Positions 1 through 64,000 of a DNA stretch of 64,000 nt are shown here, piece after piece. Position 1 is the stretch's first letter; the number at the start of each line of letters is the position of its first letter. Source of the DNA: an uncultured Chloroflexia bacterium (GTDB taxonomy: Bacteria; Chloroflexota; Chloroflexia; QHBQ01; JADMIH01); the NCBI GenBank assembly GCA_963811305.1, contig CAWEQU010000003.1, positions 130,688-194,687 of the forward strand, read 5' to 3'. The notes beneath the pieces were generated by a model. The model worked only from the letters and a program-made list of their open reading frames with translations, was not told the origin of the DNA and searched no databases. The translations under genes and the position numbers were made by a program.

Positions 1-158
1 GCCTGGTCAGCATGGGGCTGACGGATGGGCAGGTGGCAGAGCGGCTTACCCTCAGCCCGCGCACCGTGCACCGTCACCTGTCGTCTGTGTACAGCAAGCT
101 TGGCGTCACTACTCGTACGGCGGCAGCACACTTCGCTACCGAGCACAGGTTGGTATAG
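1..158 (+). CDS. LuxR-family transcriptional regulator, C-terminal HTH fragment (5' end outside window)
   Basis: Frame 3 translates to LVSMGLTDGQVAERLTLSPRTVHRHLSSVYSKLGVTTRTAAAHFATEHRLV*. This is the LuxR-type HTH signature (LSPRE-V, TV--H, I--KL). Stop at 156-158. Confidence 0.7.
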   Translation, partial: LVSMGLTDGQVAERLTLSPRTVHRHLSSVYSKLGVTTRTAAAHFATEHRLV

Positions 159-190
159 GACGATGGACGATGGACGAAGGACGAAAGAAA
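159..190. repeat. 7-nt word tandem array (GGACGAT/GGACGAA)
   Basis: Direct reading of ggacgatggacgatggacgaaggacgaaag immediately after the LuxR stop. Confidence 0.8.
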
Positions 191-459
191 CTATCCTTTC
201 CTCGACCAGACTTATTACTTATCCATGCACGAACCTAATGGACGATGGAGGCGTAGAGTTGTAAATCAATTTTGGCATATATTTTGAGAGGATAATTGCA
301 GGGAAAAAGTGATGGGTAATCTTACCCATCCATTTTCTTTTGTCGATTTTTGTAAATTGGGTAATCCTGCTGATGTACCGGGGTAAGCCTGGATGTAGAC
401 TTAGGGCACAAGAAGCAGGCAGAATTAAACGTCACAACCAACCAGAAGGAAACAGGGAA

Positions 460-791
460 ATGAAGAAGCTTTTTACGACACTCATGGCATCAGCAGCGGT
501 CTTGGCAGCAACAGCAGTGGGTGTAGCGCCCGCTAACAAGGGTGATAGTGTAAATTGGGGCGGCGTAAGTCGCGGTACCCAGGGGTCGGTCAACTGGGGC
601 GCACCTGCACCCGGTAATGACAGCGTCAACTGGGGCTTCAACGCCCTGGGCAAGTCGCAGGCCAGCGTGAACTGGGCGCACCTGCACCCGGTAATGACAG
701 CGTCAACTGGGGCTTTCACGCCACCAACACATCGGCCAGCGTGAACTGGGGCGCACCCGCACCTGGTTCGGATAGCGTCAACTGGGGCTAA
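460..791 (+). CDS. Small secreted repeat protein: signal peptide plus about seven SVNWG motifs in ~26-aa units; one apparent -1 frameshift at a G-run near 672
   Basis: MKKLFTTLMASAAVLAATAVGVAPA is a signal peptide. It is followed by DSVNWG...GSVNWGAPAPGNDSVNWGFNALGKSQASVNW. The DNA repeat unit then continues in the -1 frame (GAPAPGNDSVNWGFHATNTSASVNWGAPAPGSDSVNWG*). The second unit has aactggg where the first has aactgggg. An RBS-like aggaaacaggga lies upstream. Confidence 0.55.
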
Positions 792-804
792 AGACAACGG
801 AGTG

Positions 805-850
805 CAATAAGATAGGGCACCTTCCAAGCGGGAGGTGCTCTATTTTTGTT
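805..850 (+). terminator. Rho-independent terminator-like hairpin plus T-run after the SVNWG gene
   Basis: ggcaccttccaagcgggaggtgctc stem-loop followed by tatttttgtttg. Confidence 0.45.
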
Positions 851-1009
851 TGTCGTAAATTCGGATCTTACCGTACAGACCTTCGCTTCAACCTCGGCAG
901 AACTGCTGCTTTGTATGATATAAAGCAGGCATGAATAAAGAAATCTGCTGCTACTGCACGGCGCGTTGGGGGCGAGCGAACAATTCGCGCCCCTTCTCCC
1001 ACTCCTCCA

Positions 1010-1621
1010 GGAGATATAACCTCCACACGCTCGACTTCGAGGGGCATGGCCGTGCGCCTATGCAAGAGCGCCCGTTTCGCATCGAGCACTTCACGGAGAA
1101 CGTCCGCAGCTACCTGGCGCAGCACGCCATCGAGCGCACGCACATATTCGGCTACAGCATGGGCGGGTACGTCGCCTGCACCCTGGCTATCACGCACCCC
1201 GATCTTGTGGCGAGCATAGCGACGCTTGGCACGAAGTTCCACTGGGACCCTCAGACTGCCGAGCGTGAGGTAGGCTTCCTCGACACGGAGAAGATAGCGG
1301 CAAAGGTCCCCCACTTCGCCCGCGCCCTCACCGAGCGCCACACCACATCGGGTTGGGAGGCGGTTGTGAACAAGACCGCCGATCTACTTGTGTCCCTGGG
1401 GGAGGTTAGGGGTCTGCGGGCCGAGAAGCTGGGACAGGTTGCCTGTCGCGTAAGGGTTATGGTAGGTGACCGCAATTCGACGGTTGGCGTACCGGAAGCG
1501 TATGAGGTGTACCGCGCCCTCCCGCAAGGCGAGACTGGAGGTGCTGCCTGGGACGCGGCATGAGCTGGAGAGGGTTGAGGTGGGGAGGTTGGCGGGGGCG
1601 CTGGTGGGGTTCTTTGGGTAA
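1010..1621 (+). pseudogene. alpha/beta-hydrolase fold protein (GYSMGG nucleophile elbow), disrupted by at least two frameshifts; N-terminal HG-box remnant upstream in another frame
   Basis: GHGRAP...IFGYSMGGYVA...DRNSTV matches alpha/beta hydrolase. The C-terminus continues in another frame (ARLEVLPGTRHELERVEVGRLAGALVGFFG*, stop 1619-1621). The N-terminal LLLLHGALGASEQFAPLLPLLQE lies in a third frame at about 942-1015. Confidence 0.55.
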
Positions 1622-1942
1622 GCAGCTATGCTGGGGTCTAAGGCCCAGCTTGCATTAGCTCTCACAACCTATGGAGCAAATATGGACCTACTCTCAAGTT
1701 TATCAGTGGTTCTTGACCAGGGCTTTGTCTTCGTTTGCGCTGTTATGTGGGGCCCGGATATTGCCACATGAGAAGCTGAATATACTGCAATGGGTGTCGT
1801 CGTTACTATCATCTCTTTAGTTCTTGTTGCGTGGTCAGACTAGACAAGGCAGGAAGATCCCCACTTCGCCTGCCCCTTCCCCGATCACAAGCCACTACAG
1901 GATGTTATAATGGCCGCACTGAACCAATAAGGAGTTCCCAGC

Positions 1943-2476
1943 ATGTCAGATACTGTATGGGCCGCCATCATTGCTGTTGCTGGCGCGGTGGGCGGCACAT
2001 TACTCGGCGCCACTCTTTCACACATCTTTACCCTAATGAATAGGCGCGAAGAGGCTGAACGCCTCCGCGACCAATATTTACTCGACATTGAAGTAAAGAA
2101 AATTCAAGATGTATTACTCGCTCTCCACAATGCTACAAACATGATCAGCACGTTCAACCCGGAATCTCCAACCTACGAGAAAGACACATTAACAGAAATC
2201 AACAACTACGGCCAAAGCAACATTGACCTCAACAACCTTCTAGTCGTCACCTTACAATACTTCAAGAAGGAAGAACGCGATGCCATAAATAAAGCACGCA
2301 GGGCAATTCGAGAGCAGTTTGATCTTGCAAATGAACTCCACGAAGCAACACAAAATAACGACGAAGAAAAACGAGACACAATACTCAAAACCCTTGCAGA
2401 ACGCCAACCAAACTGGAGTGATGCTTTCTCGATAGCCATACTTATTGTAGGCACAAACTTCAACCAAGCTATCTAA
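1943..2476 (+). CDS. Hypothetical membrane-anchored protein (N-terminal TM helix plus helical or coiled-coil region), in a low-GC islet
   Basis: ORF with hydrophobic N-terminus WAAIIAVAGAVGGTLLGATL followed by a charged helical region. Local GC is visibly lower than the flanks. Confidence 0.5.
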   Translation: MSDTVWAAIIAVAGAVGGTLLGATLSHIFTLMNRREEAERLRDQYLLDIEVKKIQDVLLALHNATNMISTFNPESPTYEKDTLTEINNYGQSNIDLNNLLVVTLQYFKKEERDAINKARRAIREQFDLANELHEATQNNDEEKRDTILKTLAERQPNWSDAFSIAILIVGTNFNQAI

Positions 2477-2663
2477 AGAAGTAACATAATCAAGGATTCA
2501 CATCACGGCCAGTCCTTACGCGCAGAGGAATGCTTCGCCCCAAAAAGCGGCGCAGGCCAGTGCTAAATCAACCGCGCTCCTCGGGCGACCAGGCCAAGAG
2601 GCAAACAAAACTACACAGGATGCTATATAATACCGAAGCCCCACAATAAAGGAGTCTCAAACT

Positions 2664-3211
2664 ATGTCACCAGAATTCTGGCTCGCTATCATCGGCATCA
2701 GCGGCACCCTGCTCGCAACCATAATCCCCCAGTACTTCACCAGCAAGAAAGACGCCCGTGACCGCCAACAATGGTATGCTGAGTTCGCACTCAAACGCCG
2801 CTACGAAGCACTCAACGATCTCTACGCCAAAGCTACCACGTGCCTCCGCCAAGCTGAAGAGCAGAACCTCCAATTCCGCAAAGAACCTACAGAAGTGATG
2901 CTCGAGCTGTTAATGGGCACCGAGCCGTTCAAGATGCATTCGGCGTCGCCTCAACCTATCTTGACAGCAAAACTACCAGTATCACCGAAAACTTGATCGC
3001 CATTCTTAGCGAATACGTCTTGCTCAGCATGGAAAACGTACAGAAGGCCAGAATAAAAAAAGACTCGCCACCAACTCCCGACGAACTAACCAAACTCGAC
3101 GAAGTCTGGAAAAAGGCCAAATCCTCCCTGTTAGAACTACGCGACGATCTCAAACCTATTCTCAACCCTCCCATAGTGGACCGCTATCTCGAGGACATTT
3201 CACGCTCGTGA
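2664..3211 (+). CDS. Paralogue of the 1943-2476 protein (TM helix plus helical region); apparent frameshift near 2930 joins ORFs 2664-2996 and 2993-3211
   Basis: Same architecture: WLAIIGISGTLLATIIP N-terminal TM, then a helical region. The second ORF extends upstream in-frame as ...AVQDAFGVASTYLDSKTTSITENLIAILSEY. The combined length (~182 aa) matches the paralogue (177 aa). Confidence 0.4.
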
Positions 3212-3298
3212 GACTGAGCAATCGCCTCCTCGTATCTCGGCTCCCTTCCCCTCCTCCCTACGCGCCTCTCTGCAAGTATCTTCCACTTTGCTCGTTGC

Positions 3299-3652
3299 TC
3301 AAAGCCCCTGGCCAGAATGGAGCACTATTCCTCTGGTCATCACCTCTGTAGCGAAGGTGAACTCACGCTCCAAAGCCGACTGTAATTGCCTAGGTTCAAG
3401 CACAAGAATATCCAACGCAAGGGGGTGGTCAACGGCAGCCGCAATATTTGCAGCAGCACGTAATGGCCTGCCTCCAGCCTCCATTATCACGAGCAGGTCT
3501 AAGTCGCTATCTTCTCTTGGCACTCCATACGCATAGGAGCCAAACAAGATCACTTTCTGAGGGTGAAAGCCATTTACGATCTGCTGAACAAGCTTCTGTA
3601 AGACTTCAGAGTGTAACTTAGTTGTAATATCAGCCGTGTTGGTTGAATTCAT
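3299..3652 (-). CDS. Nucleotidyltransferase-domain protein (MNT-type, Pol-beta superfamily); no adjacent HEPN partner detected
   Basis: Motif ILFGSYAYGVPREDSDLDLLVI is the GSxxxGxxxxxSDxDL minimal NTase signature. Confidence 0.7.
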   Translation of the reverse strand: MNSTNTADITTKLHSEVLQKLVQQIVNGFHPQKVILFGSYAYGVPREDSDLDLLVIMEAGGRPLRAAANIAAAVDHPLALDILVLEPRQLQSALEREFTFATEVMTRGIVLHSGQGL

Positions 3653-3789
3653 AGCCCTGACCTTAGCGAGAAACAGGTGAAGCGGAGGTCTAGTTGACCT
3701 CTATGACCTATTCATGCCCGTTGATGCGAGAGAATTATAGCACAATGGGCGGCCCAAACGAACCGCCCATTTGTCTTTCTCAGGTTACA

Positions 3790-3892
3790 CTAACCGATAC
3801 TACCTTCCATCTGCAACTCGATCAGCCTGTTCAACTCAATCGCGTACTCTAGCGGGATTTCCTTCGTGATTGGCTCGATGAAGCCGTTGACT
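3790..3892 (-). repeat. Duplicated copy of the sufB 3' end (last ~34 codons plus stop), ~95% identical to 4655-4757 with only synonymous differences
   Basis: Direct comparison: the copy translates to [34 protein letters not shown], identical to the SufB C-terminus. All 5 nucleotide differences are silent. There is an upstream in-frame stop and no start codon. Confidence 0.8.
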
Positions 3893-3915
3893 ATCAACCA
3901 TCTCTTTTGTATTTG

Positions 3916-4302
3916 CTACCACAGAACTTCTACTGGGTATTGTGCGAATACCGCATCCCCACTGAGCAGCACAATACCTTCCACTTGTGCCTGGGTGATG
4001 AGCAGACGGTCGAACGGGTCTCTATGGTGCATGGGAAGGTTATCCAAGGCGAGTACATGCGGTAATTCAACAGGAAGTACCCGAAGGCTGTTCGATTGCT
4101 GATGGCTTGCTATGAGATCAGCGAGGGGCATAGCTAATTGCAATTTGCCAAGCTGATGCTTGATTTGTATCTCCCAGACGCTGGCCACGCTAAGTAATAA
4201 GGTATTTGCCTGGTCTTGGCACAGGGTGAGCACCCTTGGTGATAGCCTGGCAGGCTGGCTATCCCACCAAATGAACGTATGAGTGTCCAGCAGCAGCTTC
4301 AT
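3916..4302 (-). CDS. vapC: Type II toxin VapC (PIN-domain ribonuclease)
   Basis: MKLLLDTHTFIWW...D...LLITQA pattern typical of PIN/VapC. ATGA overlap with the upstream antitoxin gene. Confidence 0.75.
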   Translation of the reverse strand: MKLLLDTHTFIWWDSQPARLSPRVLTLCQDQANTLLLSVASVWEIQIKHQLGKLQLAMPLADLIASHQQSNSLRVLPVELPHVLALDNLPMHHRDPFDRLLITQAQVEGIVLLSGDAVFAQYPVEVLW

Positions 4303-4553
4303 GCCTCCCCAAGCCAGAACTCGTCGGGTAGAGGGTCATCGAAGTCTTCGCTGGTCCAGATGGCGCCGGGATGTAGACCGGCGATGCGCTGTGGCCGCTC
4401 TTGCTCGCCATTGACCGGCACAATGCGGGCCAATGTTTTAGCACCGTCGGTAAGGATTACCTCAGTGCCTTCAGCCACCAGAGCTAACAATCTGGGCAAT
4501 TGTGTTTGGGGGTCTCGCACGTCAACAGTTGTTATAGTCATTTCTGTGTCCAC
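4299..4553 (-). CDS. vapB: Type II antitoxin (Phd/YefM-like) partner of VapC
   Basis: 84-aa ORF with 4-bp overlap to vapC. N-terminus MTITTVDVRDPQTQLPRLLALVAEGTEVILTDGAKTLARIVPV resembles Phd/YefM antitoxins. Acidic C-terminal tail. Confidence 0.6.
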   Translation of the reverse strand: MDTEMTITTVDVRDPQTQLPRLLALVAEGTEVILTDGAKTLARIVPVNGEQERPQRIAGLHPGAIWTSEDFDDPLPDEFWLGEA

Positions 4554-4645
4554 CTCCTATATGCCACCGCCTGCTACAATTATACAAGAAAGGGTGGCCC
4601 AACATGGACCACCCCTTCCAAAGATAAACCGCAGATTGCAGGCTA

Positions 4646-6061
4646 TTATCCGATAGACCCTTCCATCTGCAACTCGATCAGCCTGTTCAGCTCGATTGCG
4701 TATTCCAGCGGGATTTCCTTCGTGATTGGCTCGATGAAGCCGTTGACTACCATCGAAGTGGCTTCATTCTCGGAGATGCCGCGAGACATCAGGTAGAATA
4801 GCTGGTCCTCGCCGACCTTCGAGACGGTGGCCTCGTGCTGTATCGTGGTCGAGTTGTTCGCCACGTTGATGGTCGGGTAGGTGTCGGAGCGGGAGGTGTC
4901 GTCCAGCAGGAGCGCGTCACACTTGACGTTGGCCTTGCAGTGGTGCGCGTCCTCGGCTACCTCAAGGAGGCCACGATAGGTGGCGCGCCCCGTGCCCTTC
5001 GAGATACTCTTGGAGACGACGTTGGAGGTCGTGTAGGGGGCCTTGTGGACCATCTTCGCGCCCGCGTCCTGGTGCTGGCCGTCGCCCGCGAAGGCTACCG
5101 ATAGCACGTCGCCCCGCGCCCCAGGCTCCATCAGCCACACGGCGGGGTACTTCATGGTGAGGCGGCTGCCCAGGTTGCCGTCCACCCACTCCATCGTCGC
5201 GTCGCGGTAGGCAGCGGCACGCTTGGTCACGAGGTTGTAGACGTTGTGCGACCAGTTCTGGATGGTGGTGTAGCGCACTCTCGCGCCTTCCTTGACGATG
5301 ATCTCAACGACGGCAGAGTGGAGCGAGTTGGTTGTGTACGTAGGCGCGGTGCAGCCCTCTACGTAATGGACGTAAGAGCCAGGCTCGGCGATGATGAGCG
5401 TGCGTTCGAACTGGCCCATGTTCTCGGCGTTGATGCGGAAGTACGCCTGTAGAGGCACGTCCACTTTGACGCCTGCGGGGACGTATACGAATGACCCTCC
5501 TGACCACACGGCGGAGTTGAGCGAGGCGAACTTGTTGTCGCCCGCGGGGATGATGGTGGAGAAGTACTCCTTCACGATGTCGGGGTACTCGCGAACTGCC
5601 GTGTCCATGTCGGTGAAGATGACGCCCAGCTCCTCCAGGTCTTCGCGCAGGGAGTGGTAGATTACCTCGGATTCGTACTGAGCGCCCACGCCTGCCAGGT
5701 ACTTCTTCTCGGCCTCCGGTATGCCCAGGCGGTCGAAGGTGTTCTTTACCTCGGCGGGCACGTCGTCCCAGCTTGTGCTGTTTCTGTCCGAAGCCTTCAC
5801 GTAATAATAGATGTCGGAGAAGTCAATGTCGTTCAGCCAGCCACCCCACTGGGGCATCGGCTTGTTCTCAAAGAGGCGCAGGGCGCGCACCCGGAAGCGG
5901 GTCATCCACTCCGGCTCGCCCTTCATCGAGGAAATCTCGCGCACCATGGCTTCGTCCAGCCCCTTGCGGGACTTGAACGCGTAATTCTCCGGCATAGAGA
6001 AGCCATAGCGATAGCCTTCAGTAGCAAGCCCTATCTCAGGGGTCTTTGTCTCAGCAACCAT
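4646..6061 (-). CDS. sufB: Fe-S cluster assembly protein SufB
   Basis: Strong similarity across the full length to SufB (…[19 protein letters not shown]…[14 protein letters not shown]…[10 protein letters not shown]…). Start chosen at MVAETKTP with GGGAGGT RBS upstream. Confidence 0.85.
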
Positions 6062-6218
6062 TTTACTAACCTCCCGGTCCAATACCAGCACGGTTCGTGC
6101 CGCAACCATTCTTTATGTTGTACAATGCTCTGTGTTACTCAGGTATGATACACGTTAAGTATACTCTAAAAATGCCTATTTTTCAATGTTTAGACAGCTT
6201 TAACTGATTTTAGTAGTT

Positions 6219-6279
6219 GGACGATAGACGATAGACGATAGACGATAGACGATAACTTTGAACCTTGAACTTTGAACCC
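6219..6279. repeat. Word arrays: (GACGATA)x5 then (TTGAACC)x3
   Basis: Direct reading ggacgatagacgatagacgatagacgatagacgataactttgaaccttgaactttgaaccc, in the divergent promoter region between sufB and the GT1 gene. Confidence 0.85.
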
Positions 6280-6281
6280 TT

Positions 6282-7379
6282 ATGAACATCGCTCTCGCGC
6301 ATGACGACTTGATACAATATGGTGGGGCCGAGCGTGTGGTGGATGTGCTACACGACATCTATCCCGACGCGCCTTTGTACACCGCTGTGTATGCGAAGGG
6401 GCAGATGCCTGCGCATTACAGGCGATGGAAGATTTACACGTCGTTTATGCAGAAGCTGCCTGGCATAGCTAAATTCCACCAATTGTACCTCCCCCTCTAC
6501 CCTACAGCCTTCGAGACGTTTGACCTGTCGGGGTACGATGTTGTGTTGAGCAGCAGCAGCCGCTTCGCCAAGGGGGTTATCACGGAGGCTGACGCCCTTC
6601 ACGTTTGCTATTGCCATGCGCCGATGCGCTTCGCGTGGAACTACCACAGCTACATGGAGGGGGAGCGCGCCGCGAGCAAAGCGCGCTTCGTCTTGCCCCT
6701 GGTGATGAACTATGTTAGACTCTGGGACGAGGCTTCGGCAGGGCGGGTGGACGCCTATATAGCCAACTCGCTTGTCACCGCTCGCCGCATACGCAAGCGC
6801 TACAGGCGTCAGGCTACGGTCATAAATCCGCCCGTGAATACGAGTTTGTATAAGCCCAGGTCAGACGGTAGCGTGGAAGATTACTTCCTGATTGTGTCGC
6901 GCCTGATACCGTACAAGCGGATAGACCTCGCGGTGGACGCCTTCAGCAAGCTGGGTCTGCCTCTGAAGATTGTGGGGAAGGGACGGCAGGAAGCGGAGTT
7001 GCGGGCAAGAGCCGGGTCCAATATAGAGTTCGTAGGCTCGGTATCGGACGAGAGGCTCAAGGCTCTGTACGCGGGGTGCAAAGCGTTCATCTTTCCGGGG
7101 GAGGAGGACTTCGGCATATCGCCCCTGGAGGCGCAAGCGTCAGGCCGTCCAGTGATAGCATACGGCGCGGGCGGCGCGCTCGAAACGGTTGTGCCTGGCG
7201 TGACCGGCGCGTTCTTCAGCGAGCAGACACCGGACGCCCTGGCCGAGACCGCCAGCCGATTCAACCCGCGACTGTACGATCCATCCGCCATACGCCGCCA
7301 CGCCGAAGGCTTTGATACAGAGGTGTTCAAGCGGAAAATAGCGGAATTTGTTGGACGGACGACGGACGATGAAACGTGA
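6282..7379 (+). CDS. Glycosyltransferase family 1 (GT4-type)
   Basis: C-terminal EEDFGISPLEAQASGRPVIAYGAGG is the GT1 E-x7-E motif region. The last 6 codons (TTDDET*) are encoded by a word array. Confidence 0.8.
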   Translation: MNIALAHDDLIQYGGAERVVDVLHDIYPDAPLYTAVYAKGQMPAHYRRWKIYTSFMQKLPGIAKFHQLYLPLYPTAFETFDLSGYDVVLSSSSRFAKGVITEADALHVCYCHAPMRFAWNYHSYMEGERAASKARFVLPLVMNYVRLWDEASAGRVDAYIANSLVTARRIRKRYRRQATVINPPVNTSLYKPRSDGSVEDYFLIVSRLIPYKRIDLAVDAFSKLGLPLKIVGKGRQEAELRARAGSNIEFVGSVSDERLKALYAGCKAFIFPGEEDFGISPLEAQASGRPVIAYGAGGALETVVPGVTGAFFSEQTPDALAETASRFNPRLYDPSAIRRHAEGFDTEVFKRKIAEFVGRTTDDET

Positions 7380-7476
7380 AACGTGAAACGTGATGACGGA
7401 GTACATACTTCCATAAAATAAACTCTGCGAACTCTGCGTCTCTGCGGTGAATTTACTTTCTGTCGTCCGTCGTCAA
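7354..7476. repeat. Word arrays (GACGGAC, GAAACGT) plus a conserved ~80-bp composite element (copy 1)
   Basis: Region gagtacatacttccataaaataaactctgcgaactctgcgtctctgcggtgaatttactttctgtcgtccgtcgtc is near-identical to 57690-57773 and ends with the inverted word TCGTCCGTCGTC. It lies in the 5' leader of the wzz-like gene. Confidence 0.8.
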
Positions 7477-7488
7477 AAAAGGAGAATC

Positions 7489-8229
7489 ATGGAGTTACGG
7501 CAATACTGGAACGTCATAATGAGAAGGCGGTGGCTGGTGCTGGCTATCGCGGTGCTGGCTACGTTGTTCAGCGCCTTTTCGTTCTTCACTTCGGTCAGGC
7601 AATACAAGGCTGAGACTATCTTTACGGTCAGACAGCAGAATACCCCAACCGATCCGACGAAGATATTCACATTCAATGACTACTACAACTGGATCGCTTC
7701 AGAGTACCTCGTTGACGACTATACGCAGATCGTAGAGAGCGATGCGTTTGGGCAGAGCGTACTTGACACCATCAAGAAAGAGGTGCCCGCGGGCAACATA
7801 GTAGTCAGCGACACCACGAAGCTCATGGTCGAAGTTGATAGGATGAGGCCTAAGAACGTTAGCGACGTCGTAGGCGCGGAGCGCCGTCACAGGGAGTTGC
7901 GCGTCTTCGCTGAAACTTCAAGCAGGGACCTCACTAAAGCTATATTGGAAGGATCGAGCATCGTGCTCACCGAAGGTCTGATGAAAGTCTATAGAGGCGA
8001 GAATACGGACAGACCGATTATCGCGCAGATAAACACCGTGACTAATGACGACATGACCTCAAGCGTGTCTAAGGACATTACCAACGCGATAATCCGCGTA
8101 ATCATGGGCCTGGTCGCCGCCCTTGCTATAGCCTTCTTGCTTGAATACCTCGATAATAGTGTCCGGGACGAAAGGGACGCTCGTAAAGTGCTCGATCTTC
8201 CTGTGATTGGGGCGATACCGAGGACGTAG
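7489..8229 (+). CDS. Polysaccharide co-polymerase (Wzz/CpsC-like chain-length determinant), paralogue 1
   Basis: Strong RBS aaaggagaa. N-terminal TM, and C-terminal TM plus LEYLDNSVRDERDARKVLDLPVIGAIPR tail typical of CpsC/Wzz PCP-2b proteins. Confidence 0.65.
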   Translation: MELRQYWNVIMRRRWLVLAIAVLATLFSAFSFFTSVRQYKAETIFTVRQQNTPTDPTKIFTFNDYYNWIASEYLVDDYTQIVESDAFGQSVLDTIKKEVPAGNIVVSDTTKLMVEVDRMRPKNVSDVVGAERRHRELRVFAETSSRDLTKAILEGSSIVLTEGLMKVYRGENTDRPIIAQINTVTNDDMTSSVSKDITNAIIRVIMGLVAALAIAFLLEYLDNSVRDERDARKVLDLPVIGAIPRT

Positions 8230-8270
8230 TTCAAGGTTCAAAGTTCAAGGTTCAAGGCTCAAGGCTCGAG
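8230..8270. repeat. (TTCAAGG)n word array, inverted relative to 8722-8770
   Basis: gttcaaggttcaaagttcaaggttcaaggctcaaggctcgagg. Confidence 0.85.
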
Positions 8271-8280
8271 GAGTGAGCAC

Positions 8281-8754
8281 ATGACGAGTGCCCGGCAGTT
8301 TGAGGAACTTGAAGTCTGGAAGAAGGCACGATTAGTAACAAGAGAGATATATGCTGTAAGCTCGAAGGGCGCATTTTCACGGAACTTCGGCCTTTGTGAT
8401 CAAATTCAGCGGGCAGCTGTATCCGTAATGTCCAATATTGCAGAAGGATTTGAGCGAGAAGGCAACAAAGAGTTTCGACAGTTTCTTGCCCTAGCAAAAG
8501 GCTCCGCAGGTGAAATTCGCTCCCAGCTATATGTCGCACTGGACGCGGGCTTCCTTCAACAAAGTGAGTTTCAGCAGCTATATAACTCTGTAATCGAATT
8601 GAGCCGTCTCATAGCAGGTTTGATGCGTTACCTCAATGCCTCTGATTACAAAGGAAACAAATTTAAGGAAGCTTCAGGTCCAGAGTACCACACAGAAGGT
8701 CCCGACAGTCAGCTAGAGCGTCTTGAACCTCGAACCTCGAACTTTGAACCTTGA
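8281..8754 (+). CDS. Four-helix-bundle protein (TIGR02436; former 23S rRNA intervening-sequence protein family)
   Basis: EELEVWKKARLVTREIYAV...FGLCDQIQRAAVSVMSNIAEGFEREGNKEFRQFLALAKGSAGEIRSQL matches the family consensus. The C-terminal tail is encoded by the TTGAACC array. Confidence 0.7.
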   Translation: MTSARQFEELEVWKKARLVTREIYAVSSKGAFSRNFGLCDQIQRAAVSVMSNIAEGFEREGNKEFRQFLALAKGSAGEIRSQLYVALDAGFLQQSEFQQLYNSVIELSRLIAGLMRYLNASDYKGNKFKEASGPEYHTEGPDSQLERLEPRTSNFEP

Positions 8755-8770
8755 ACTTTGAACTTTGAAC
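8722..8770. repeat. (TTGAACC/TCGAACC)n word array
   Basis: cttgaacctcgaacctcgaactttgaaccttgaactttgaactttgaac. Confidence 0.85.
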
Positions 8771-9475
8771 AAACACATGCAGCTTGACCTGAGACAAATA
8801 TGGAGCGGCCTGCGTAAGCGGTGGTGGCTGGCGTTGTTGGTGATGCTGTCGGCTGCCGCCGTCGCGTACCTTTACACCAATGCACAGCCGCGTGTGTATC
8901 AGGCGCAGGTGACACTTGTGGCAAAGCCTGTACCTCCTGATAATGGTCTCATAGAGGCGATCAAGAAAACTATGAGCACCTACGCCCAGGAGCTGGGGAG
9001 CAAGAGCCTCTGGACGTCTGTGGTAGATGGTAATTTGATGCGCACGGTGGACCTGAGCGCATTGTCCGGCCAGATAAAGGTGCAGCCACGTCCCGACCAA
9101 AACTCACTCGTTATGACGGTGGATAATCAAGACAGTGTGTTGGCCGCACAGATAGCAGAGGCTATCTCGCAGGCGTTCGTGGAGCGCCAGACCGCAGAGA
9201 ACCAGGCTCTGGCGAGTGGTAATAAGGTCGTGTGGGTGATAGCCCAGGCTGCCGAAGTGCCCTCTCAGCCCTACCAGCCTCGCCCGCTCTTGTATGCGGG
9301 TGCGGCGGCTTTATTTGGCCTTATACTCGGCCTTCTATTGGCAATTGGGCTTGAGTTGCTGGACACGACGATTAAGACTCCTGCGGATATCAAGCAGTAT
9401 ACGGAGCTTAACACGCTGGGGATAATTCCACGTGCTAGCAAGGACGAAGGACGAAGGACGAAGGACGACGGATAG
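8765..9475 (+). CDS. Polysaccharide co-polymerase (Wzz/CpsC-like), paralogue 2
   Basis: N-terminal TM (WWLALLVMLSAAAVAYLY), and C-terminal TM plus LELLDTTIKTPADIKQYTELNTLGIIPR. The final residues (KDEGRRTKDDG*) are encoded by the (GGACGAA)n array. Confidence 0.6.
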   Translation: MNKHMQLDLRQIWSGLRKRWWLALLVMLSAAAVAYLYTNAQPRVYQAQVTLVAKPVPPDNGLIEAIKKTMSTYAQELGSKSLWTSVVDGNLMRTVDLSALSGQIKVQPRPDQNSLVMTVDNQDSVLAAQIAEAISQAFVERQTAENQALASGNKVVWVIAQAAEVPSQPYQPRPLLYAGAAALFGLILGLLLAIGLELLDTTIKTPADIKQYTELNTLGIIPRASKDEGRRTKDDG

Positions 9476-9528
9476 GGATTCTCTATCACCTATTACCAGC
9501 TACCAGCCACTAACTACCGGAGGGACAA

Positions 9529-10233
9529 TTGGCAAGACGAGTCAAAACTAAGGAAGAGAGCAGCGCGGGCCTGGTTGCCCTTACGGAGCCGAGGTCGGCG
9601 GCGGCGGAGGCGTTTCGCGCTTTGCGGACCAATATTCAGTTCGCCAGCCCCGATAAGCCTGTGCATACCATACTGGCGACCTCTACCAGTCCCGATGACG
9701 GCAAATCCACGACCATCGCCAATCTTGCGATAACGTTCGCCGCCGCCGGGTCGCCTACGATATTGGTAGACGCCGATTTGCGCCGCCCGCACCTGCACAA
9801 GCTCTTCGGCCTCTCCAACGAATCGGGCCTTACTACTCTCGTGACGGAGATGGCGCGCAAGGATGGGGGCCAGGACGTTGACCTGCCTTTGCAGGATACG
9901 GAAGTGCCTAATCTGCAGGTGCTGACGAGTGGACCTGTGCCGCCTAACCCCGCCGAGATATTGGCTTCGCAGCGCATGGCCGATATACTGGCCCTCCTCC
10001 GTAACAAAGCTGAATACGTGCTGATAGATACCCCTCCCGTGATCGCCGTGACGGATGCAGCCGTGCTGGCTCCCCGCGTAGATGGAGTCTTCCTGGTGTT
10101 AAATGCAGGTAAGACGCGACGCGACCTTGCCTCTAAAGCACGCGACATCCTCCGGCAAGTAAACGCCAACCTCCTGGGCGTAGTGCTGAACAACGCCAAG
10201 CTCGATAAGAGCGCGTACGAGTATTATGGCTAG
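9529..10233 (+). CDS. BY-kinase (CpsD/CapB-type tyrosine-protein kinase); putative TTG start
   Basis: Walker A PDDGKSTT, Walker A' VDADLRRP, Walker B VLIDTPP. Lies downstream of the CpsC-like genes. Confidence 0.8.
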   Translation: MARRVKTKEESSAGLVALTEPRSAAAEAFRALRTNIQFASPDKPVHTILATSTSPDDGKSTTIANLAITFAAAGSPTILVDADLRRPHLHKLFGLSNESGLTTLVTEMARKDGGQDVDLPLQDTEVPNLQVLTSGPVPPNPAEILASQRMADILALLRNKAEYVLIDTPPVIAVTDAAVLAPRVDGVFLVLNAGKTRRDLASKARDILRQVNANLLGVVLNNAKLDKSAYEYYG

Positions 10234-10312
10234 GAATCAGGAGTCAGGAATCAGTAGAATATGAGTCCTAATCCCTGATTCCTGACTCCTGACCCCTAAT
10301 CCCTGACCCCTA
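10234..10312. repeat. Inverted word arrays forming a hairpin (GAATCAG/GAGTCAG with CTGATTC/CTGACCC)
   Basis: ggaatcaggagtcaggaatcag...aatccctgattcctgactcctgacccctaatccctgacccc, between the kinase and the phosphatase. Confidence 0.85.
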
Positions 10313-10314
10313 AA

Positions 10315-11094
10315 GTGATAGACATCCACACTCATATCATCCCTGACCTCGATGATGGGCCGCCCGATATGAAGACTTCGGTTGGTATGGGGCGCGTGGC
10401 GGCTGAGGAAGGGATAGAGGCTATCATCTCCACATCGCATAGCGAAGAAGCCTCCAATGTAGGGCTTGAAGCTATGCAGGCACGCTTGCTGGCTGTGCAG
10501 GGAGCGTGGGTCGCGGCGGGATTGAATATACGCCTTGAGCTGGGGGTGGAGATTTTCTTGCGACCTGACACGCCCGCTGCTCTCAAGTCGGGCGCGCTCT
10601 GGACGCTTGCGGGAAGCCGGTACGTATTGGTCGAAACTCCGTACCAGCCGTGGCCCACCTACGCCGACCAGACGCTATTCAACCTGCAACTGGCTGGATA
10701 CATCCCTATCCTCGCCCACCCTGAACGCTATATCCCTATTCAAAATGACCCCAACCGCATGTATGCTCTTGTGGAGAGGGGTGTGCTGGCGCAGGTGACG
10801 GCAGCCGCGCTCCTGGGCGAGCATGGGCCTGCATCGAGGCGATGCGCCGAGACGTTGGTGCGTCACAACCTGGCTCATTTCCTTGCGTCGGACGCTCACG
10901 GGCTGACGGTGCGGAGGCGTATGCCGCAATTGCGCGAAGCGTTGAGAGTCGCTGAAGGATTGGTAGGTGCGGAAGCTGCTCGTGCGTTAGTTCAGGACAA
11001 CCCTGCAAGGATACTTGCGAATATGCCTCTCGAAGTCACCCCTGAAAGGGTAAGCGGGAAGAAGTGGTCTTTAGGGGGCCTGTTCAGAGGCTAA
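10315..11094 (+). CDS. PHP-family protein-tyrosine phosphatase (CpsB/YwqE-type); GTG start
   Basis: N-terminal VIDIHTHIIPDLDDGP matches the CpsB MIDIHxHILPGxDDG motif. Confidence 0.75.
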   Translation: MIDIHTHIIPDLDDGPPDMKTSVGMGRVAAEEGIEAIISTSHSEEASNVGLEAMQARLLAVQGAWVAAGLNIRLELGVEIFLRPDTPAALKSGALWTLAGSRYVLVETPYQPWPTYADQTLFNLQLAGYIPILAHPERYIPIQNDPNRMYALVERGVLAQVTAAALLGEHGPASRRCAETLVRHNLAHFLASDAHGLTVRRRMPQLREALRVAEGLVGAEAARALVQDNPARILANMPLEVTPERVSGKKWSLGGLFRG

Positions 11095-11141
11095 GAATCT
11101 GTTCAAGAACAGAGTTGAGACGAGAGCGCCTATCAATAACG

Positions 11142-11252
11142 AAGCACTATTCTGCCTGTCATTCTGAGCGAAGCGAAGAATCTCCGAGCTTGGACGTGTG
11201 GGGGCAGCTTTAGATTCTTCGCTTCGCTCAGAATGACAGGCAAAAGCGTATT
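11142..11252. repeat. Long perfect hairpin element, GTCATTCTGAGCGAAGCGAAGAATCT family (copy 1)
   Basis: cctgtcattctgagcgaagcgaagaatctcc...loop...agattcttcgcttcgctcagaatgacagg. Related copies at 37938-38032 and 63071-63096. Confidence 0.85.
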
Positions 11253-11303
11253 GTTCTTAAATAGCCTTTTAGGAAAGCGTCTTACTTAAGGGTAACGATG
11301 CGA

Positions 11304-11567
11304 TTATCGCGGGAGCGCAGCCCTTATTTTTGTTTCAAGCTCCTCGATCTCTTGCATCACCTGTTTATGAGGCACCAGGATTGCTGTGCCTGAGCGGTAA
11401 TCTTGCAAGGCCTCCCTGACTGCCTCAACTTGCCATGATTGCTCATCTACGTAGTTTATTATCGCTTGCTCAATAACCCACGATTTAGGACGCTCCATTG
11501 AGGCAGCGAGCGCATCTAACTTGGCAGCAAGCTCATCTTCTAAGTAGATAAATATGATTTTTGGCAT
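11304..11567 (-). CDS. Ribbon-helix-helix (CopG/ParD-like) small DNA-binding protein
   Basis: 87 aa. N-terminal IIFIYLEDELAAKLDALAASMERPKSWVIEQAI is the RHH pattern. No toxin partner found. Confidence 0.45.
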   Translation of the reverse strand: MPKIIFIYLEDELAAKLDALAASMERPKSWVIEQAIINYVDEQSWQVEAVREALQDYRSGTAILVPHKQVMQEIEELETKIRAALPR

Positions 11568-11600
11568 AGCACGTCCCGATAATCAACTTTACTCTGCTGT

Positions 11601-13750
11601 TCATATACTAAACAGCGATCTTACGGTCCTTGCTGCACGCTCAGGCTGTAGTTCTGCTTTCAGCAGCGTATGGGGCGTTTCGCCCGCGACGATAAGCACC
11701 GCAGTATCGTAGGTCGTGCCGAGGCCATCTATCGTGAAGCTTACGTCGCCTGAGGGGCCGACCTCTACGGGCTGTATCTCGAAGCCATTCCTATTGAGCT
11801 TTATGGCGGCAAGGTAAATTGCTGGGGGAGGGAGTTGTGGATGCGGGCGAAGCCCGTACTCTGCCAGCCGGTGTCGCTCTCGGCGTCATCGACGTAGCCA
11901 AGCTCAGGGATCGAGATGTCGTCTACGGCGAACCCCTGCGCGTTGTAGCCGTCGTCGGTGATGTACTCGAAGCGGAGCATCACCTCTTTGCCCGCGTATT
12001 CGCCCAGGTCTATGCTTTCCTTTAGCCATCCGCCAGGGTCGGCACCTGATTGGTCCTTGCTCTTGCCCGTATAGCCGTTGCCCTGGTTGGTGCCGTTGGG
12101 GTTATCGGTAGTGGTGTACTCACCTTTGAGGCTGGCCCAGGTTGCGCCGCCATCCGTGGAAGCTTCTACGTAGGCGAAGTCGAAGGTCTTCTCGACGTCG
12201 AACCACGCGTAGAAGTCCAGGGTGGCCGCTTGCAGGTTCCGAAGGTCGAACGCCCGCGTCATGTTCATATTGCTCACGTCGCCCCGGTTGCTCCACCATA
12301 TAGAAGAGCCACTGTGCGCGGGTGGGTCTATCACTCGTGTTTCGGTTTTGCCCGTAAAGTGAACATTCAATGAATTGCCGCTGTCCGGCGCGCTCAACTC
12401 TATGTAGTCAGTCCCGAACTGCGACACCGTACCCCTGTAGTCCTTCGGGTAGCTGCCCACCCTAACGTGTGGCGATACGCTCACGTCGCGGTCGGGGTAA
12501 TCGAGGCCCTCTCTCGCCGCACTTTCCTGACCATCCAGGAGGTTTGCTACCGTCCATCGCTCAAACACGTCCTTGAACTGCTCCTGCTTGCCGAGGGCCT
12601 TTAGCGCATTGTCAATCGCATCGATGCCCGTGCCTGTGGACGATACGATGTCTTTAAGTATTTCTTTGCCGCCGTAGTGCGCTCGTATGTAATCAAGGAA
12701 GAGGAAGGCCGCGCCGTAATGGGGACCCGACTCATTGGGGGTGGCCTCCCAGGCGTTGAGTCTGTATATCGGTGTCGATCATGAAATCGAAGTCTACACC
12801 TACGTCCTCGTAGCCGTTGAGCGCGCTCGCCAGCACCGCCATTCCTTCGTTGAGCCATACGTCGTGATTGGCGTGCTCGTTCCAGTGGATCATATGCTGG
12901 TGCTCGTGGGCGAGGGTGCTTTCGACGCCGAACCAGCCGCTGCCGGTGTTGATATAGATCATCTCGCGCTCATTGCTGAACGGGTTGATAGCGCGGGTGT
13001 ACTCGTCCGCGGACGAGTAATATCCGCCGACATTCGGTATGTCGGCGAAAAGCACGGTGAGGCGAGGGTCGTTGTCCACGCCTGGCGACCACTCGGAGCC
13101 AAATAGCGAACGATTGTTGGGGTATATTTGCTCATCGAAGGCGAGCGCCGCATCCTCTAGCGCGGACCTGTCAATAGGTTTGCCGTCCTGAGCGTACCAG
13201 TAGGCGTGGTCGGTGACCCTCTGTATTGTGGCAGTGACTGTGTAATACCTGTGCTCGCTGATGTTGTTGACGTAGAAGGTATCGGTATGACCCTCCTGGT
13301 AATTACTGGGTGGGTTGCCTGTAGTGTGAGGGATGGGGGTTGTGCTCTTCAGCTTGAGTCTCTGGACGATGGAGTAAAGGTCGCGCTTGGGGACCTCGAT
13401 GCTATCCAAAAGCCGTAGCGTGGCATCCGCATCAGCAGAGACGGTGGCGTTTGGCGAAGGCGTAATGTCACCTGCCCCTACGCTGGGCGATGCTACAGGT
13501 GTAACGCTTGCCGTGCCGAGGCTAATGGCGGTAGGGACTGGCGTGCCCAGGCGAGTTGGCTGGGAGGTTACCTGCGCGATGACGGTGGGCGTGGCCGAAG
13601 GTCGTGGCGCCAACCTAACAGGTATGTTGATGCGATAACCAGCGCCGATACGCCAATTACGAGCGCAATGGTAAGAGCTATCAGCTTCGGTGTGCGGTCA
13701 GGGGGCTGTGGGGTATAGTTGCCGGTAGGTTGATATGGGGGAAGTGACAT
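11601..13750 (-). CDS. M6-family (immune inhibitor A-like) metalloprotease; reading frame interrupted by at least three apparent frameshifts at G/C homopolymers
   Basis: HEHQHMIHW zinc motif. Contiguous homology continues across frames: N-terminal signal/TM in ORF 13568-13750, catalytic part 12732-13613, then 11801-12770, then the C-terminus at 11601-11800. The junctions lie at ggggg/ccccc runs. Confidence 0.6.
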
Positions 13751-13756
13751 AGTGTG

Positions 13757-14251
13757 TTATTGCTCTTTCAAAGGCTCAGAGAATAGGAGCCAGGCGAAGT
13801 TTATGCCGAGGAATATCATCGCTGAGAAGAGGATACCCTCTAGCTCCAGGGGCTGGAGGGCGATACCCAGGTCTTGCCCCACCTCCGGTCTCAACGCGAT
13901 CAGGGTTATGAGTGCATACAAAGGCACCGTTATCCATTGCACCACGCGGGGTATCTGTATACTTTCTTCCTCTACCTTTACGGCGTTGATGACTATCACG
14001 GTGGCAATCATACCAACCAGTCCAGCAATACCGAAGGTCACTTGCCACAGGTATCTGGCGTCACCGGCGATGAGGGCTACAAGGGACATCATTCCTGGCA
14101 CGAGGAAGTAGAGCGACACTGCGTGCGCCATCCGCCGGTATCCCGGTTTTCGCATCCACTCTGCATGTCTGAACTGCACCACGGCCCACCAGAATCCCAG
14201 GAGGGTAAAACATAACTGTGCAGTGGTGGCGTAAAAGGTCTCTACGGACAT
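13757..14251 (-). CDS. Hypothetical polytopic membrane protein (~4 TM)
   Basis: Hydrophobic ORF. Start chosen at MSVETFY. The upstream part of the six-frame ORF is translation of the (GACGATA/GGACGAT) array (SIVHRPSS...). Confidence 0.45.
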   Translation of the reverse strand: MSVETFYATTAQLCFTLLGFWWAVVQFRHAEWMRKPGYRRMAHAVSLYFLVPGMMSLVALIAGDARYLWQVTFGIAGLVGMIATVIVINAVKVEEESIQIPRVVQWITVPLYALITLIALRPEVGQDLGIALQPLELEGILFSAMIFLGINFAWLLFSEPLKEQ

Positions 14252-14263
14252 ACCTTTGCTCTC

Positions 14264-14351
14264 GGACGATAGACGATAGACGATAGACGATAGACGATGG
14301 ACGATGGACGATGGACGATGGACGATGGACGATGGACGATGGACGATAGAC
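14264..14351. repeat. (GACGATA)x4 plus (GGACGAT)x7 word array
   Basis: Direct reading. Confidence 0.9.
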
Positions 14352-14511
14352 CATGAAGTCAATAAAAGGATAGCATATTGTGGGGTGGGTGGCGAGTTCT
14401 AGCCGATAAATGAAAGAGGTGTTGGGCGCGCCCAACACCTCTTTCATATGTAGATACAGAGTGTAGGTACAGGAATTGGACTTTCGCTTACGGGTTTGCA
14501 CACGCCTGCTG

Positions 14512-16704
14512 TTAGCTTTTGTATGTTAGCAGCCTCATCCCGTTGAGGGTTACCAGGAGGGAGACGCCCATGTCGGCCAGGATCGCGCCCCATAAGGGGA
14601 GCATACCGAGGCTTGCGAGAATGAGGGCTATTACTTTCGTCGCCAGCGATACGCCTATATTGGCCTTGATGACGCCTAATGCCTTGCGTGAGAGGGTTAT
14701 CGCGTAGGGGAGGCGCGAGAGGTCGTCGCTCATCAGGGCGACCTCAGCGACTTCCAATGCGGCATCTGTGCCTGCGATGCCCATGGCGATGCCCACGTCG
14801 GCGGTGGCGAGTGCAGGCGCGTCGTTCACGCCGTCGCCTACCATTGCTATGGGGCCATGCTCCGCGGCGATGCGCCGGACTGCTTCTACCTTCTCGGCTG
14901 GGAGAAGCTCAGCGTGGCAGCTATCTACATTGAGCTGGCGTGCTATCGCCTCGGCTGTTCGGCGGTTGTCGCCTGTGAGCATGGCTATATGGCGGATACC
15001 TGATTGGCGTAGCTCCTCAATCGCGGCCTGGGCGTTGGACCTGGACCTGTCGGCGAGGGCTATTATTCCCTGCACGCCGTCAGTAGTGCCCACAAGCACT
15101 GCGGTATTTCCCTCTTCATTGAGAGCGTCGAGCGTGGAAGCTATGCCATTTAGCTCGATGTGATGGTCCCTGAAGAGGCGCGGGCTGCCTACATAGATTG
15201 TCTCGCCACCTATGTCGGCGCGCGCACCCAGGCCGGGCAGGGCGGTGAAGCCAGTTGCCTCTAGCGCAGATGGGTTCTTGTGAAGATCGCGCGCCGCGTG
15301 TACGACGGCTCTCGCCAGGGGGTGCTCTGAGCGGGATTCAGCCGCAGCAGCCATTGTGAGCAACCTATCCTCGTCGCCGTCAGCAGCGCGAACGGCGACT
15401 ACCTGCGGGCGACCCTCGGTGAGAGTGCCGGTCTTGTCGAAGGCGACGACGCGCACCTTGCCCAGCGCCTCCAACGCCTCCCCGCCCTTGATAAGGACGC
15501 CATGCCTGGTAGCGGCACCGATTGCGGAGACGATGCTGACGGGCGTCGAGATGACCAGCGCGCACGGGCACGCTACCACCAGCAGCACCAGCGCGCGGTA
15601 ACCCCACTCCGCGAAGGGCTGTGCTAACAAGAGCGGGGGTATCAGCGCCACGAGGGCCGCTCCCGCTATGACCAGGGGCGTGTAAATCGCTGAGAAGCGG
15701 TCCACGAACTGCTGGGAGGGTGCGCGGCGGGCCTGGGCCTCCTCGACCATGCCGATGATGCGGGCAAGGGTGGTATCACCGGCGGCGCTTGTGCTTCGCA
15801 TGGTAAGCACGCCAGGCCCATTGATGGTCCCGGCGAAGATTTGCGATCCAGGTTCTACGTCAACCGGCACGCTTTCGCCCGTTATGGGGGACTGGTCGAT
15901 TGAAGATATACCCTGCAAGACGATGCCATCGAGGGGAACACGTTCGCCCGGACCAACCAGCACGGTCTCTCCAGGCAGTACTTCCTCTACGGAGACGCGC
16001 ACCTCACGCATGATGGGTAAGCCTGAGCTATTGTCGACGCGGCGCACAAGCGCGGTGTCCGGGGAGAGGTCCATTAGCGCGCGTATCGCGCCGCGCGTCT
16101 TTTGGAGGGTATACGCTTGCAGGGTGCCGCCGAAGGCGAAGAGGAGGACTACCGTAGCGGCTTCGGCCCAGTCGCCAAGCGCAGCCGCGCCTATCGCCGC
16201 CACGGACATGAGCAAGTTCATATCGGCCCGCCCGACGCGCAACGCGAGCAGACCCGCTCTTGCGAAGCCCAGACCGCTTATCACGATTGCCACTGCGTAG
16301 AGGGAATTGACAAACCAGGGAGCGACTCCGAAGAGCGATAGGGCGAAAGCAGCCAGCGCGAATAAGGTTCCAACGCCTGTGGTCAACACCCGGCGTTCTC
16401 GCCGCCAGAAGGGGACTTCTATCAGATGAGCACGCGCCTGGAGTGGAGTAGCTCTATAGCCAGCCTCGTTTACCTTTCGCTCGATGGTTGTTTCGATGCT
16501 GTTGAGCTTGCCTTTTGTGGGAACGACGGATAGCCTTGCAGCGCCGAAGTTCACCCGTGCTGTTTCCACGCCGGGTAGCGCGCCCACCGCCTTCTCTATG
16601 GTGCGCGCGCAGTCCCCGCAGTCCATCCCTTCGATGGTGAACTCAAGGAGGGCATTCGATTTTGGATTTTGGATTTTGGATTTTGGATTTTCTGTGGTAA
16701 TCAT
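14512..16704 (-). CDS. Heavy-metal (Zn/Cd/Pb-type) translocating P1B-ATPase
   Basis: N-terminal HMA GMDCGDC, CPCALVISTP transmembrane motif (ZntA/CadA type), DKTGTLT phosphorylation site and GDGVNDAPAL. The first 16 codons (MITTENPKSKIQNPKS) are encoded by the TTTTGGA array. Confidence 0.85.
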   Translation of the reverse strand: MITTENPKSKIQNPKSNALLEFTIEGMDCGDCARTIEKAVGALPGVETARVNFGAARLSVVPTKGKLNSIETTIERKVNEAGYRATPLQARAHLIEVPFWRRERRVLTTGVGTLFALAAFALSLFGVAPWFVNSLYAVAIVISGLGFARAGLLALRVGRADMNLLMSVAAIGAAALGDWAEAATVVLLFAFGGTLQAYTLQKTRGAIRALMDLSPDTALVRRVDNSSGLPIMREVRVSVEEVLPGETVLVGPGERVPLDGIVLQGISSIDQSPITGESVPVDVEPGSQIFAGTINGPGVLTMRSTSAAGDTTLARIIGMVEEAQARRAPSQQFVDRFSAIYTPLVIAGAALVALIPPLLLAQPFAEWGYRALVLLVVACPCALVISTPVSIVSAIGAATRHGVLIKGGEALEALGKVRVVAFDKTGTLTEGRPQVVAVRAADGDEDRLLTMAAAAESRSEHPLARAVVHAARDLHKNPSALEATGFTALPGLGARADIGGETIYVGSPRLFRDHHIELNGIASTLDALNEEGNTAVLVGTTDGVQGIIALADRSRSNAQAAIEELRQSGIRHIAMLTGDNRRTAEAIARQLNVDSCHAELLPAEKVEAVRRIAAEHGPIAMVGDGVNDAPALATADVGIAMGIAGTDAALEVAEVALMSDDLSRLPYAITLSRKALGVIKANIGVSLATKVIALILASLGMLPLWGAILADMGVSLLVTLNGMRLLTYKS

Positions 16705-16732
16705 TTGTGGGTTCTTATTCTTTGCGTTTAGG

Positions 16733-17140
16733 CTAGTAGTCCCGGACGTGCTCCAAGCAGACTGCTAACAGGGTACGGATATGCTCGTCATCGAGAGAGT
16801 GGTAGATTACTTTGCCGTTGCGCCTGCTCCTGATGAGGTGAAGGTGACGTAAGACCCGCAGGTGCTGGGAGACTGCCAACTCGCTGATGCCAGCTATGGC
16901 TGCCAGGTCGCAGGTGCATAGCTCCTGGCTGAGGAGGCTGTAGACTATCTTGGCGCGGCTCGGGTCAGCGAGCGCCTGGAAGGTGGCAGCTAACGCATGG
17001 TATTCGTGCTGCGGTAAGAGCGCCTCACGCCCGGCGCGCACGCTTTCAGGGTGGACGCAACGCGTCTCGCATACGTCGCTTGCAGGTTTAGTGCGAAGCA
17101 AGGTTATTGCCGCTTTCTTCTTTTCCTTTACAATAGCCAT
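16733..17140 (-). CDS. ArsR/SmtB-family metalloregulator (CadC/CmtR-like)
   Basis: ELCTCDLAAIAGISELAVSQHLRVL is the HTH with the metal-binding Cys motif. Lies directly upstream of the P-type ATPase on the same strand. Confidence 0.75.
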   Translation of the reverse strand: MAIVKEKKKAAITLLRTKPASDVCETRCVHPESVRAGREALLPQHEYHALAATFQALADPSRAKIVYSLLSQELCTCDLAAIAGISELAVSQHLRVLRHLHLIRSRRNGKVIYHSLDDEHIRTLLAVCLEHVRDY

Positions 17141-17257
17141 TTTTGCTCCTGTTCGATTTAGCAATCACTTAATCGTTAATGATATTATATGATATTTTGT
17201 GTGGGATAGCAACCTTTTTAGTGTGGATAAGTGCGTAGGATCGAGGTAAAGGGTAAA

Positions 17258-17320
17258 CCTTCTCTTCCTTCTAAATATTGGCTCCAGCGGAGCCAATATT
17301 TAGAAGGAAGAGAAGTTGGG
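17258..17320. repeat. Long perfect palindrome (AT-rich arms, GC loop) in the arsR upstream region
   Basis: cttctcttccttctaaatattggctccagcggagccaatatttagaaggaagagaag. Confidence 0.8.
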
Positions 17321-17747
17321 GTTGGGCGCAGGGAAATGATGGTTGGATGTGCAAAAACCATTGACACCACCCTATGGCGGGTGTAACATCCGCACACCTC
17401 AAGGCCGGGCACGTAACTCGGCGGCGTACGGAAATATGAAGCGAAGCAAGGGTTATTGGAAAGTGGAAAGGGTTGCCCCTATGCGTACCGACTGGATATT
17501 GTTTACATTGCTGGGTCTGCTATGGCTAGGGGCCGGGGGCATACACCTGAGATTGCCACGCCGTCAAAAGGACCAATCGCCGGAGATAGAGGAGTGAAAC
17601 GTGACGACGGACGATAGACGATAGACGATAGACGATAGACGATAATGTCTGATGCGTGATACGTAAGTCTATTGCCTAGCGCATAAACTCTTATAAAATC
17701 TTAGCGTTCTTGGTTATCTTTGCGTCTTGGCGTTTAATAATCACGCA

Positions 17748-19041
17748 TCAATCCTTCACGCGCCTGACTTTTGCGCCTAGAGTTTGCAGGCGGGTTTCGA
17801 TGGCTTCGTAGCCCCGGTCTATCTGGCGGACGTTGGAGATTGTGCTTGTGCCCTGGGCACACAGAGCGGCTTGCAAGAGGGCCATGCCTGCTCGTATGTC
17901 GGGGCTGGTGATCTCGTCGGCGCGCAGCTTCACTTTTCCCACTACTACCGCACGGTGCGGGTCGCACAGTACGATGCGTGCGCCCATGCTTATCAAGCTG
18001 TCCACGAAGAAGAGGCGGCTCTCGAACATCTTTTCGAATATGAGCACGGTGCCCTCGGACTGGGTAGCCGTAACGAGGGCGATACTCATCAGGTCGCTGG
18101 GGAAGGCGGGCCAGATGCCGTCGTCTATCTTCGGCACGGCGTCATGCACATCGTACTCTACCTTGAGGTCCTGCCCGCCAGGCACCACTATATCCTCACC
18201 ATCCACGTCTACGCGCACGCCCAGCTTCTTGAAGATATACCGCACCATGCGGAGATGCTCCGGCACGGCCTTGCGGATGCGTAATTCCCCGCCCGTTGCC
18301 GCCGCGAGACCTATGAAGCTTCCCACCTCGATGTGGTCCGACATGATGGTGTGCTCGCCACCATGTAGACCCCCGGTTGTGCCCTCGATGGTAAGGGTGT
18401 TGGTGCCGATGCCGCTTATGCGCGCACCGAGGCAGTTGAGCATATGGCAGAGGTCTTGCACATGAGGCTCGGAGGCGGCGTTGCCGACGATAGTTGTGCC
18501 ATCGGCGCAGACCGCCGCGAGGATGGCCTGCTCGGTGCCGGTCACGCTTGCCTCGTCGAGGAAGATGTCGGCTCCACGCAGGCGCTCTGCGCTCATTTCG
18601 TAGCGGTCATCTTTTACGCTGACCGTAGCTCCCAGCGCCTCTAAAGCCAGCTTGTGCGTGTCTATGCGCCTGCGGCCAATGCTGTCGCCTCCAGGTTGTC
18701 CGACTATAGCGTGTCCTCTGCGCGCCAGGAGCGGCCCGGCCATCAGGAGCGATCCACGCACTTTCGATCCGAGGTCCTGGTCGGGGTGGCTGTCTATACC
18801 GGAAGAGCGCAAGGTGACAACGTGCTCTGTTGCCAGTTGCGAAGTCCTCTACCTCTACGCCCATCTTCCTCAACAGCCTCAAGAGGACGCGAATGTCCTC
18901 GATGTTGGGCACATTGCGCAAGGTAACGGGCGCGTCGGTGAGAAGGCAGGCTGCCAGCATCGGCTGGGCCGAGTTCTTATTTCCGGCAGGGGTTATCTCC
19001 CCGTGTAATGGGCGTCCGCCTTCGACTATTAGCTTTTCCAT
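17748..19041 (-). CDS. murA: UDP-N-acetylglucosamine 1-carboxyvinyltransferase MurA; apparent 1-nt frameshift near 18830 (probably a sequence error, as the gene is essential)
   Basis: N-terminus [31 protein letters not shown] is the MurA start. The rest (…[35 protein letters not shown]…) continues in an adjacent frame. Confidence 0.75.
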
Positions 19042-19059
19042 TGAGCTCCTGTGTAGTTC

Positions 19060-19137
19060 GGACGAAAGATGAAGGACGATAGACGATAGACGATAGACGA
19101 TAGACGATAGACGACGGACGACGGACGACGGACGATT
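19060..19137. repeat. (GACGATA)n plus (GACGGAC)n word array upstream of murA
   Basis: Direct reading. Confidence 0.9.
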
Positions 19138-19178
19138 GATAATGAGTACTGCTTCTGCCTTCTGCCTTCTGTCTTCTA

Positions 19179-22100
19179 TTACCTCGTCGCTGTCAAGGTC
19201 AGGCTGTAATAGAGCGGTTGGCCTGGGGTTGGGGCTTTCAGTCTGAGCCAGTTAGTGCCTGCGTGCAATTCGCTGCCGGAGATGATAAGGGAGACCGTGC
19301 TTCCGTTGCTACCATCTGACGAAACCTGCACGGGGCGGTCATTCAGGGTGAGGGTAGGCAAGCCCTTCAACGCCTTTTCGCTCGACTGGGCTGCGTACCG
19401 TGACAGGGACCACATCGCGTCTGAGGTAGCGCCGTAGCCAGCCCAACCGATGCCCTGCCTGGACTCCATCAGAAGCCGGACATAGGTGGGGGCTGTGCTC
19501 GCGTAGGCTGAGGGCTCTCTTACTTGGTAAACAGGCTCCGCCTGGGTGGCAGCCTTGTCCGCTACAATGAGCGCATAGAGGACGGGCGCGGCGGCTTCGG
19601 CCGTAATCTTCATGCGGTCATCGAGCAGCCTGCCAACCAGCACGAGGCCATCCTGGGTGCTCCCCGACTGCATGAGCGCCAGGGCTAACCATGCCTGCCC
19701 TGCATAAGATAGACCTGCTCCTGGGGAGGCGTATGCTATATAGGGGCGAGCCAACTCAGGTTGGAGCACTCCATAAGAAGATAGTGCGTAGAGGCCATAG
19801 GCGCGTTTGTCTAGAGCCTCATCGTCCCTTACTGGGCGGGCTAGCTCCGCGCCGAGATAGGCAAGCCCGCGCTCGATTACAGCTACATCTACATGGGGAT
19901 ACGGGTCCGATTCGCGGTCTCGTTCTGGGGAGGTGAGGCTGTAGTGCCTCAGCGCTAGTAGAATATGTGCCGTGCCGGTAATGCTGCCGAGTGGCGCTTC
20001 CGCAACGGCGTCTTCGGCGCTCCAACTGCCGTCGCTGTTCTGAGCTGAATATATTTGCTCCAGGAGGCTCGCTACCTCTTCAGCTGTTGGAGAGAGGTTA
20101 TCGGGTATCTGCGCTCCTGCCTGAGTATAAGCCCAGGCGACTGAAGCAGAAGAACTCAGGCGCGCCGCCGATGCCATAGCTCTCTCATGCTTGGATGGCG
20201 AATCGCTTGCGATGTTGGTGGCTATGCTTGCGAGCGCGGGCAAGAGCGAGCTAGAGGCGCGCACCTGTAGCTCTACGCCGCCAGCAGATAGACCTGAGGG
20301 GACGAGTACGCCTACAGAACGCTCCCCGGACATCACCCCAGATACATAGGTAGTGTTCGTGCGCGCGCTCTTAGAGGCCACAATAGGGAGGCTCCACGCT
20401 CCCGCGCCATATTGTCCGGGTGCGAAGGAGAACGTTGCCAGGTGAGCGCCGGGCCTGGAGGCTTGCAAGCGCCAATCTACTCTCCGGCTACCACCGGGCG
20501 CGAGAGATAGGGTTTGCGAATCGCTGCTCAAGGTTCTAACTGCATCTTCGCCGTCCATGCGTATGACGACTGATGCAGACTGGTCGGTTGGGTTATGGAC
20601 TACTATGGAGACTGTTTGGGGTTCCATAGATTGAGCCTGAATGGTAGATGGCGTCTGGATCGAGGGGCCGGGCAGGACTCTCAGCACCGACCACGACTGC
20701 ACGTACCCTCCGTCTCCTGTGACCGCTTCCGATAGCATATACCAGAGGCCCGGCGTCCCCGGGGCTTGCAGGGTGGCAGATACGGTGCCGCTGGCTGAGA
20801 GGGTCACGTCTGGCTCCCAGCCACGCGATTCTCCCATGGCATCGCCTATATCGCTCCCGGCAACCCGCCTGAACCAGATGGACGCCACACCTGCTACACC
20901 CTGCCTTTCCCTGTCTGTGAGGCTTAGAAGGGTCACTACAGGTGCATTGGGCAAAGCGGGGAGCGGGTCGGACATTTGTAGCTCGATCCCACCAACTACC
21001 TGAGGCATGAGCGCCATCTCACGCGAGCCTGCTACTCCTGCCCTGAGAAGTCTCAAGCGCCCTCCTGCGTAGTGGCGAGGGAGGGGCACGGTGAGGTCGC
21101 CTGCGCTTGATAGGTCGAGAGACCAGGTTTGTTGCTCACCCGCCGGGGGGTAGGCCGTTAGCAACACGTCGCCATCGACGCCGCTACCGTTCAGCGTCAC
21201 GATACGCACGTTGATGCTGCCATCCTTCGCGGGGCGAGCCACAGCAGCCAGGTTGAGCTCAGGGGAGACCAACTGTCTCATACCCGCTCGCGCCGCCCCA
21301 AACGATGTAAGGTCGAGGTACTGGCTGTCGCTCCCTGCCATGCCATTGAGCGTTGCTGTGGTGGCAAGATAGAGGCTGGGGTCGTTATATGACGCTATCC
21401 ATGACGGTAAGGTCATAACGACTGTGGCCTTGCCCTCGCTATTTGTGGTAGCGGTGACCGGACTTGACACCCAGGAGTCGCCCATTATTCCGAGGGTCAT
21501 AGTGAGGGCAGAGCCTGGTGCAGCGCCTCCATTTGGCCCCAAAATGCTCACAGTACGCGTGATTACGCGGGGGGTCGCGTCCTCCGGCGCTCCGGGCACT
21601 ATATAGACGCCCAGGGTGTCGCTCTTTGGTTGCTTCACGTAGAGTGGGAAGCGACGCTCCTCTCCACCGGCACGGGCCAGCAGCGTGTATTCTCCAGGGC
21701 GTAAATCAGTGGGTAAGTTGAACAGGCCGCTTGCGCCTCCTGCATCGTCAGGTTTCAGGGTGAGAGACCTTAGCACATTTCCTGGAGGGGTGAGCAAAGA
21801 GACTTCTACCTCTCGCTCTGTGAGGGGGGTGTTCGGAATGGCGTCCGTGGTGGGGTGCAACAGTACGCGAAAGTTGACTGTCTGGCCGGGATAATATTCC
21901 GCGCGGTCGGTGCGTAGCGTGGCCGCGAGGGTGTCCCTGGATTGCGTCTTCGGGGCTGTTCCGGGAGACAGCGTCATGGCGGCGAGATGACCCGCACCGT
22001 CGCGGGCGATAGCCAGAGTAGCTTTCTCCATCAATATGTCGGGGGACCAGAGGCCGCGCTCATCCGTAAGCCCCTTCTGGAGGAGTGAGCCTTCAGGCGA

Positions 22101-23765
22101 ATAAAGAGAGATTTCGCTGCCTGCCCATGCGTGGCCGTGCTCGCCAGTGGCCCAGAAGGAGGGTCCACCTCTGTCGTCGATAGCTACCAGGTTATGGTCA
22201 GCAACCGCCAGCAATTGCCAGTCGGTCACAATCCCCTCTTCTGCCAGGGTAGAAGCTACGAGCAGATACGTGCCTGCCGGAAGCTCGTCCGGCACGGGGG
22301 CCGCGCCTTCTGATTTGCCCGCATCTGGCAGGCTCGAACTGAACGTCTGGACCGGCGCTAATCCAGCGGGTAGCCCGCCGGGGAGGGAGACCGGCCAGGG
22401 CCTCTTCTGCGCGCCCAGGGCAGATATGTACTCGGCGGGGAGGTTGTACAGAGAGAACGTCACGATAGGGCCGGAATTCGCATCTTCATCAGGGATGTAA
22501 CCCTGCGCCGGGACTTCACGCGCTTCATCTGCACTTACTTCATACTTTACGCTTCCTGACTGGCTCATGGGAACTACGCTGACACGCCCATCCAACAAGC
22601 GAACCCTCGAAGTTGGGAGCGTGCTGGTGTAGGCGAACTCATGGGGCTGCCCCAGGGTATCGCCACCCTGGGTGCGTGAGGTAGCTGCTGTGCGTAGATA
22701 GACCGTACCTTCGGGCATCGGTACGTCGGGCGACACAATGACTTTGCGCCCATCTGGATCCCAGTAAAGGGTTGCGGGCAAAGCCTCGCTTGACCCGCTC
22801 GTGTGGAGCGACACAGCCGTTTGTTCTCTGTTCATGGGGGCTTCAAAATTGAGGCTGAGTGTGGCTGTGGGGGATAGAGTAGCGCCTGGATTGGTGTCCG
22901 GCATGACGCCATATGGCTCTTTGGTGCGGAAGGACCAGGTGATGGGCTGCCGGAGGGGCGTGCCGGTGAGGGAGCGCGCAGTGCTGCTGAGTAGCAGGGT
23001 GTAAGTGATGCCCCTGAGCAGGCCCGGCTCGTGCGGGGAGAAGAGCAACTCGTTGTCGGCTGCCCACTGGAACGCCCCGGCTGCGGGTGGGTCTATGCCC
23101 CAGGCGTTTTCGACCGAGGCCCGGTCCATAGGCTGGTCGAAGCGGATGCTCATGGGCGCGCCGAGGGGAACGTCGTGAGCATCGCCGGTGGGCGAGAGGC
23201 GCACCGGATTGGGTATGGCTACCGGACCGCCAACCCCGTATTTGCCCGATGATATGGCCGCTAGAGGAGTGGAGTTGACGGCAATGGGGGCTTCTTCGCC
23301 CGGCACGAGGAAGCCAAGCTCTTTGTAACCCCCAATGGGAGGGAGTATGTTCAGCCAGTAGGCCAGGCTGATCATGGCAAAGATGGAGGTGGCTGCCGCA
23401 AATGCGACGCGCTTCGGAGAAGGATCGAACCGCAAGAGCAGACCTGCCGCAAGCAAGCTCCACTTTCTAAATGCGGAGTGCGGAGTGCGGAGTGCGGAAT
23501 TGGGACGGGTTGTGGCTTGGATTGATCTGGTAGGCGCTGGCTCGTCGTGCTTGACGGAGCTTAGGACGGCGTTTCGCACGCGGTCAGAGGGGCGAGGCTC
23601 GGAGGCTGCTTCCTTGAGAAGCACGTCTGTCTGGCGTGCGCGGGCCAGCCATGCGGCGCACTCGTGGCAGCCCTCTACGTGGTCGAGCAACTCGCGGCGC
23701 TGGCGGGGCGTGACCTCGCCATCCATGTAGCGCGATATTAGCTGCCGGTAGCGCGCGCAGGTCAC
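19179..23765 (-). CDS. Giant membrane anti-sigma factor (1528 aa): N-terminal zf-HC2 anti-sigma domain, TM, tandem SbsA-type Ig-like domains, MG-like repeats and a C-terminal alpha-2-macroglobulin TED-like region
   Basis: CARYRQLISRYMDGEV…HVEGCHECAAWL is a zf-HC2 anti-sigma motif. GTG start overlaps the sigma gene stop. The C-terminal LEQIYSAQNSDGSWS…TAHILLAL resembles an A2M thiol-ester domain, but no CxEQ thioester motif is evident. The GCGGAGT x3 array is in-frame in the cytoplasmic linker. Confidence 0.55.
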   Translation of the reverse strand: MTCARYRQLISRYMDGEVTPRQRRELLDHVEGCHECAAWLARARQTDVLLKEAASEPRPSDRVRNAVLSSVKHDEPAPTRSIQATTRPNSALRTPHSAFRKWSLLAAGLLLRFDPSPKRVAFAAATSIFAMISLAYWLNILPPIGGYKELGFLVPGEEAPIAVNSTPLAAISSGKYGVGGPVAIPNPVRLSPTGDAHDVPLGAPMSIRFDQPMDRASVENAWGIDPPAAGAFQWAADNELLFSPHEPGLLRGITYTLLLSSTARSLTGTPLRQPITWSFRTKEPYGVMPDTNPGATLSPTATLSLNFEAPMNREQTAVSLHTSGSSEALPATLYWDPDGRKVIVSPDVPMPEGTVYLRTAATSRTQGGDTLGQPHEFAYTSTLPTSRVRLLDGRVSVVPMSQSGSVKYEVSADEAREVPAQGYIPDEDANSGPIVTFSLYNLPAEYISALGAQKRPWPVSLPGGLPAGLAPVQTFSSSLPDAGKSEGAAPVPDELPAGTYLLVASTLAEEGIVTDWQLLAVADHNLVAIDDRGGPSFWATGEHGHAWAGSEISLYSPEGSLLQKGLTDERGLWSPDILMEKATLAIARDGAGHLAAMTLSPGTAPKTQSRDTLAATLRTDRAEYYPGQTVNFRVLLHPTTDAIPNTPLTEREVEVSLLTPPGNVLRSLTLKPDDAGGASGLFNLPTDLRPGEYTLLARAGGEERRFPLYVKQPKSDTLGVYIVPGAPEDATPRVITRTVSILGPNGGAAPGSALTMTLGIMGDSWVSSPVTATTNSEGKATVVMTLPSWIASYNDPSLYLATTATLNGMAGSDSQYLDLTSFGAARAGMRQLVSPELNLAAVARPAKDGSINVRIVTLNGSGVDGDVLLTAYPPAGEQQTWSLDLSSAGDLTVPLPRHYAGGRLRLLRAGVAGSREMALMPQVVGGIELQMSDPLPALPNAPVVTLLSLTDRERQGVAGVASIWFRRVAGSDIGDAMGESRGWEPDVTLSASGTVSATLQAPGTPGLWYMLSEAVTGDGGYVQSWSVLRVLPGPSIQTPSTIQAQSMEPQTVSIVVHNPTDQSASVVIRMDGEDAVRTLSSDSQTLSLAPGGSRRVDWRLQASRPGAHLATFSFAPGQYGAGAWSLPIVASKSARTNTTYVSGVMSGERSVGVLVPSGLSAGGVELQVRASSSLLPALASIATNIASDSPSKHERAMASAARLSSSASVAWAYTQAGAQIPDNLSPTAEEVASLLEQIYSAQNSDGSWSAEDAVAEAPLGSITGTAHILLALRHYSLTSPERDRESDPYPHVDVAVIERGLAYLGAELARPVRDDEALDKRAYGLYALSSYGVLQPELARPYIAYASPGAGLSYAGQAWLALALMQSGSTQDGLVLVGRLLDDRMKITAEAAAPVLYALIVADKAATQAEPVYQVREPSAYASTAPTYVRLLMESRQGIGWAGYGATSDAMWSLSRYAAQSSEKALKGLPTLTLNDRPVQVSSDGSNGSTVSLIISGSELHAGTNWLRLKAPTPGQPLYYSLTLTATR

Positions 23766-24350
23766 TTAGAAGCCCTCCCCTTTGTCGCCCAGGCCATCCG
23801 CGCTGAGAGGCTCGGTGTTGTGGGAGAAGTCGCGGTATCCCTGCATGAAGGCTTCGCGGGCGCGGGCAAGGCGGCTAAAGACGGTGCCCTTGGGTATCTT
23901 GAGGATTTCGGCTATCTCTTCGCAAGAGAAGCCCTCTACGGAGCGCAATACGAGGCATACGGCCAGCGCGGGGGGCATCTCGCGTAAAGTGCGGCGCACT
24001 ATTTGCGACTCGATAACCTGGGGCGCGAAGTCGTCGGAGGTGAACTCGGCTGTCTTCTCACTCTCTTCGAGGATGGGCATCCAGGTGATCAGCTTGCGGC
24101 GGCGGAGTATGTCGAAGCAGGCGTTGGAGGCTATGCGGTATAGCCATGCGCTGACGTTGGAGTCCCTGGCGATGCTTCTTATGCCCTGGAATGCCTTGAG
24201 GAAGGTCTCCTGGGTAATGTCGTCGGCTAGCTCCTGGTTTCCGATGAGGCGGTAGACATAGCGATATATCTGCGGGCTGAAACGCTCGTAGATGAGCACA
24301 AAAGCTTCTTCGTCGCCATTACGCGCCCGTTCGATTACTGCTATATCCAT
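23766..24350 (-). CDS. ECF (sigma-70 family, group IV) RNA polymerase sigma factor
   Basis: Region 2 (YRYVYRLIGNQELADDITQETFLKAF) and region 4 (EGFSCEEIAEILKIPKGTVFSRLARAR) signatures. Confidence 0.8.
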   Translation of the reverse strand: MDIAVIERARNGDEEAFVLIYERFSPQIYRYVYRLIGNQELADDITQETFLKAFQGIRSIARDSNVSAWLYRIASNACFDILRRRKLITWMPILEESEKTAEFTSDDFAPQVIESQIVRRTLREMPPALAVCLVLRSVEGFSCEEIAEILKIPKGTVFSRLARAREAFMQGYRDFSHNTEPLSADGLGDKGEGF

Positions 24351-24496
24351 GGAACGTGATACGTGATTAAGGTGGTAGTTATCCCTCTAGTTTAAGAGGA
24401 TGAGGGGAAGATACCCTATGATTATAGGAGGGATGCTTGCTGGTCGTCAAGATATTCTCTTGCCTGAGAGTGGCGAAAAATGAAGAGAAATATTTG

Positions 24497-24575
24497 TAGG
24501 GGCGTGATTTATCGCGCCCTGGAGTAAGAGGATGCTGTACCAACCAGGGCGCGATAAATCACGCCCCTACATCTG
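24497..24575. repeat. ~27-bp-stem perfect hairpin in a divergent promoter region
   Basis: tgtaggggcgtgatttatcgcgccctgg…ccagggcgcgataaatcacgcccctaca. Confidence 0.8.
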
Positions 24576-24647
24576 CATTATTCGCTACTCCTCTTCTCAT
24601 ACCACAGACCGATAGGCTGGGCTGCCACCGACCTGTATAATGTCAAC

Positions 24648-26459
24648 ATGTCTGTGGCCGTTGATTCCGCACGTCGAACCGCCAATAAGGAAGGCCCTCC
24701 CGTCAGGGGCCGCCGTCCCTTCCGCACTTTGCTCGGCACATATCTCAGGCCGCAGTGGCGTCGCGCCCTGTTGCTGTGCCTGCTGCTGTTCGGCGGCATC
24801 ACTCTCCAACTGATCAACCCACAGGTGCTCGGTAGCTTCATAGACAGCGCGACCGGCCAGAATGCGCAGCAGAGCCAGGGGCTTGACGTTCTAACCGGGC
24901 TGGCCTTGCTCTACCTGGGGCTGGCATTTGTTGGGCAAATCGTAACGGTCATAGAGACTTATGTAGCCCAGAATATTGGGCTAACCGCCACCAACAAGCT
25001 GCGCAACGACCTGTTGCTGCACACCCTGGGCCTCGATCCTGGGTTTCATAACTCGCACACCCCCGGAGAGATGATTGAGCGTGTGGATGGTGACGTCTCT
25101 CTGCTTGGCAACTTCTTCTCGCGCTTCGTGGTCAATCTGCTGGGCAATGCCATCCTGCTTGTTGGGGTGCTGGCGCTGCTGCTAGCCATTGACTGGCGCG
25201 TGGGCGTCGCGGTGGGTATTTGCAGTCTATCCGGCATATTCCTGATGAACTCGCTACGAAGGTTCGCCGTGCCTCATTTCAAAGCAGGGAGGCAGGCAAG
25301 CGCCGAGCTTTTTGGCTACCTGGAAGAGAGATTATCGGCTACGGAAGATATACGCTCCAGCGGGGCAATTCAGCACGCGATGCGAGGGCTGTACGCCAGG
25401 AGCCGGGCGCTTTTAGAAAAGCAGCGCAGGGCAGCAATAGTAGGCAGCCTCGCCTGGAACACTACTTTTGCCTTCCTCTTGTTCAGCCTGGCCGCCGCGA
25501 TGGGCATAGGCGGCTATCTCTATATGCAGGGCCAGATCACCATCGGCACGCTGTATATTATCTTCAACTACACCTCTCTGCTGAGAAACCCTATCGAGCA
25601 GATATCGCGGCAGATGCAAGACCTACAGCAGGCCGCCGCAGGCATCTCGCGTATCTACGACCTTTTGAACACGCAAAGCATTCTCAAAGACGGGCCAGGC
25701 ACGCCGCTCCCCGCAGGCGCGCTCTCTGTGGAGTTTGACGGCGTGGCCTTCGGCTACGACGCCGAGGAGATCATACTGCGCGATATCTCGTTCAACCTGC
25801 GGCCGGGTGAGGTGCTGGGACTGCTGGGGCGCACCGGCTCAGGCAAAACGACGATGACTCGCCTCCTCTTCCGGCTATACGACCCGACACGGGGTGCCAT
25901 CAAGCTGGGCGGGGTGGCCCTGCGCGATATGTTCATAAAAGAGTTGCGGCGGCACGTGGGCATGGTTACCCAGGACATCCAGATATTCCACGCCAGCGTG
26001 CGTGACAATCTTACCCTGTTCGACCGCTCCATCCCCGACAGCAAGGTAGAAGGGGCGCTGGCTGACCTGGGTCTAGAGGGTTGGCTTCACGGCCTGCCGC
26101 ACGGGCTGGACACAAAATTAGCCCCCGGCGCGTCCGGCTTATCGGCGGGGGAGGCGCAGCTCCTCGCTTTTGCGCGGGTCTTCCTGCATGACCCTGGAGT
26201 GGTCATCCTTGACGAAGCCTCCTCGCGCCTCGATTTTGCTACAGAGCAGAAGCTGGAGCACGCCGTTTCGCGCCTGCTTGAGGGGCGTACGGGCATAATC
26301 ATCGCGCATAGACTCGGCACTGTGCAGCGAGCCGATACGATAATGGTGCTGGAGGACGGGCTGTGCCAGGAGTATGGCGAGCGAGCCGCTCTGGAGCGCG
26401 ACCCCAATTCTCGCTTCGCCCAACTACTGAAGGCCGGTTTGGAAGAAGTGCTGGTTTGA
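24648..26459 (+). CDS. ABC exporter, fused permease/ATPase (half-transporter 1)
   Basis: 6-TM N-terminal domain, Walker A GRTGSGKTT, signature LSAGEAQLL, Walker B ILDEASS. Confidence 0.8.
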   Translation: MSVAVDSARRTANKEGPPVRGRRPFRTLLGTYLRPQWRRALLLCLLLFGGITLQLINPQVLGSFIDSATGQNAQQSQGLDVLTGLALLYLGLAFVGQIVTVIETYVAQNIGLTATNKLRNDLLLHTLGLDPGFHNSHTPGEMIERVDGDVSLLGNFFSRFVVNLLGNAILLVGVLALLLAIDWRVGVAVGICSLSGIFLMNSLRRFAVPHFKAGRQASAELFGYLEERLSATEDIRSSGAIQHAMRGLYARSRALLEKQRRAAIVGSLAWNTTFAFLLFSLAAAMGIGGYLYMQGQITIGTLYIIFNYTSLLRNPIEQISRQMQDLQQAAAGISRIYDLLNTQSILKDGPGTPLPAGALSVEFDGVAFGYDAEEIILRDISFNLRPGEVLGLLGRTGSGKTTMTRLLFRLYDPTRGAIKLGGVALRDMFIKELRRHVGMVTQDIQIFHASVRDNLTLFDRSIPDSKVEGALADLGLEGWLHGLPHGLDTKLAPGASGLSAGEAQLLAFARVFLHDPGVVILDEASSRLDFATEQKLEHAVSRLLEGRTGIIIAHRLGTVQRADTIMVLEDGLCQEYGERAALERDPNSRFAQLLKAGLEEVLV

Positions 26460-26493
26460 TGTGTTAGAGGCAATAAGCAGGTAGAAGGCTGTA

Positions 26494-28319
26494 GTGAAAA
26501 TCCAAAATCCAAAATCTAAAATCCAAAATCGGAAGAGCTGGTGGTATATCTGGCGGCTAGCCCGCTTCCGCTTTCCTCTTTACCTGCTGAGCGGCCTGCT
26601 GGCAAGCTCGCTATTTTACTTCTTTCCACTGATCCCCGGTCTCTTTGTGCGTGAGATATTCGACAACCTCACCGGCAATGCCCCCGCCGAGAGCAGCCTC
26701 TGGACCTACGCCGCACTGATCGCCGCCGTAGGCCCCGTCCAGATGCTATCCAATCTAGGTGCTAATGTGGTCGAGGTGACCATGCAACTGACCACGGCGG
26801 CGCTGCTGCGCCGCAATATGTTCGAGCGTATACTACAGCGTCCAGGAGCGAAGGCGCTGCCCGCGTCGACGGGAGAGGCGATAAGTCGCTTCCGCAATGA
26901 CGTTGAGGAGATTTACGGCTTCCTGACCTGGACGCTCGATCCCCTGGGCCAGGCGATAGTCATGATCCTCGCTCTCAGCATACTGATCAGCATCAACCCA
27001 CTCATCACGGTGGCGGTTTTCGTGCCGCTCGTGGCGGTGCTGGTCATTGTAAACACTGCCAGTAAGCGCATCCAGAAGTATCGCAAAGCCAACCAGGAAG
27101 CGATTGGTGAGGTGACAAGTCTACTGGGCGAGGTGTATGGGGCAGTACTGGCGATAAAGGTGGCGGGCGCTGAGGAGAACGTAGCAGCGCATTTTCGGGG
27201 AGTGAACGAGGCGCGTCGAAAAGCCGCGCTCAACGACGTGCTGCTCACAGAGCTGCTAGGCTCGATCTCCTTCAACGTCGCCAACCTGGGCACCGGGTTG
27301 ATGCTACTGGTCGCGGCGCAGGCCATGCACAGCGGCAGCTTTACCGTGGGCGATTTCGCACTCTTCGTATCGTACCTGGGCTGGCTGACCGTCGTGATCA
27401 GCATGTTCGGGAACTATCTGACCAAGTATCGCCAGGTGCAGATATCGTTGCAAAGGGCTATCGAGCTGTTACAGGGCGCGCCTTCCGAGATGCTTGTCAG
27501 ATATAACCCCGTCCACATGCGCGGCCCTCTGCCTGAGCCTACCCACATCCAAAGGACCGAGGCCGACACCCTGAAACGGCTCGAAGCCACCGGCCTGGTA
27601 TTTCATTACCCAGGCTCCTCTAATGGGATTGAGGCTGCCAGCTTTAGCCTTGAGCGAGGATCATTTACCGTCATCACGGGGCGCATCGGTGCGGGCAAGA
27701 CAACCTTGCTGCGAGTGCTGCTGGGGTTGTTGCCGCGAGAGGGAGGTGCGGTCCGGTGGAACGGTGAGGAGGTGGACGACCCGGCGAGCTTCTTCGTGCC
27801 GCCACGCTGTGCCTACACGCCGCAGACGCCGCGCCTCTTCAGCGACTACGTTGCGAGAGAACATTCTGCTCGGGCTACCCCGGTGAGGAACCGGCCATGA
27901 CCACTGCCCTGCACGCCGCCGTGCTCGAACGGGACATCGGCGAGATGGAGCAGGGGCTTGACACCCTGGTTGGGCCACGGGGGGTCAAGCTGTCGGGTGG
28001 GCAGATGCAGCGCACCGCGGCGGCGCGCATGTTCGTGCGCGAGGCCGAATTATTGGTAGTGGACGATCTTTCGAGCGCGCTCGACGTGGAGACCGAAAGC
28101 GCTCTCTGGGCACGCCTGGCCCGGCAGCGAAACGTCACCACCCTCGCCGTCTCCAACCGGCGCTCGGCTTTGCGCCGTGCCGATCAGATCATTGTCCTCA
28201 AAGAGGGGCAGGTTGAGGACAGGGGCACGCTGCCCGAGCTGCTGGAGAGATGCGAGGAGATGCATCGCCTATGGCACGGCCAGCTTGAGAGACGCGAGGT
28301 GGAGGAAGCACGCGCATAA
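26494..28319 (+). CDS. ABC exporter, fused permease/ATPase (half-transporter 2); two closely spaced apparent frameshifts at 27845-27890
   Basis: Walker A GRIGAGKTT. After …PRLFSD the expected TLRENILLGLP and GEEPAMTTALH… segments are in the other two frames (C4 run), then LSGGQMQRTAAARMF. The N-terminus MKIQNPKSKIQNRKS is encoded by the TCCAAAA array. Confidence 0.7.
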
Positions 28320-28611
28320 ACCGATGGTATTTTCTTTGCGCACGCGGTTTTGAAATGCGCTCAAGGGAGTGGCAAAAAGGGGAGACATGATTGGGTAGCG
28401 CCAGCATCTTGCTGGCATTGTCAAGCGTCATACTTGCCGCCAAGATGGCGGCGTTACAATTACGTCTCTTCCTTTTTAGCCACTCCCGCTCAAGCAGACA
28501 TTTGCATACTTTGGTGGATATTGTATACTGCGACAGCGCGCCCGCCAGCCTTAGAGAGGCGGGGGCAGCGCCGAGGCAACTAATATTTATGTTTAGGAGG
28601 AGGTAGAGATC

Positions 28612-29926
28612 ATGTCTATACGACGGCGTTTATCAAGTGGTCTGGCCTTAGCAATGCTGATAGGGACTTTGCTGCCGGCAGGTAGCACGCTTGCCAAGGA
28701 AGACTCGCACACGGGCCACGTAGTGGCGGGCGGCCTGGCCAGCCCTCGCGGTCTCAGCGTGGGTGACGACGGCAACCTGTACGTGGCCGAAGCAGGCAGC
28801 GGCGGTGACCAGGTGGTTACTATTATAGGTCCGGACGGGGAGCCAACGGAGGCCCGCGTCGGCCTCAGCGGGCAGGTTAGCAGGATCACACCTGATGGGC
28901 AGAAGACGATAGTAGCACGCAACTTGCCTTCGGCCCTTACGGGGGATGCGGAGGCTGCTGAGGCCGCAGGACCGCATGGCGCGATCTACGCAAATGGCGC
29001 TCTTTGGGTGACCACTTTCGGTGCCCTGCAAGCCCCTCAGCCGCCGCCCAATACGGGAGCACTTCTCAAAGTCAACGTACAGGATGGCTCGATAGAGGAG
29101 ATCGCAAACCTCCAGAATTACGAGAAGGCCAATAACCCCGACGGCTTCCTACCCGAACTCGAACCCCTACGGCCTGGCCCTCGGTAAGGATGGCATGATA
29201 TACGTTGCTGATGCCGGTGGTAACGCGCTCTACAAGGTAAATCCGGCCAGTAAGGAGTTGAGCGTGGTCAGCGTGTTCGCTGGGCTGCCTCTCCCTGAGA
29301 TGCTGCGTGGGCCTGGACCGTTCGCGGAGGGGAACCCGACGCGCAACGGCGCTTTCGAAATCGACCCTGTACCCACAGGCGTAACCATAAGTGACGGCGG
29401 CACTATCTATGTCGGCATGTTGAGTGGTTTCCCCTTCCTGCCAGGCGGGACCAAGATAGTAAGCGTTTCGAGCGATGGCAAAATGGCTGACGCAGCCGAT
29501 GGTCTCACAATGGTTGTGGATGTTGAATATGGACCGGACGGGATGCTCTACGCGTCCGAGTTCGGCCAGTTCAGCCTGGGCGAAGGTGGCCCTCCAGGCT
29601 TCATTCCCAACAGCGGCCGTATCATGCGCGTTATGCCGGACGGCACCTCGGAGGCAATTGCCCAGGGTCTGAGCTTCCCCAACGGCATCGCTATCATGGA
29701 AGATGGTAGCTTGTATGCTGCCGTCGACAGCCTCTCCACTACCGACGGCCAGGTAATGATGCTCGGCAACGTAAATGAGTTGACCGGAATACCTGTCGGT
29801 ATGCCTACTTCCGGGCAGGGCTTCACTCTCGACTGGGCGATTTACGTTAGCCTGGTGATGTTGCTTGGCGGCTGTGCGATACTCGTCACATCGCATAGGC
29901 TTGCACTCCGCAAGCGCGACCTCTAA
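28612..29926 (+). CDS. ScyD/ScyE-family beta-propeller protein with signal peptide and C-terminal TM anchor; apparent frameshift near 29150
   Basis: HGAIYANGALWVT and NPYGLALGKDGMIYVADAGGNALYKV are ScyD/ScyE-type motifs. The two ORFs (28612-29187 and 29195-29926) are joined in adjacent frames. Confidence 0.55.
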
Positions 29927-29933
29927 AGGAATT

Positions 29934-29988
29934 CTTCTTTTTCGTCAAATATCGGCCTTGCAAGGCCGATATTTGACGAAAAAGAAAT
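29934..29988. terminator. Long perfect palindrome after the ScyD-like gene (bidirectional terminator-like)
   Basis: ttctttttcgtcaaatatcggccttgcaaggccgatatttgacgaaaaagaa. Confidence 0.6.
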
Positions 29989-30686
29989 AAAAGTTTGGCT
30001 GGGTACGCCGAGCCTTTCAACCAGGTAGCCTTGCCGGCTGGTTGTTATTTTCACGCGTGGGTGCTATAATGTATACTTGTGATGTGGCCCCTACGCAGGT
30101 GGGAATGAGCGAAGCGGGGTGGGGCAAGTTAGATAATTACGTCATTCTGTATAAACACCGACAGGTAAGGGGCACTGTTCGCTACGACGCTACGAGCACA
30201 CAAGAATAGACGGTCACAGGGACCGCGCAGATAGGCAGGCTCGTAGGCCCCCTGTTTATGAAACTCGAAACTCCGACATGTGCCGCCCCGACACGGGCAG
30301 GCACATTATCTTCTAGAGCGCACGTCAGCGAGTGCGCCCCTATATCCCCTACAGGCGAGAAGGAACCTGGTACGCGCTTGCCCGGCGCGCTGTCACTCTT
30401 GACGGCGTGCGGAGATTACCTGTCTACCATGCTTTACTTCAGACATTCCCGACACCTGACTTTCCCAATATCCCGTTTCCTTGCCGCACGATCAGTCTAT
30501 GCTGCCCTCTTTAGAGAGAGCACAGCATCTTCTCGATGCTTCCTTGTGGGAACCGGATTTGCACTCACGCTGTGTATGGTGAATATGGCACATATAGCAA
30601 CAGCCTGACGTATATTATAGTGGCACGCCCATTGCCAGGAAACATGGTGAGCGCGCCTGATACTTACTAGAGGAGTTATAAAAGCA

Positions 30687-31172
30687 TTGGCTCCACTCAA
30701 GATAGGTCGAACGAACGGTGAGACCACAACCAAGCGCATACTGGTGCCCGTGAAGGGCGATTTGATAGATGACGAAGCGATGCGCCTGGCGTATACTTAC
30801 GCGCAGGCCAAGATGGGTAAGGGGCGCAATGTGGAGGTAGATGTGGTCTACGTGGTAGCCGTACCCCATGCCCTGCCGCTGAATGCTGAGCTGCCCAACG
30901 AGCTGGAGAAGGGGGAAAAAGCGCTCGACCATGCGGAGAGCGTAGCCCGCGACATGGGTTTGCACGTCGAGTCGTCATTGCTACAGGCCCGCAGCCCTGG
31001 GGCGGCTATCGTGGACATGTCCCGCGAAAGCGGCTGCGAACTGATCGTTATGGCAACCGATTATGAGCGCAAGCTGGGCGAGCTTGACCTGGGCCGAACC
31101 ATACCCTACGTGCTAAAGAACGCACCTTGCCGCGTATGGGTGTGCCGCGCGCCTATGGAAGAAGCGACGTGA
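30687..31172 (+). CDS. Universal stress protein (UspA family); putative TTG start
   Basis: KRILVPVKGDLIDDEAMRLAYTYAQA…ELIVMAT…VLKNAPCRVWV matches the UspA fold pattern. Confidence 0.65.
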   Translation: MAPLKIGRTNGETTTKRILVPVKGDLIDDEAMRLAYTYAQAKMGKGRNVEVDVVYVVAVPHALPLNAELPNELEKGEKALDHAESVARDMGLHVESSLLQARSPGAAIVDMSRESGCELIVMATDYERKLGELDLGRTIPYVLKNAPCRVWVCRAPMEEAT

Positions 31173-31236
31173 TGTGGACGATAGACGATAGACGATAGAC
31201 GACTAGATTTTACCGCAGAGACGCAGAGTTCGCAGA
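31173..31236. repeat. (GACGATA)n array plus inverted partial copy of the composite element (CCGCAGAGACGCAGAGTTCGCAGAG)
   Basis: Reverse complement of the ctctgcgaactctgcgtctctgcgg core seen at 7420-7450 and 57705-57730. Confidence 0.75.
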
Positions 31237-31297
31237 GATTTATTGAGGATTCACGCATCACGTTTCACGTCACGTATGACGAATGGAGGAAGGGGAG

Positions 31298-31963
31298 ATG
31301 AAGATAGTTATCCTGGGTAGCGGGCGCGTGGGAGCGCGGTTGGCTCAGCTGATGGAGGCTGATGGTCACGATGTCAATATTATTGACGGCGACAAGGCCT
31401 CTTTCGACCGGCTGCCCGACAGCTTCAAGGGGAGGACGATACTGGGCACAGGCATAGACGTAGACGTGCTCAAGTCCGCCGGTATCGAGAACGCCGATGC
31501 TTTTGCCGCCGTTACGAACTTCGACAATACCAATATCATGGCGTGCCAGGTTGCTAAGGAGATATTTGGCGTCAGGAAGGTGCTGGCGCGCATTTACGAT
31601 CCTGGGCGCGAGCAGCTTTATCATGAGCTTGGGCTGGAGACGATCTGCCCCACTACCCTCATATCTACCACCTCCCGCGACATATTGCTGGCGGCAGATG
31701 GGGTGGAGATATTACAGATGCCGCCACACATAGGGGGTCCCAAGCTGAATGTAACTCCCATCATGTCCTCCGCTACTACCCCGCTATCGAGCGATGAGCA
31801 TGAAGGGCACAGGCCCATGTCTCAACCTGCTCGAACGCAGGCTGATAGCGATAACCGCCCTGGACAGCAAGCATCGCAGGGTCTCCAGCCCAATGGTGGA
31901 GATGAGCAAGGGGAGCGCTCGCCCAATAATGGGCGTGGGTTGAGGGGGATATTCAAGCATTAG
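31298..31963 (+). CDS. TrkA-N (NAD-binding) domain protein with low-complexity C-terminal extension
   Basis: MKIVILGSGRVGARLAQLMEADGHDVNIIDGD is the Rossmann GxGxxG motif. RBS ggaggaagggg. Confidence 0.65.
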   Translation: MKIVILGSGRVGARLAQLMEADGHDVNIIDGDKASFDRLPDSFKGRTILGTGIDVDVLKSAGIENADAFAAVTNFDNTNIMACQVAKEIFGVRKVLARIYDPGREQLYHELGLETICPTTLISTTSRDILLAADGVEILQMPPHIGGPKLNVTPIMSSATTPLSSDEHEGHRPMSQPARTQADSDNRPGQQASQGLQPNGGDEQGERSPNNGRGLRGIFKH

Positions 31964-32048
31964 GAATTAGGAATCAGGAGTCAGGAATGAGTAGATGGAC
32001 TCGGCCACTAATTGCTACTAACTCCTGGCTCCTGATTTCTGATTCCTG
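31962..32048. repeat. Inverted GAATCAG/CTGATTC word arrays forming a hairpin
   Basis: ggaattaggaatcaggagtcaggaatgag…actcctggctcctgatttctgattcctgg. Confidence 0.85.
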
Positions 32049-32077
32049 GAAGCACTTCATAGAGAGGTACTGAAAGT

Positions 32078-32743
32078 ATGTACATAATCATCGTAGGTGG
32101 CGGCAAGGTGGGGTATTACCTTGCCAAGACCCTGGTGAATGAGGGGTATGAGCTGCTGCTCATCGAGAAGAACCCCAAGAAGGTGGCGACATACTACGAG
32201 CGGTTCGGCGCGGTGGTGATGGAGGGGGATGGGGCCGAGATGGATACCTTGCAGGAAGCGGGTATGGGGCGCGCCGACGTGGTGGTAGCCGTGACGGGAG
32301 AGGACGAGGACAACCTGGTGATATGCCAGACCGCGAAGAAGCTCTTCCACGTGCCTCGCGCTATCGCTCGCGTCAACAACCCCAAGAATGAAGAGTTGTT
32401 CAGACGGCTAGGTATAGACGTTACGGTTTCGGCTACCAACATCCTCCTGAGCATTATCGAGCAGGAGATACCTCAGCGCGGGCTGGTCCACCTTATTGCT
32501 TTGAAGCACGGGCAGCTTTCGCTGGTGGAGGCGACGGTCGAGGCTGGAGCGCCCGCCGCAGGTAAGTCGCTGGCCGAGATTAGCTTCCCTCCCAACGTGG
32601 TCATATCCGCGGTGTTACGCGACGGTAGCGTGTTGATCCCAAGGGGCGACACCACGCTGGTGCCCAAGGATGAAGTGATAGCACTCTCTCCACGTGAGAG
32701 TGAGGGAACGTTGCGCGATATACTTATCGGGGCAGCTCCTTGA
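32078..32743 (+). CDS. trkA: K+ transport regulator TrkA/KtrA (TrkA-N plus TrkA-C domains)
   Basis: MYIIIVGGGKVGYYLAKTL…VVAVTGEDEDNLVICQ… and the C-terminal RCK_C region. Confidence 0.65.
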   Translation: MYIIIVGGGKVGYYLAKTLVNEGYELLLIEKNPKKVATYYERFGAVVMEGDGAEMDTLQEAGMGRADVVVAVTGEDEDNLVICQTAKKLFHVPRAIARVNNPKNEELFRRLGIDVTVSATNILLSIIEQEIPQRGLVHLIALKHGQLSLVEATVEAGAPAAGKSLAEISFPPNVVISAVLRDGSVLIPRGDTTLVPKDEVIALSPRESEGTLRDILIGAAP

Positions 32744-32774
32744 TGGGACGACAGACGATGGACGATAGACGAGG

Positions 32775-32812
32775 AATCAAAATGAGCGCCGCAGGCGCTC
32801 ATTTTGATTCCT
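32775..32812 (+). terminator. Strong hairpin terminator after trkA
   Basis: aatcaaaatgagcgccgcaggcgctcattttgattc. Confidence 0.6.
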
Positions 32813-33900
32813 ATAGGACTTACGCAAGAACCATCTTGATGGCAGGATATTTGAGTTGAGCAACAAGATAGTCATGAAGCAAGGCATGCTTAAGTTGATA
32901 AACCGTCTGTGCGGTCTGGTAAGCCAGGCTCTTGAGCCTGCTCCACACCAGCAACGAGCAAGCTATGTGATTGCGCTGAATACGAGCTTTGCGACACTGG
33001 CAATCCTCAAGGCCCGTCAGTTGCTTGGCTTCTCGATGAAACTCCTCAATCTTCCAGCGCAAGGCACTCACTTGTTGAGCGCCTTGTGTCGAGGATTGAG
33101 ACAAGTCGTTGGTCACGACCCATTCCGTGCGGTGGGTACGAGAGTAGGACACCTCAACCCGGAACAGCTTCACCTTGAACTCCCCTGGGAACCCTCTGAC
33201 CTTGACCAGCTTGCCTCCTACCAATTCAGCCTCGCTCCAATCCAACTTCTCGATACGACGGTAAGGCTGCTCCCCTCCACTGTCGTCCGCCAGACGGTTG
33301 GACTTGAGCGGGCAATAGAAGAGCTTGCCCATTCCGGCGATCTGCATCATCACCTCTTTGGCAGCATACCAGGCGTCCATCAAGACCATTTGGAAGGGGA
33401 GCCTACGCTGTCCTGCCATCTGAAGCATCTCCCTAACATGGTCCAGTTTGCTCTTGCCATCGGTGTCAGGGTCAAAGATGCGGTAGTCAATCACCCAGAA
33501 CTGCTCCGTCCGAGGATTGACATACACACACGACACCAATCCTATGCCTCGGATCACGCTCTTTTGGTTGCCACTCCACTGACGACGTACCATCTCGATA
33601 CGAGGGCCAAAGCTGTGGTCAAGCACGGTGTCATCGAAGATCAGGTAAGCTCCATCGTCGAATTCCAGCATCGGCTGTACTTGCTCCCACAACAGACGAG
33701 GCGAAAGCTTCTCGCCACGCAGGTACCGATTGATGGTATCATGGCTGAAGCTTTGCAGGTGGTCAGCCATGTGCGTCAGCGTGTAATTGATCTGGCTGCT
33801 CAACAGAAATTGGCAGTAGTCGAGTTTGCTAAAGGCTCTTTCGCTCATGCCTCTAGTTTACCATCCGATCTCCCTTCTGTTGCTGCTGCGTAAGTCCTAT
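32813..33900 (-). mobile_element. IS element (IS4/IS701-like) with 14-bp perfect terminal inverted repeats ATAGGACTTACGCA; possible 3-bp TSD CCT
   Basis: TIRs at 32813-32826 and 33887-33900. Contains the 342-aa DDE-type transposase ORF. Confidence 0.65.
32820..33848 (-). CDS. DDE transposase (IS4/IS701-like)
   Basis: MSERAFSKLDYCQFLLSSQINYTLTHMADHL N-terminus and DDE-region pattern. Bounded by TIRs. Confidence 0.6.
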   Translation of the reverse strand: MSERAFSKLDYCQFLLSSQINYTLTHMADHLQSFSHDTINRYLRGEKLSPRLLWEQVQPMLEFDDGAYLIFDDTVLDHSFGPRIEMVRRQWSGNQKSVIRGIGLVSCVYVNPRTEQFWVIDYRIFDPDTDGKSKLDHVREMLQMAGQRRLPFQMVLMDAWYAAKEVMMQIAGMGKLFYCPLKSNRLADDSGGEQPYRRIEKLDWSEAELVGGKLVKVRGFPGEFKVKLFRVEVSYSRTHRTEWVVTNDLSQSSTQGAQQVSALRWKIEEFHREAKQLTGLEDCQCRKARIQRNHIACSLLVWSRLKSLAYQTAQTVYQLKHALLHDYLVAQLKYPAIKMVLA

Positions 33901-33915
33901 CCTAAAGAAAGGAGG

Positions 33916-35988
33916 TTACTGTTTGCCCCAGGAGATGGTGGCGGAATCTAGCATGAAGAAGTTAGCGCAGCGTATACAGCTGCTGATGCTCAGGTTGGTG
34001 ATGGTGAGGGTGTTGGAGCCTTTCTTGAGGGTTTTTGACGGGATAGGCCAGGTGTGAGTGTCCCAGTTGCCGGGGCCATTGGGGTTGTTTACGGTGTCAT
34101 TGGGGAAGGGATTTCGGGCCACTGAATATCTCGGTGTTGTTGATGGTTATCAGGATAGGGGTCTTGGCAACGTCCTCGGAGTCTACTGCAACCATAGTGA
34201 GAGTGGCGTCTCCTTTAGGGGCTTTGTCGAGGTCGAAGTGAGCGGTCATGGTGTGGTACTGCGTGCGCTGGCCGTAGACCCACTGGGCTGTGACGTTGTG
34301 GTAGAGGCCGTTGCCGTTGGTGTAGCCGCCTGTGAAGCTCGTGTCCTGTATGGTAATCGTACCTGGGGTCTCGGTTATAGGGTCGGGCGTGGGAGTGTCG
34401 TCTACAGGCGCAGGCTCGATGGTCGCCGTTGGTTCAGGCTCGATAATGAGTGTAGGCTCGACAGTAGGCTCAGGTGGGGGTTCAGGGGTCAGCGTTGGAG
34501 GCTCCGGCGTGGGTGGGGGTGGCACAGTGTTTCGGTGGGTGGGAGGGGTGTTTCAGTGGGAGGGGTGAGCGTCTCGGTTGGGGTTATGGCGAGCGTGACC
34601 GTCTCGGTAGGGGTTAGCACCAGTACGGCAGTGGGTGGGGCTGTGGTGGCCGTTGCGTCGAGGGGTACGGTGGTGGGCGGGGTGATAATGGCTTCCAGGG
34701 TGGCAGTGGGGGTCGCGGCTACAGGGCCGTTGTTGGGACCAAGTAACGTGCTCCCCAGCCATATGCCTGCTCCCCCCAGGCCAAGCAATAGTAGCGCGAT
34801 GGCCGCCATCGGCACCCAGCTTGAATCTCTACGGCCACCAGAGCTTGCTACAATTGGCGCTCTTGGCGGGGGAGGTGGTGGGGATGCCTGGTGCGTCCTG
34901 GAGGAGGTCCTTTGGGGTGGTGGCGTTACCGTTACCCTGGGGACAGGTATGCTGTGAGGGGGCTGTGCCCCCTGCTGAGGCCCTACTCCCCTGCCTCCAG
35001 GGCCTCCTGCTCGCGTGGAGGGCATAGGGATGGGCTGGCTCATCTCGGCGGAGGCGCGCTGCCCGGTCGGGGTCCACCGCCCGCCGTTGGGCAGGGAGGC
35101 CATAGCCCCCAGGGAGACGGCCTGCGTAGGCTGGTTGAAGGAGACGCTGAGGGTTTCTAGCTCCTGCGCCAGGGACTCGGTGTTGGGGTAGCGCCTCTGC
35201 GGGTCTTTGCTCAGGCAGCGCATTATCACGCTTTCAAGGGATGGGAAGACTTCGGGAGCCATTTCGTGGAGAGGTTGGGGCTGCTCCCACACCTGCTTGT
35301 AGGCGACTATCGCGGGGTTGTCGCCTGTGAATGGGGGCTGGCTCGACAGGCACTCGTACATGACGCAGCCGAGCGCGTATATGTCGGACGCGGGTCCTAC
35401 AGGCTCGCCCGTAGCCTGCTCAGGGGAGAGGTAGGCGGCAGTGCCGAAGGTCATGCCAGACTGGGTGAGGGAGGGGCCTGAGAGGGCTTTGACTACGCCG
35501 AAGTCGGTGAGGTGGGCGTTGCCACGCTCATCTATCATTATGTTCTGGGGCTTTACGTCGCGGTGGATCAGCCCCTTGGAGTGGGCGGCGGTGAGGGCGT
35601 AGCACGCCTGTATCGCTATGGTTATGGTCTCGGCGGTGGAGAGACGACCGCGCTTATGCAGGATGTCCTTGAGGTTCTTGCCCTCGATGAATTGCATGGC
35701 GAGGAACATCGCGCCGTCTTCGGCCTCGCCGAAGTCGTAGATGTCCACGATGTTTGGGTGGGAGAGGGCTGCCGCGGCCTTAGCCTCTACGACGAAGCGC
35801 CTGCGGGAGGCGGAGTCGTGTGTATACTGGGGGCGCAGTAGCTTGATGGCAACTACGCGGTCGAGGCGGATGTCCCTGGCGCGGAAGACTTCGGCGGCCC
35901 CGCCTTCGCCTACCTTTTCGATGAGCCGGTATCGCCCGGCGAGCGTACCTTCTCCCTCGAACATGGGTGTGGAACCGTCGGTTTGCAT
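33916..35988 (-). CDS. Hanks-type Ser/Thr protein kinase with TM segment, Pro/Thr-rich linker and extracellular beta-rich sensor domain; two apparent frameshifts in the 3' part (near 34520 and 34100)
   Basis: Kinase subdomains (VAIK, HRDVKPQN, DFG, SPE). The C-terminal ORFs 34097-34525 and 33916-34122 continue the extracellular region in other frames. G-runs at the junctions. Confidence 0.65.
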
Positions 35989-36136
35989 GAGAACTCCTTG
36001 CTAATATCCAGGTATGGGCATCCAGTTATAACGTGCTGAAAGCATGGGGCGTGATGCTATGGCTCATACCTGGCGTTGGTGACACGCTATTTAGAATAGC
36101 ACATCATGTGCCGAGGTGGACGGGGGACGATGGGTC

Positions 36137-36262
36137 GTGAAACGTGATGATGGACGAAAGACGAAAGACGAAAGACGGATTAAACGCCAAGACGCCAAGA
36201 TTACGAAGGACGCCAAGATTATTTATGGGTATTAGCCGCAGAGACGTAGAGGTCTTATGGTA
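36137..36262. repeat. Word arrays (GAAACGT, GGACGAAA, CGCCAAGA) plus partial inverted composite element (GCCGCAGAGACGTAGAG)
   Basis: Direct reading. ATTAAACGCCAAGACGC also occurs inverted at 17718-17735. Confidence 0.75.
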
Positions 36263-36900
36263 GGTGTTTTGATGGTAAGGTGGTGTAGTGGGTAGGGGTG
36301 CGGTGGCAGGGGCATGGCGACGCCATGCCCCTACGGGCGCGTTGGGTTGTCGGTTGTCGGTTGTGGGGTCAGGTGTCCCTGTGCCGCAACTGGTTCCTGG
36401 TGATTTATCTCTGTGCCTGGGGTGTATCGTTATTTGGTTAGATACACCGCCAGGGGAGAGCTATGGGCGTGGCGCTCCTACCAGGTACGGATTGACCTGC
36501 GCTGTGCCCGTTGTTCGAATGTTGAGTGCGGAGTGCGGAATGTTTGTGGGTGGCACTCTCTACTCTGCACTCTATATTCTAGGCTGAGACCTCCTTTTCG
36601 GGGGTGTCAAGGGAGAGTGTAATTCCCTCGACGACAGGGACACCAGCGGGACCCTTGGGGTTGGACCTCGACTGCGGTGGGCGAGGTCGGAAATGCATCT
36701 CTATTAACTTAATCCCCTTTCGAGGCTAAAATGGGACATGATTTTGGGGGTTTTTCCAAAATTGGTCTGAAATTGGTCGTTTGGGGGGTATTTTGGTGGA
36801 CTATGGACGATATACCATAGATGAAGAGGGCTGCTGTGTGGTTTTTGAAGGCGCTCTTAGTTCGGAGGAGGGTTAGATTGGGCGATATTGGGGGTGAGAA

Positions 36901-37749
36901 GTGAAGAGTATGTGCGCTATTGTTGTGACGGGCGCTTCGAGCGGGATTGGGGAGGCTTGCGCGTTGCGGATGGACGAGTTGGGGTTCAAGGTGTTCGCGG
37001 GGGTGCGCAAGGTTGAGGATGGAGAGGCGTTGAAGCGCAAGGGGTCTGAGCGGCTGGCGCCTGTGCTTCTTGATGTGACCGATGCGGACTCTATTGCCTC
37101 TTTCGCCAGGATCGTGGGGGAGGCGGTGGGTGAAGATGGGCTGGCGGGGCTGGTGAATAACGCTGGGATAGCGGTGGCGGGGCCGTTGGAGTTCCTGCCT
37201 GTGGGGGAGCTTCGCAGGCAGCTTGAGGTGAACGTGGTGGGGCAGGTCGCCGTGACGCAGGCGTTGCTGCCGATGTTGCGTAAGGGGCGCGGGCGGGTGG
37301 TGAATATTGGGTCGATCAGTGGAAGGGTATCTGTTCCTTTGCTGGGGCCTTATTGCGCTTCAAAGTTCGCGCTTGAGGCGGTTACGGCGGCGTTGCGCAT
37401 GGAGTTGCGACCCTGGGGAATAACAGTGTCCATCATAGAGCCTGCGGGGATTGCGACGCCGATATGGGAGAAGTCGCTGGCGCGGGGGGATAAGCTCCTG
37501 ATAGACCTCCCTCCTGAGGCGCAGGAGCGGTACGGAAAGATGATTGCTGCCCAACGCAAGCGCGCTATGAAGACAGGTAAGCATGGCATACCTGTTGAGG
37601 AGGTGGTCCGCCCTGTTGTACATGCGCTTACCAGCAAGCGGCCGAGGGCAAGATACCCGATAGGTAGGACCACGCGATTGGGGGAGATATTGCGGCTGCT
37701 CCCCGACAGGCTGCGAGAGCTTATTATCTTGCGGCAACTGTCCAGGTAA
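36901..37749 (+). CDS. SDR-family short-chain dehydrogenase/reductase
   Basis: TGASSGIGEA cofactor motif, NAGI, and catalytic YCASKFALEA (YxxxK). Confidence 0.8.
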   Translation: MKSMCAIVVTGASSGIGEACALRMDELGFKVFAGVRKVEDGEALKRKGSERLAPVLLDVTDADSIASFARIVGEAVGEDGLAGLVNNAGIAVAGPLEFLPVGELRRQLEVNVVGQVAVTQALLPMLRKGRGRVVNIGSISGRVSVPLLGPYCASKFALEAVTAALRMELRPWGITVSIIEPAGIATPIWEKSLARGDKLLIDLPPEAQERYGKMIAAQRKRAMKTGKHGIPVEEVVRPVVHALTSKRPRARYPIGRTTRLGEILRLLPDRLRELIILRQLSR

Positions 37750-37937
37750 GTATTACTTTCAACCTTCGTCTGCACTGGATTGCAGGGATAATCCGCACTG
37801 ATTTTTAAGTGTGAACGAATATATTCTGCTCGGAATGAGGGTTGCCTGTACGTGGTTGAGACAAATACACAGCCAACGAGCATTTCTACATGGTCTCAAA
37901 ACTCTGCGCAGAATATAAGAGGAGGGGTAACAACGAG

Positions 37938-38032
37938 TGTAATAAGAGTGTCATTCCGAACGCAGTGAGGAATCTCCGTGCTTGGATGTATGGATAGACC
38001 TTTATATTCCTCACTTCGTTCGGAATGACAGG
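37938..38032. repeat. Long hairpin element, GTCATTCCGAACGCAGTGAGGAATCT family (copy 2)
   Basis: tgtcattccgaacgcagtgaggaatctcc…tattcctcacttcgttcggaatgacagg. Confidence 0.85.
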
Positions 38033-38176
38033 AAAAAGGTGCTTCGTTATAGCAGACTACTCAGCCTCCGTCATAGTTGGTAAACAGGCACTAACAAATG
38101 AAACGGTGATTATAGCAACGATTTTCCGATGAGTAGGAAGCGCTAACCGCGTTTTTGAATGGCCTCCTGGTTGCCC

Positions 38177-39256
38177 CTATTCCGGATGAAGCGCGACAAG
38201 CGCGTCGGCGATGCGGTATATCTCCTGTGCCAAACGCTCGGCGGAGTCAAGTCGCTCTGCCCATGCCTCGGCTGATGTATACCCCAGAGCGGCATGCATT
38301 GCTTGTAGCTGTGCCGCGAACTCAGGTTTCTCGCCATCGGGAGCATCATTCTGCAGCACGAGATACAATTCGCCAGCGAGTGCCATGATCCAGAACATCG
38401 CTTCTCGATGATTCCCTTCGTCGATCATCTCCTGGGTCGCTTCGGCGAGATAGGGCCGCAGATGAGGGCGGATTGTGAAGCCATACGGCGTTGGCGTTTG
38501 ATAGACCTCAACTGACCGGTCGAAGGCGAGCACGCTCTGGTCAAGCATGGCCTGAACGTCCGCACGGCTCATGTGTGCGGACCCGAAGAGTGTGAGCGCT
38601 GCCTCATTCAGATCGGGCCGCCCTTGCGCTTCGAGTAACTCGCGCAACAGGGTCAGCGTGCGCCGCGTGGTCGGACGCTTGAGTTGAGCGACGGCAAGCA
38701 GTCCACTGAGCGCGCTGAGAAACTGCCACACGGAATCGATGCGCTCAGTAAAGGTAGACGCCTGGCGCATAGCGGTCAGGGCTTTCTCCGCCGATGCCTT
38801 TTCCTTCTCGCAGCGTGCCTCTATCCAGCGGCGCCGGCTATACTCCGCAGCGACAGCCTGTTGCAGGGGTGCGAGTATCCCGGTAGGGTCGGCCAGGATC
38901 TGCGTCGTAGCCATGTTGGGGCCATGGCTGGGGTTTGCCAGTATAGCTTCAGCGTCCTGGTGGGCTTCGAGGTCCAGCGAGATGACCTCCAGCATGAGAC
39001 CGCGGTAGAAAACCTCCACGGTGTCATCTTGTGCGCCCTTGGGCAGCACCACAACTACATCGACATCGCGGTAGAGTGGAAAGGGCGCATCCGGCGGCAA
39101 CGCGGTGATCCCGGCCCACAGATAAGCGCCAGCAAAATCTGGCAGGTGGCGTGCATGGAGGTCCACCCACTCTCGCACAATTTCTACGACTTCTATAACA
39201 GGCAGGACTGCGCTACTTCCCGCCAGACCTGCCTGTTTTGTTTCCTGCGCCGGCAT
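38177..39256 (-). CDS. Nucleotidyltransferase-fold protein with large helical C-terminal domain (function unknown)
   Basis: GAYLWAGITALPPDAPFPLYRDVDVVVVL fits the Pol-beta-like NTase G[SA]…DxD motif. Confidence 0.4.
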   Translation of the reverse strand: MPAQETKQAGLAGSSAVLPVIEVVEIVREWVDLHARHLPDFAGAYLWAGITALPPDAPFPLYRDVDVVVVLPKGAQDDTVEVFYRGLMLEVISLDLEAHQDAEAILANPSHGPNMATTQILADPTGILAPLQQAVAAEYSRRRWIEARCEKEKASAEKALTAMRQASTFTERIDSVWQFLSALSGLLAVAQLKRPTTRRTLTLLRELLEAQGRPDLNEAALTLFGSAHMSRADVQAMLDQSVLAFDRSVEVYQTPTPYGFTIRPHLRPYLAEATQEMIDEGNHREAMFWIMALAGELYLVLQNDAPDGEKPEFAAQLQAMHAALGYTSAEAWAERLDSAERLAQEIYRIADALVALHPE

Positions 39257-39293
39257 CGAAATGTCTCCAGTAATGTGGTCCTATTATAGCATG

Positions 39294-39367
39294 GTGGACG
39301 ATGGACGATGGACGATAGACGATGGACGATGGACGATGGACGGTGAAGTGAAACGTGAAACGTGAGG
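39294..39367. repeat. (GGACGAT)n plus (GAAACGT)n word array upstream of the NTase-like gene
   Basis: Direct reading. Confidence 0.9.
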
Positions 39368-39510
39368 GTAGAAGGTTATTGCCTTCTGTCGTCCTGAGTT
39401 CAGCGTCCCATTGCTTGCCAAACTCTGGTGCGTGCGCTATTATGCTCGTCATATCTGAGAAAGTACTTCACCCGTTGGGCAGGGGATGTTAGTGAGTATA
39501 AGGAGGTTAT

Positions 39511-39891
39511 ATGATGAACGCGGGTATACGCGAGTATGAAGTGAAGGCGCAGTCGACCGATACATTTGGGCGGGTGATGTGCAGCGCCCGCAACCACTAC
39601 TTTGTGGTGGACGGGCCGGTCCAGAATGGGTGCCCAGGCGAGGAGATTACGCCGAGCGAGCTTTTCCTGTCGGCGGTGGCAGCGTGCGGGGTCGAGCTGT
39701 TGCAGGTGATAGCCAGGCAACAGGAAGTGCCTCTTACGGGGTCGAGCGTGCGCGTCTACGGCATGATGGACCGCAACAACCCGGTGCGCCCTGACGTGGC
39801 GCTGTTCAATTCGGTCAGCCTTCAGTTCCGGCTCAGAGGGGTCACCCAGGAGGAGGGGGAGGGGCTGGTACAGGCGTTCAAGGGCCGCTGA
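39511..39891 (+). CDS. OsmC/Ohr-family protein
   Basis: ELFLSAVAACGVELLQVIARQ matches the OsmC Cys-containing core. Confidence 0.65.
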   Translation: MMNAGIREYEVKAQSTDTFGRVMCSARNHYFVVDGPVQNGCPGEEITPSELFLSAVAACGVELLQVIARQQEVPLTGSSVRVYGMMDRNNPVRPDVALFNSVSLQFRLRGVTQEEGEGLVQAFKGR

Positions 39892-40031
39892 CCGCTGTAC
39901 GGCACGGTCGCAGTTGCGACCCCCGACGTTCGCGTTGAAGTGCAGGTGGAGCTTTAGACTGGACGATAGACGATAGACGATAGACGATAGACGACGGAGG
40001 GCAGCAGGTTGGGGTAAGGTTTGGGTAGGTT

Positions 40032-41354
40032 CTACGCTTTGAGCTGAGCCATCTCCCTTTGTACTTGAGCCTGGCCCTCTGTGGCAATCTCCATTAGCGA
40101 ACGCTCTAACGCTTCCAGGGCGTAGTCTATCTGGTCCCTGGTTATTACCAGGGGCGGCTGGACCCTGACGACGTTGCCATAGACGCCCCCTACGCCTACC
40201 AGGACACCTTTCTCCAGGCAGGAAGCTCTGATAGCTTCCGCTTGCGCCGTGGCGGGGGTCATATCTCCGGTGACAAGCTCCATGCCGATCATCAGGCCGA
40301 TGCCTCGCACATCTCCGATGATTGGGAACTGGATTTGTAAAGCTCTGAGCTTGGAGAGTACGTATTGTCCATCCTCCCAGGCTTTGGCGCTAAGCTGCTC
40401 GCGCTCTATGAAGTCGATGCTTGCCAGGGCAGCCGCGCATGACACCGGGTTGCCGCCGAAGGTGGAGAGGTGGTCGCCCGGCCTGAACGCCGCCGCGATT
40501 TCGTCTCGCGTGGTGAAAGCGCCCAGTGGGAAGCCGTTTGCAATCCCTTTCGCCGTTACCAGGATGTCCGGCTCAATGCCGTAGTGCTCGACGGCGAACA
40601 TCGCCCCGGTGCGCCCAAATCCGGTTTGCACTTCGTCGGCTATGAAGAGGATGTCGTGTTTGTCCAGGATGCGCTTCACCTCTTTGAAGTAGTCGAGCGG
40701 CGGGACGATGATGCCACCCTCGCCCAGCACCGGCTCGGCTATGAAGGCGGCTACGTCGCCCGACGTGGAGAACTGGAGGATGTCTTCCAGCGAGCGGGCG
40801 CATTGGTCGGTGATCTCGTCCTCGCTACTTGCATGCGAGCGGTAAAGATACGGGGCCTGAGAGAAAGCGACGCCTGGAGCGTAGGGTCCGCCGCGACGCT
40901 TGCGGCCTGCGTTGCCCGTAATGCTTAGAGTGCCCCAGGTGCGCCCGTGGAAGCCGTGCGTGAGGGCGATAAGCTCTGCCTTGCCCGTGTAGAGCTTCGC
41001 CAGCTTGATGGCACCCTCTATCGCTTCCGCGCCGCTGTTGGCGAAGAAGCTCTTTTTGAGCCGTCCTGGAGTAATCTGCGCCAGCTTCTCGGCGAGGTCG
41101 GCGATGGGCGCGTTGTGGTAGACGTAAGAGCAGCAATGCACCAGCTTCTCCATCTGCGCCCTGGCTGCCGCTATGACTTCGGGGTTGCAGTGCCCGGCGT
41201 TGACTACGGCTATCCCGGCAAAGCAGTCAATGTAATCTTTGCCTGCGCTGTCCGTCACCACAGCGCCTTGCGCCCTCTCGATTACGATTGGCTGGATGGC
41301 CTTCACGAAGCTGGTGATGACGTACTCCCGGTATTTGTCGAATGTGTCAGTCAT
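40032..41354 (-). CDS. Class III (aspartate aminotransferase family) PLP-dependent aminotransferase
   Basis: Full-length similarity, e.g. FIADEVQTGFGRTG and the …TFGGNPV… motif. Confidence 0.8.
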   Translation of the reverse strand: MTDTFDKYREYVITSFVKAIQPIVIERAQGAVVTDSAGKDYIDCFAGIAVVNAGHCNPEVIAAARAQMEKLVHCCSYVYHNAPIADLAEKLAQITPGRLKKSFFANSGAEAIEGAIKLAKLYTGKAELIALTHGFHGRTWGTLSITGNAGRKRRGGPYAPGVAFSQAPYLYRSHASSEDEITDQCARSLEDILQFSTSGDVAAFIAEPVLGEGGIIVPPLDYFKEVKRILDKHDILFIADEVQTGFGRTGAMFAVEHYGIEPDILVTAKGIANGFPLGAFTTRDEIAAAFRPGDHLSTFGGNPVSCAAALASIDFIEREQLSAKAWEDGQYVLSKLRALQIQFPIIGDVRGIGLMIGMELVTGDMTPATAQAEAIRASCLEKGVLVGVGGVYGNVVRVQPPLVITRDQIDYALEALERSLMEIATEGQAQVQREMAQLKA

Positions 41355-41375
41355 ATATGACTCCTATATCTACTC

Positions 41376-42113
41376 CTATATCTTGAAACTACTTTGTCGC
41401 ATGCAGGTGGGGCCTGAGTTATAGATCTTATCGGCCAAGAAGTCCGATACAATCATCTTCAGCAAGGGTGTCGCTTTTTCCACTACCTGATGATCATTAG
41501 CATCATCTGCCCTCTTGCCTCCATGTAGTAGGTTGTTCCGAACCGTATAGAGCAAATTGACTATTTCTATTGCCAAAGTATTCTTAGCCTTAACGTCTTG
41601 GTTATTCCCTTTGTAGCGCGTATACAGGCTAATATCAATTGGACTCCAAACTGGGTGGTCTTTATTAATCGTACGACCAACGTTTAGGACTCCATTTAGC
41701 TTTTGACGCTGTTTGTCATACTCCAGGCGTTCCATGTGCCAGGAAGGGGTTCGGTGCAGGAAGAATTCGATATTTGGGTGCATGATAAGACTGTGTTTCA
41801 GCTCTTCACTCAATTCAGCACATGCTAATTTTATCTGCTCTATTTCGGTTGGTCCCGATACCTCAGGGATATTTACGCCACCCTCCCGTTTTGTTATTAT
41901 ACGTCCTCTTCGAGTTCTCAGTTTTGGTACATATCCCCGATATTCAGCATTGGTTGTATAGATGTTATTGAACGCCATCCAGAGGAAAATGTACTTGTGA
42001 AACGGTTGATATCCCTCATGGGGAATTCCTCTAGTCAAAGCGAACAGTGAATAGGCTACAGGAACTTCATAACGGTGGAATACACGGCCCATAGTCATAA
42101 CCTCCATTTTCAA
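41376..42113 (-). CDS. Low-GC orphan protein with C-terminal HEPN-like R-x4-HG motif (TVRNNLLHGGK); candidate Abi/HEPN-type RNase
   Basis: AT-rich ORF embedded among GC-rich housekeeping genes. Rx4H motif near the C-terminus. No other recognisable domain. Confidence 0.35.
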   Translation of the reverse strand: MKMEVMTMGRVFHRYEVPVAYSLFALTRGIPHEGYQPFHKYIFLWMAFNNIYTTNAEYRGYVPKLRTRRGRIITKREGGVNIPEVSGPTEIEQIKLACAELSEELKHSLIMHPNIEFFLHRTPSWHMERLEYDKQRQKLNGVLNVGRTINKDHPVWSPIDISLYTRYKGNNQDVKAKNTLAIEIVNLLYTVRNNLLHGGKRADDANDHQVVEKATPLLKMIVSDFLADKIYNSGPTCMRQSSFKI

Positions 42114-43250
42114 GATAGAAGACGGCTATATTTCCTCAGTATCTCCCGAAGGCGGTCGTGGGGGAGGGCTATGACGCGGTGGTTGTCGCGGCCAACCATC
42201 GTTTCGGCGGCGACAAGGGCGTTGATGATGGCTTCTTCGGTAGCCTGGACTGTGGCATCGAATAGCGGGGTGATGGCGTTGTTGCTCAACATATCGACGT
42301 GGGCGACAGGCTCTTCGGTTGCCTGGGGATTGGCGGTGGAGAAGGCGATGAAGATGTCGCCGGAGCTGTTGCCCGCAATGCTGCCCGTTCTAGCGAGGCC
42401 CATCGTGGCGCGTCGCACGATGCGTTTTAGCTGGTGGGGAAGAAGGGGTGCGTCGGTTGCGACGACGATGATGATGGAGCCGGTATCTCCTGAAGTTGGA
42501 TTGGCTGATACGGGTCCTGGTAAGTTATCAGATAGCTCTTTGCCTACGGGCGCGCCAGCGACCAATAGCTGATGCCTGAGGCCAAAGTTGCATTGGGCAA
42601 GCACCCCTAGAACGTACCCGCCTGCATCTTCAGCTAGCTTTCTTGAAGTGGTGCCGATGCCGCCCTTGAACTGGTAGCAGACCATGCCAGTGCCGCCGCC
42701 GACGTTGCCCTCTTCTACGGGGCCGGAGCGGGCGTTGTCGAGGGACTCGAAGACGTGCTCCTCTTTGACGTGGAAGCCGTTGATGTCGTTCAGGTAGCCG
42801 TCGTACGTCTCTCCGACGACCGGGAGGGACCAGAAGCCATTAATGAAGTTGTATTGTTTCTTGCTGTTGAGGCGTAAACGCGCATGTGTCTTTATCTGCC
42901 AGGCGATTACCGAGTCTCGGACGGTGCCGACGCTGTGGGTGTTGGTAATCATCACAGGCCCTTCGAGGAAGCCCGAACTCCTCGACCCAGGTGGTGCCGG
43001 TCATCTCGCCATTGCCGTTTTGTGAGAACCAGCCAGCGAAGGCAGGCTCTATAGAGTCGCGCCCGCGTGGGAAGATGGCCGTGACGCCGGTGCGTACCGG
43101 GCCAACGCCCACCTGTAGCTCTCCTTCGCCGGAGATGAGCGTGACCTGGCCGACCTCGACGCCGCTCACGTCGGTGATGGCGTTGAGCGGGCCGGGCGTG
43201 CCGTCGAAGGGGATGCCGAGGTCGCGGGCGCGTGGCTTGGGCCGGGTCAT
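42110..43250 (-). CDS. Peptidase S58 (DmpA/L-aminopeptidase D-Ala-esterase family); apparent frameshift near 42960
   Basis: DmpA-like N-terminal region (ARDLGIPFDGTPGPLNAITDVSGVEVGQVT…) and C-terminal part (…ITNTHSVG…GGTGMVCYQFKGGIGTS…) in adjacent frames. Confidence 0.6.
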
Positions 43251-43756
43251 GCGCGCACCCCTTCGACCAATTGCCTGTATTCCAGTGAGTTGAAGAATAA
43301 AGGCAAGATATGGGTTGTGCTTATCGCTAAGTCCAACTTCAGGGCCTCGTGAGGAGCTAAAAAAGCCAGGACATCACCCTCAGTAAGTATCATGTCTTGC
43401 AGGAGGGTAGTCGTGAGTCCGTAGAAGATATAGACCTCGCGGAGAGGGATGGCATCTGCACTGGCGTTACCGGCACTGCCTGCTTCCACGTAATAGAATG
43501 AGCCGTCGGGTTCGCGGTATATCATAATGTGCCTGAAGAGGGTTAGAGGCTCAGTTAGACGCAAGTCTAGTTCTTCCAGAAGCTCTCGCCGGACGGCTTC
43601 TTCTGGTGTTTCAGGAGGTTCGATGTGCCCGCCGGGGGTTGCCCAGGTGTTTGGCGACGTGGGGGCGTTTGCATCGCGGTGCTGTAGGAGTACTCGCCCG
43701 GTGGGGTCTACCAGCAGTGCGCCCGCGACGACAGGCCACTCGCTCCCAGGCATCAC
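43247..43756 (-). CDS. NUDIX hydrolase
   Basis: Nudix box GGHIEPPETPEEAVRRELLEELDL. Confidence 0.8.
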   Translation of the reverse strand: MMPGSEWPVVAGALLVDPTGRVLLQHRDANAPTSPNTWATPGGHIEPPETPEEAVRRELLEELDLRLTEPLTLFRHIMIYREPDGSFYYVEAGSAGNASADAIPLREVYIFYGLTTTLLQDMILTEGDVLAFLAPHEALKLDLAISTTHILPLFFNSLEYRQLVEGVRA

Positions 43757-43766
43757 TCCATACCTC

Positions 43767-45245
43767 TCAGAACCTCCGAGACCACTCGCTCGGCCAGCGC
43801 TCGATTACCACCTTCTTATCAGTGTAGAACTCTACGGCGTCGCGCCCCTGGCCGTGCAACACCCCCAGGAAGCTGTCTTTCCAGCCGCTGAAGGGGAAGT
43901 AGGCCATCGGAGCGGCCACGCCGATGTTGACGCCGATGTTGCCTGCGGGCGCTCTGTAGCGGAACTCGCGCGCCGCGGCCCCGCTGCTCGTGAAAATCGA
44001 GGCGGCGTTACCGTAGCTGCTGCGCGCCAGGATGTCTATCGCTTCATCAACGCTCTCTGCGTGGACGAGGCTGAGGACGGGGCCGAAGATTTCGGTCTTC
44101 TGCAACTCGCTGTCGGGGGACACGCCGTCCAGTACGGTTGGCTTGATGAAATTGCCTCCATCGTAGCCTGGGATTCGGGCGCTGCGGCCATCCAGCAGAA
44201 GGTGAGCGCCTTCGCTCGCTCCCTGGGCTATCAGCCCCTCGATGCGCGATTTGCTCTCGCTGGTGATTACGGGACCCATCTGCACGCCCTGGTCCAGGCC
44301 GGATCCGACCCTGAGTGAGCCTGCCATGTCGGCTATGGCATCCCTGAAGGTGCGTTGCGCTTCTCCCACCGTAACCGCTACCGAGACGGCAAGACACCTC
44401 TGGCCTGCACAGCCGAATGCGCTATCGCTGACGATGCGCGTCGCCATCTCCAGGTCGGCATCTGGGAGGATGACGGCGTGGTTTTTGGCCCCGCCCTGGC
44501 ACTGGACCCTCTTGGCATTTTGCGCGCCGCGTGCGTAGATGTACCTCGCTACGGGGGTTGAGCCTACGAAGCTGATGGCTCGCACGGAAGGGTGGTCCAG
44601 GAGAGCGTCAACCGCTTCTTTCGACCCGTTGACTAGGTTGAGCACGCCCGGGGGGAGATGAAGCTCCTCCATCAATTGGAAGACGTGGCTTATCGCCACC
44701 GGGACTCTTTCCGAGGGCTTGAGGATGAAGGTATTGCCGCAAGCGATTGCATATGGCAGGAACCAGAAGGGGATCATCACCGGGAAGTTGAAAGGGGTGA
44801 TGGCGGCGACCACGCCGAGCGGCTGGCGGATCATGAACTCGTCGATGCCTGCGGCCACGTCCTCAAGATTGTAGCCTTGCATGAGCGTAGGGATACCGCA
44901 TGCTACTTCGACGTTCTCTATACCCCGGCGGATCTCGGCCTTCAATTCGTCCAGGGTCTTGCCATTTTCTAGCGTGACGAGGCGCGCTATCTCCTCGAAG
45001 TTTGCCTCGAGAAGCTGCTTGAGCTTGAAGAGGTACTGGATTCGCTCTTCCGGCGGCGTGCGCCGCCAGCCTGGGAACGCTTCCGCCGCTGCTTCCACGG
45101 CAGCAGCGACTTCGATCTGGCTGGATAGTGGGACTTGTGCGAGGAGTTCGCCCGTTGCCGGATTGATAACGTCCTTATGGCCGTCCGACTGCGGGTTGGT
45201 CCACCGCCCGTTGACGTAGTTAGATATTCGAGTGCTGGTAAGCAT
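43767..45245 (-). CDS. mmsA: CoA-acylating methylmalonate-semialdehyde dehydrogenase (aldehyde dehydrogenase family)
   Basis: ALDH fold with [11 protein letters not shown] and catalytic GQRCLA characteristic of MMSDH. Confidence 0.7.
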
Positions 45246-45351
45246 CCCTTTTGCCTTTCACCAATAGTTGGTTGCCATTATACAGGAGCGAGGGCAAACA
45301 TGGCACATCCCGCACCAAACCCCCACCTCCAACCCCTCCCCAACGGGGAGT

Positions 45352-45412
45352 TTGAAAAAGGATAAAATAAAGGTTCGGCGCAGCCGAACCTTTATTTTAT
45401 CCTTTTTCAAAG
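45352..45412. terminator. Long perfect palindrome (bidirectional terminator-like) after the cupredoxin operon
   Basis: tttgaaaaaggataaaataaaggttcggcgcagccgaacctttattttatcctttttcaaa. Confidence 0.6.
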
Positions 45413-45442
45413 AAGTGTTAATGCGTCAACACTGGTAATGCG

Positions 45443-45964
45443 CTATCGGGCGATACGTCCTCGAATACTCTTGCTGACGACGAGTGCGCCCAGGCTGATA
45501 AGTACCAGGGCGACCATGCCTAGCAGCCATAGCTCAGATAGTGAGCTATTTCCCGTCCCAGGCATACCGCCGGGAGTTGTAGACGTGACTTCGATCTCGC
45601 CCATCATGCCATGCCCTTTGTGATCATCTACCGGGCAGTACATCTCCCAGTCGCCGGCTACCGGGAATACATATTCGGCAGTGCGCGTCTCTCCGGGCAT
45701 GAGATTTGTATCGAAGAGATGCTGCTCGATACCCCTGTCTTCAAGCTCCACTACGAGATTGTGTGGCACGGTGCCGCCGTTGTGTACGGTGAAATGTACC
45801 ATCTGGCCCGCCGAAACGGTGACACTCGATGGTGTGATCTTGAACTCGCTGAGCGTAATATCTAGCTCCTGGCCGTCCTGGGCGAGAGCGAATGAGGGGA
45901 TGAGGAGCACGGCTGCCAGCCACGCGATTCCCAGCAAGCTGCGGGTGAATGAACGACAAGTCAT
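45443..45964 (-). CDS. Membrane-anchored cupredoxin (type-1 blue copper protein, plastocyanin/azurin-like) with signal peptide and C-terminal TM
   Basis: Type-1 Cu ligand pattern H…C…H…M (PHNLVV…YCPVDDHKGHGMMG). N-terminal signal MTCRSFTRSLLGIAWLAAVLLIPSFALA. Confidence 0.65.
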   Translation of the reverse strand: MTCRSFTRSLLGIAWLAAVLLIPSFALAQDGQELDITLSEFKITPSSVTVSAGQMVHFTVHNGGTVPHNLVVELEDRGIEQHLFDTNLMPGETRTAEYVFPVAGDWEMYCPVDDHKGHGMMGEIEVTSTTPGGMPGTGNSSLSELWLLGMVALVLISLGALVVSKSIRGRIAR

Positions 45965-46116
45965 GATTCTGGCCCTCCTAGTTTGTGGATGTTGGTCTAT
46001 TGCAGCGCTGATATAGGGGCTAACGTTTCTATGTGCGGAAAAGTAGCGGGCAGGCAAGCAAAAAGACCGGCGATTTCTGCCGGTCTTTTTGCGGGGCGGA
46101 GGGATAGAAGTTGAAA

Positions 46117-46824
46117 TTAGAAGCCGGTGGCATACCACCTGAAGAATAGACTTTCAGGAACCACGATGGGCGTCCCGGGGCCTTCATGTATCCAGATTTC
46201 CAGGGCGCGGTAACGCTCAGGACCTGGCAGGCGCTCGGCTATACACGACATCTGGGCACCTACGGCGGGCTGGCCGTGTATCTCGGTTGCAGCGTCGATG
46301 ACCACCTCGGTGTCATCGCCGATCAGCCATTCGTTGCCGTCGATGCGCGTGATGGTCCCACTGTAGTGCTCCAATGGCGTGCGCGTATCGGGCTGCCGGA
46401 GGAGGGGCGTCGTAAACACCAGCACCAGGGCTACCAGCGCGGCCAGCACGGGCAGGACAAAGACCAGCTTGCGGCGTGGTGCTTGCAAGAGCGTATCGAG
46501 CCAGGAACGGCGTTGTGGCTGAGGGGGCAATATTCGCGGGCGACCGATCTCCTGAGCAGGGGAGGTCGTGGCGTCCTCTATAGTGCGTGGCTCCTGGGTG
46601 GTAGCGTGAAGCTGCTCTTTCATACGGGCAAGGGCCTTCGAAGATAGCGCCGGGGAAGGCACGGCGCGGATGGCGAGGTTGAGCCGCAGGAGGGCTTCCA
46701 GCTCCGCGGCGTGCTGGGGGAACTGCTCCAGCACCAATTCGATGCTGTGACCGGACATGACCTGCCGCGACGCCTCGCTGAATGCTTCTTCAACTCGCGG
46801 GTTGCTTTCAAACATTGTTGCCAT
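46117..46824 (-). CDS. Putative membrane anti-sigma factor (single TM) cognate to the upstream ECF sigma
   Basis: Overlaps the sigma gene end, has a single TM (LVFVLPVLAALVALVLVF), and operon position. Confidence 0.4.
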   Translation of the reverse strand: MATMFESNPRVEEAFSEASRQVMSGHSIELVLEQFPQHAAELEALLRLNLAIRAVPSPALSSKALARMKEQLHATTQEPRTIEDATTSPAQEIGRPRILPPQPQRRSWLDTLLQAPRRKLVFVLPVLAALVALVLVFTTPLLRQPDTRTPLEHYSGTITRIDGNEWLIGDDTEVVIDAATEIHGQPAVGAQMSCIAERLPGPERYRALEIWIHEGPGTPIVVPESLFFRWYATGF

Positions 46825-46846
46825 AGTTCCTTCTAGCCGGGGTCTA

Positions 46847-47407
46847 TCATGTAGCCTCTCCGATGGCGACGAACGCACGGCGGAGGGCCTCCATTCCCCG
46901 GTAATATAACCCTTTTACTGAAGGGAGGGTCCGTTCGAGCATGAGCGCCACGTCCGGTAAGTCCCAACCCTCGATTATATGTAGCAAAATCACCTGGCGC
47001 TGCTCGTCCGTCACCATTTCCAGGGCCTGTCGCAGTTGCTCGCGGTCCAATATCCCTTCAAAGCGCGGGTCGTAAGCGCCCGGCTCGCTGGCAGGCTCGA
47101 CGTCGAGCCTCTCCTCAAGAGAGACGTGGGGGTGACGCTTACGTGCCCTGTGATGGTCTATGACCAGGTTCCGAGCGATGCGAAAGAGCCAGGCTTGAAA
47201 GCTGGCCTGCTCTACCCTGAACGAACCGATATGCCTGACCATTCTTGCGAGTACCTCTGCAACCAGGTCCTCTGCGTAGGTGGCGTCGTGCAATTGGTAG
47301 AAAGCGAACCGGTACAGGGCCGGTGCGTAATGATGCACAACGTATTCAACCGCTTCGGAATCGCCCCGCTTCAAGCCAGCCAGGAGAGCAATGTCATCCA
47401 TGCATCG
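46847..47407 (-). CDS. ECF sigma factor (sigma-70 group IV)
   Basis: Region 2 YRFAFYQLHDATYAEDLVAEV and region 4 EGWDLPDVALMLERTLPSVKGLYYRGMEAL. Confidence 0.8.
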   Translation of the reverse strand, partial: RCMDDIALLAGLKRGDSEAVEYVVHHYAPALYRFAFYQLHDATYAEDLVAEVLARMVRHIGSFRVEQASFQAWLFRIARNLVIDHHRARKRHPHVSLEERLDVEPASEPGAYDPRFEGILDREQLRQALEMVTDEQRQVILLHIIEGWDLPDVALMLERTLPSVKGLYYRGMEALRRAFVAIGEAT

Positions 47408-47742
47408 TGGGGCGGTGGTGGTAGTGTAGGGCAAGGCCCAGAGTTGATCTTGGTACATCTAACCCCGTCGGCATAGGTTGTAGAATGCGGGCTTCGGCGA
47501 TATCAGGCACGGCGTTCTGGCTTGTAGCGTTACTCATAATGTCTAACGTGCCAGAGGCCCGAAAAGTACCGGGTGATTTGACGACTTTTACAAGAGCATA
47601 AGTTGTGCCTGGGAAGAATCGCACAGCCTTGTGTATCCACGACCCTGGTGTTATAATCAATTTCGGGCAGCGATAGCTGCCTGGTGGAACCCCGGACAGC
47701 GTGGTCCGGCCCCCGCCTCTCGCCAGCATAGGAGGAATTGGA

Positions 47743-48713
47743 TGAACGACGCATTGCCACTCCTTTGTTACTTTGAAGGTAAGGTTATGCCTCTCAGCGA
47801 GGCTAAAGTGGGCATACTTACCCACGCCCTGAGCTACGGAACCGGATGTTTCGAGGGCATACGAGCCTATTACAATAAAGAGCAGGACCAGCTCTACGGC
47901 TTTCGCGTGCGCGAGCATTACGAGCGCTTGCAGCAATCAAGCCGCGTCCTGCTTATGGACCTCCCCCATTCGCCGGAGCAACTCGTAAGTATCACTAACG
48001 ACCTGCTGAGACGCAGTGGCATCCGCCAGGACGCATATATGCGTCCTATGGTTTACAAGGCTGACGAAGTCATAGGAGTCAGGCTGCACAATCTCCGCAC
48101 CGAGATGTATGTCACGGTACAGCCCTTTGGCAATTACATAGACATAGACCGCGCTCTCGAAGTGGGCGTATCTTCCTGGAAGCGTATTGACGACAATATG
48201 ATACCGGCCCGCGCCAAGATAACGGGTACATACGTCAACTCAGCCTTCGCCAAGAGCGAAGCCAACATGAATGGCTTCGATGAGGCGATTATGCTAGACC
48301 ACGCTGGGCACGTTTCGGAAGGCTCCGCCGAGAACTTATTCATGATACGTAACGGTGTAGCCTACACACCGCCCGTCACCGAGAACATACTTGAGGGGAT
48401 CACCCGCCTCACGATTATGACCTTGCTGAGCGAAGAGCTGCATATCCCGCTTGTCGAGCGCGTCATAGACCGTACGGAGCTATATGTCTGCGACGAGCTA
48501 ATACTGTGCGGCACGGGCGCGCAGATAGCCCCCGTAGGCTCGGTAGACCACCGCCCCGTCGGCAATGGCGGCGTGGGTAAGATAGGCCATGCGCTCCAGG
48601 AGCTTTATTTTGATGTGGTACGTGGCAATGTACCAAAGTACAAAGAGTGGTGCAGCCCCGTTTATGCAGAAGCTCGCCGCCCCGCCGACGTGCGAATGGC
48701 AGTAGCCTCATAA
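47743..48713 (+). CDS. ilvE: Branched-chain amino acid aminotransferase (class IV PLP enzyme)
   Basis: Full-length BCAT similarity incl. EGSAENLF and catalytic Lys region. Confidence 0.8.
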
Positions 48714-48770
48714 TTTTGGATTTTGGATTTTCGATTTCGATAGTTGATCCAAAATCCAAAATCCAAAATC
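48714..48770. repeat. Inverted TTTTGGA/TCCAAAA word arrays (hairpin) between ilvE and the bPH gene
   Basis: ttttggattttggattttcgatttcgatagttgatccaaaatccaaaatccaaaatc. Confidence 0.85.
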
Positions 48771-48772
48771 AT

Positions 48773-49738
48773 ATGTCTTTTTGGCGTCCGCAATCTTCAC
48801 CAACCAGGCTCGCGTTGTTCATACTGCCGGTGCTATGTATAGCATTGGCGGTATGGATGTGGCTGCTTATCGCCGCACGCGTGCCGGTGGTGGTGTTCGA
48901 CGCCGGGGTGTTTCTGCTGGGCCTGGAGCTGTTCCTGGCGCTCACGCTGGCGGGGATGCTCGCTTATATGGGGTGGTGCGTCTCTACCATGCGATACCGT
49001 ATTGACGACGACGCTGTGGCGGTACGGTGCGGGGGGGTCAAGTACGTTGTCCCCCTGGAAAGCATTATTGCCGTATATGCGCCGGGGGCCACCGTCAACG
49101 GCGAGCCGATAAGCGTCATATGGAAGCGCACAACGCCCCCTCTGCCTGGCTACGTGATTGGCTCAGGCATCAGTATGAAGCTTGGGAACGTCATATCGGT
49201 GGCGACGAGGCCGCCCTCTGAGCAGGTGTTTATTGTCACGCGTGAGGCAGCTTTCGGGGTCTCTCCTCAAAGCGGGCTTGAGTTCGTCTCCCAGCTTAAC
49301 CAGAAGCTGAAACTGGCGGAGCGTGACGAGGAGTTAGATGAGCAATTGGAATACTCAGGCGAGGGCGCGTACCTGGAGCTATCGGGAATTAGCGGGTGGG
49401 GAGCAACCCTCTGGGCAGACCCTTTAGCGCGACCCCTTCTCTTTATAGGGCTGGCTATTTGCGCGGCTATCTTTCTTTACCTGGGATTTGTGTACGGCAG
49501 CCTCCCCACGAACCTCTTACTGCACTGGAACGCACTCGGCCAGCCGGACCGCGTGGGTGACCCTATAGAGCTGCTGCGCCTGCCCGCGTTCGCCCTGGGT
49601 ATATGGCTGGTCAATGCTGTGGTGGCCTGGGTAGTGCGCCCCAGGGAGCGCGCCGCTACCCTCTTCCTGCTGGGGGGAGCGGTTGCGGTGCAGGTGGTGT
49701 TCGCGGCAGCGGTGCTCTCTATCGTCCTGCGCTCATAG
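48773..49738 (+). CDS. Membrane protein with bacterial PH (bPH_2/YdbT-like) domain
   Basis: TM pairs flanking YRIDDDAVAVRCGGVKYVVPLESIIAV (bPH-like). Confidence 0.5.
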   Translation: MSFWRPQSSPTRLALFILPVLCIALAVWMWLLIAARVPVVVFDAGVFLLGLELFLALTLAGMLAYMGWCVSTMRYRIDDDAVAVRCGGVKYVVPLESIIAVYAPGATVNGEPISVIWKRTTPPLPGYVIGSGISMKLGNVISVATRPPSEQVFIVTREAAFGVSPQSGLEFVSQLNQKLKLAERDEELDEQLEYSGEGAYLELSGISGWGATLWADPLARPLLFIGLAICAAIFLYLGFVYGSLPTNLLLHWNALGQPDRVGDPIELLRLPAFALGIWLVNAVVAWVVRPRERAATLFLLGGAVAVQVVFAAAVLSIVLRS

Positions 49739-49744
49739 CAGCCT

Positions 49745-49990
49745 GTAGGGGCGTGCCGTCGGCACGCCCCAAATGTATCAAGCAAGCCCTCAATACGTCT
49801 ATAATCCCCAAGAGGGAAAAGGAATTATTCTTATATCTCAATAATCGACCCTGCCAGGGTCGATTATTGAGATATAAGAAAGATAAGTTTGGCTGGGCGC
49901 GCCACTTGAGGCGCTGATCGCCGCCAGGGAGAGGTAAAAAATCCTTAGCTTGGTACGCATGGGGCATGCCGTCGGCACGCCCCTACGGAG
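49745..49990. repeat. Cluster of palindromes: two inverted copies of GGGGCGTGCCGTCGGCACGCCCC flanking a 49-bp perfect palindrome and an AAGTTTGGCTGGG motif
   Basis: Direct reading. Lies between convergent genes. The same AAGTTTGGCTGGG.RCGCC motif follows the palindrome at 29990-30010. Confidence 0.75.
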
Positions 49991-50007
49991 AAGCTGTATC
50001 ATAAACC

Positions 50008-50595
50008 TTAACTCGTTACTCCTCCGTGCTGCTCAAGCAGGGGGGTTATCTCATCGTGGCCCTTATCTATGGCTGCTTGGAGGGGCGTTTTCTTGTCGAA
50101 GTTGAGCACGTTCACGTCAGTGACGCCGTGGTCGAGGAGCCACTTCACCATTTCCAGGTGGCCGAAGTTGACCGCCGCGTGCAGAGCGCCATTTATACCT
50201 TCCCTGGCTCCATGAGCAAACAGGAGGTCAGCTACCTCTGTTTGGCCGCTCAGGGCGGCATGGTACAGCACGGGGATGCCGTGCGCGCCTCGCGCATTTG
50301 CAAGCGCGGGGTCCTCCCGTAAGAATTGCGCAACTTCATCAGCCATACCGAGCATGGCCGCCGCACAGATATTGTTTGGCGCACCCTCTGACAGCAGATA
50401 GAGCGCTATCTCACGGTTTCCCATGTGAGAGGCGGCTTGCAGCGCGGTCTCATCGAACTTCTCCCATGTGGAGTTGAGGAGCGCCGGGTTTTCTGCGTGC
50501 AGTTCCCGCACCCTGGCAAGGTTACCATGCGCTGCGATAACAAATGGTTCTACAAGCTCTTGCGAAAGCTCCTGTGTCATGTTCATGTTACACAC
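50008..50595 (-). CDS. Ankyrin-repeat protein
   Basis: Repeated …G.TPLH.AA..GH.E.V..LL..GA… units. Confidence 0.75.
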   Translation of the reverse strand: MCNMNMTQELSQELVEPFVIAAHGNLARVRELHAENPALLNSTWEKFDETALQAASHMGNREIALYLLSEGAPNNICAAAMLGMADEVAQFLREDPALANARGAHGIPVLYHAALSGQTEVADLLFAHGAREGINGALHAAVNFGHLEMVKWLLDHGVTDVNVLNFDKKTPLQAAIDKGHDEITPLLEQHGGVTS

Positions 50596-50602
50596 TCCTG
50601 GA

Positions 50603-51595
50603 TTACTTCTTGATCCGGGTTAATCTTCCCTGACCAGTATAATCGATTGCGCCACTCTCTATGCCCATGAGCAGTCCCGCGGCGAGGTCGATACCCGTAG
50701 TATTGCCAATTGAGAAGAGTCGAGTTGCCGACGAGACGAGGTCATCTATATTGCCGGAGAGAAGTACTGCGCCGAGGTCCATTGCGGGCGCATACAACAC
50801 CCCTTCACAGGCGTGCCACAAGAGGCGAGCACTGATGCGGTTAGTCCTCGATGAAGCAACCGCGCTGATCGCCTCGGTTAGCCGTTGGACAAGCTCCCCC
50901 GGGACGCAGCCTAAACGAGCCTGCCATACGAGAGCCGCTACCACACCAGCTACTAAATCGTCGCCGGAAGGGGTCAGGCCGGGACCCAGCCCTATGAGGG
51001 CAACTAGAGCGTTGGCAGTCTCCTCGTAATCGCCTCTAAGCATTGCATTATGAGCCTTGTTGAAGCTTCTTATGAAGCGAGATAACAAGGCGTCGGGAGG
51101 CACATCCTGTAGGGGCATGGCGTGCGTCGCTACGCTCCATGCCCCTACGAGTTGCGCGATAAATGGAGCGCAACCCTCTGATTTCCCTATATCTTCGATG
51201 AGTCGTGTCAAGGTGTGAGAGGCACGTAGTCGCTCGCTGGCGGAACCTACTTCACTAGGAAGCTGGGGCGACCAGCATGGAGTATCTGCCCACACTATTG
51301 GAGGTACGCCCTCTATGTAGAGCGCTTCCCGGGTAGCCTTGAATGTTACACCAGGGTGTGAGGTGAGCGCCGAGCGTAGGGGTGTCAGGTCTGCAACGCG
51401 AAGGGTGAGTGGGCCGTCGATCTCGCCGTCTACGATGCAGATGATGCGTCCATCGTCGCATTCCAGGTAGAGTGCGTTCCGCAGCAGAGCCAGCACGCGT
51501 CCAATGGCAGGCTCTGCTCTCACTTCAGCCGCCTCCGGTCCGAGGCAAAGAGGGTAAAGGAAATATGTAGATTCGGTGCGATACTCTATTGACAT
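50603..51595 (-). CDS. DUF2877-domain protein
   Basis: GLGPGLTPSGDDLVAGVV motif characteristic of DUF2877. Confidence 0.5.
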   Translation of the reverse strand: MSIEYRTESTYFLYPLCLGPEAAEVRAEPAIGRVLALLRNALYLECDDGRIICIVDGEIDGPLTLRVADLTPLRSALTSHPGVTFKATREALYIEGVPPIVWADTPCWSPQLPSEVGSASERLRASHTLTRLIEDIGKSEGCAPFIAQLVGAWSVATHAMPLQDVPPDALLSRFIRSFNKAHNAMLRGDYEETANALVALIGLGPGLTPSGDDLVAGVVAALVWQARLGCVPGELVQRLTEAISAVASSRTNRISARLLWHACEGVLYAPAMDLGAVLLSGNIDDLVSSATRLFSIGNTTGIDLAAGLLMGIESGAIDYTGQGRLTRIKK

Positions 51596-51687
51596 ATTAG
51601 AACAATTGTGCTATAATGGTCCTATCTTCGTTATACCTTACGTCCCACCTCACAAACCCCTATTCATACTGAGGAGGCAAATTTATC

Positions 51688-52077
51688 ATGGCTAATCGCT
51701 CTATCGTACACGTCGAATTTTCCACCAAGGACGCTCCATCTTCGGCCAGGTTCTACTCCGAGTTGTTCGGCTGGGAGATGCATGAGATGCCGGAGTTCAA
51801 CTATTGGACCTTTGCGACAGGTCCTGAACAGGGTGGCGGCTTCAACAACATAGGCGACAACGCGGGAGGCGGCTTCGAGGTCAAGCCGGGCACGGTAGTC
51901 AGCTACGTGACGTCTGAAGATATAGATGCCGACCTTGCCAAAGCCAAGTCGCTTGGTGGGACAACCAAATCGCCTAAGATGGAGATACCTGGCATCGGCT
52001 GGTATGGTGTTTTCGAGGATCCATCAGGAAATCTGGTTGGTTTATACACAGGTATGCCCAGGCCCGCCGAGGCTTAG
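51688..52077 (+). CDS. VOC-family (glyoxalase/bleomycin-resistance fold) protein
   Basis: Single VOC-domain pattern (VHVEFST…FYSELFGWE…GNLVGLY). Confidence 0.65.
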   Translation: MANRSIVHVEFSTKDAPSSARFYSELFGWEMHEMPEFNYWTFATGPEQGGGFNNIGDNAGGGFEVKPGTVVSYVTSEDIDADLAKAKSLGGTTKSPKMEIPGIGWYGVFEDPSGNLVGLYTGMPRPAEA

Positions 52078-52126
52078 TGCTGCTCAAGCCCCACCCCTGA
52101 CCCCTCTCCACTGGGGAGGGGAGTAT

Positions 52127-52183
52127 GAAAAGCATAAAAAGTAGGTTTCGGCGAAGCCGAAACCTACTTTTTATGCTTTTCAT
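52127..52183. terminator. Long perfect palindrome between convergent genes (bidirectional terminator-like)
   Basis: gaaaagcataaaaagtaggtttcggcgaagccgaaacctactttttatgcttttc. Confidence 0.6.
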
Positions 52184-52237
52184 AGATTAATAATTCAGCA
52201 CCATGCTTGTTGACAATTCTGGAAGTCTCATGTTTCA

Positions 52238-53701
52238 TTAGCGTATTGTGATGGCCTTGCCCCAAAGGTCGTACTCGGTGCTCTCGGTGACGCGCACTTT
52301 GACCACATCGCCTTGTTTTAGCTCAGTCTCTTTGGGCGGCTTGATGAAGACCATGCCGTCCACTTCGGGGGCCTGGCGGTAGGTGCGGCCCACGTAGATG
52401 GGGACCTGGCGGCCCTTGCCGTCCTCCAGGGTGCCCGTGCCGTCTACCAGCGCCTCAACCGTTTGCCCGACCATGCGGCGGTTCTTCTGGGAGCTGATCT
52501 TCTGCTGGCGAAGCATGGCCTCGCGGTAGCGCTTCATCTTCACCTTCTCAGGCACTTGTCCTGGCATGTCGCCTGCGGGCGTGCCCTTCTCAGGCGAGTA
52601 AGTGAACATCCCGACGTTATCGAAGCGCACTTCTTCTATGAATTCGAGTAGCGTCTTGAACTCTGCGTCGGTCTCACCAGGGAAGCCGACTATGAAGGTG
52701 GTACGTAGAGCGATGTCGGGCATGGCCTCGCGGAAGCTCTCTATGAGGCGGCGGTATCGCTCCACGTCGTTGGGGCGCTTCATGCGCTTCAGCACGTCGG
52801 GGTGCCCATGCTGAAGGGGCATGTCTATGTACTTGGCTACCTGTGGGTGGCGGGCCATCGCCTCTATGAGGCCGGGCGTCACCTGGGTCGGGTATGCGTA
52901 CATGAGACGCACCCACATTACGCCTGGGGCGGCCTCGGCTATGGCGTCAAGCAGGCGAGCCAGCCCGTCGCGCATCCCCAGGTCGATGCCGTAGTAGGTG
53001 CTATCCTGGGCTATCAGCACTACCTCTTTGACGCCCTGCTCGGCCAGGTCAGCGACTTCGTGGGCTATTTCATCGATGGGGCGCGAGACGTGCTTGCCAC
53101 GTATGGCGGGGATGATGCAGAAGGCGCACTTGTGGTCGCACCCCTCGGAGATTTTGACGTACGCGCTAGGCCCGTTGGCTTTGCGGCGGAATCGCTTCAA
53201 CTGAGAGGTAATCTGCACAGGCGCGATGGGCGCCCAGGCGATTCCTGTGATGCCAGTGCTGGGGACGGACGATGGACGATGGACGATGGACGATGGAGAA
53301 GTGAGAACTGAGACAGAAGTGCCGTTTGATTCCTGACCCCTGACCCCTGATCCCTGATCCCTTAACTTCTCAACGTACTGCGCTATCTCCGGCCATGCAC
53401 GGGTGGAGATTACGCCGTCCACACCGGGCACCCAGCCTGGCACGTCGGGAGCGTAACGCTCGCTCATGCAGCCTGCGGAGATGAGTATCTGGCCGTCGCG
53501 CTTCTTCTCGGCCAGGGCGCGCAGCTCCCCTACCAACTCATCTACGGCGGATTGGAGGAAGGCGCAAGTATTGACTATGAGCACGTCGGAGTCGGCGGGG
53601 TTGGCGCTCTGCTCGTATCCCGCCTCGGTGAGCATCGCGCCCATGCCCTCGCTATCAACGTTATTCTTTTCGCAACCCAGGGTGGTGATGTTGAATTTCA
53701 T
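52238..53701 (-). CDS. rimO: Ribosomal protein S12 methylthiotransferase RimO, carrying a ~45-aa in-frame linker insertion made of word-array DNA
   Basis: MTTase N-domain, radical-SAM CDHKCAFCIIP, TRAM C-terminus. Between the first two domains lies …DQGSGVRGQESNGTSVSVLTSPSSIVHRPSSVPST…, encoded by (GGGATCA/GGGGTCA)n plus (GGACGAT)n at 53262-53364. Confidence 0.8.
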   Translation of the reverse strand: MKFNITTLGCEKNNVDSEGMGAMLTEAGYEQSANPADSDVLIVNTCAFLQSAVDELVGELRALAEKKRDGQILISAGCMSERYAPDVPGWVPGVDGVISTRAWPEIAQYVEKLRDQGSGVRGQESNGTSVSVLTSPSSIVHRPSSVPSTGITGIAWAPIAPVQITSQLKRFRRKANGPSAYVKISEGCDHKCAFCIIPAIRGKHVSRPIDEIAHEVADLAEQGVKEVVLIAQDSTYYGIDLGMRDGLARLLDAIAEAAPGVMWVRLMYAYPTQVTPGLIEAMARHPQVAKYIDMPLQHGHPDVLKRMKRPNDVERYRRLIESFREAMPDIALRTTFIVGFPGETDAEFKTLLEFIEEVRFDNVGMFTYSPEKGTPAGDMPGQVPEKVKMKRYREAMLRQQKISSQKNRRMVGQTVEALVDGTGTLEDGKGRQVPIYVGRTYRQAPEVDGMVFIKPPKETELKQGDVVKVRVTESTEYDLWGKAITIR

Positions 53702-53705
53702 GCTT

Positions 53706-53780
53706 TAAGAAGTTAGAAGTTAGAGATTAGAAGCTAGAAGCTGATGATCAGATTTCTAACTTCTAACTTCTGATTTCTAC
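53706..53780. repeat. Inverted AGAAGTT/AACTTCT word arrays (hairpin) between yajQ and rimO
   Basis: agaagttagaagttagagattagaagctagaagctgatgatcagatttctaacttctaacttctgatttctac. Confidence 0.85.
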
Positions 53781-54274
53781 CTGTAATTTGTGAATTGCAG
53801 CGCCACAGGCAAATCATCGGCCTTGCCGCGCAGGTGTTGGATTACGCGCTGGAGGTCGTCTTTACTCTTGGCGGTGATACGCAGGGCGTCTCCCTGGATT
53901 TGGGACTGCACCTTTGGGAAGTTAGACTTGATATCTTTGACGAGGCTCTTGGCTATCTCCTCACTGAGGCCCTTTTGCAAGTCTACGATCTGGCGGATGC
54001 GGTCACCTGAGGCAGACTCGGCCTTGCCGAACTTGAATATCTTTAGCGACAGACTGCGCTTGACCGCCTTGCTCTGGAGGATGTCCTTGATGGCGGTCAG
54101 GTGGTATTCAGAGTCTGTACTGATGGTGATCTTCTTATCTTCGAGATCAATGTCGGTCTTGCTGTCCTTGAGGTCGTAACGGGTACGCACCTCCCGCAGG
54201 GTCTGGTCCACCACGTTGACCACTTCCTGCTTATCAAAGTCGCTCACTACGTCAAATGAAAATGTATCTGCCAT
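53777..54274 (-). CDS. yajQ: YajQ-family (UPF0234) nucleotide/c-di-GMP-binding protein
   Basis: [18 protein letters not shown]…LQFTNYR matches YajQ end-to-end. Confidence 0.75.
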
Positions 54275-54295
54275 CTCTTCTCCCGATTGAAATTA

Positions 54296-54375
54296 TGAAG
54301 GAAAAGGGAAAAAGGATAAATTACAACCATAAATGTATTTGCATTTATCCTTTATCCCTTTTCCTTTTTCCTTTA
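54296..54375. repeat. Inverted AAAGGGA/AAAAGGA word arrays (hairpin)
   Basis: gaaggaaaagggaaaaaggataaat…atttatcctttatcccttttcctttttcctt. Confidence 0.8.
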
Positions 54376-55294
54376 CTTGATGATTGTCTCTTCTCCTGCG
54401 ACGTTCCACTCTTTTTCCAGGATGAGGTCCTTACCGTCGCCCAACATTAAACCCCTGTCTTCACCGTTCACGGTGAGTTTTACGACATCTGCGCGGCCCG
54501 TTCGTATGCGGACGGTGCTGTCGCCGGTCCACTGCCTGGTAGTGCCCTGGGCGAGGGTGCCTTCGTATGTCTTCACGCCGTCTACCGTCACACGCATCCA
54601 GACGTCCCTTACGGCTGTAACCTTGACGGTTGCCTTGCCAGAAATTGCAGTTTCGCCAGTCAGGACTCGCCCCGGCTTCGGGTGTAGAGCCAGGCGATAG
54701 GGGCGTACCTTCCACCACAGGCACCTGAGTGGTAGTGATCGGGTTCGTGGTGATAACAATGGTTGGTGGTGCGGCTGTGAAGGCGCTCATGGGCAGAGGG
54801 GTCACGGTAGCGAGTGCTGGGCCGGTTGTGGGTAGTGGAATGACGGCGCTACGATTGCCGAACGCGCCGCTGTAGATAAAGTAAAAAACGATAATCAGGG
54901 GTATCGCTAGCAGAGATATAGCTACGTATTGCGTGCCATATCGCACGCGAGTGTCTATCTTCTCAGGGCTGAGGGGCGCGATGCTTATCCTTTCGGGGTC
55001 TTTTGCGCCCTTCAGCTTGGGCATAGGCTCGCCCCGCGCCGTTCTGATCTTGGTGCGTGTAGGCGTGCTCTGGCTGTTATATAACTCGAGAGTCTCGTCG
55101 GGGTCTACTCCCAGGTAGAGAGCATAATTTCGAAGGAAGCCGCGCACATACAGCGGACCTGGAAGCGCCGCTATGTTATCGTCCTCAAGTGCGGCCAGGT
55201 ATTTCTGGCGTATTTTGGTCTCGCGCTCGGCATCGGCAAGGGTAAGCCCTCGCCTCTCGCGCACCTCGCGCAGCATTTCACCTACTGTTGACAA
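54373..55294 (-). CDS. rodZ: Cytoskeleton protein RodZ (XRE HTH, TM, DUF4115); apparent frameshift near 54700
   Basis: N-terminal HTH (LREVRERRGLTLADAERETKIRQKYLAALE), a TM segment, and the C-terminal DUF4115-like beta domain in the adjacent frame (VKVTAVRDVWMRVTVDG…). Confidence 0.65.
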
Positions 55295-55617
55295 ATGGGT
55301 CCCTCGTTACTGGCTACCAGACGTCAGCTATCAATTGGCTGACGCTTGCCTACTCCCGACCTTCCATTATACACAAGTGAGTTGCAAAGGGGCAAATTGC
55401 TTGGGACGATGGACGACAGAGAAGCGGGCTGCTATTTCCCTGGCTCTCTTGCTGATTGGAAAGAGCAAAAGCGCACCTCACATCTTACGAAGGTCTATGT
55501 GAGGTGCGCTTTTGCCACAATCCAAACACTAATGGTTCTCCGTTAATTGGAACAGGGAAGATAGGGTGGACAACACCTTATCTTCCCTGTTCTATCTCGC
55601 CCATGCTAATTTTGCTA

Positions 55618-56535
55618 CTAGGGGCCTGGGCTAGCTGTTCCGCTAGGTACAGCTGTACCTACTCTTGTGCTCGCTGCTGTTGTGCTCGTCAGGACCGTAG
55701 GGACCGCACGAGATGGGGTTGCAGGCACACTGGGCGCACTCGTGGGCAATGGCGCAGGTGTAAAGGTTGGTGTAGGCGGCACAGGAGTGTCGGTCGGTGG
55801 CGGTGGTGGGATGCTACGCTTGATAATGGTCAGCCTTTGGACGATGGTGCTGCTGGCGAGGTCTTGCCCTTTGTTGTTGGGCTTGGGGCGTATTTCCACC
55901 GAGATGGGGTAACCAAGTCCAGGCTCGAACGTAGAGATATAATCAACCCGCTGCTCCAACGCGCTGCCGAACCCCTCGGAGGTCAGCCGGGCCTCAATCG
56001 AGGCGAACATGCCATCCACCGTCATGAACTTCAACGCCTCTCCAACCATGAAATCAGGCGGCGTTGTAGGGGTAATAACGTTGGGCGCCGAGTAGCTAAC
56101 CACATCTATCTGGGCGCCGTTTACGTGGAGGGTCCAAGTTCCTCCAAACTGAGCGGGGGAGTTGTTCTGCACCACCACTTCATACTCGATCACGTACTGT
56201 GCGCGCCACTTCGCAAGACCTTCATCGTACTTCGCGCGCGCTTCCGCCGCGTCTTTCCTCACGAGAGTGGTAGGCTGCGGCCCCGGCAGGCTGACAAAAG
56301 TAGGCTGGGGCGTCTCGGTGGGCGTGCTGGTCGGCGTGGATGTGCTGGTAGCCGTAGGTGTACTGGTAGCCGTTGCAGTAGGGGTGGGCGTGCCGGGAGG
56401 TGTGGGAGATGCCACCGTCGTGGGCGTGGATGGGATGCGGGTGGGCGTGGGCTTCTCGTCGGAGTCGCACGCGCTTATAAAGAAGATGGCGGATAGAGAG
56501 ATGAGGAAGATGAGGCAGAGACGCATGACCTTCAT
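55618..56535 (-). CDS. Lipoprotein with Pro/Thr-rich linkers (function unknown)
   Basis: Signal peptide with lipobox LSAIFFISAC. PT-rich low-complexity segments flank a globular domain. Confidence 0.55.
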   Translation of the reverse strand: MKVMRLCLIFLISLSAIFFISACDSDEKPTPTRIPSTPTTVASPTPPGTPTPTATATSTPTATSTSTPTSTPTETPQPTFVSLPGPQPTTLVRKDAAEARAKYDEGLAKWRAQYVIEYEVVVQNNSPAQFGGTWTLHVNGAQIDVVSYSAPNVITPTTPPDFMVGEALKFMTVDGMFASIEARLTSEGFGSALEQRVDYISTFEPGLGYPISVEIRPKPNNKGQDLASSTIVQRLTIIKRSIPPPPPTDTPVPPTPTFTPAPLPTSAPSVPATPSRAVPTVLTSTTAASTRVGTAVPSGTASPGP

Positions 56536-56634
56536 ACAGTATGTTCCTTAGAGCGTTTTAGGGAACTGGTTTAGCCGGGTATGAAGGTATTATAGGTGAA
56601 CTCGATTTCTTGAGTATAGTTATCCCCTCTATCC

Positions 56635-56964
56635 TCACTTCGCCATGCCCCCACTCGCCGCCACTTCACGTGCCTCCGTACTTGCTCCATCCTCCGGCCT
56701 GTGCCGCATATCCTGGTCGAGGAGCATCATGGGGAAGCCGCGCTCTATTGGGTAGACGCGGTTGCAGCCGTTGCACTTCACGGCATCGCGCAGCATCTTT
56801 ATGTCGCTTCCGCAGGCAGGGCAGGCCAGTATAGTTTCGAGGTTGAGCTTGCGAGCGGGAGTACGCTTCTGGCGGCGCAGCCTGGTTACCAGCTTCTTGG
56901 CGGGCCTGGGCAGGAACTCATCGGCGACTGTTATAGCGGTGCGTTTTACTGATGTAACAGGCAA
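56635..56964 (-). CDS. Trm112-like zinc-ribbon protein (methyltransferase activator family)
   Basis: LACPACGSD…CNGCNRVYPIERGFPMML is the Trm112p/YcaR motif. Overlaps the 3' end of the methyltransferase gene. Confidence 0.6.
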   Translation of the reverse strand: MPVTSVKRTAITVADEFLPRPAKKLVTRLRRQKRTPARKLNLETILACPACGSDIKMLRDAVKCNGCNRVYPIERGFPMMLLDQDMRHRPEDGASTEAREVAASGGMAK

Positions 56965-57539
56965 CTCTCTGGCACGGCCATGCGCTTGAGGACGCGGGGG
57001 TCGTCCAGGTTGAGGGGCGAGCTATCGCGCATCTCTATGTTGATGTGGCCTTCCCACTCGTATTCCATCCAGAAGAGGTCGGGCACCGAGCGGTGGAAGC
57101 GTGCGAACCAGGGGTTGTACTCGTAGAAATAGTCGAAGAGATCCCCGAAGATGTTGGGCACGTTCACCTTGGGGTGCAGGACCAGCTTGTCGCCCAGCTT
57201 GTTGACGTACCACTTGTGGAACGACCAGTAAAACATGTGCTCGGCAAGCTCGGTGGGCGACGCGATGAACCCGCGCCTGGAGACGCGCTCAAGCTCCGAG
57301 CAGAAGCGCTGGGGGTCGTCCATGTGCTCGATGATATGTGAGGCGATAACGTAGTCGAACGCCTTGTCTTTGAAGGGGAGGTTATGGCCGTCAGCGACGA
57401 TAAGTGGGCGGTCAACCTGGATGGCCCCGCCACGCTCGGTGTCGTCTTCGATGTAGCGGTCGCACAGCACGTCGCTACGCGGGTTGGGGCTGTGCCCGCT
57501 CCCCACGTCCAGCACAAGGTCGTCAGGACCTATCTTCAA
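56946..57539 (-). CDS. Class I SAM-dependent methyltransferase
   Basis: Motif I VLDVGSGHSP and post-I acidic residue. Adjacent Trm112-like partner. Confidence 0.65.
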   Translation of the reverse strand: MKIGPDDLVLDVGSGHSPNPRSDVLCDRYIEDDTERGGAIQVDRPLIVADGHNLPFKDKAFDYVIASHIIEHMDDPQRFCSELERVSRRGFIASPTELAEHMFYWSFHKWYVNKLGDKLVLHPKVNVPNIFGDLFDYFYEYNPWFARFHRSVPDLFWMEYEWEGHINIEMRDSSPLNLDDPRVLKRMAVPESCLLHQ

Positions 57540-57617
57540 TGAGAATACTCCTCTGAGGGAAATTGCATCTAACCGAAGGATGATAGCACCTGCGGTCTGG
57601 GAGTGTCAACTTGCTAT

Positions 57618-57773
57618 GGACGATAGACGATAGACGATAGACGATAGACGATAGACGATAGACGATAGACGATAGACGATAGAGGATGGAATGCATACTT
57701 CCCTAAAATAATCTCTGCGTCTCTGCGGTGAATTTACTTTCTGTCGTCCATCGTCCGTCGTCTATGATATAAT
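57618..57773. repeat. (GACGATA)x10 array plus conserved ~80-bp composite element (copy 2)
   Basis: gcatacttccctaaaataatctctgcgtctctgcggtgaatttactttctgtcgtccatcgtccgtcgtc matches 7400-7476. Confidence 0.85.
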
Positions 57774-57801
57774 ATCCTCCACACGTGGAAAGGACCTGAA
57801 C

Positions 57802-58053
57802 ATGCCTGTAGAGCCGATGGATATACGCATCGGGGATGTGTATACCTTGAGGAAACCGCACCCTTGCGGGAGCTATGATTGGCGCGTGGTGCGCGTGGGA
57901 GGCGACATCGGTATGCGCTGTGTCAAGTGCGACCACAAAGTGCTCCTCCCGCGCTCGGAGTTCGAGCGTCGGAGTCAAGAAATTGGTGGAGCGTACAGAG
58001 ACCGAAAATGCGATATAATTCATATTACGTATTGCGTGATGCGTGATGCGTGA
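57802..58053 (+). CDS. DUF951-family small protein
   Basis: IRIGDVYTLRKPHPCGSYDWRVVRVGGDIGMRCVKCDHKVLLPRSEFERR fits the DUF951 Zn-ribbon-like pattern. The tail is encoded by the (TGCGTGA)n array. Confidence 0.55.
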   Translation: MPVEPMDIRIGDVYTLRKPHPCGSYDWRVVRVGGDIGMRCVKCDHKVLLPRSEFERRSQEIGGAYRDRKCDIIHITYCVMRDA

Positions 58054-58110
58054 TGCGTAATAGCCTGTAAGCAATCAGATGCCCTACGAACTATTTCAAT
58101 ACGAGTATTT

Positions 58111-59655
58111 ATGATCAAAGAAGAACAAGTCACAAGCGGCCACGAGCATCAGCATCAGAAGGTCAAGGCTGAAGAGACGCCGACGATGCGCGACGTGCTC
58201 AAGAACCGCAACTTCCTGAAACTGTGGCTGGCGCAAATAGTGTCGCAGACGGCGCAGCAGATCGTCAATTTCGCGCTGGTGCAGCACGGTCTTCCAGCTG
58301 ACCGGGTCGAGCACGGCAGTAGGGGGCGTGATTATCGCCTTCACCGTGCCGGGCATCCTATTCGCGGCTATCGCGGGGGTGTTTGTCGAGCGCAACTCCA
58401 AGCGCACCATGCTGATAGCTACGAATATAGCTCGCGGCATATTGGTGCTTGCCTACATATTCACCGACAAGAGCTGGGGAGCTGGGGCCGTGCTCCCACT
58501 GATATATACTGTGACGCTTTTGTTTTCGGCAGTGAGCCAGTTCTTCAGTCCGGCTGAAGCGTCGATGATACCGATCGTTGTAAAAAAAGAGGAGCTGGTG
58601 GCGGCCAATTCACTCTTCAATCTCACACTGACGGGCACGGCCCTGGGTGGATTTGTAATATTGGGGCCATTGCTCATCGCTACAATATTCAGTGGGCAGA
58701 ACTTCTCGGGCATGTACATGATTCATCTGTGTATTGTGCCTGGCGGCTGCTATGGTAACTTACTTTCTACCCAAAGATAAGCCCATTGAGACAATGGGAG
58801 AGCTACTACGTGGTAGGGACGGTACTGCAACGCCCACGACCAGGTGGCGGATGCTCAAGAGCGGCATAGATACCGCGTGGGGAGAACTGGTCGAAGGGTG
58901 GTCCTTTCATACGCAAGGACCGCATTATAGGGAGTGCAATCATCTACTGGTCCATCGCCATCGCAGTATTCATGATGCTTGGCACCATCGGGCCGGGCTT
59001 CCTCGTGCGGATGTTGGGCATAAACCCCGAGCAGCTTGTCTATGTTCTCTTGCCTGGCGGCATCGGCCTGGTGATAGGGGTAATATTGGTAGGGCGTATA
59101 TCTACCGAGGCAAATCGTGAGGACCTGATAAACCGCAGCCTGCTGGCGGCCGGCGTAACCCTGGTAATATTCGCGCTTATACAGCCTGTCAGTAGCTGGC
59201 TTTTAGGGGTTGTACAGGTCACTCCGCCCGCATGGCTAATGCTGGTGCTTATGGGTGGGTTGACCCTGGTGCTCGGTGGCTTCAATAGCGCCATATCTGT
59301 GCTGGCGCAGACGGCGTTACAGGAGCGCTCGCCCGAAGAGATACGTGCACGCGTCTTCAGCGCCTTTTATACGGTGTCTAACGCTATATTGCTCGTGCCC
59401 GTATTCTTCGCAGGCGCGCTGGCCAACTCTCTTGGGTACGTGCAGACAGTGACGGCAATAGGCGTGGTGGTGGCGCTAATCGCGGGCTTCGGCTTCTATC
59501 GCATGAAGCATCGCACCGCTCCTGAGACCCGGCCCCTCTCCATAGGCGGCGTTACCCCTGAAGAGGCCGAAGCAGCGCTCATGGTAGGCTCCCCTGCCCC
59601 TCGCCCCCTCACGGCAGCCACAGAACAGCAGGGGCATCACGCTACGCAAGAATAG
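58111..59655 (+). CDS. MFS transporter (DHA3/EntS-like), reading frame broken by several apparent frameshifts
   Basis: MFS TM segments are spread over ORFs 58111-58557, 58328-58780, 58734-59120 and 58972-59655 in different frames. Confidence 0.5.
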
Positions 59656-59727
59656 CAGGCGAGATTATCTCTTGCGCTTCACCATAAGATTTGGGAACGC
59701 GGCCTCTAGCATTGGGTCGCGTTCCAT

Positions 59728-60081
59728 CTATTCGAGGTAGCCTCTTTCCCTACCCCACATGAGCCACGCCTTTGCTGCACCTTCAACACTATCCTCGGGT
59801 TGAGCAGGGTTTTCACCAGTGATAGCGTTAAGTGCCCAAAACCAGTGGTCAGGCTCTTGTCCCAGCTTGCGCAAAATTAGGGGGACCACCTGCCGCCCCA
59901 TACCTATGATCCTCTGGTAGGAAGGATGAACGCACATATCATCCAGCGATGACATGAAGAAGGTCTCGCTCTTCCATTTTTCGGCATGGCTCTGAAACTC
60001 CTTTTCCAATTCGGAAGGGGTATATAGAAAGAGTTCTGCCTCGCCTATAGAGATACCTTTTACTCTTGTTACGGCTTGCAT
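59728..60081 (-). CDS. Hypothetical protein
   Basis: ORF only. No recognisable motif. Relatively AT-rich. Confidence 0.3.
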   Translation of the reverse strand: MQAVTRVKGISIGEAELFLYTPSELEKEFQSHAEKWKSETFFMSSLDDMCVHPSYQRIIGMGRQVVPLILRKLGQEPDHWFWALNAITGENPAQPEDSVEGAAKAWLMWGRERGYLE

Positions 60082-60208
60082 ATCTGTATTGTAACATATC
60101 ATTCTATAGTGCTAGAGCCCTAATCTAGGCTGTTATTCTAATCCAGCCTGTTATGATATAACTAGGGTATATTTCAGTCAAACCTGAGAGACTCACCGAG
60201 GAGTTTTC

Positions 60209-62317
60209 ATGTCAACACCCAGCACTCAGTGGCAGCCCCTGCCTGCTCCTAGCGACCCACGCAATCCCTCCACAGATTGGTGGCTCGCTATATTGGAGCG
60301 TGCCCTCATCTCGCGCGCGATGGACGACCTCGAGGTCACGAAGGAGTACCGACCCAACCCTGACAAGCCGCACGAAGGGAAGCTCAAGTTTCAGTTCGGG
60401 GCGAAGGGGCACGAAATCCCACAGCTTATAGCCGCTGCGCTCTTGAGTCACCCCCACGACGGTGCGACCGTCTATTATCGCTCGCGCCCTCTGATGCTGG
60501 GCGTGGGGCTGACTCCGTTCGAGGCATTCGCCAGTAATATGCACAAGCTTGAGGGCGTGTCGGGTGGGCGTGACATAGGCGTGGTCTTCAATCACAAGCA
60601 GCCAGGCGGCGTGACAGTCCTCCCGGCATCGGGCGACGTTGGCGCGCAGTTCACGCCCGCCATAGGGTGGGCGCAGGCCGTGCAGTACCGCGCCACCGAG
60701 CTTGGGCAGGAGGAGTACGCGGGCGCCGTCGCGCTGGCTCACGCAGGCGACGGCGCTACCTCCACCAACGGCTTCTGGAGCGCCATCAACATAGCAGCCC
60801 CTCGCCGTCTCCCCTACGTGATGCTGATTGAAGACAATCGCTATGCCTTATCGGTGCCCTGGCGCTATCAGAGCGGCTCCCCATCCATCGTAGACAACCT
60901 CCGCAACTTCCAGGACCTCAATATGCAGTCCGTCGAGGGCGGCGACATCCTGGCTCTTTATCAGGCCCTGTACAGCGCCATCATGGGAGCGAGGCAGGGT
61001 GCTGGCGCGCAGTTAGTCCACGTCAAAGTGCCCCGCCTAACAGGCCACAACTGGCAGGACCCCGCCGCCTACAAGAGCGCCGAGGAGAAAGAGGAAGACG
61101 CTCGACGCGATCCCCTCACACGCCTCATCGCTCACCTGCAAGAGGAGCATGGCGTCTCCGCCGCGCAGATAGACGCACTGCGCGAGCAAGCAACCGAGTT
61201 CGCAAGGGAGCAGGCAGAAGCAGCCTGGGAGCGCGGCTCCGATCCGCCCGGCGACGACGCTACCACTCACCTATTCTCCCCTCAGCAATCCAAACTCCAA
61301 AATCCAAAATCCGAAATCGTCACGGAGGGTCCCAGGCTGACTATGCAGCAGGCCATCAAGCAGACCCTTGAGGACGAGATGGCCCACGACAATACCATCC
61401 TGGTCTTCGGGGAGGACGTGGGGGCGTTCGGCGGCGTGCATAGGGTGACGGATGGGTTGCAGGCACGCTTCGGCGAGGCGCGCTGCTTCGACACGAGCCT
61501 GAACGAGGAGGGCATTGTAGGTCGCTCTGTGGGCATGGCGCTCAACGGACTTAGACCCGTGCCCGAAATCCAGTTCCGTAAGTATGCAGACCCCGCGCAT
61601 GAGCAGATCACCGACGCGGGGAGCATGAGGTGGCGCACGCATGGGCGCTTCGGCGGCCCAATCGTGCTGCGCATCCCCGTAGGCTACCAGCTTATGGGAG
61701 GGGACCCCTGGCACGCGGTGTGTGGGGAGGCTGTGTTCGCCCACCTCCCCGGCTGGCAGATAGCCTACCCGTCGAACGCGGCGGACGCAGTGGGCCTACT
61801 CCGAACCGCGCTACGGGGAGATGATCCTGTGGCCTTCCTGGAGCATCGCCTCCTCTATCGCTACCGCGAGGCCAACCGCCCTTATCCCGGCGCAGATTAC
61901 GTAGTGCCCTTTGGTCAAGCCGCTCAGGTCCGCGAGGGGGACGATGCGCTCATAGTCACCTGGGGCGATACCGTTTACCGCTCGCTGGAGGCGGCGAACG
62001 TCGTGGCGCAAAGCACGGGCGCGCAGACCCGCATCCTCGACCTGAGGACGGTGGTCCCCTGGGACCATGATAAGGTTATGCAGGCGGTGAAGGATATAGG
62101 CCGCGTGCTGGTCGTGCATGAGGATACGATAACGTGCGGCTTCGGTGCGGAGATAGCTGCCCAGGTCGCTGATGAAGCCTTCGTCTATCTCGACGCGCCG
62201 GTGAAGCGTGTGGCGTGCGCCGACGTCCCCTCCCCTACCCACGACAACCTCTTCGAGGCCGTCATGCCCACCGCCCGCAAGATACAGGCGGCGCTGGAGG
62301 AGTTGGTTAAGTTCTAA
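60209..62317 (+). CDS. Fused 2-oxoacid dehydrogenase E1 component (TPP-dependent alpha subunit plus beta subunit in one 702-aa chain); linker encoded by a word array
   Basis: N-terminal E1-alpha TPP fold (…GDGATSTNGFWSAINIA…), C-terminal E1-beta (…ILVFGEDVGAFGGVHRVTDGLQARFG…RCFDTSLNEEGIVG…). The linker …QQSKLQNPKSEIV… is encoded by caaactccaaaatccaaaatccgaaatc (61288-61319). Confidence 0.75.
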   Translation: MSTPSTQWQPLPAPSDPRNPSTDWWLAILERALISRAMDDLEVTKEYRPNPDKPHEGKLKFQFGAKGHEIPQLIAAALLSHPHDGATVYYRSRPLMLGVGLTPFEAFASNMHKLEGVSGGRDIGVVFNHKQPGGVTVLPASGDVGAQFTPAIGWAQAVQYRATELGQEEYAGAVALAHAGDGATSTNGFWSAINIAAPRRLPYVMLIEDNRYALSVPWRYQSGSPSIVDNLRNFQDLNMQSVEGGDILALYQALYSAIMGARQGAGAQLVHVKVPRLTGHNWQDPAAYKSAEEKEEDARRDPLTRLIAHLQEEHGVSAAQIDALREQATEFAREQAEAAWERGSDPPGDDATTHLFSPQQSKLQNPKSEIVTEGPRLTMQQAIKQTLEDEMAHDNTILVFGEDVGAFGGVHRVTDGLQARFGEARCFDTSLNEEGIVGRSVGMALNGLRPVPEIQFRKYADPAHEQITDAGSMRWRTHGRFGGPIVLRIPVGYQLMGGDPWHAVCGEAVFAHLPGWQIAYPSNAADAVGLLRTALRGDDPVAFLEHRLLYRYREANRPYPGADYVVPFGQAAQVREGDDALIVTWGDTVYRSLEAANVVAQSTGAQTRILDLRTVVPWDHDKVMQAVKDIGRVLVVHEDTITCGFGAEIAAQVADEAFVYLDAPVKRVACADVPSPTHDNLFEAVMPTARKIQAALEELVKF

Positions 62318-62379
62318 TATACTATAATAGATACATGACCTGGTTGAACTAGGCCTTTCCAGAGAAAAAGGAGTATGCG

Positions 62380-62616
62380 ATGGTGATGACAACACAAGGC
62401 CAACTCGTACAGTATGGGGACAATCTGGCCCTGGTGCTTGACGCTGAGATGTTGAAGCAGATGGACATCACTCCCGATACTAAGCTTGATATAGTTGTGG
62501 ACGGCAACTCGATGATCGTTACCGTTCGTGATGAGGAACATCGTGCCAGGCTGCATCAGATAATGGAGGAGATGAACCAGGAGTACGCCGAGGTATTCAG
62601 GAGATTGGCGGAGTAG
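62380..62616 (+). CDS. AbrB/MazE-fold antitoxin (Doc partner)
   Basis: 78 aa, swapped-hairpin pattern (LVLDAEMLKQMDITPDTKLDIVVDGNSMIV), 2-nt spacing to the Doc gene. Confidence 0.55.
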   Translation: MVMTTQGQLVQYGDNLALVLDAEMLKQMDITPDTKLDIVVDGNSMIVTVRDEEHRARLHQIMEEMNQEYAEVFRRLAE

Positions 62617-62618
62617 CT

Positions 62619-63014
62619 GTGAGTCCTCTTTTCCTTAGCCTCGAAGACGTGCTGGAACTGCATGAGGACCAGATCAATCGGTACGGAGGGAGCGCGGGTA
62701 TACGCGATCTTGGTCTGCTGTTATCGGCCATTGAAATGCCTAAAGCCAGTTTCGGCGGCCAATTCCTACATGAGGACCTGTATGCCATGTCTGCCGCATA
62801 CCTGTTCCACATAGTACAGAACCATCCATTCATAGATGGTAACAAGCGCGCAGGGCTTGCGGCAGTTATAGCGTTTATGGGTCTTAACAATCTCAAGGTA
62901 AAAGCGGACAAAGCCGCCTTGACCGATTTAGTGCTAAGCGTAGCTCAGGGGAAGGCAGATAAAGGGGCAATAGCCAAGTTCCTGCAAGCAAACGCGATAC
63001 AGCAGCAACCCTGA
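62619..63014 (+). CDS. Fic/Doc-family toxin (death-on-curing)
   Basis: Fic motif HPFIDGNKRAG. Confidence 0.8.
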   Translation: MSPLFLSLEDVLELHEDQINRYGGSAGIRDLGLLLSAIEMPKASFGGQFLHEDLYAMSAAYLFHIVQNHPFIDGNKRAGLAAVIAFMGLNNLKVKADKAALTDLVLSVAQGKADKGAIAKFLQANAIQQQP

Positions 63015-63070
63015 GACGTGGGCAAAGATATACCTCTGAGAGGGCGTCCGAAACGTGTAAAGTAATGAAT

Positions 63071-63096
63071 GTCATTCTGAACGCAGTGAAGAATTC
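63071..63096. repeat. Left arm of a GTCATTCTGAACGCAGTGAAGAAT hairpin element (copy 3), interrupted by the IS5 insertion
   Basis: gtcattctgaacgcagtgaagaattc matches the arms at 11145-11170 and 37940-37965. Confidence 0.7.
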
Positions 63097-63100
63097 TAAG

Positions 63101-63968
63101 AAACTGTCTGAAAAGGGGTGACGGTCAGGGAGGAAAGAGGATAAACTTGGAGTGTGAAGCACCAAAGATATCCAACTGACCTGACTGACCGTCAATGGGA
63201 GTGTATCAGAAACCATATACCTGAGGCAAAGCCTGGTGGCAGACCTCGCACTCTTGACATGCGAGGGGTCATCAACGCCATCTTGTACATAGTAGTGGGA
63301 GGGTGTCAGTGGCGAATGCTGCCCCGCGAGTACCCCAACTGGAAGAGTGTCTACCACTACTTCAGCAGATGGCGAGACGATGGTACTTGGCAGCGTATCC
63401 ACGACAAGATACGAGCAACTCTCAGACGCAAGTTGGGGCGTAACAAACAAGCAAGTGCTGGGTGTTTGGATAGCCAATCGGTCAAGGCCACACAGGTACG
63501 TGGTGTGCGTGGGTATGATGCCAACAAGAAGATAACAGGACGCAAGCGCCATGTGGTGACTGACACGTTGGGGCTGCTCCTGGCGGTAGTGGTCACCGCA
63601 GCCTCTGTTTCCGACCCGCAAGGAGGGAAGCTGGTGTTGAGTAGGGTTCGGCAACTGGGCAGCGGCAAGAGGCTGAGGCGCATCTGGGTAGATGGCATCT
63701 ATCGTGGCGCTCTGATGGAATGGGTGGTTGGACATTTCAGGTTTGTGTTGGAGGCAGTGTTACGCCCCGACGAGATGAAAAATGTGAAAGGGTGGGTGGT
63801 GTTACCGAGGCGATGGGTGATCGAGAGGACATTCTCATGGCTGATGCATTGCAGACGATTGGGCAGGGATTACGAAGCGTTACCAAAGAGCAGCGAGGCT
63901 TTCATCTACATCGCTATGACCCGTTTGATGCTCCGTCGTCTTGCTCGCTGACCTTTTCAGACAGTTTC
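63101..63968 (+). mobile_element. IS5-family insertion sequence, 16-18-bp terminal inverted repeats (AAACTGTCTGAAAAGG), flanked by CTAAG direct repeat
   Basis: TIRs at 63101-63116 and 63953-63968. CTAAG lies immediately outside both ends. Single 265-aa DDE transposase ORF. Confidence 0.75.
63154..63951 (+). CDS. IS5-family DDE transposase
   Basis: MKHQRYPTDLTDRQWE…GRPR… N-terminal DUF4096-like region and the DDE domain (…DSQSVK…DANKKITGRKRHVVTDTLGLLL…). Confidence 0.8.
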   Translation: MKHQRYPTDLTDRQWECIRNHIPEAKPGGRPRTLDMRGVINAILYIVVGGCQWRMLPREYPNWKSVYHYFSRWRDDGTWQRIHDKIRATLRRKLGRNKQASAGCLDSQSVKATQVRGVRGYDANKKITGRKRHVVTDTLGLLLAVVVTAASVSDPQGGKLVLSRVRQLGSGKRLRRIWVDGIYRGALMEWVVGHFRFVLEAVLRPDEMKNVKGWVVLPRRWVIERTFSWLMHCRRLGRDYEALPKSSEAFIYIAMTRLMLRRLAR

Positions 63969-64000
63969 TAAGGATTTTTACCGCAATACATGCTCAGAGA

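What the first reader, a model, noticed from the sequence alone, without database searches (positions are those of the whole stretch)
53262..53364. Word-array DNA inserted in-frame inside conserved genes: rimO linker, E1 alpha/beta fusion linker, anti-sigma linker, and many N/C-terminal tails
In rimO, ~100 bp of (GGGATCA/GGGGTCA)n plus (GGACGAT)n lies in-frame between the MTTase N-domain and the radical-SAM domain, adding ~45 aa (…SPSSIVHRPSS…). Otherwise colinear RimO proteins lack such a segment. The same phenomenon recurs elsewhere.
- The only linker joining the E1-alpha and E1-beta halves of the fused dehydrogenase (61288-61319, QNPKSEI) is a TCCAAAA array, suggesting the fusion arose by a repeat insertion removing the stop and start.
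- GCGGAGT x3 sits in the cytoplasmic linker of the anti-sigma protein (23472-23499).
- Arrays encode the first 16 aa of the Zn/Cd ATPase (16648-16704) and the N-terminus of ABC exporter 2 (26497-26530).
- Arrays also encode the C-terminal tails of the GT1, four-helix-bundle, wzz2 and DUF951 proteins.
The repeats therefore remodel protein termini and create inter-domain linkers while preserving reading frame. That is a notable mode of protein evolution.
Basis: partly seen in the sequence, partly recalled or inferred. Interest (0 to 1): 0.8.

Follow-up and report, generated by a model that had tools for sequence, protein, structure and literature searches.

The report
Seven-base repeat arrays translated inside genes

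Summary
rimO (52238-53701, minus strand) carries two 7-nt arrays (53327-53362, 53267-53297) in frame. They lie between the UPF0004 and radical-SAM domains, in the only segment AlphaFold cannot order (residues 120-162). The other listed cases are also real: the E1 linker, the anti-sigma linker, the ATPase and ABC N-termini, and the GT1, IVP, Wzz2 and DUF951 C-tails.

The E1 alpha/beta fusion is ancient: it is fused at about 50% identity in Chlorobiota and Bacteroidota. The array therefore only overwrote an existing linker of about 12 residues. The long RimO linker is clade-wide, and arrays turn over inside it. The DUF951 tail is a 1-nt frameshift read-through.

The decisive comparison is with a relative about 91% identical in DNA. 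All 7 coding arrays kept their length, while 19 of 20 non-coding arrays changed (p = 9e-6). The one unchanged "non-coding" array is itself in the GT1 coding tail.

Arrays are period-7 specific, mostly intergenic, and enriched at stop codons. They use a word repertoire shared across the clade.

Best reading: hypermutable STRR-like heptamer repeats are filtered by selection and survive only as stop-free, mostly hydrophilic, frame-preserving inserts in disordered sites. Close precedents exist (TAACTGA repeats in Beggiatoaceae, cyanobacterial STRR). Interest is moderate.

The parts
52238..53701 (-). rimO CDS (487 aa): UPF0004, long linker, radical-SAM, TRAM
   Evidence: ORF list; Pfam; 4jc0 alignment; 100% match P0001 and many RimO homologues
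53207..53365 (-). RimO inter-domain linker (aa ~113-165). Its N-terminal half is hypervariable among relatives; its C-terminal half (AWAPIAPVQ..) is clade-conserved
   Evidence: Protein alignment; AlphaFold pLDDT below 50 for residues 120-162 while the rest of the model averages about 90 or more
53327..53362 (-). rimO array 1: sense (GGGATCA)2(GGGGTCA)2GGAATCA, encoding RDQGSGVRGQES. This older array family is shared with L001, L161, L164 and many clade RimO proteins
   Evidence: TRF; DNA comparison
53267..53297 (-). rimO array 2: sense (CATCGTC)x4.4, the reverse complement of the genome's commonest word GGACGAT, encoding SSIVHRPSSV. At this spot L001 has CGCACTC and L161 has AAATTCA
   Evidence: TRF; word census
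60209..62317 (+). Fused 2-oxoacid dehydrogenase E1 alpha/beta (702 aa)
   Evidence: Pfam E1_dh, Transket_pyr, Transketolase_C; fused homologues in distant phyla
61287..61318 (+). E1 linker array (AATCCAA/AAATCCA)x4.6, encoding KLQNPKSEI at aa 360-370
   Evidence: TRF. Orthologous site carries ATTTCAA in L161, GTTCAAA in L162, and the same word at the same length in L164
23472..23498 (-). Array (TGCGGAG)x3.9 in the anti-sigma-like protein 19179-23765(-), encoding NSALRTPHSAF at aa 90-98, between zf-HC2 and the hydrophobic segment
   Evidence: same length in relative L163
16658..16691 (-). Array (GATTTTG)x4.9, sense AAAATCC, encoding ENPKSKIQNPKS at aa 5-16 of the HMA-P-type ATPase 14512-16704(-)
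   Evidence: orthologue N-termini are hypervariable; same length in L163
26497..26530 (+). Array (AAAATCC)x4.9, encoding KIQNPKSKIQN at aa 2-13 of ABC exporter 2 (26494-27900, frameshifted near 27875)
   Evidence: same length in L163
7354..7393 (+). Arrays (GACGGAC)x2.3 and (TGAAACG)x3.4 forming the last ~8 residues and the stop codon of GT1 glycosyltransferase 6282-7379
8722..8770 (+). Array (CTTGAAC)x7 forming the last ~11 residues and the stop of the 23S_rRNA_IVP four-helix-bundle gene 8281-8754. It is inverted relative to the GTTCAAG array at 8229-8264
   Evidence: the gene is absent from relative L163
9440..9472 (+). Array (AAGGACG)x4.7 encoding the C-terminal KDEGRRTKDDG of Wzz2 (8765-9475)
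   Evidence: same length in L163
58033..58058 (+). Array (TGCGTGA)x3.7 supplying the last 6 residues and the stop of DUF951 (57802-58053). It is reached only because of a 1-nt insertion at 57973

Best explanation
The window comes from an uncultured Chloroflexia lineage whose genome carries an STRR-like population of tandem heptanucleotide arrays. The arrays use a limited word repertoire shared across the clade, including GGACGAT, GACGATA, TGAAACG, AAAATCC, ACTCCGC, AAGGACG and GGGGTCA.

The arrays are hypermutable in length. They are mainly intergenic and are concentrated at the 3' ends of genes, often as inverted pairs that form hairpins.

Occasionally an array arises in, spreads into or is copied into a coding sequence. 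A 7-nt array read through three units encodes the same heptapeptide in every frame. It is therefore tolerated only under four conditions.
- (b) The net length change keeps the downstream frame.
- (c) The site is structurally unconstrained: a disordered inter-domain linker, an N- or C-terminal tail, or a loop.
- (d) The encoded peptide is compatible with disorder, that is, mostly hydrophilic.

Once fixed in a CDS, the array is frozen in length by purifying selection, because most slippage steps (+/-7 nt) would shift the frame. Over longer divergence it decays or is overwritten by another word.

What is shown and what is inferred:
- Shown: the arrays are in frame and lie in a predicted disordered RimO segment; the word at a given site differs between relatives; coding arrays are length-stable while non-coding arrays are length-variable; the E1 fusion pre-dates its array.
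- Inferred: the arrays are selectively neutral or nearly neutral passengers; their molecular origin is replication slippage plus copying or recombination between arrays.
For: - Period-7 specificity: 19 exact arrays at period 7 against none at other periods or in simulations.
- Clade trait: 0.2-1.6 arrays per kb in Chloroflexia relatives against about 0-0.1 per kb in outgroups. The same words recur across genomes.
- Depletion from coding DNA: about 81% of the window is coding by my own codon-usage ORF calls, but only 30% of array bases lie in CDS. 12 of 39 arrays lie within 10 nt of a stop codon, against 3.9 +/- 1.8 expected (0 of 500 simulations reach 12).
- Scarcity inside genes: in 405 kb of clade DNA only about 23 of 195 arrays are ORF-internal. 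Twelve of these are in the RimO linker, spread over 7 genomes.
- The RimO linker is the only low-confidence segment of a good model (mean pLDDT 88; residues 120-162 below 50).
- Turnover at fixed sites. RimO array 2 is CATCGTC in the window, CGCACTC in L001 and AAATTCA in L161. The E1 linker is AAATCCA, ATTTCAA or GTTCAAA. ATPase N-tails vary from 3 to about 40 residues and contain array-type peptides.
- Comparison with the ~91%-identical relative Ga0467065_0000018: 0 of 7 coding arrays changed length, against 19 of 20 non-coding arrays (Fisher p = 9e-6). The one unchanged 'non-coding' array is itself in the GT1 coding tail. Coding arrays differ only by point substitutions.
- Sense-strand heptapeptides are hydrophilic: mean Kyte-Doolittle -1.17 against +0.03 for the antisense reading (Wilcoxon p = 0.013, 17 words).
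- The rimO array segment has no RNA structure beyond shuffles (z = +1.8), unlike the intergenic inverted pairs (z = -3.9 to -6.7).
- The same logic was described for TAACTGA repeats in Beggiatoaceae (PMC4679880) and for SSR enrichment at protein termini (PMC3315296).
Against: - There are no expression or proteomic data, so translation through the arrays is inferred from conservation of frame and length.
- RimO array 1 (the GGGRTCA family, peptide DQGSGxRDQESG) is recognisable in many lineages at 75-91% identity. That is longer persistence than a purely neutral, hypermutable tract might predict, and it could indicate function or repeated re-seeding.
- The strong word bias (4 words make up a third of 158 arrays) is not explained by simple local slippage. 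The mechanism that spreads words between loci is unknown.
- The window sequence contains several 1-nt indels that break genes which are intact in relatives. Its base-level accuracy is therefore imperfect. However, every coding array is reproduced at the same length in an independent JGI assembly.
- The hydropathy test uses few, non-independent words.
Confidence: 0.75

Rival explanations
1. The coding arrays are contingency (phase-variation) loci. Slippage by one 7-nt unit would switch rimO, the metal ATPase, the ABC exporter or the anti-sigma factor OFF and ON by frameshift.
For: The unit length is not a multiple of 3. Two arrays sit within the first 16 codons (ATPase, ABC2), which is the classic position for translational phase variation (PMC3315296). 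Non-coding arrays of the same kind change length in 19 of 20 cases between ~91%-identical genomes, so the tracts are mutable.
Against: None of the 7 coding arrays differs in length between the window and the relative. All are in the ON frame in both genomes. In L001, L161 and L162 the genes are also intact. The tracts are short (4-5 units). rimO and E1 are housekeeping-type genes of a soil organism.
Confidence: 0.07
2. The array-encoded segments, or the DNA/RNA arrays themselves, are selected for a function. Candidates are tunable flexible-linker length between the RimO domains, or a G-quadruplex in the mRNA (rimO array 1 has four G3-4 tracts on the sense strand) that modulates translation.
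For: RimO array 1 (the GGGRTCA family) persists at the same position in many lineages. It matches the G3+N4 x4 pattern shown to form G4 structures for GGGNATC repeats in Xanthomonas and Nostoc (PMC4692102). The RimO, E1 and ATPase sites are colonised repeatedly.
Against: Sub-lineages at similar distance have no array and a plain linker (L002-L005, L007, L016). The words at array position 2 and in the E1 linker are unrelated between near relatives. The encoded region is predicted to be disordered and is hypervariable in length, about 20-50 residues. L161 has only three G3 tracts. Repeated colonisation is expected from permissiveness alone.
Confidence: 0.13
3. Artefact: the arrays are outside the true coding sequences through wrong start or stop choice or longest-ORF bias, or they are assembly errors.
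For: the ORF listing reports longest ORFs. The window has 1-nt indels that break several genes. The ORF 13757-14362 'N-terminus' (array at aa 3-33) is probably untranslated: there is an ATG at codon 38, and the array differs in length by 63 nt in the relative. The DUF951 tail depends on a 1-nt insertion.
Against: The rimO, E1 and anti-sigma arrays have conserved domains in the same frame on both sides. The ATPase and ABC2 have no alternative start. C-terminal arrays lie upstream of the first stop. The same arrays with the same length occur in an independent JGI assembly, and homologous arrays occur in L001 and L161.
Confidence: 0.03
4. One reading: the E1 alpha and beta genes were fused by insertion of the TCCAAAA array, which removed a stop and a start codon.
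For: The array is the only sequence between the last E1_dh and first Transket_pyr residues detected by Pfam.
Against: Fused proteins of 660-790 aa with all three domains occur at 48-54% identity in Chlorobiota, Bacteroidota and Kapabacteria. In about 50 Chloroflexia relatives they carry a conserved-length non-repeat linker...HLFAPARPVPETPPVTEGPRLTMQQ. Only the window and a few near relatives have array peptides there, and they use different words.
Confidence: 0.01

Closest known systems
TAACTGA heptanucleotide direct repeats of marine Beggiatoaceae, also found in some cyanobacteria and Bacteroidetes (MacGregor 2015, PMC4679880)
   Same: Tandem 7-nt units dispersed genome-wide and mostly intergenic. 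They often overlap stop codons. When inside ORFs they lie at the very beginning or end, or between modules, and they encode a repeating heptapeptide in the stop-free orientation. The same argument about stops in all three frames applies.
   Different: That system has one dominant word, placed mostly upstream of start codons. Here there are dozens of words (61 canonical words in 158 arrays), enriched at stop codons and in inverted hairpin pairs. The host is a different phylum. Here there is comparative evidence for word turnover and for length freezing in CDS.
Cyanobacterial STRR (short tandemly repeated repetitive) heptanucleotide sequences, including STRR inside the RNase P RNA gene (Vioque 1997; title seen in the reference lists; paper not held)
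   Same: Families of tandem heptamers shared between related filamentous bacteria. They are dispersed and mostly intergenic, and are occasionally embedded in a tolerant part of a functional gene.
   Different: Different words and a different phylum. The embedded example I could document is an RNA gene, not protein linkers. I could not read the primary papers.
GGGNATC G-quadruplex-forming heptamer repeats of Xanthomonas and Nostoc (Rehm 2015, PMC4692102)
   Same: 7-nt G-rich units with a preference for about 4 copies. [quoted passage not shown]
   Different: Most words here are not G-rich. Here one such array is on the sense strand inside a conserved gene.
General SSR behaviour in prokaryotic coding regions (Lin and Kussell 2012, PMC3315296)
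   Same: [quoted passage not shown] C-terminal frameshifts create novel tails.
   Different: That study deals mainly with short-unit SSRs. Here there are long 7-nt-unit arrays with a genome-wide shared vocabulary.
Phase-variable contingency loci of host-adapted pathogens, for example heptanucleotide tracts in Haemophilus (PMC8262952, listed)
   Same: Tandem 7-nt tracts whose slippage can change expression. Tracts near the 5' ends of genes.
   Different: No ON/OFF length variation was seen in the coding tracts here. The host is a free-living soil lineage and the genes are housekeeping-type.

Membership tests
Long simple-sequence repeats with 7-nt unit (STRR-like heptanucleotide arrays) | Head-to-tail tandem copies of a 7-nt unit, far above chance and specific to that period | tested here: met
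   19 exact arrays of at least 3 copies at period 7; none at periods 4-6 or 8-12; none in Markov simulations. TRF table.
Long simple-sequence repeats with 7-nt unit (STRR-like heptanucleotide arrays) | Dispersed at many loci, with a limited set of words shared between loci and between related genomes | tested here: met
   158 arrays fall into 61 canonical words; the top 4 words account for 52 arrays and occur in up to 7 genomes. Density is 0.2-1.6 per kb in the clade against about 0-0.1 in outgroups.
Long simple-sequence repeats with 7-nt unit (STRR-like heptanucleotide arrays) | Predominantly intergenic and under-represented in coding sequence | tested here: met
   30% of array bases lie in CDS, against about 81% coding by my own ORF calls. 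About 23 of 195 arrays are ORF-internal in 405 kb.
Cyanobacterial STRR sensu stricto | Occurrence in heterocyst-forming cyanobacteria with the canonical STRR words | tested here: not met
   All close relatives are Chloroflexia MAGs. The words found (GGACGAT, GACGATA, TGAAACG, AAAATCC...) are listed. That they differ from the canonical STRR words rests on my recollection of those words, because the primary STRR papers were not held.
Phase-variable contingency locus | Repeat tract inside or just upstream of a CDS, with a unit not divisible by 3 | tested here: met
   ATPase aa 5-16, ABC2 aa 2-13, rimO, E1 and anti-sigma.
Phase-variable contingency locus | Tract length differs between close relatives or strains, producing ON and OFF frames | tested here: not met
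   0 of 7 coding arrays differ in length from the ~91%-identical relative; all are in frame. This is a single pairwise comparison. No population data are available.
RimO (ribosomal protein S12 methylthiotransferase) | UPF0004 N-domain, radical-SAM core with CxxxCxxC, and C-terminal TRAM domain, colinear with a solved RimO | tested here: met
   Pfam. 4jc0 E = 6e-92 over both halves. The invariant C188/C192/C195 and C10/C46/C78 residues appear in alignment A1.
Fused E1 alpha/beta 2-oxoacid dehydrogenase | E1_dh, Transket_pyr and Transketolase_C in one polypeptide, with the fusion shared with distant lineages | tested here: met
   Fused homologues at 48-54% identity in other phyla.

The most novel reading that the evidence does not exclude
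The clade possesses an active, word-specific mechanism that copies or seeds particular heptamer arrays at new loci. This would be templated insertion, gene conversion between arrays, or a dedicated enzyme, rather than mere local slippage. Such a mechanism would continually overwrite permissive protein linkers and termini, making it a built-in generator of disordered-segment diversity in otherwise conserved enzymes.

Three observations fit this reading. The genome's commonest word (GGACGAT) appears in the rimO linker of the window lineage only. The same word AAAATCC occurs in three unrelated proteins. Unrelated words occupy the same linker position in near relatives.
Probability: 0.2. Interest if true: 0.7.

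Novelty: new member of a known kind. Interest (0 to 1): 0.38.

Why it matters
The case gives a clean natural experiment. In one genome pair, essentially every non-coding heptamer array has changed length while every coding one is frozen. This shows that the tracts are hypermutable and that the in-gene copies are truly translated and constrained.

It documents how dispersed non-triplet repeats can become protein sequence. They do so only in disordered linkers and tails, only in stop-free and mostly hydrophilic orientations, and with word replacement over time. It also identifies the RimO inter-domain linker as a recurrent landing site across a Chloroflexia clade.

There are practical consequences as well. 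These arrays will mislead gene callers about starts and stops, inflate apparent protein novelty, and mark sites that tolerate insertions.

The finding does not reveal a new mechanism of gene fusion. The general phenomenon has precedents in Beggiatoaceae and cyanobacteria.

Tried and rejected
- Fusion by array for E1: rejected, because the fusion is ancient.
- Frame compensation between the two rimO arrays. MAFFT gave 34/9/1-nt indels against L001. A protein-guided reading shows that all events can be placed as multiples of 3. This cannot be claimed either way.
- Length steps of 7 or 21 nt in coding arrays: not seen. Linker differences are 6, 18 and 24 nt.
- RNA hairpin in the rimO array segment: rejected (z = +1.8).
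- Known RNA families in the window: none at gathering threshold.
- Exact look-up of the window's own RimO contig: not on record.
- Metagenome scan for strain-level rimO variants: only 6 relatives at 73-75% identity, none closer.
- Literature search for heptanucleotide repeats in Chloroflexi: no dedicated paper. Chloroflexus aurantiacus is listed as the most satellite-rich bacterium in one survey (PMC6749651).
- Vioque 1997 could not be read.
- A rule that arrays downstream of stops carry stops in all frames: not general. For example, TTCAAGG and AGGAATC are stop-free (inspection).
- ORF 13757-14362 'N-terminal' array: judged probably untranslated.
Full report
**Observation**

The window is about 57% G+C DNA. 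Its closest relatives are uncultured Chloroflexia MAGs. Tandem Repeats Finder reports 73 rows, about 40 distinct arrays, and almost all have a 7-nt unit.

The periodicity is exclusive. There are 19 exact arrays of at least three copies at period 7, none at periods 4-6 or 8-12, and none in 50 third-order Markov simulations.

At the coordinates given, two arrays lie inside the 487-aa rimO ORF at 52238-53701 on the minus strand.
- On the sense strand, (GGGATCA)2(GGGGTCA)2GGAATCA occupies 53327-53362.
- On the sense strand, (CATCGTC)x4.4 occupies 53267-53297.

Pfam places UPF0004 at residues 2-96, Radical_SAM at 183-355 and TRAM at 411-484. The solved T. maritima RimO (4jc0) aligns to residues 1-112 and 166-484, leaving about 40 extra linker residues. 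The arrays encode residues ~114-145.

**The other listed sites**

All of them are real.
- The E1 array at 61287-61318 is aa 360-370, between E1_dh and Transket_pyr.
- The anti-sigma array at 23472-23498 is aa 90-98, after zf-HC2.
- The ATPase array at 16658-16691 is aa 5-16. The only in-frame start upstream of the HMA beta-1 strand is M1.
- The ABC2 array at 26497-26530 directly follows the only available GTG start.
- The GT1, 23S_rRNA_IVP, Wzz2 and DUF951 genes end inside or just after arrays. In three of them the stop codon is supplied by the array itself.

**What relatives show for RimO**

Every clade homologue from 60 to 91% identity is 455-498 aa long and has a long linker. Thermomicrobiales and other phyla have RimO proteins of 434-446 aa.

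The linker has two parts. One is a clade-conserved half, (I/V)AWAPIAPVQxTSQLKRFRRK. The other is a hypervariable half, 20-50 residues long. Its sequences carry heptapeptide-repeat signatures such as DQGSGARDQESG, DEGRRTKGEGR, IRNPQSAIRN and NISTNISTNI.

At the DNA level the first array family (GGGRTCA) is shared by the window, L001, L161 and L164. The second position differs:
- CATCGTC in the window and L164;
- CGCACTC in L001 (91% aa identity);
- AAATTCA in L161.

L006 has three other words. One sub-lineage (L002-L005, L007, L016) has no array.

AlphaFold with a 60-sequence alignment gives a confident model (mean pLDDT 88, pTM 0.85). Its only disordered segment is residues 120-162. The arrays therefore occupy a pre-existing, unconstrained, disordered linker.

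In 405 kb of clade DNA, about 23 of 195 arrays are internal to ORFs. Twelve of these are in this one linker, spread over seven genomes. The linker is thus a recurrent landing site.

**E1 fusion**

Fused E1 alpha/beta proteins with all three domains occur at 48-54% identity in Chlorobiota, Bacteroidota and Kapabacteria. They carry equal or longer linkers. About 50 Chloroflexia relatives have a length-conserved non-repeat linker.

Array-type peptides appear only in the window and a few near relatives. The words differ at the same spot: AAATCCA, ATTTCAA and GTTCAAA. Each is followed by a relic of an AATCCGC array.

**N-termini and the DUF951 tail**

ATPase orthologues begin anywhere from MRFVIEGMDC to extensions of about 40 residues. 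The extensions contain ENPKSKIQNPKS, GARSQESGVRS or SAIRNPKSK. The N-tail is therefore lineage-specific and array-derived.

The DUF951 tail is different in kind. Relatives have proteins of 66-74 aa. The window's 83-aa version follows a 1-nt insertion at 57973.

**The decisive comparison**

A JGI contig, Ga0467065_0000018, is about 91% identical in DNA. It covers window 4645-26891 (locus L163) and 42270-62315 (locus L164).

Whole-region alignment shows that none of the 7 coding arrays differs in length. These are rimO x2, E1, anti-sigma, the ATPase N-terminus, the ABC2 N-terminus and the Wzz2 C-terminus. In contrast, 19 of 20 non-coding arrays do differ (Fisher p = 9e-6). The single unchanged 'non-coding' array is itself in the GT1 coding tail. 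The coding arrays keep the same word and show only point substitutions.

This comparison leads to three conclusions.
- The tracts are highly length-mutable.
- The coding copies are under purifying selection on length, so they are translated.
- There is no ON/OFF difference of the kind expected for phase variation.

**Genome-wide behaviour**

By my own codon-usage ORF calls, about 81% of the window is coding, but only 30% of array bases lie in CDS. Twelve of 39 arrays lie within 10 nt of a stop codon, against 3.9 +/- 1.8 expected.

Heptamer density is a clade trait, and a small vocabulary of words is shared across genomes.

A 7-nt array encodes the same heptapeptide in all three frames, so only stop-free orientations can be coding. 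The sense peptides are hydrophilic: mean Kyte-Doolittle -1.17, against +0.03 for the antisense reading (p = 0.013, small sample).

The rimO array segment has no RNA structure beyond shuffles. Intergenic inverted array pairs fold into strong hairpins.

**Interpretation**

The best explanation (confidence about 0.75) has three parts.
- A hypermutable, STRR-like heptamer repeat population is filtered by selection.
- In-gene copies survive only where the word is stop-free, the net change is in frame, and the site is disordered.
- They are then frozen in length and eventually overwritten.

The rivals are less likely:
- phase variation (0.07);
- selected linker or G-quadruplex function (0.13);
- annotation or assembly artefact (0.03);
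- fusion by array (0.01).

**Comparison with what is known**

The pattern closely parallels the TAACTGA heptanucleotide repeats of Beggiatoaceae. Those are mostly intergenic, overlap stops, and lie in ORFs only at termini or between modules in the stop-free orientation (PMC4679880).

It also parallels GGGNATC repeats near stop codons in Xanthomonas and Nostoc (PMC4692102), cyanobacterial STRRs, and the general enrichment of SSRs at protein termini (PMC3315296). A survey lists Chloroflexus aurantiacus as the most satellite-rich bacterium sampled (PMC6749651).

I found no paper on these arrays in this Chloroflexia lineage. I therefore rate the finding as a new member of a known kind, with moderate interest (0.38).

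The most novel reading not excluded is a word-specific copying mechanism that seeds arrays into permissive protein sites (probability about 0.2).

**Caveats**

- The gene calls are my own, from a codon-usage model.
- The window carries several 1-nt indels that break genes which are intact in relatives. Single-base frame arguments for this assembly alone are therefore unsafe.
- All coding arrays were nevertheless confirmed in an independent assembly.

Noticed in passing
window 48713-48770; 53708-53779; 54298-54375; 10232-10313: Intergenic arrays often come as inverted pairs of the same word, for example ATTTTGG...CCAAAAT. These fold into long hairpins just after stop codons (RNA z-scores -6.1, -3.9 and -6.7; 0 of 200 shuffles fold as well). 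At 48713-48770 both arms are one unit (7 nt) longer in L001 and in L164. This is symmetric copy-number change that preserves the hairpin. The elements are terminator-like or otherwise structural.
   Followed up: partly
window 8229-8770 vs L163 18048-18141: The 23S_rRNA_IVP (four-helix-bundle) gene at 8281-8754 is absent from the ~91%-identical relative. In the window it lies in the loop between the inverted arrays GTTCAAG (8229-8264) and CTTGAAC (8722-8770). At the same intergenic spot the relative has a plain inverted pair of a different word, AGAAGTT/AACTTCT.
   Followed up: partly
window 7393-7474 and 57688-57765; L001 4563-4720: A conserved module of about 80 nt recurs next to GACGATA/GGACGAT arrays at non-syntenic loci and in L001. 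Its sequence is ...CATACTTCC.TAAAATAA.CTCTGCG.TCTCTGCGGTGAATTTACTTTCTGTCGTCC.TCGTC. A reversed CGCAGAGA version lies at 31214-31238. It may be a promoter-bearing or mobile module. There is no Rfam hit.
   Followed up: no
window 18843, ~27875, 56970, 57973, 58289, 58723, 58908: Single-base indels relative to L163 and L164 break genes that are intact in relatives. The affected genes are EPSP synthase (354 vs 430 aa), ABC exporter 2 (468+140 vs 607 aa), a methyltransferase (197+109 vs ~301-307 aa), an MFS transporter (fragments vs 510-513 aa) and DUF951. This suggests assembly indel errors or recent pseudogenisation.
   Followed up: partly
window 14264-14355: This is the longest array, (GGACGAT/GACGATA)x13. 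It is 63 nt (9 units, or 21 codons) longer than in the relative. It lies in the longest-ORF 'N-terminus' of 13757-14362, but an ATG at codon 38 is the likelier start.
   Followed up: partly
L001 18050-19705 (-): A 551-aa multi-pass membrane protein in the 91% relative carries three arrays in predicted loops. They encode EGRKQKAESSRQ, FVLRPSSFVL and AECGVRSAEF. It uses the opposite orientations of words that are hydrophilic elsewhere.
   Followed up: no
window and clade loci: The same array-encoded peptides recur in unrelated proteins and genomes. IQNPKSK occurs in the ATPase, ABC2, E1 and L023 RimO. IRNPQSAIRN occurs in L006 RimO and in the E1 proteins P0125, P0140 and P0152. NSAL(R/H)TPHSA occurs in the anti-sigma protein and L001 RimO.
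   Followed up: partly
window 53327-53362 (sense strand of rimO): rimO array 1 reads GGGATCAGGGATCAGGGGTCAGGGGTCAGG, and (GGGGTCA)4 in L164. This is a canonical four-tract G-quadruplex motif on the mRNA strand, similar to the GGGNATC repeats shown to form G4 structures.
   Followed up: no
window 589-789: A repeat with periods of 36 and 77 nt (2.6-3.3 copies) near the start of the window is unrelated to the heptamer arrays.
   Followed up: no
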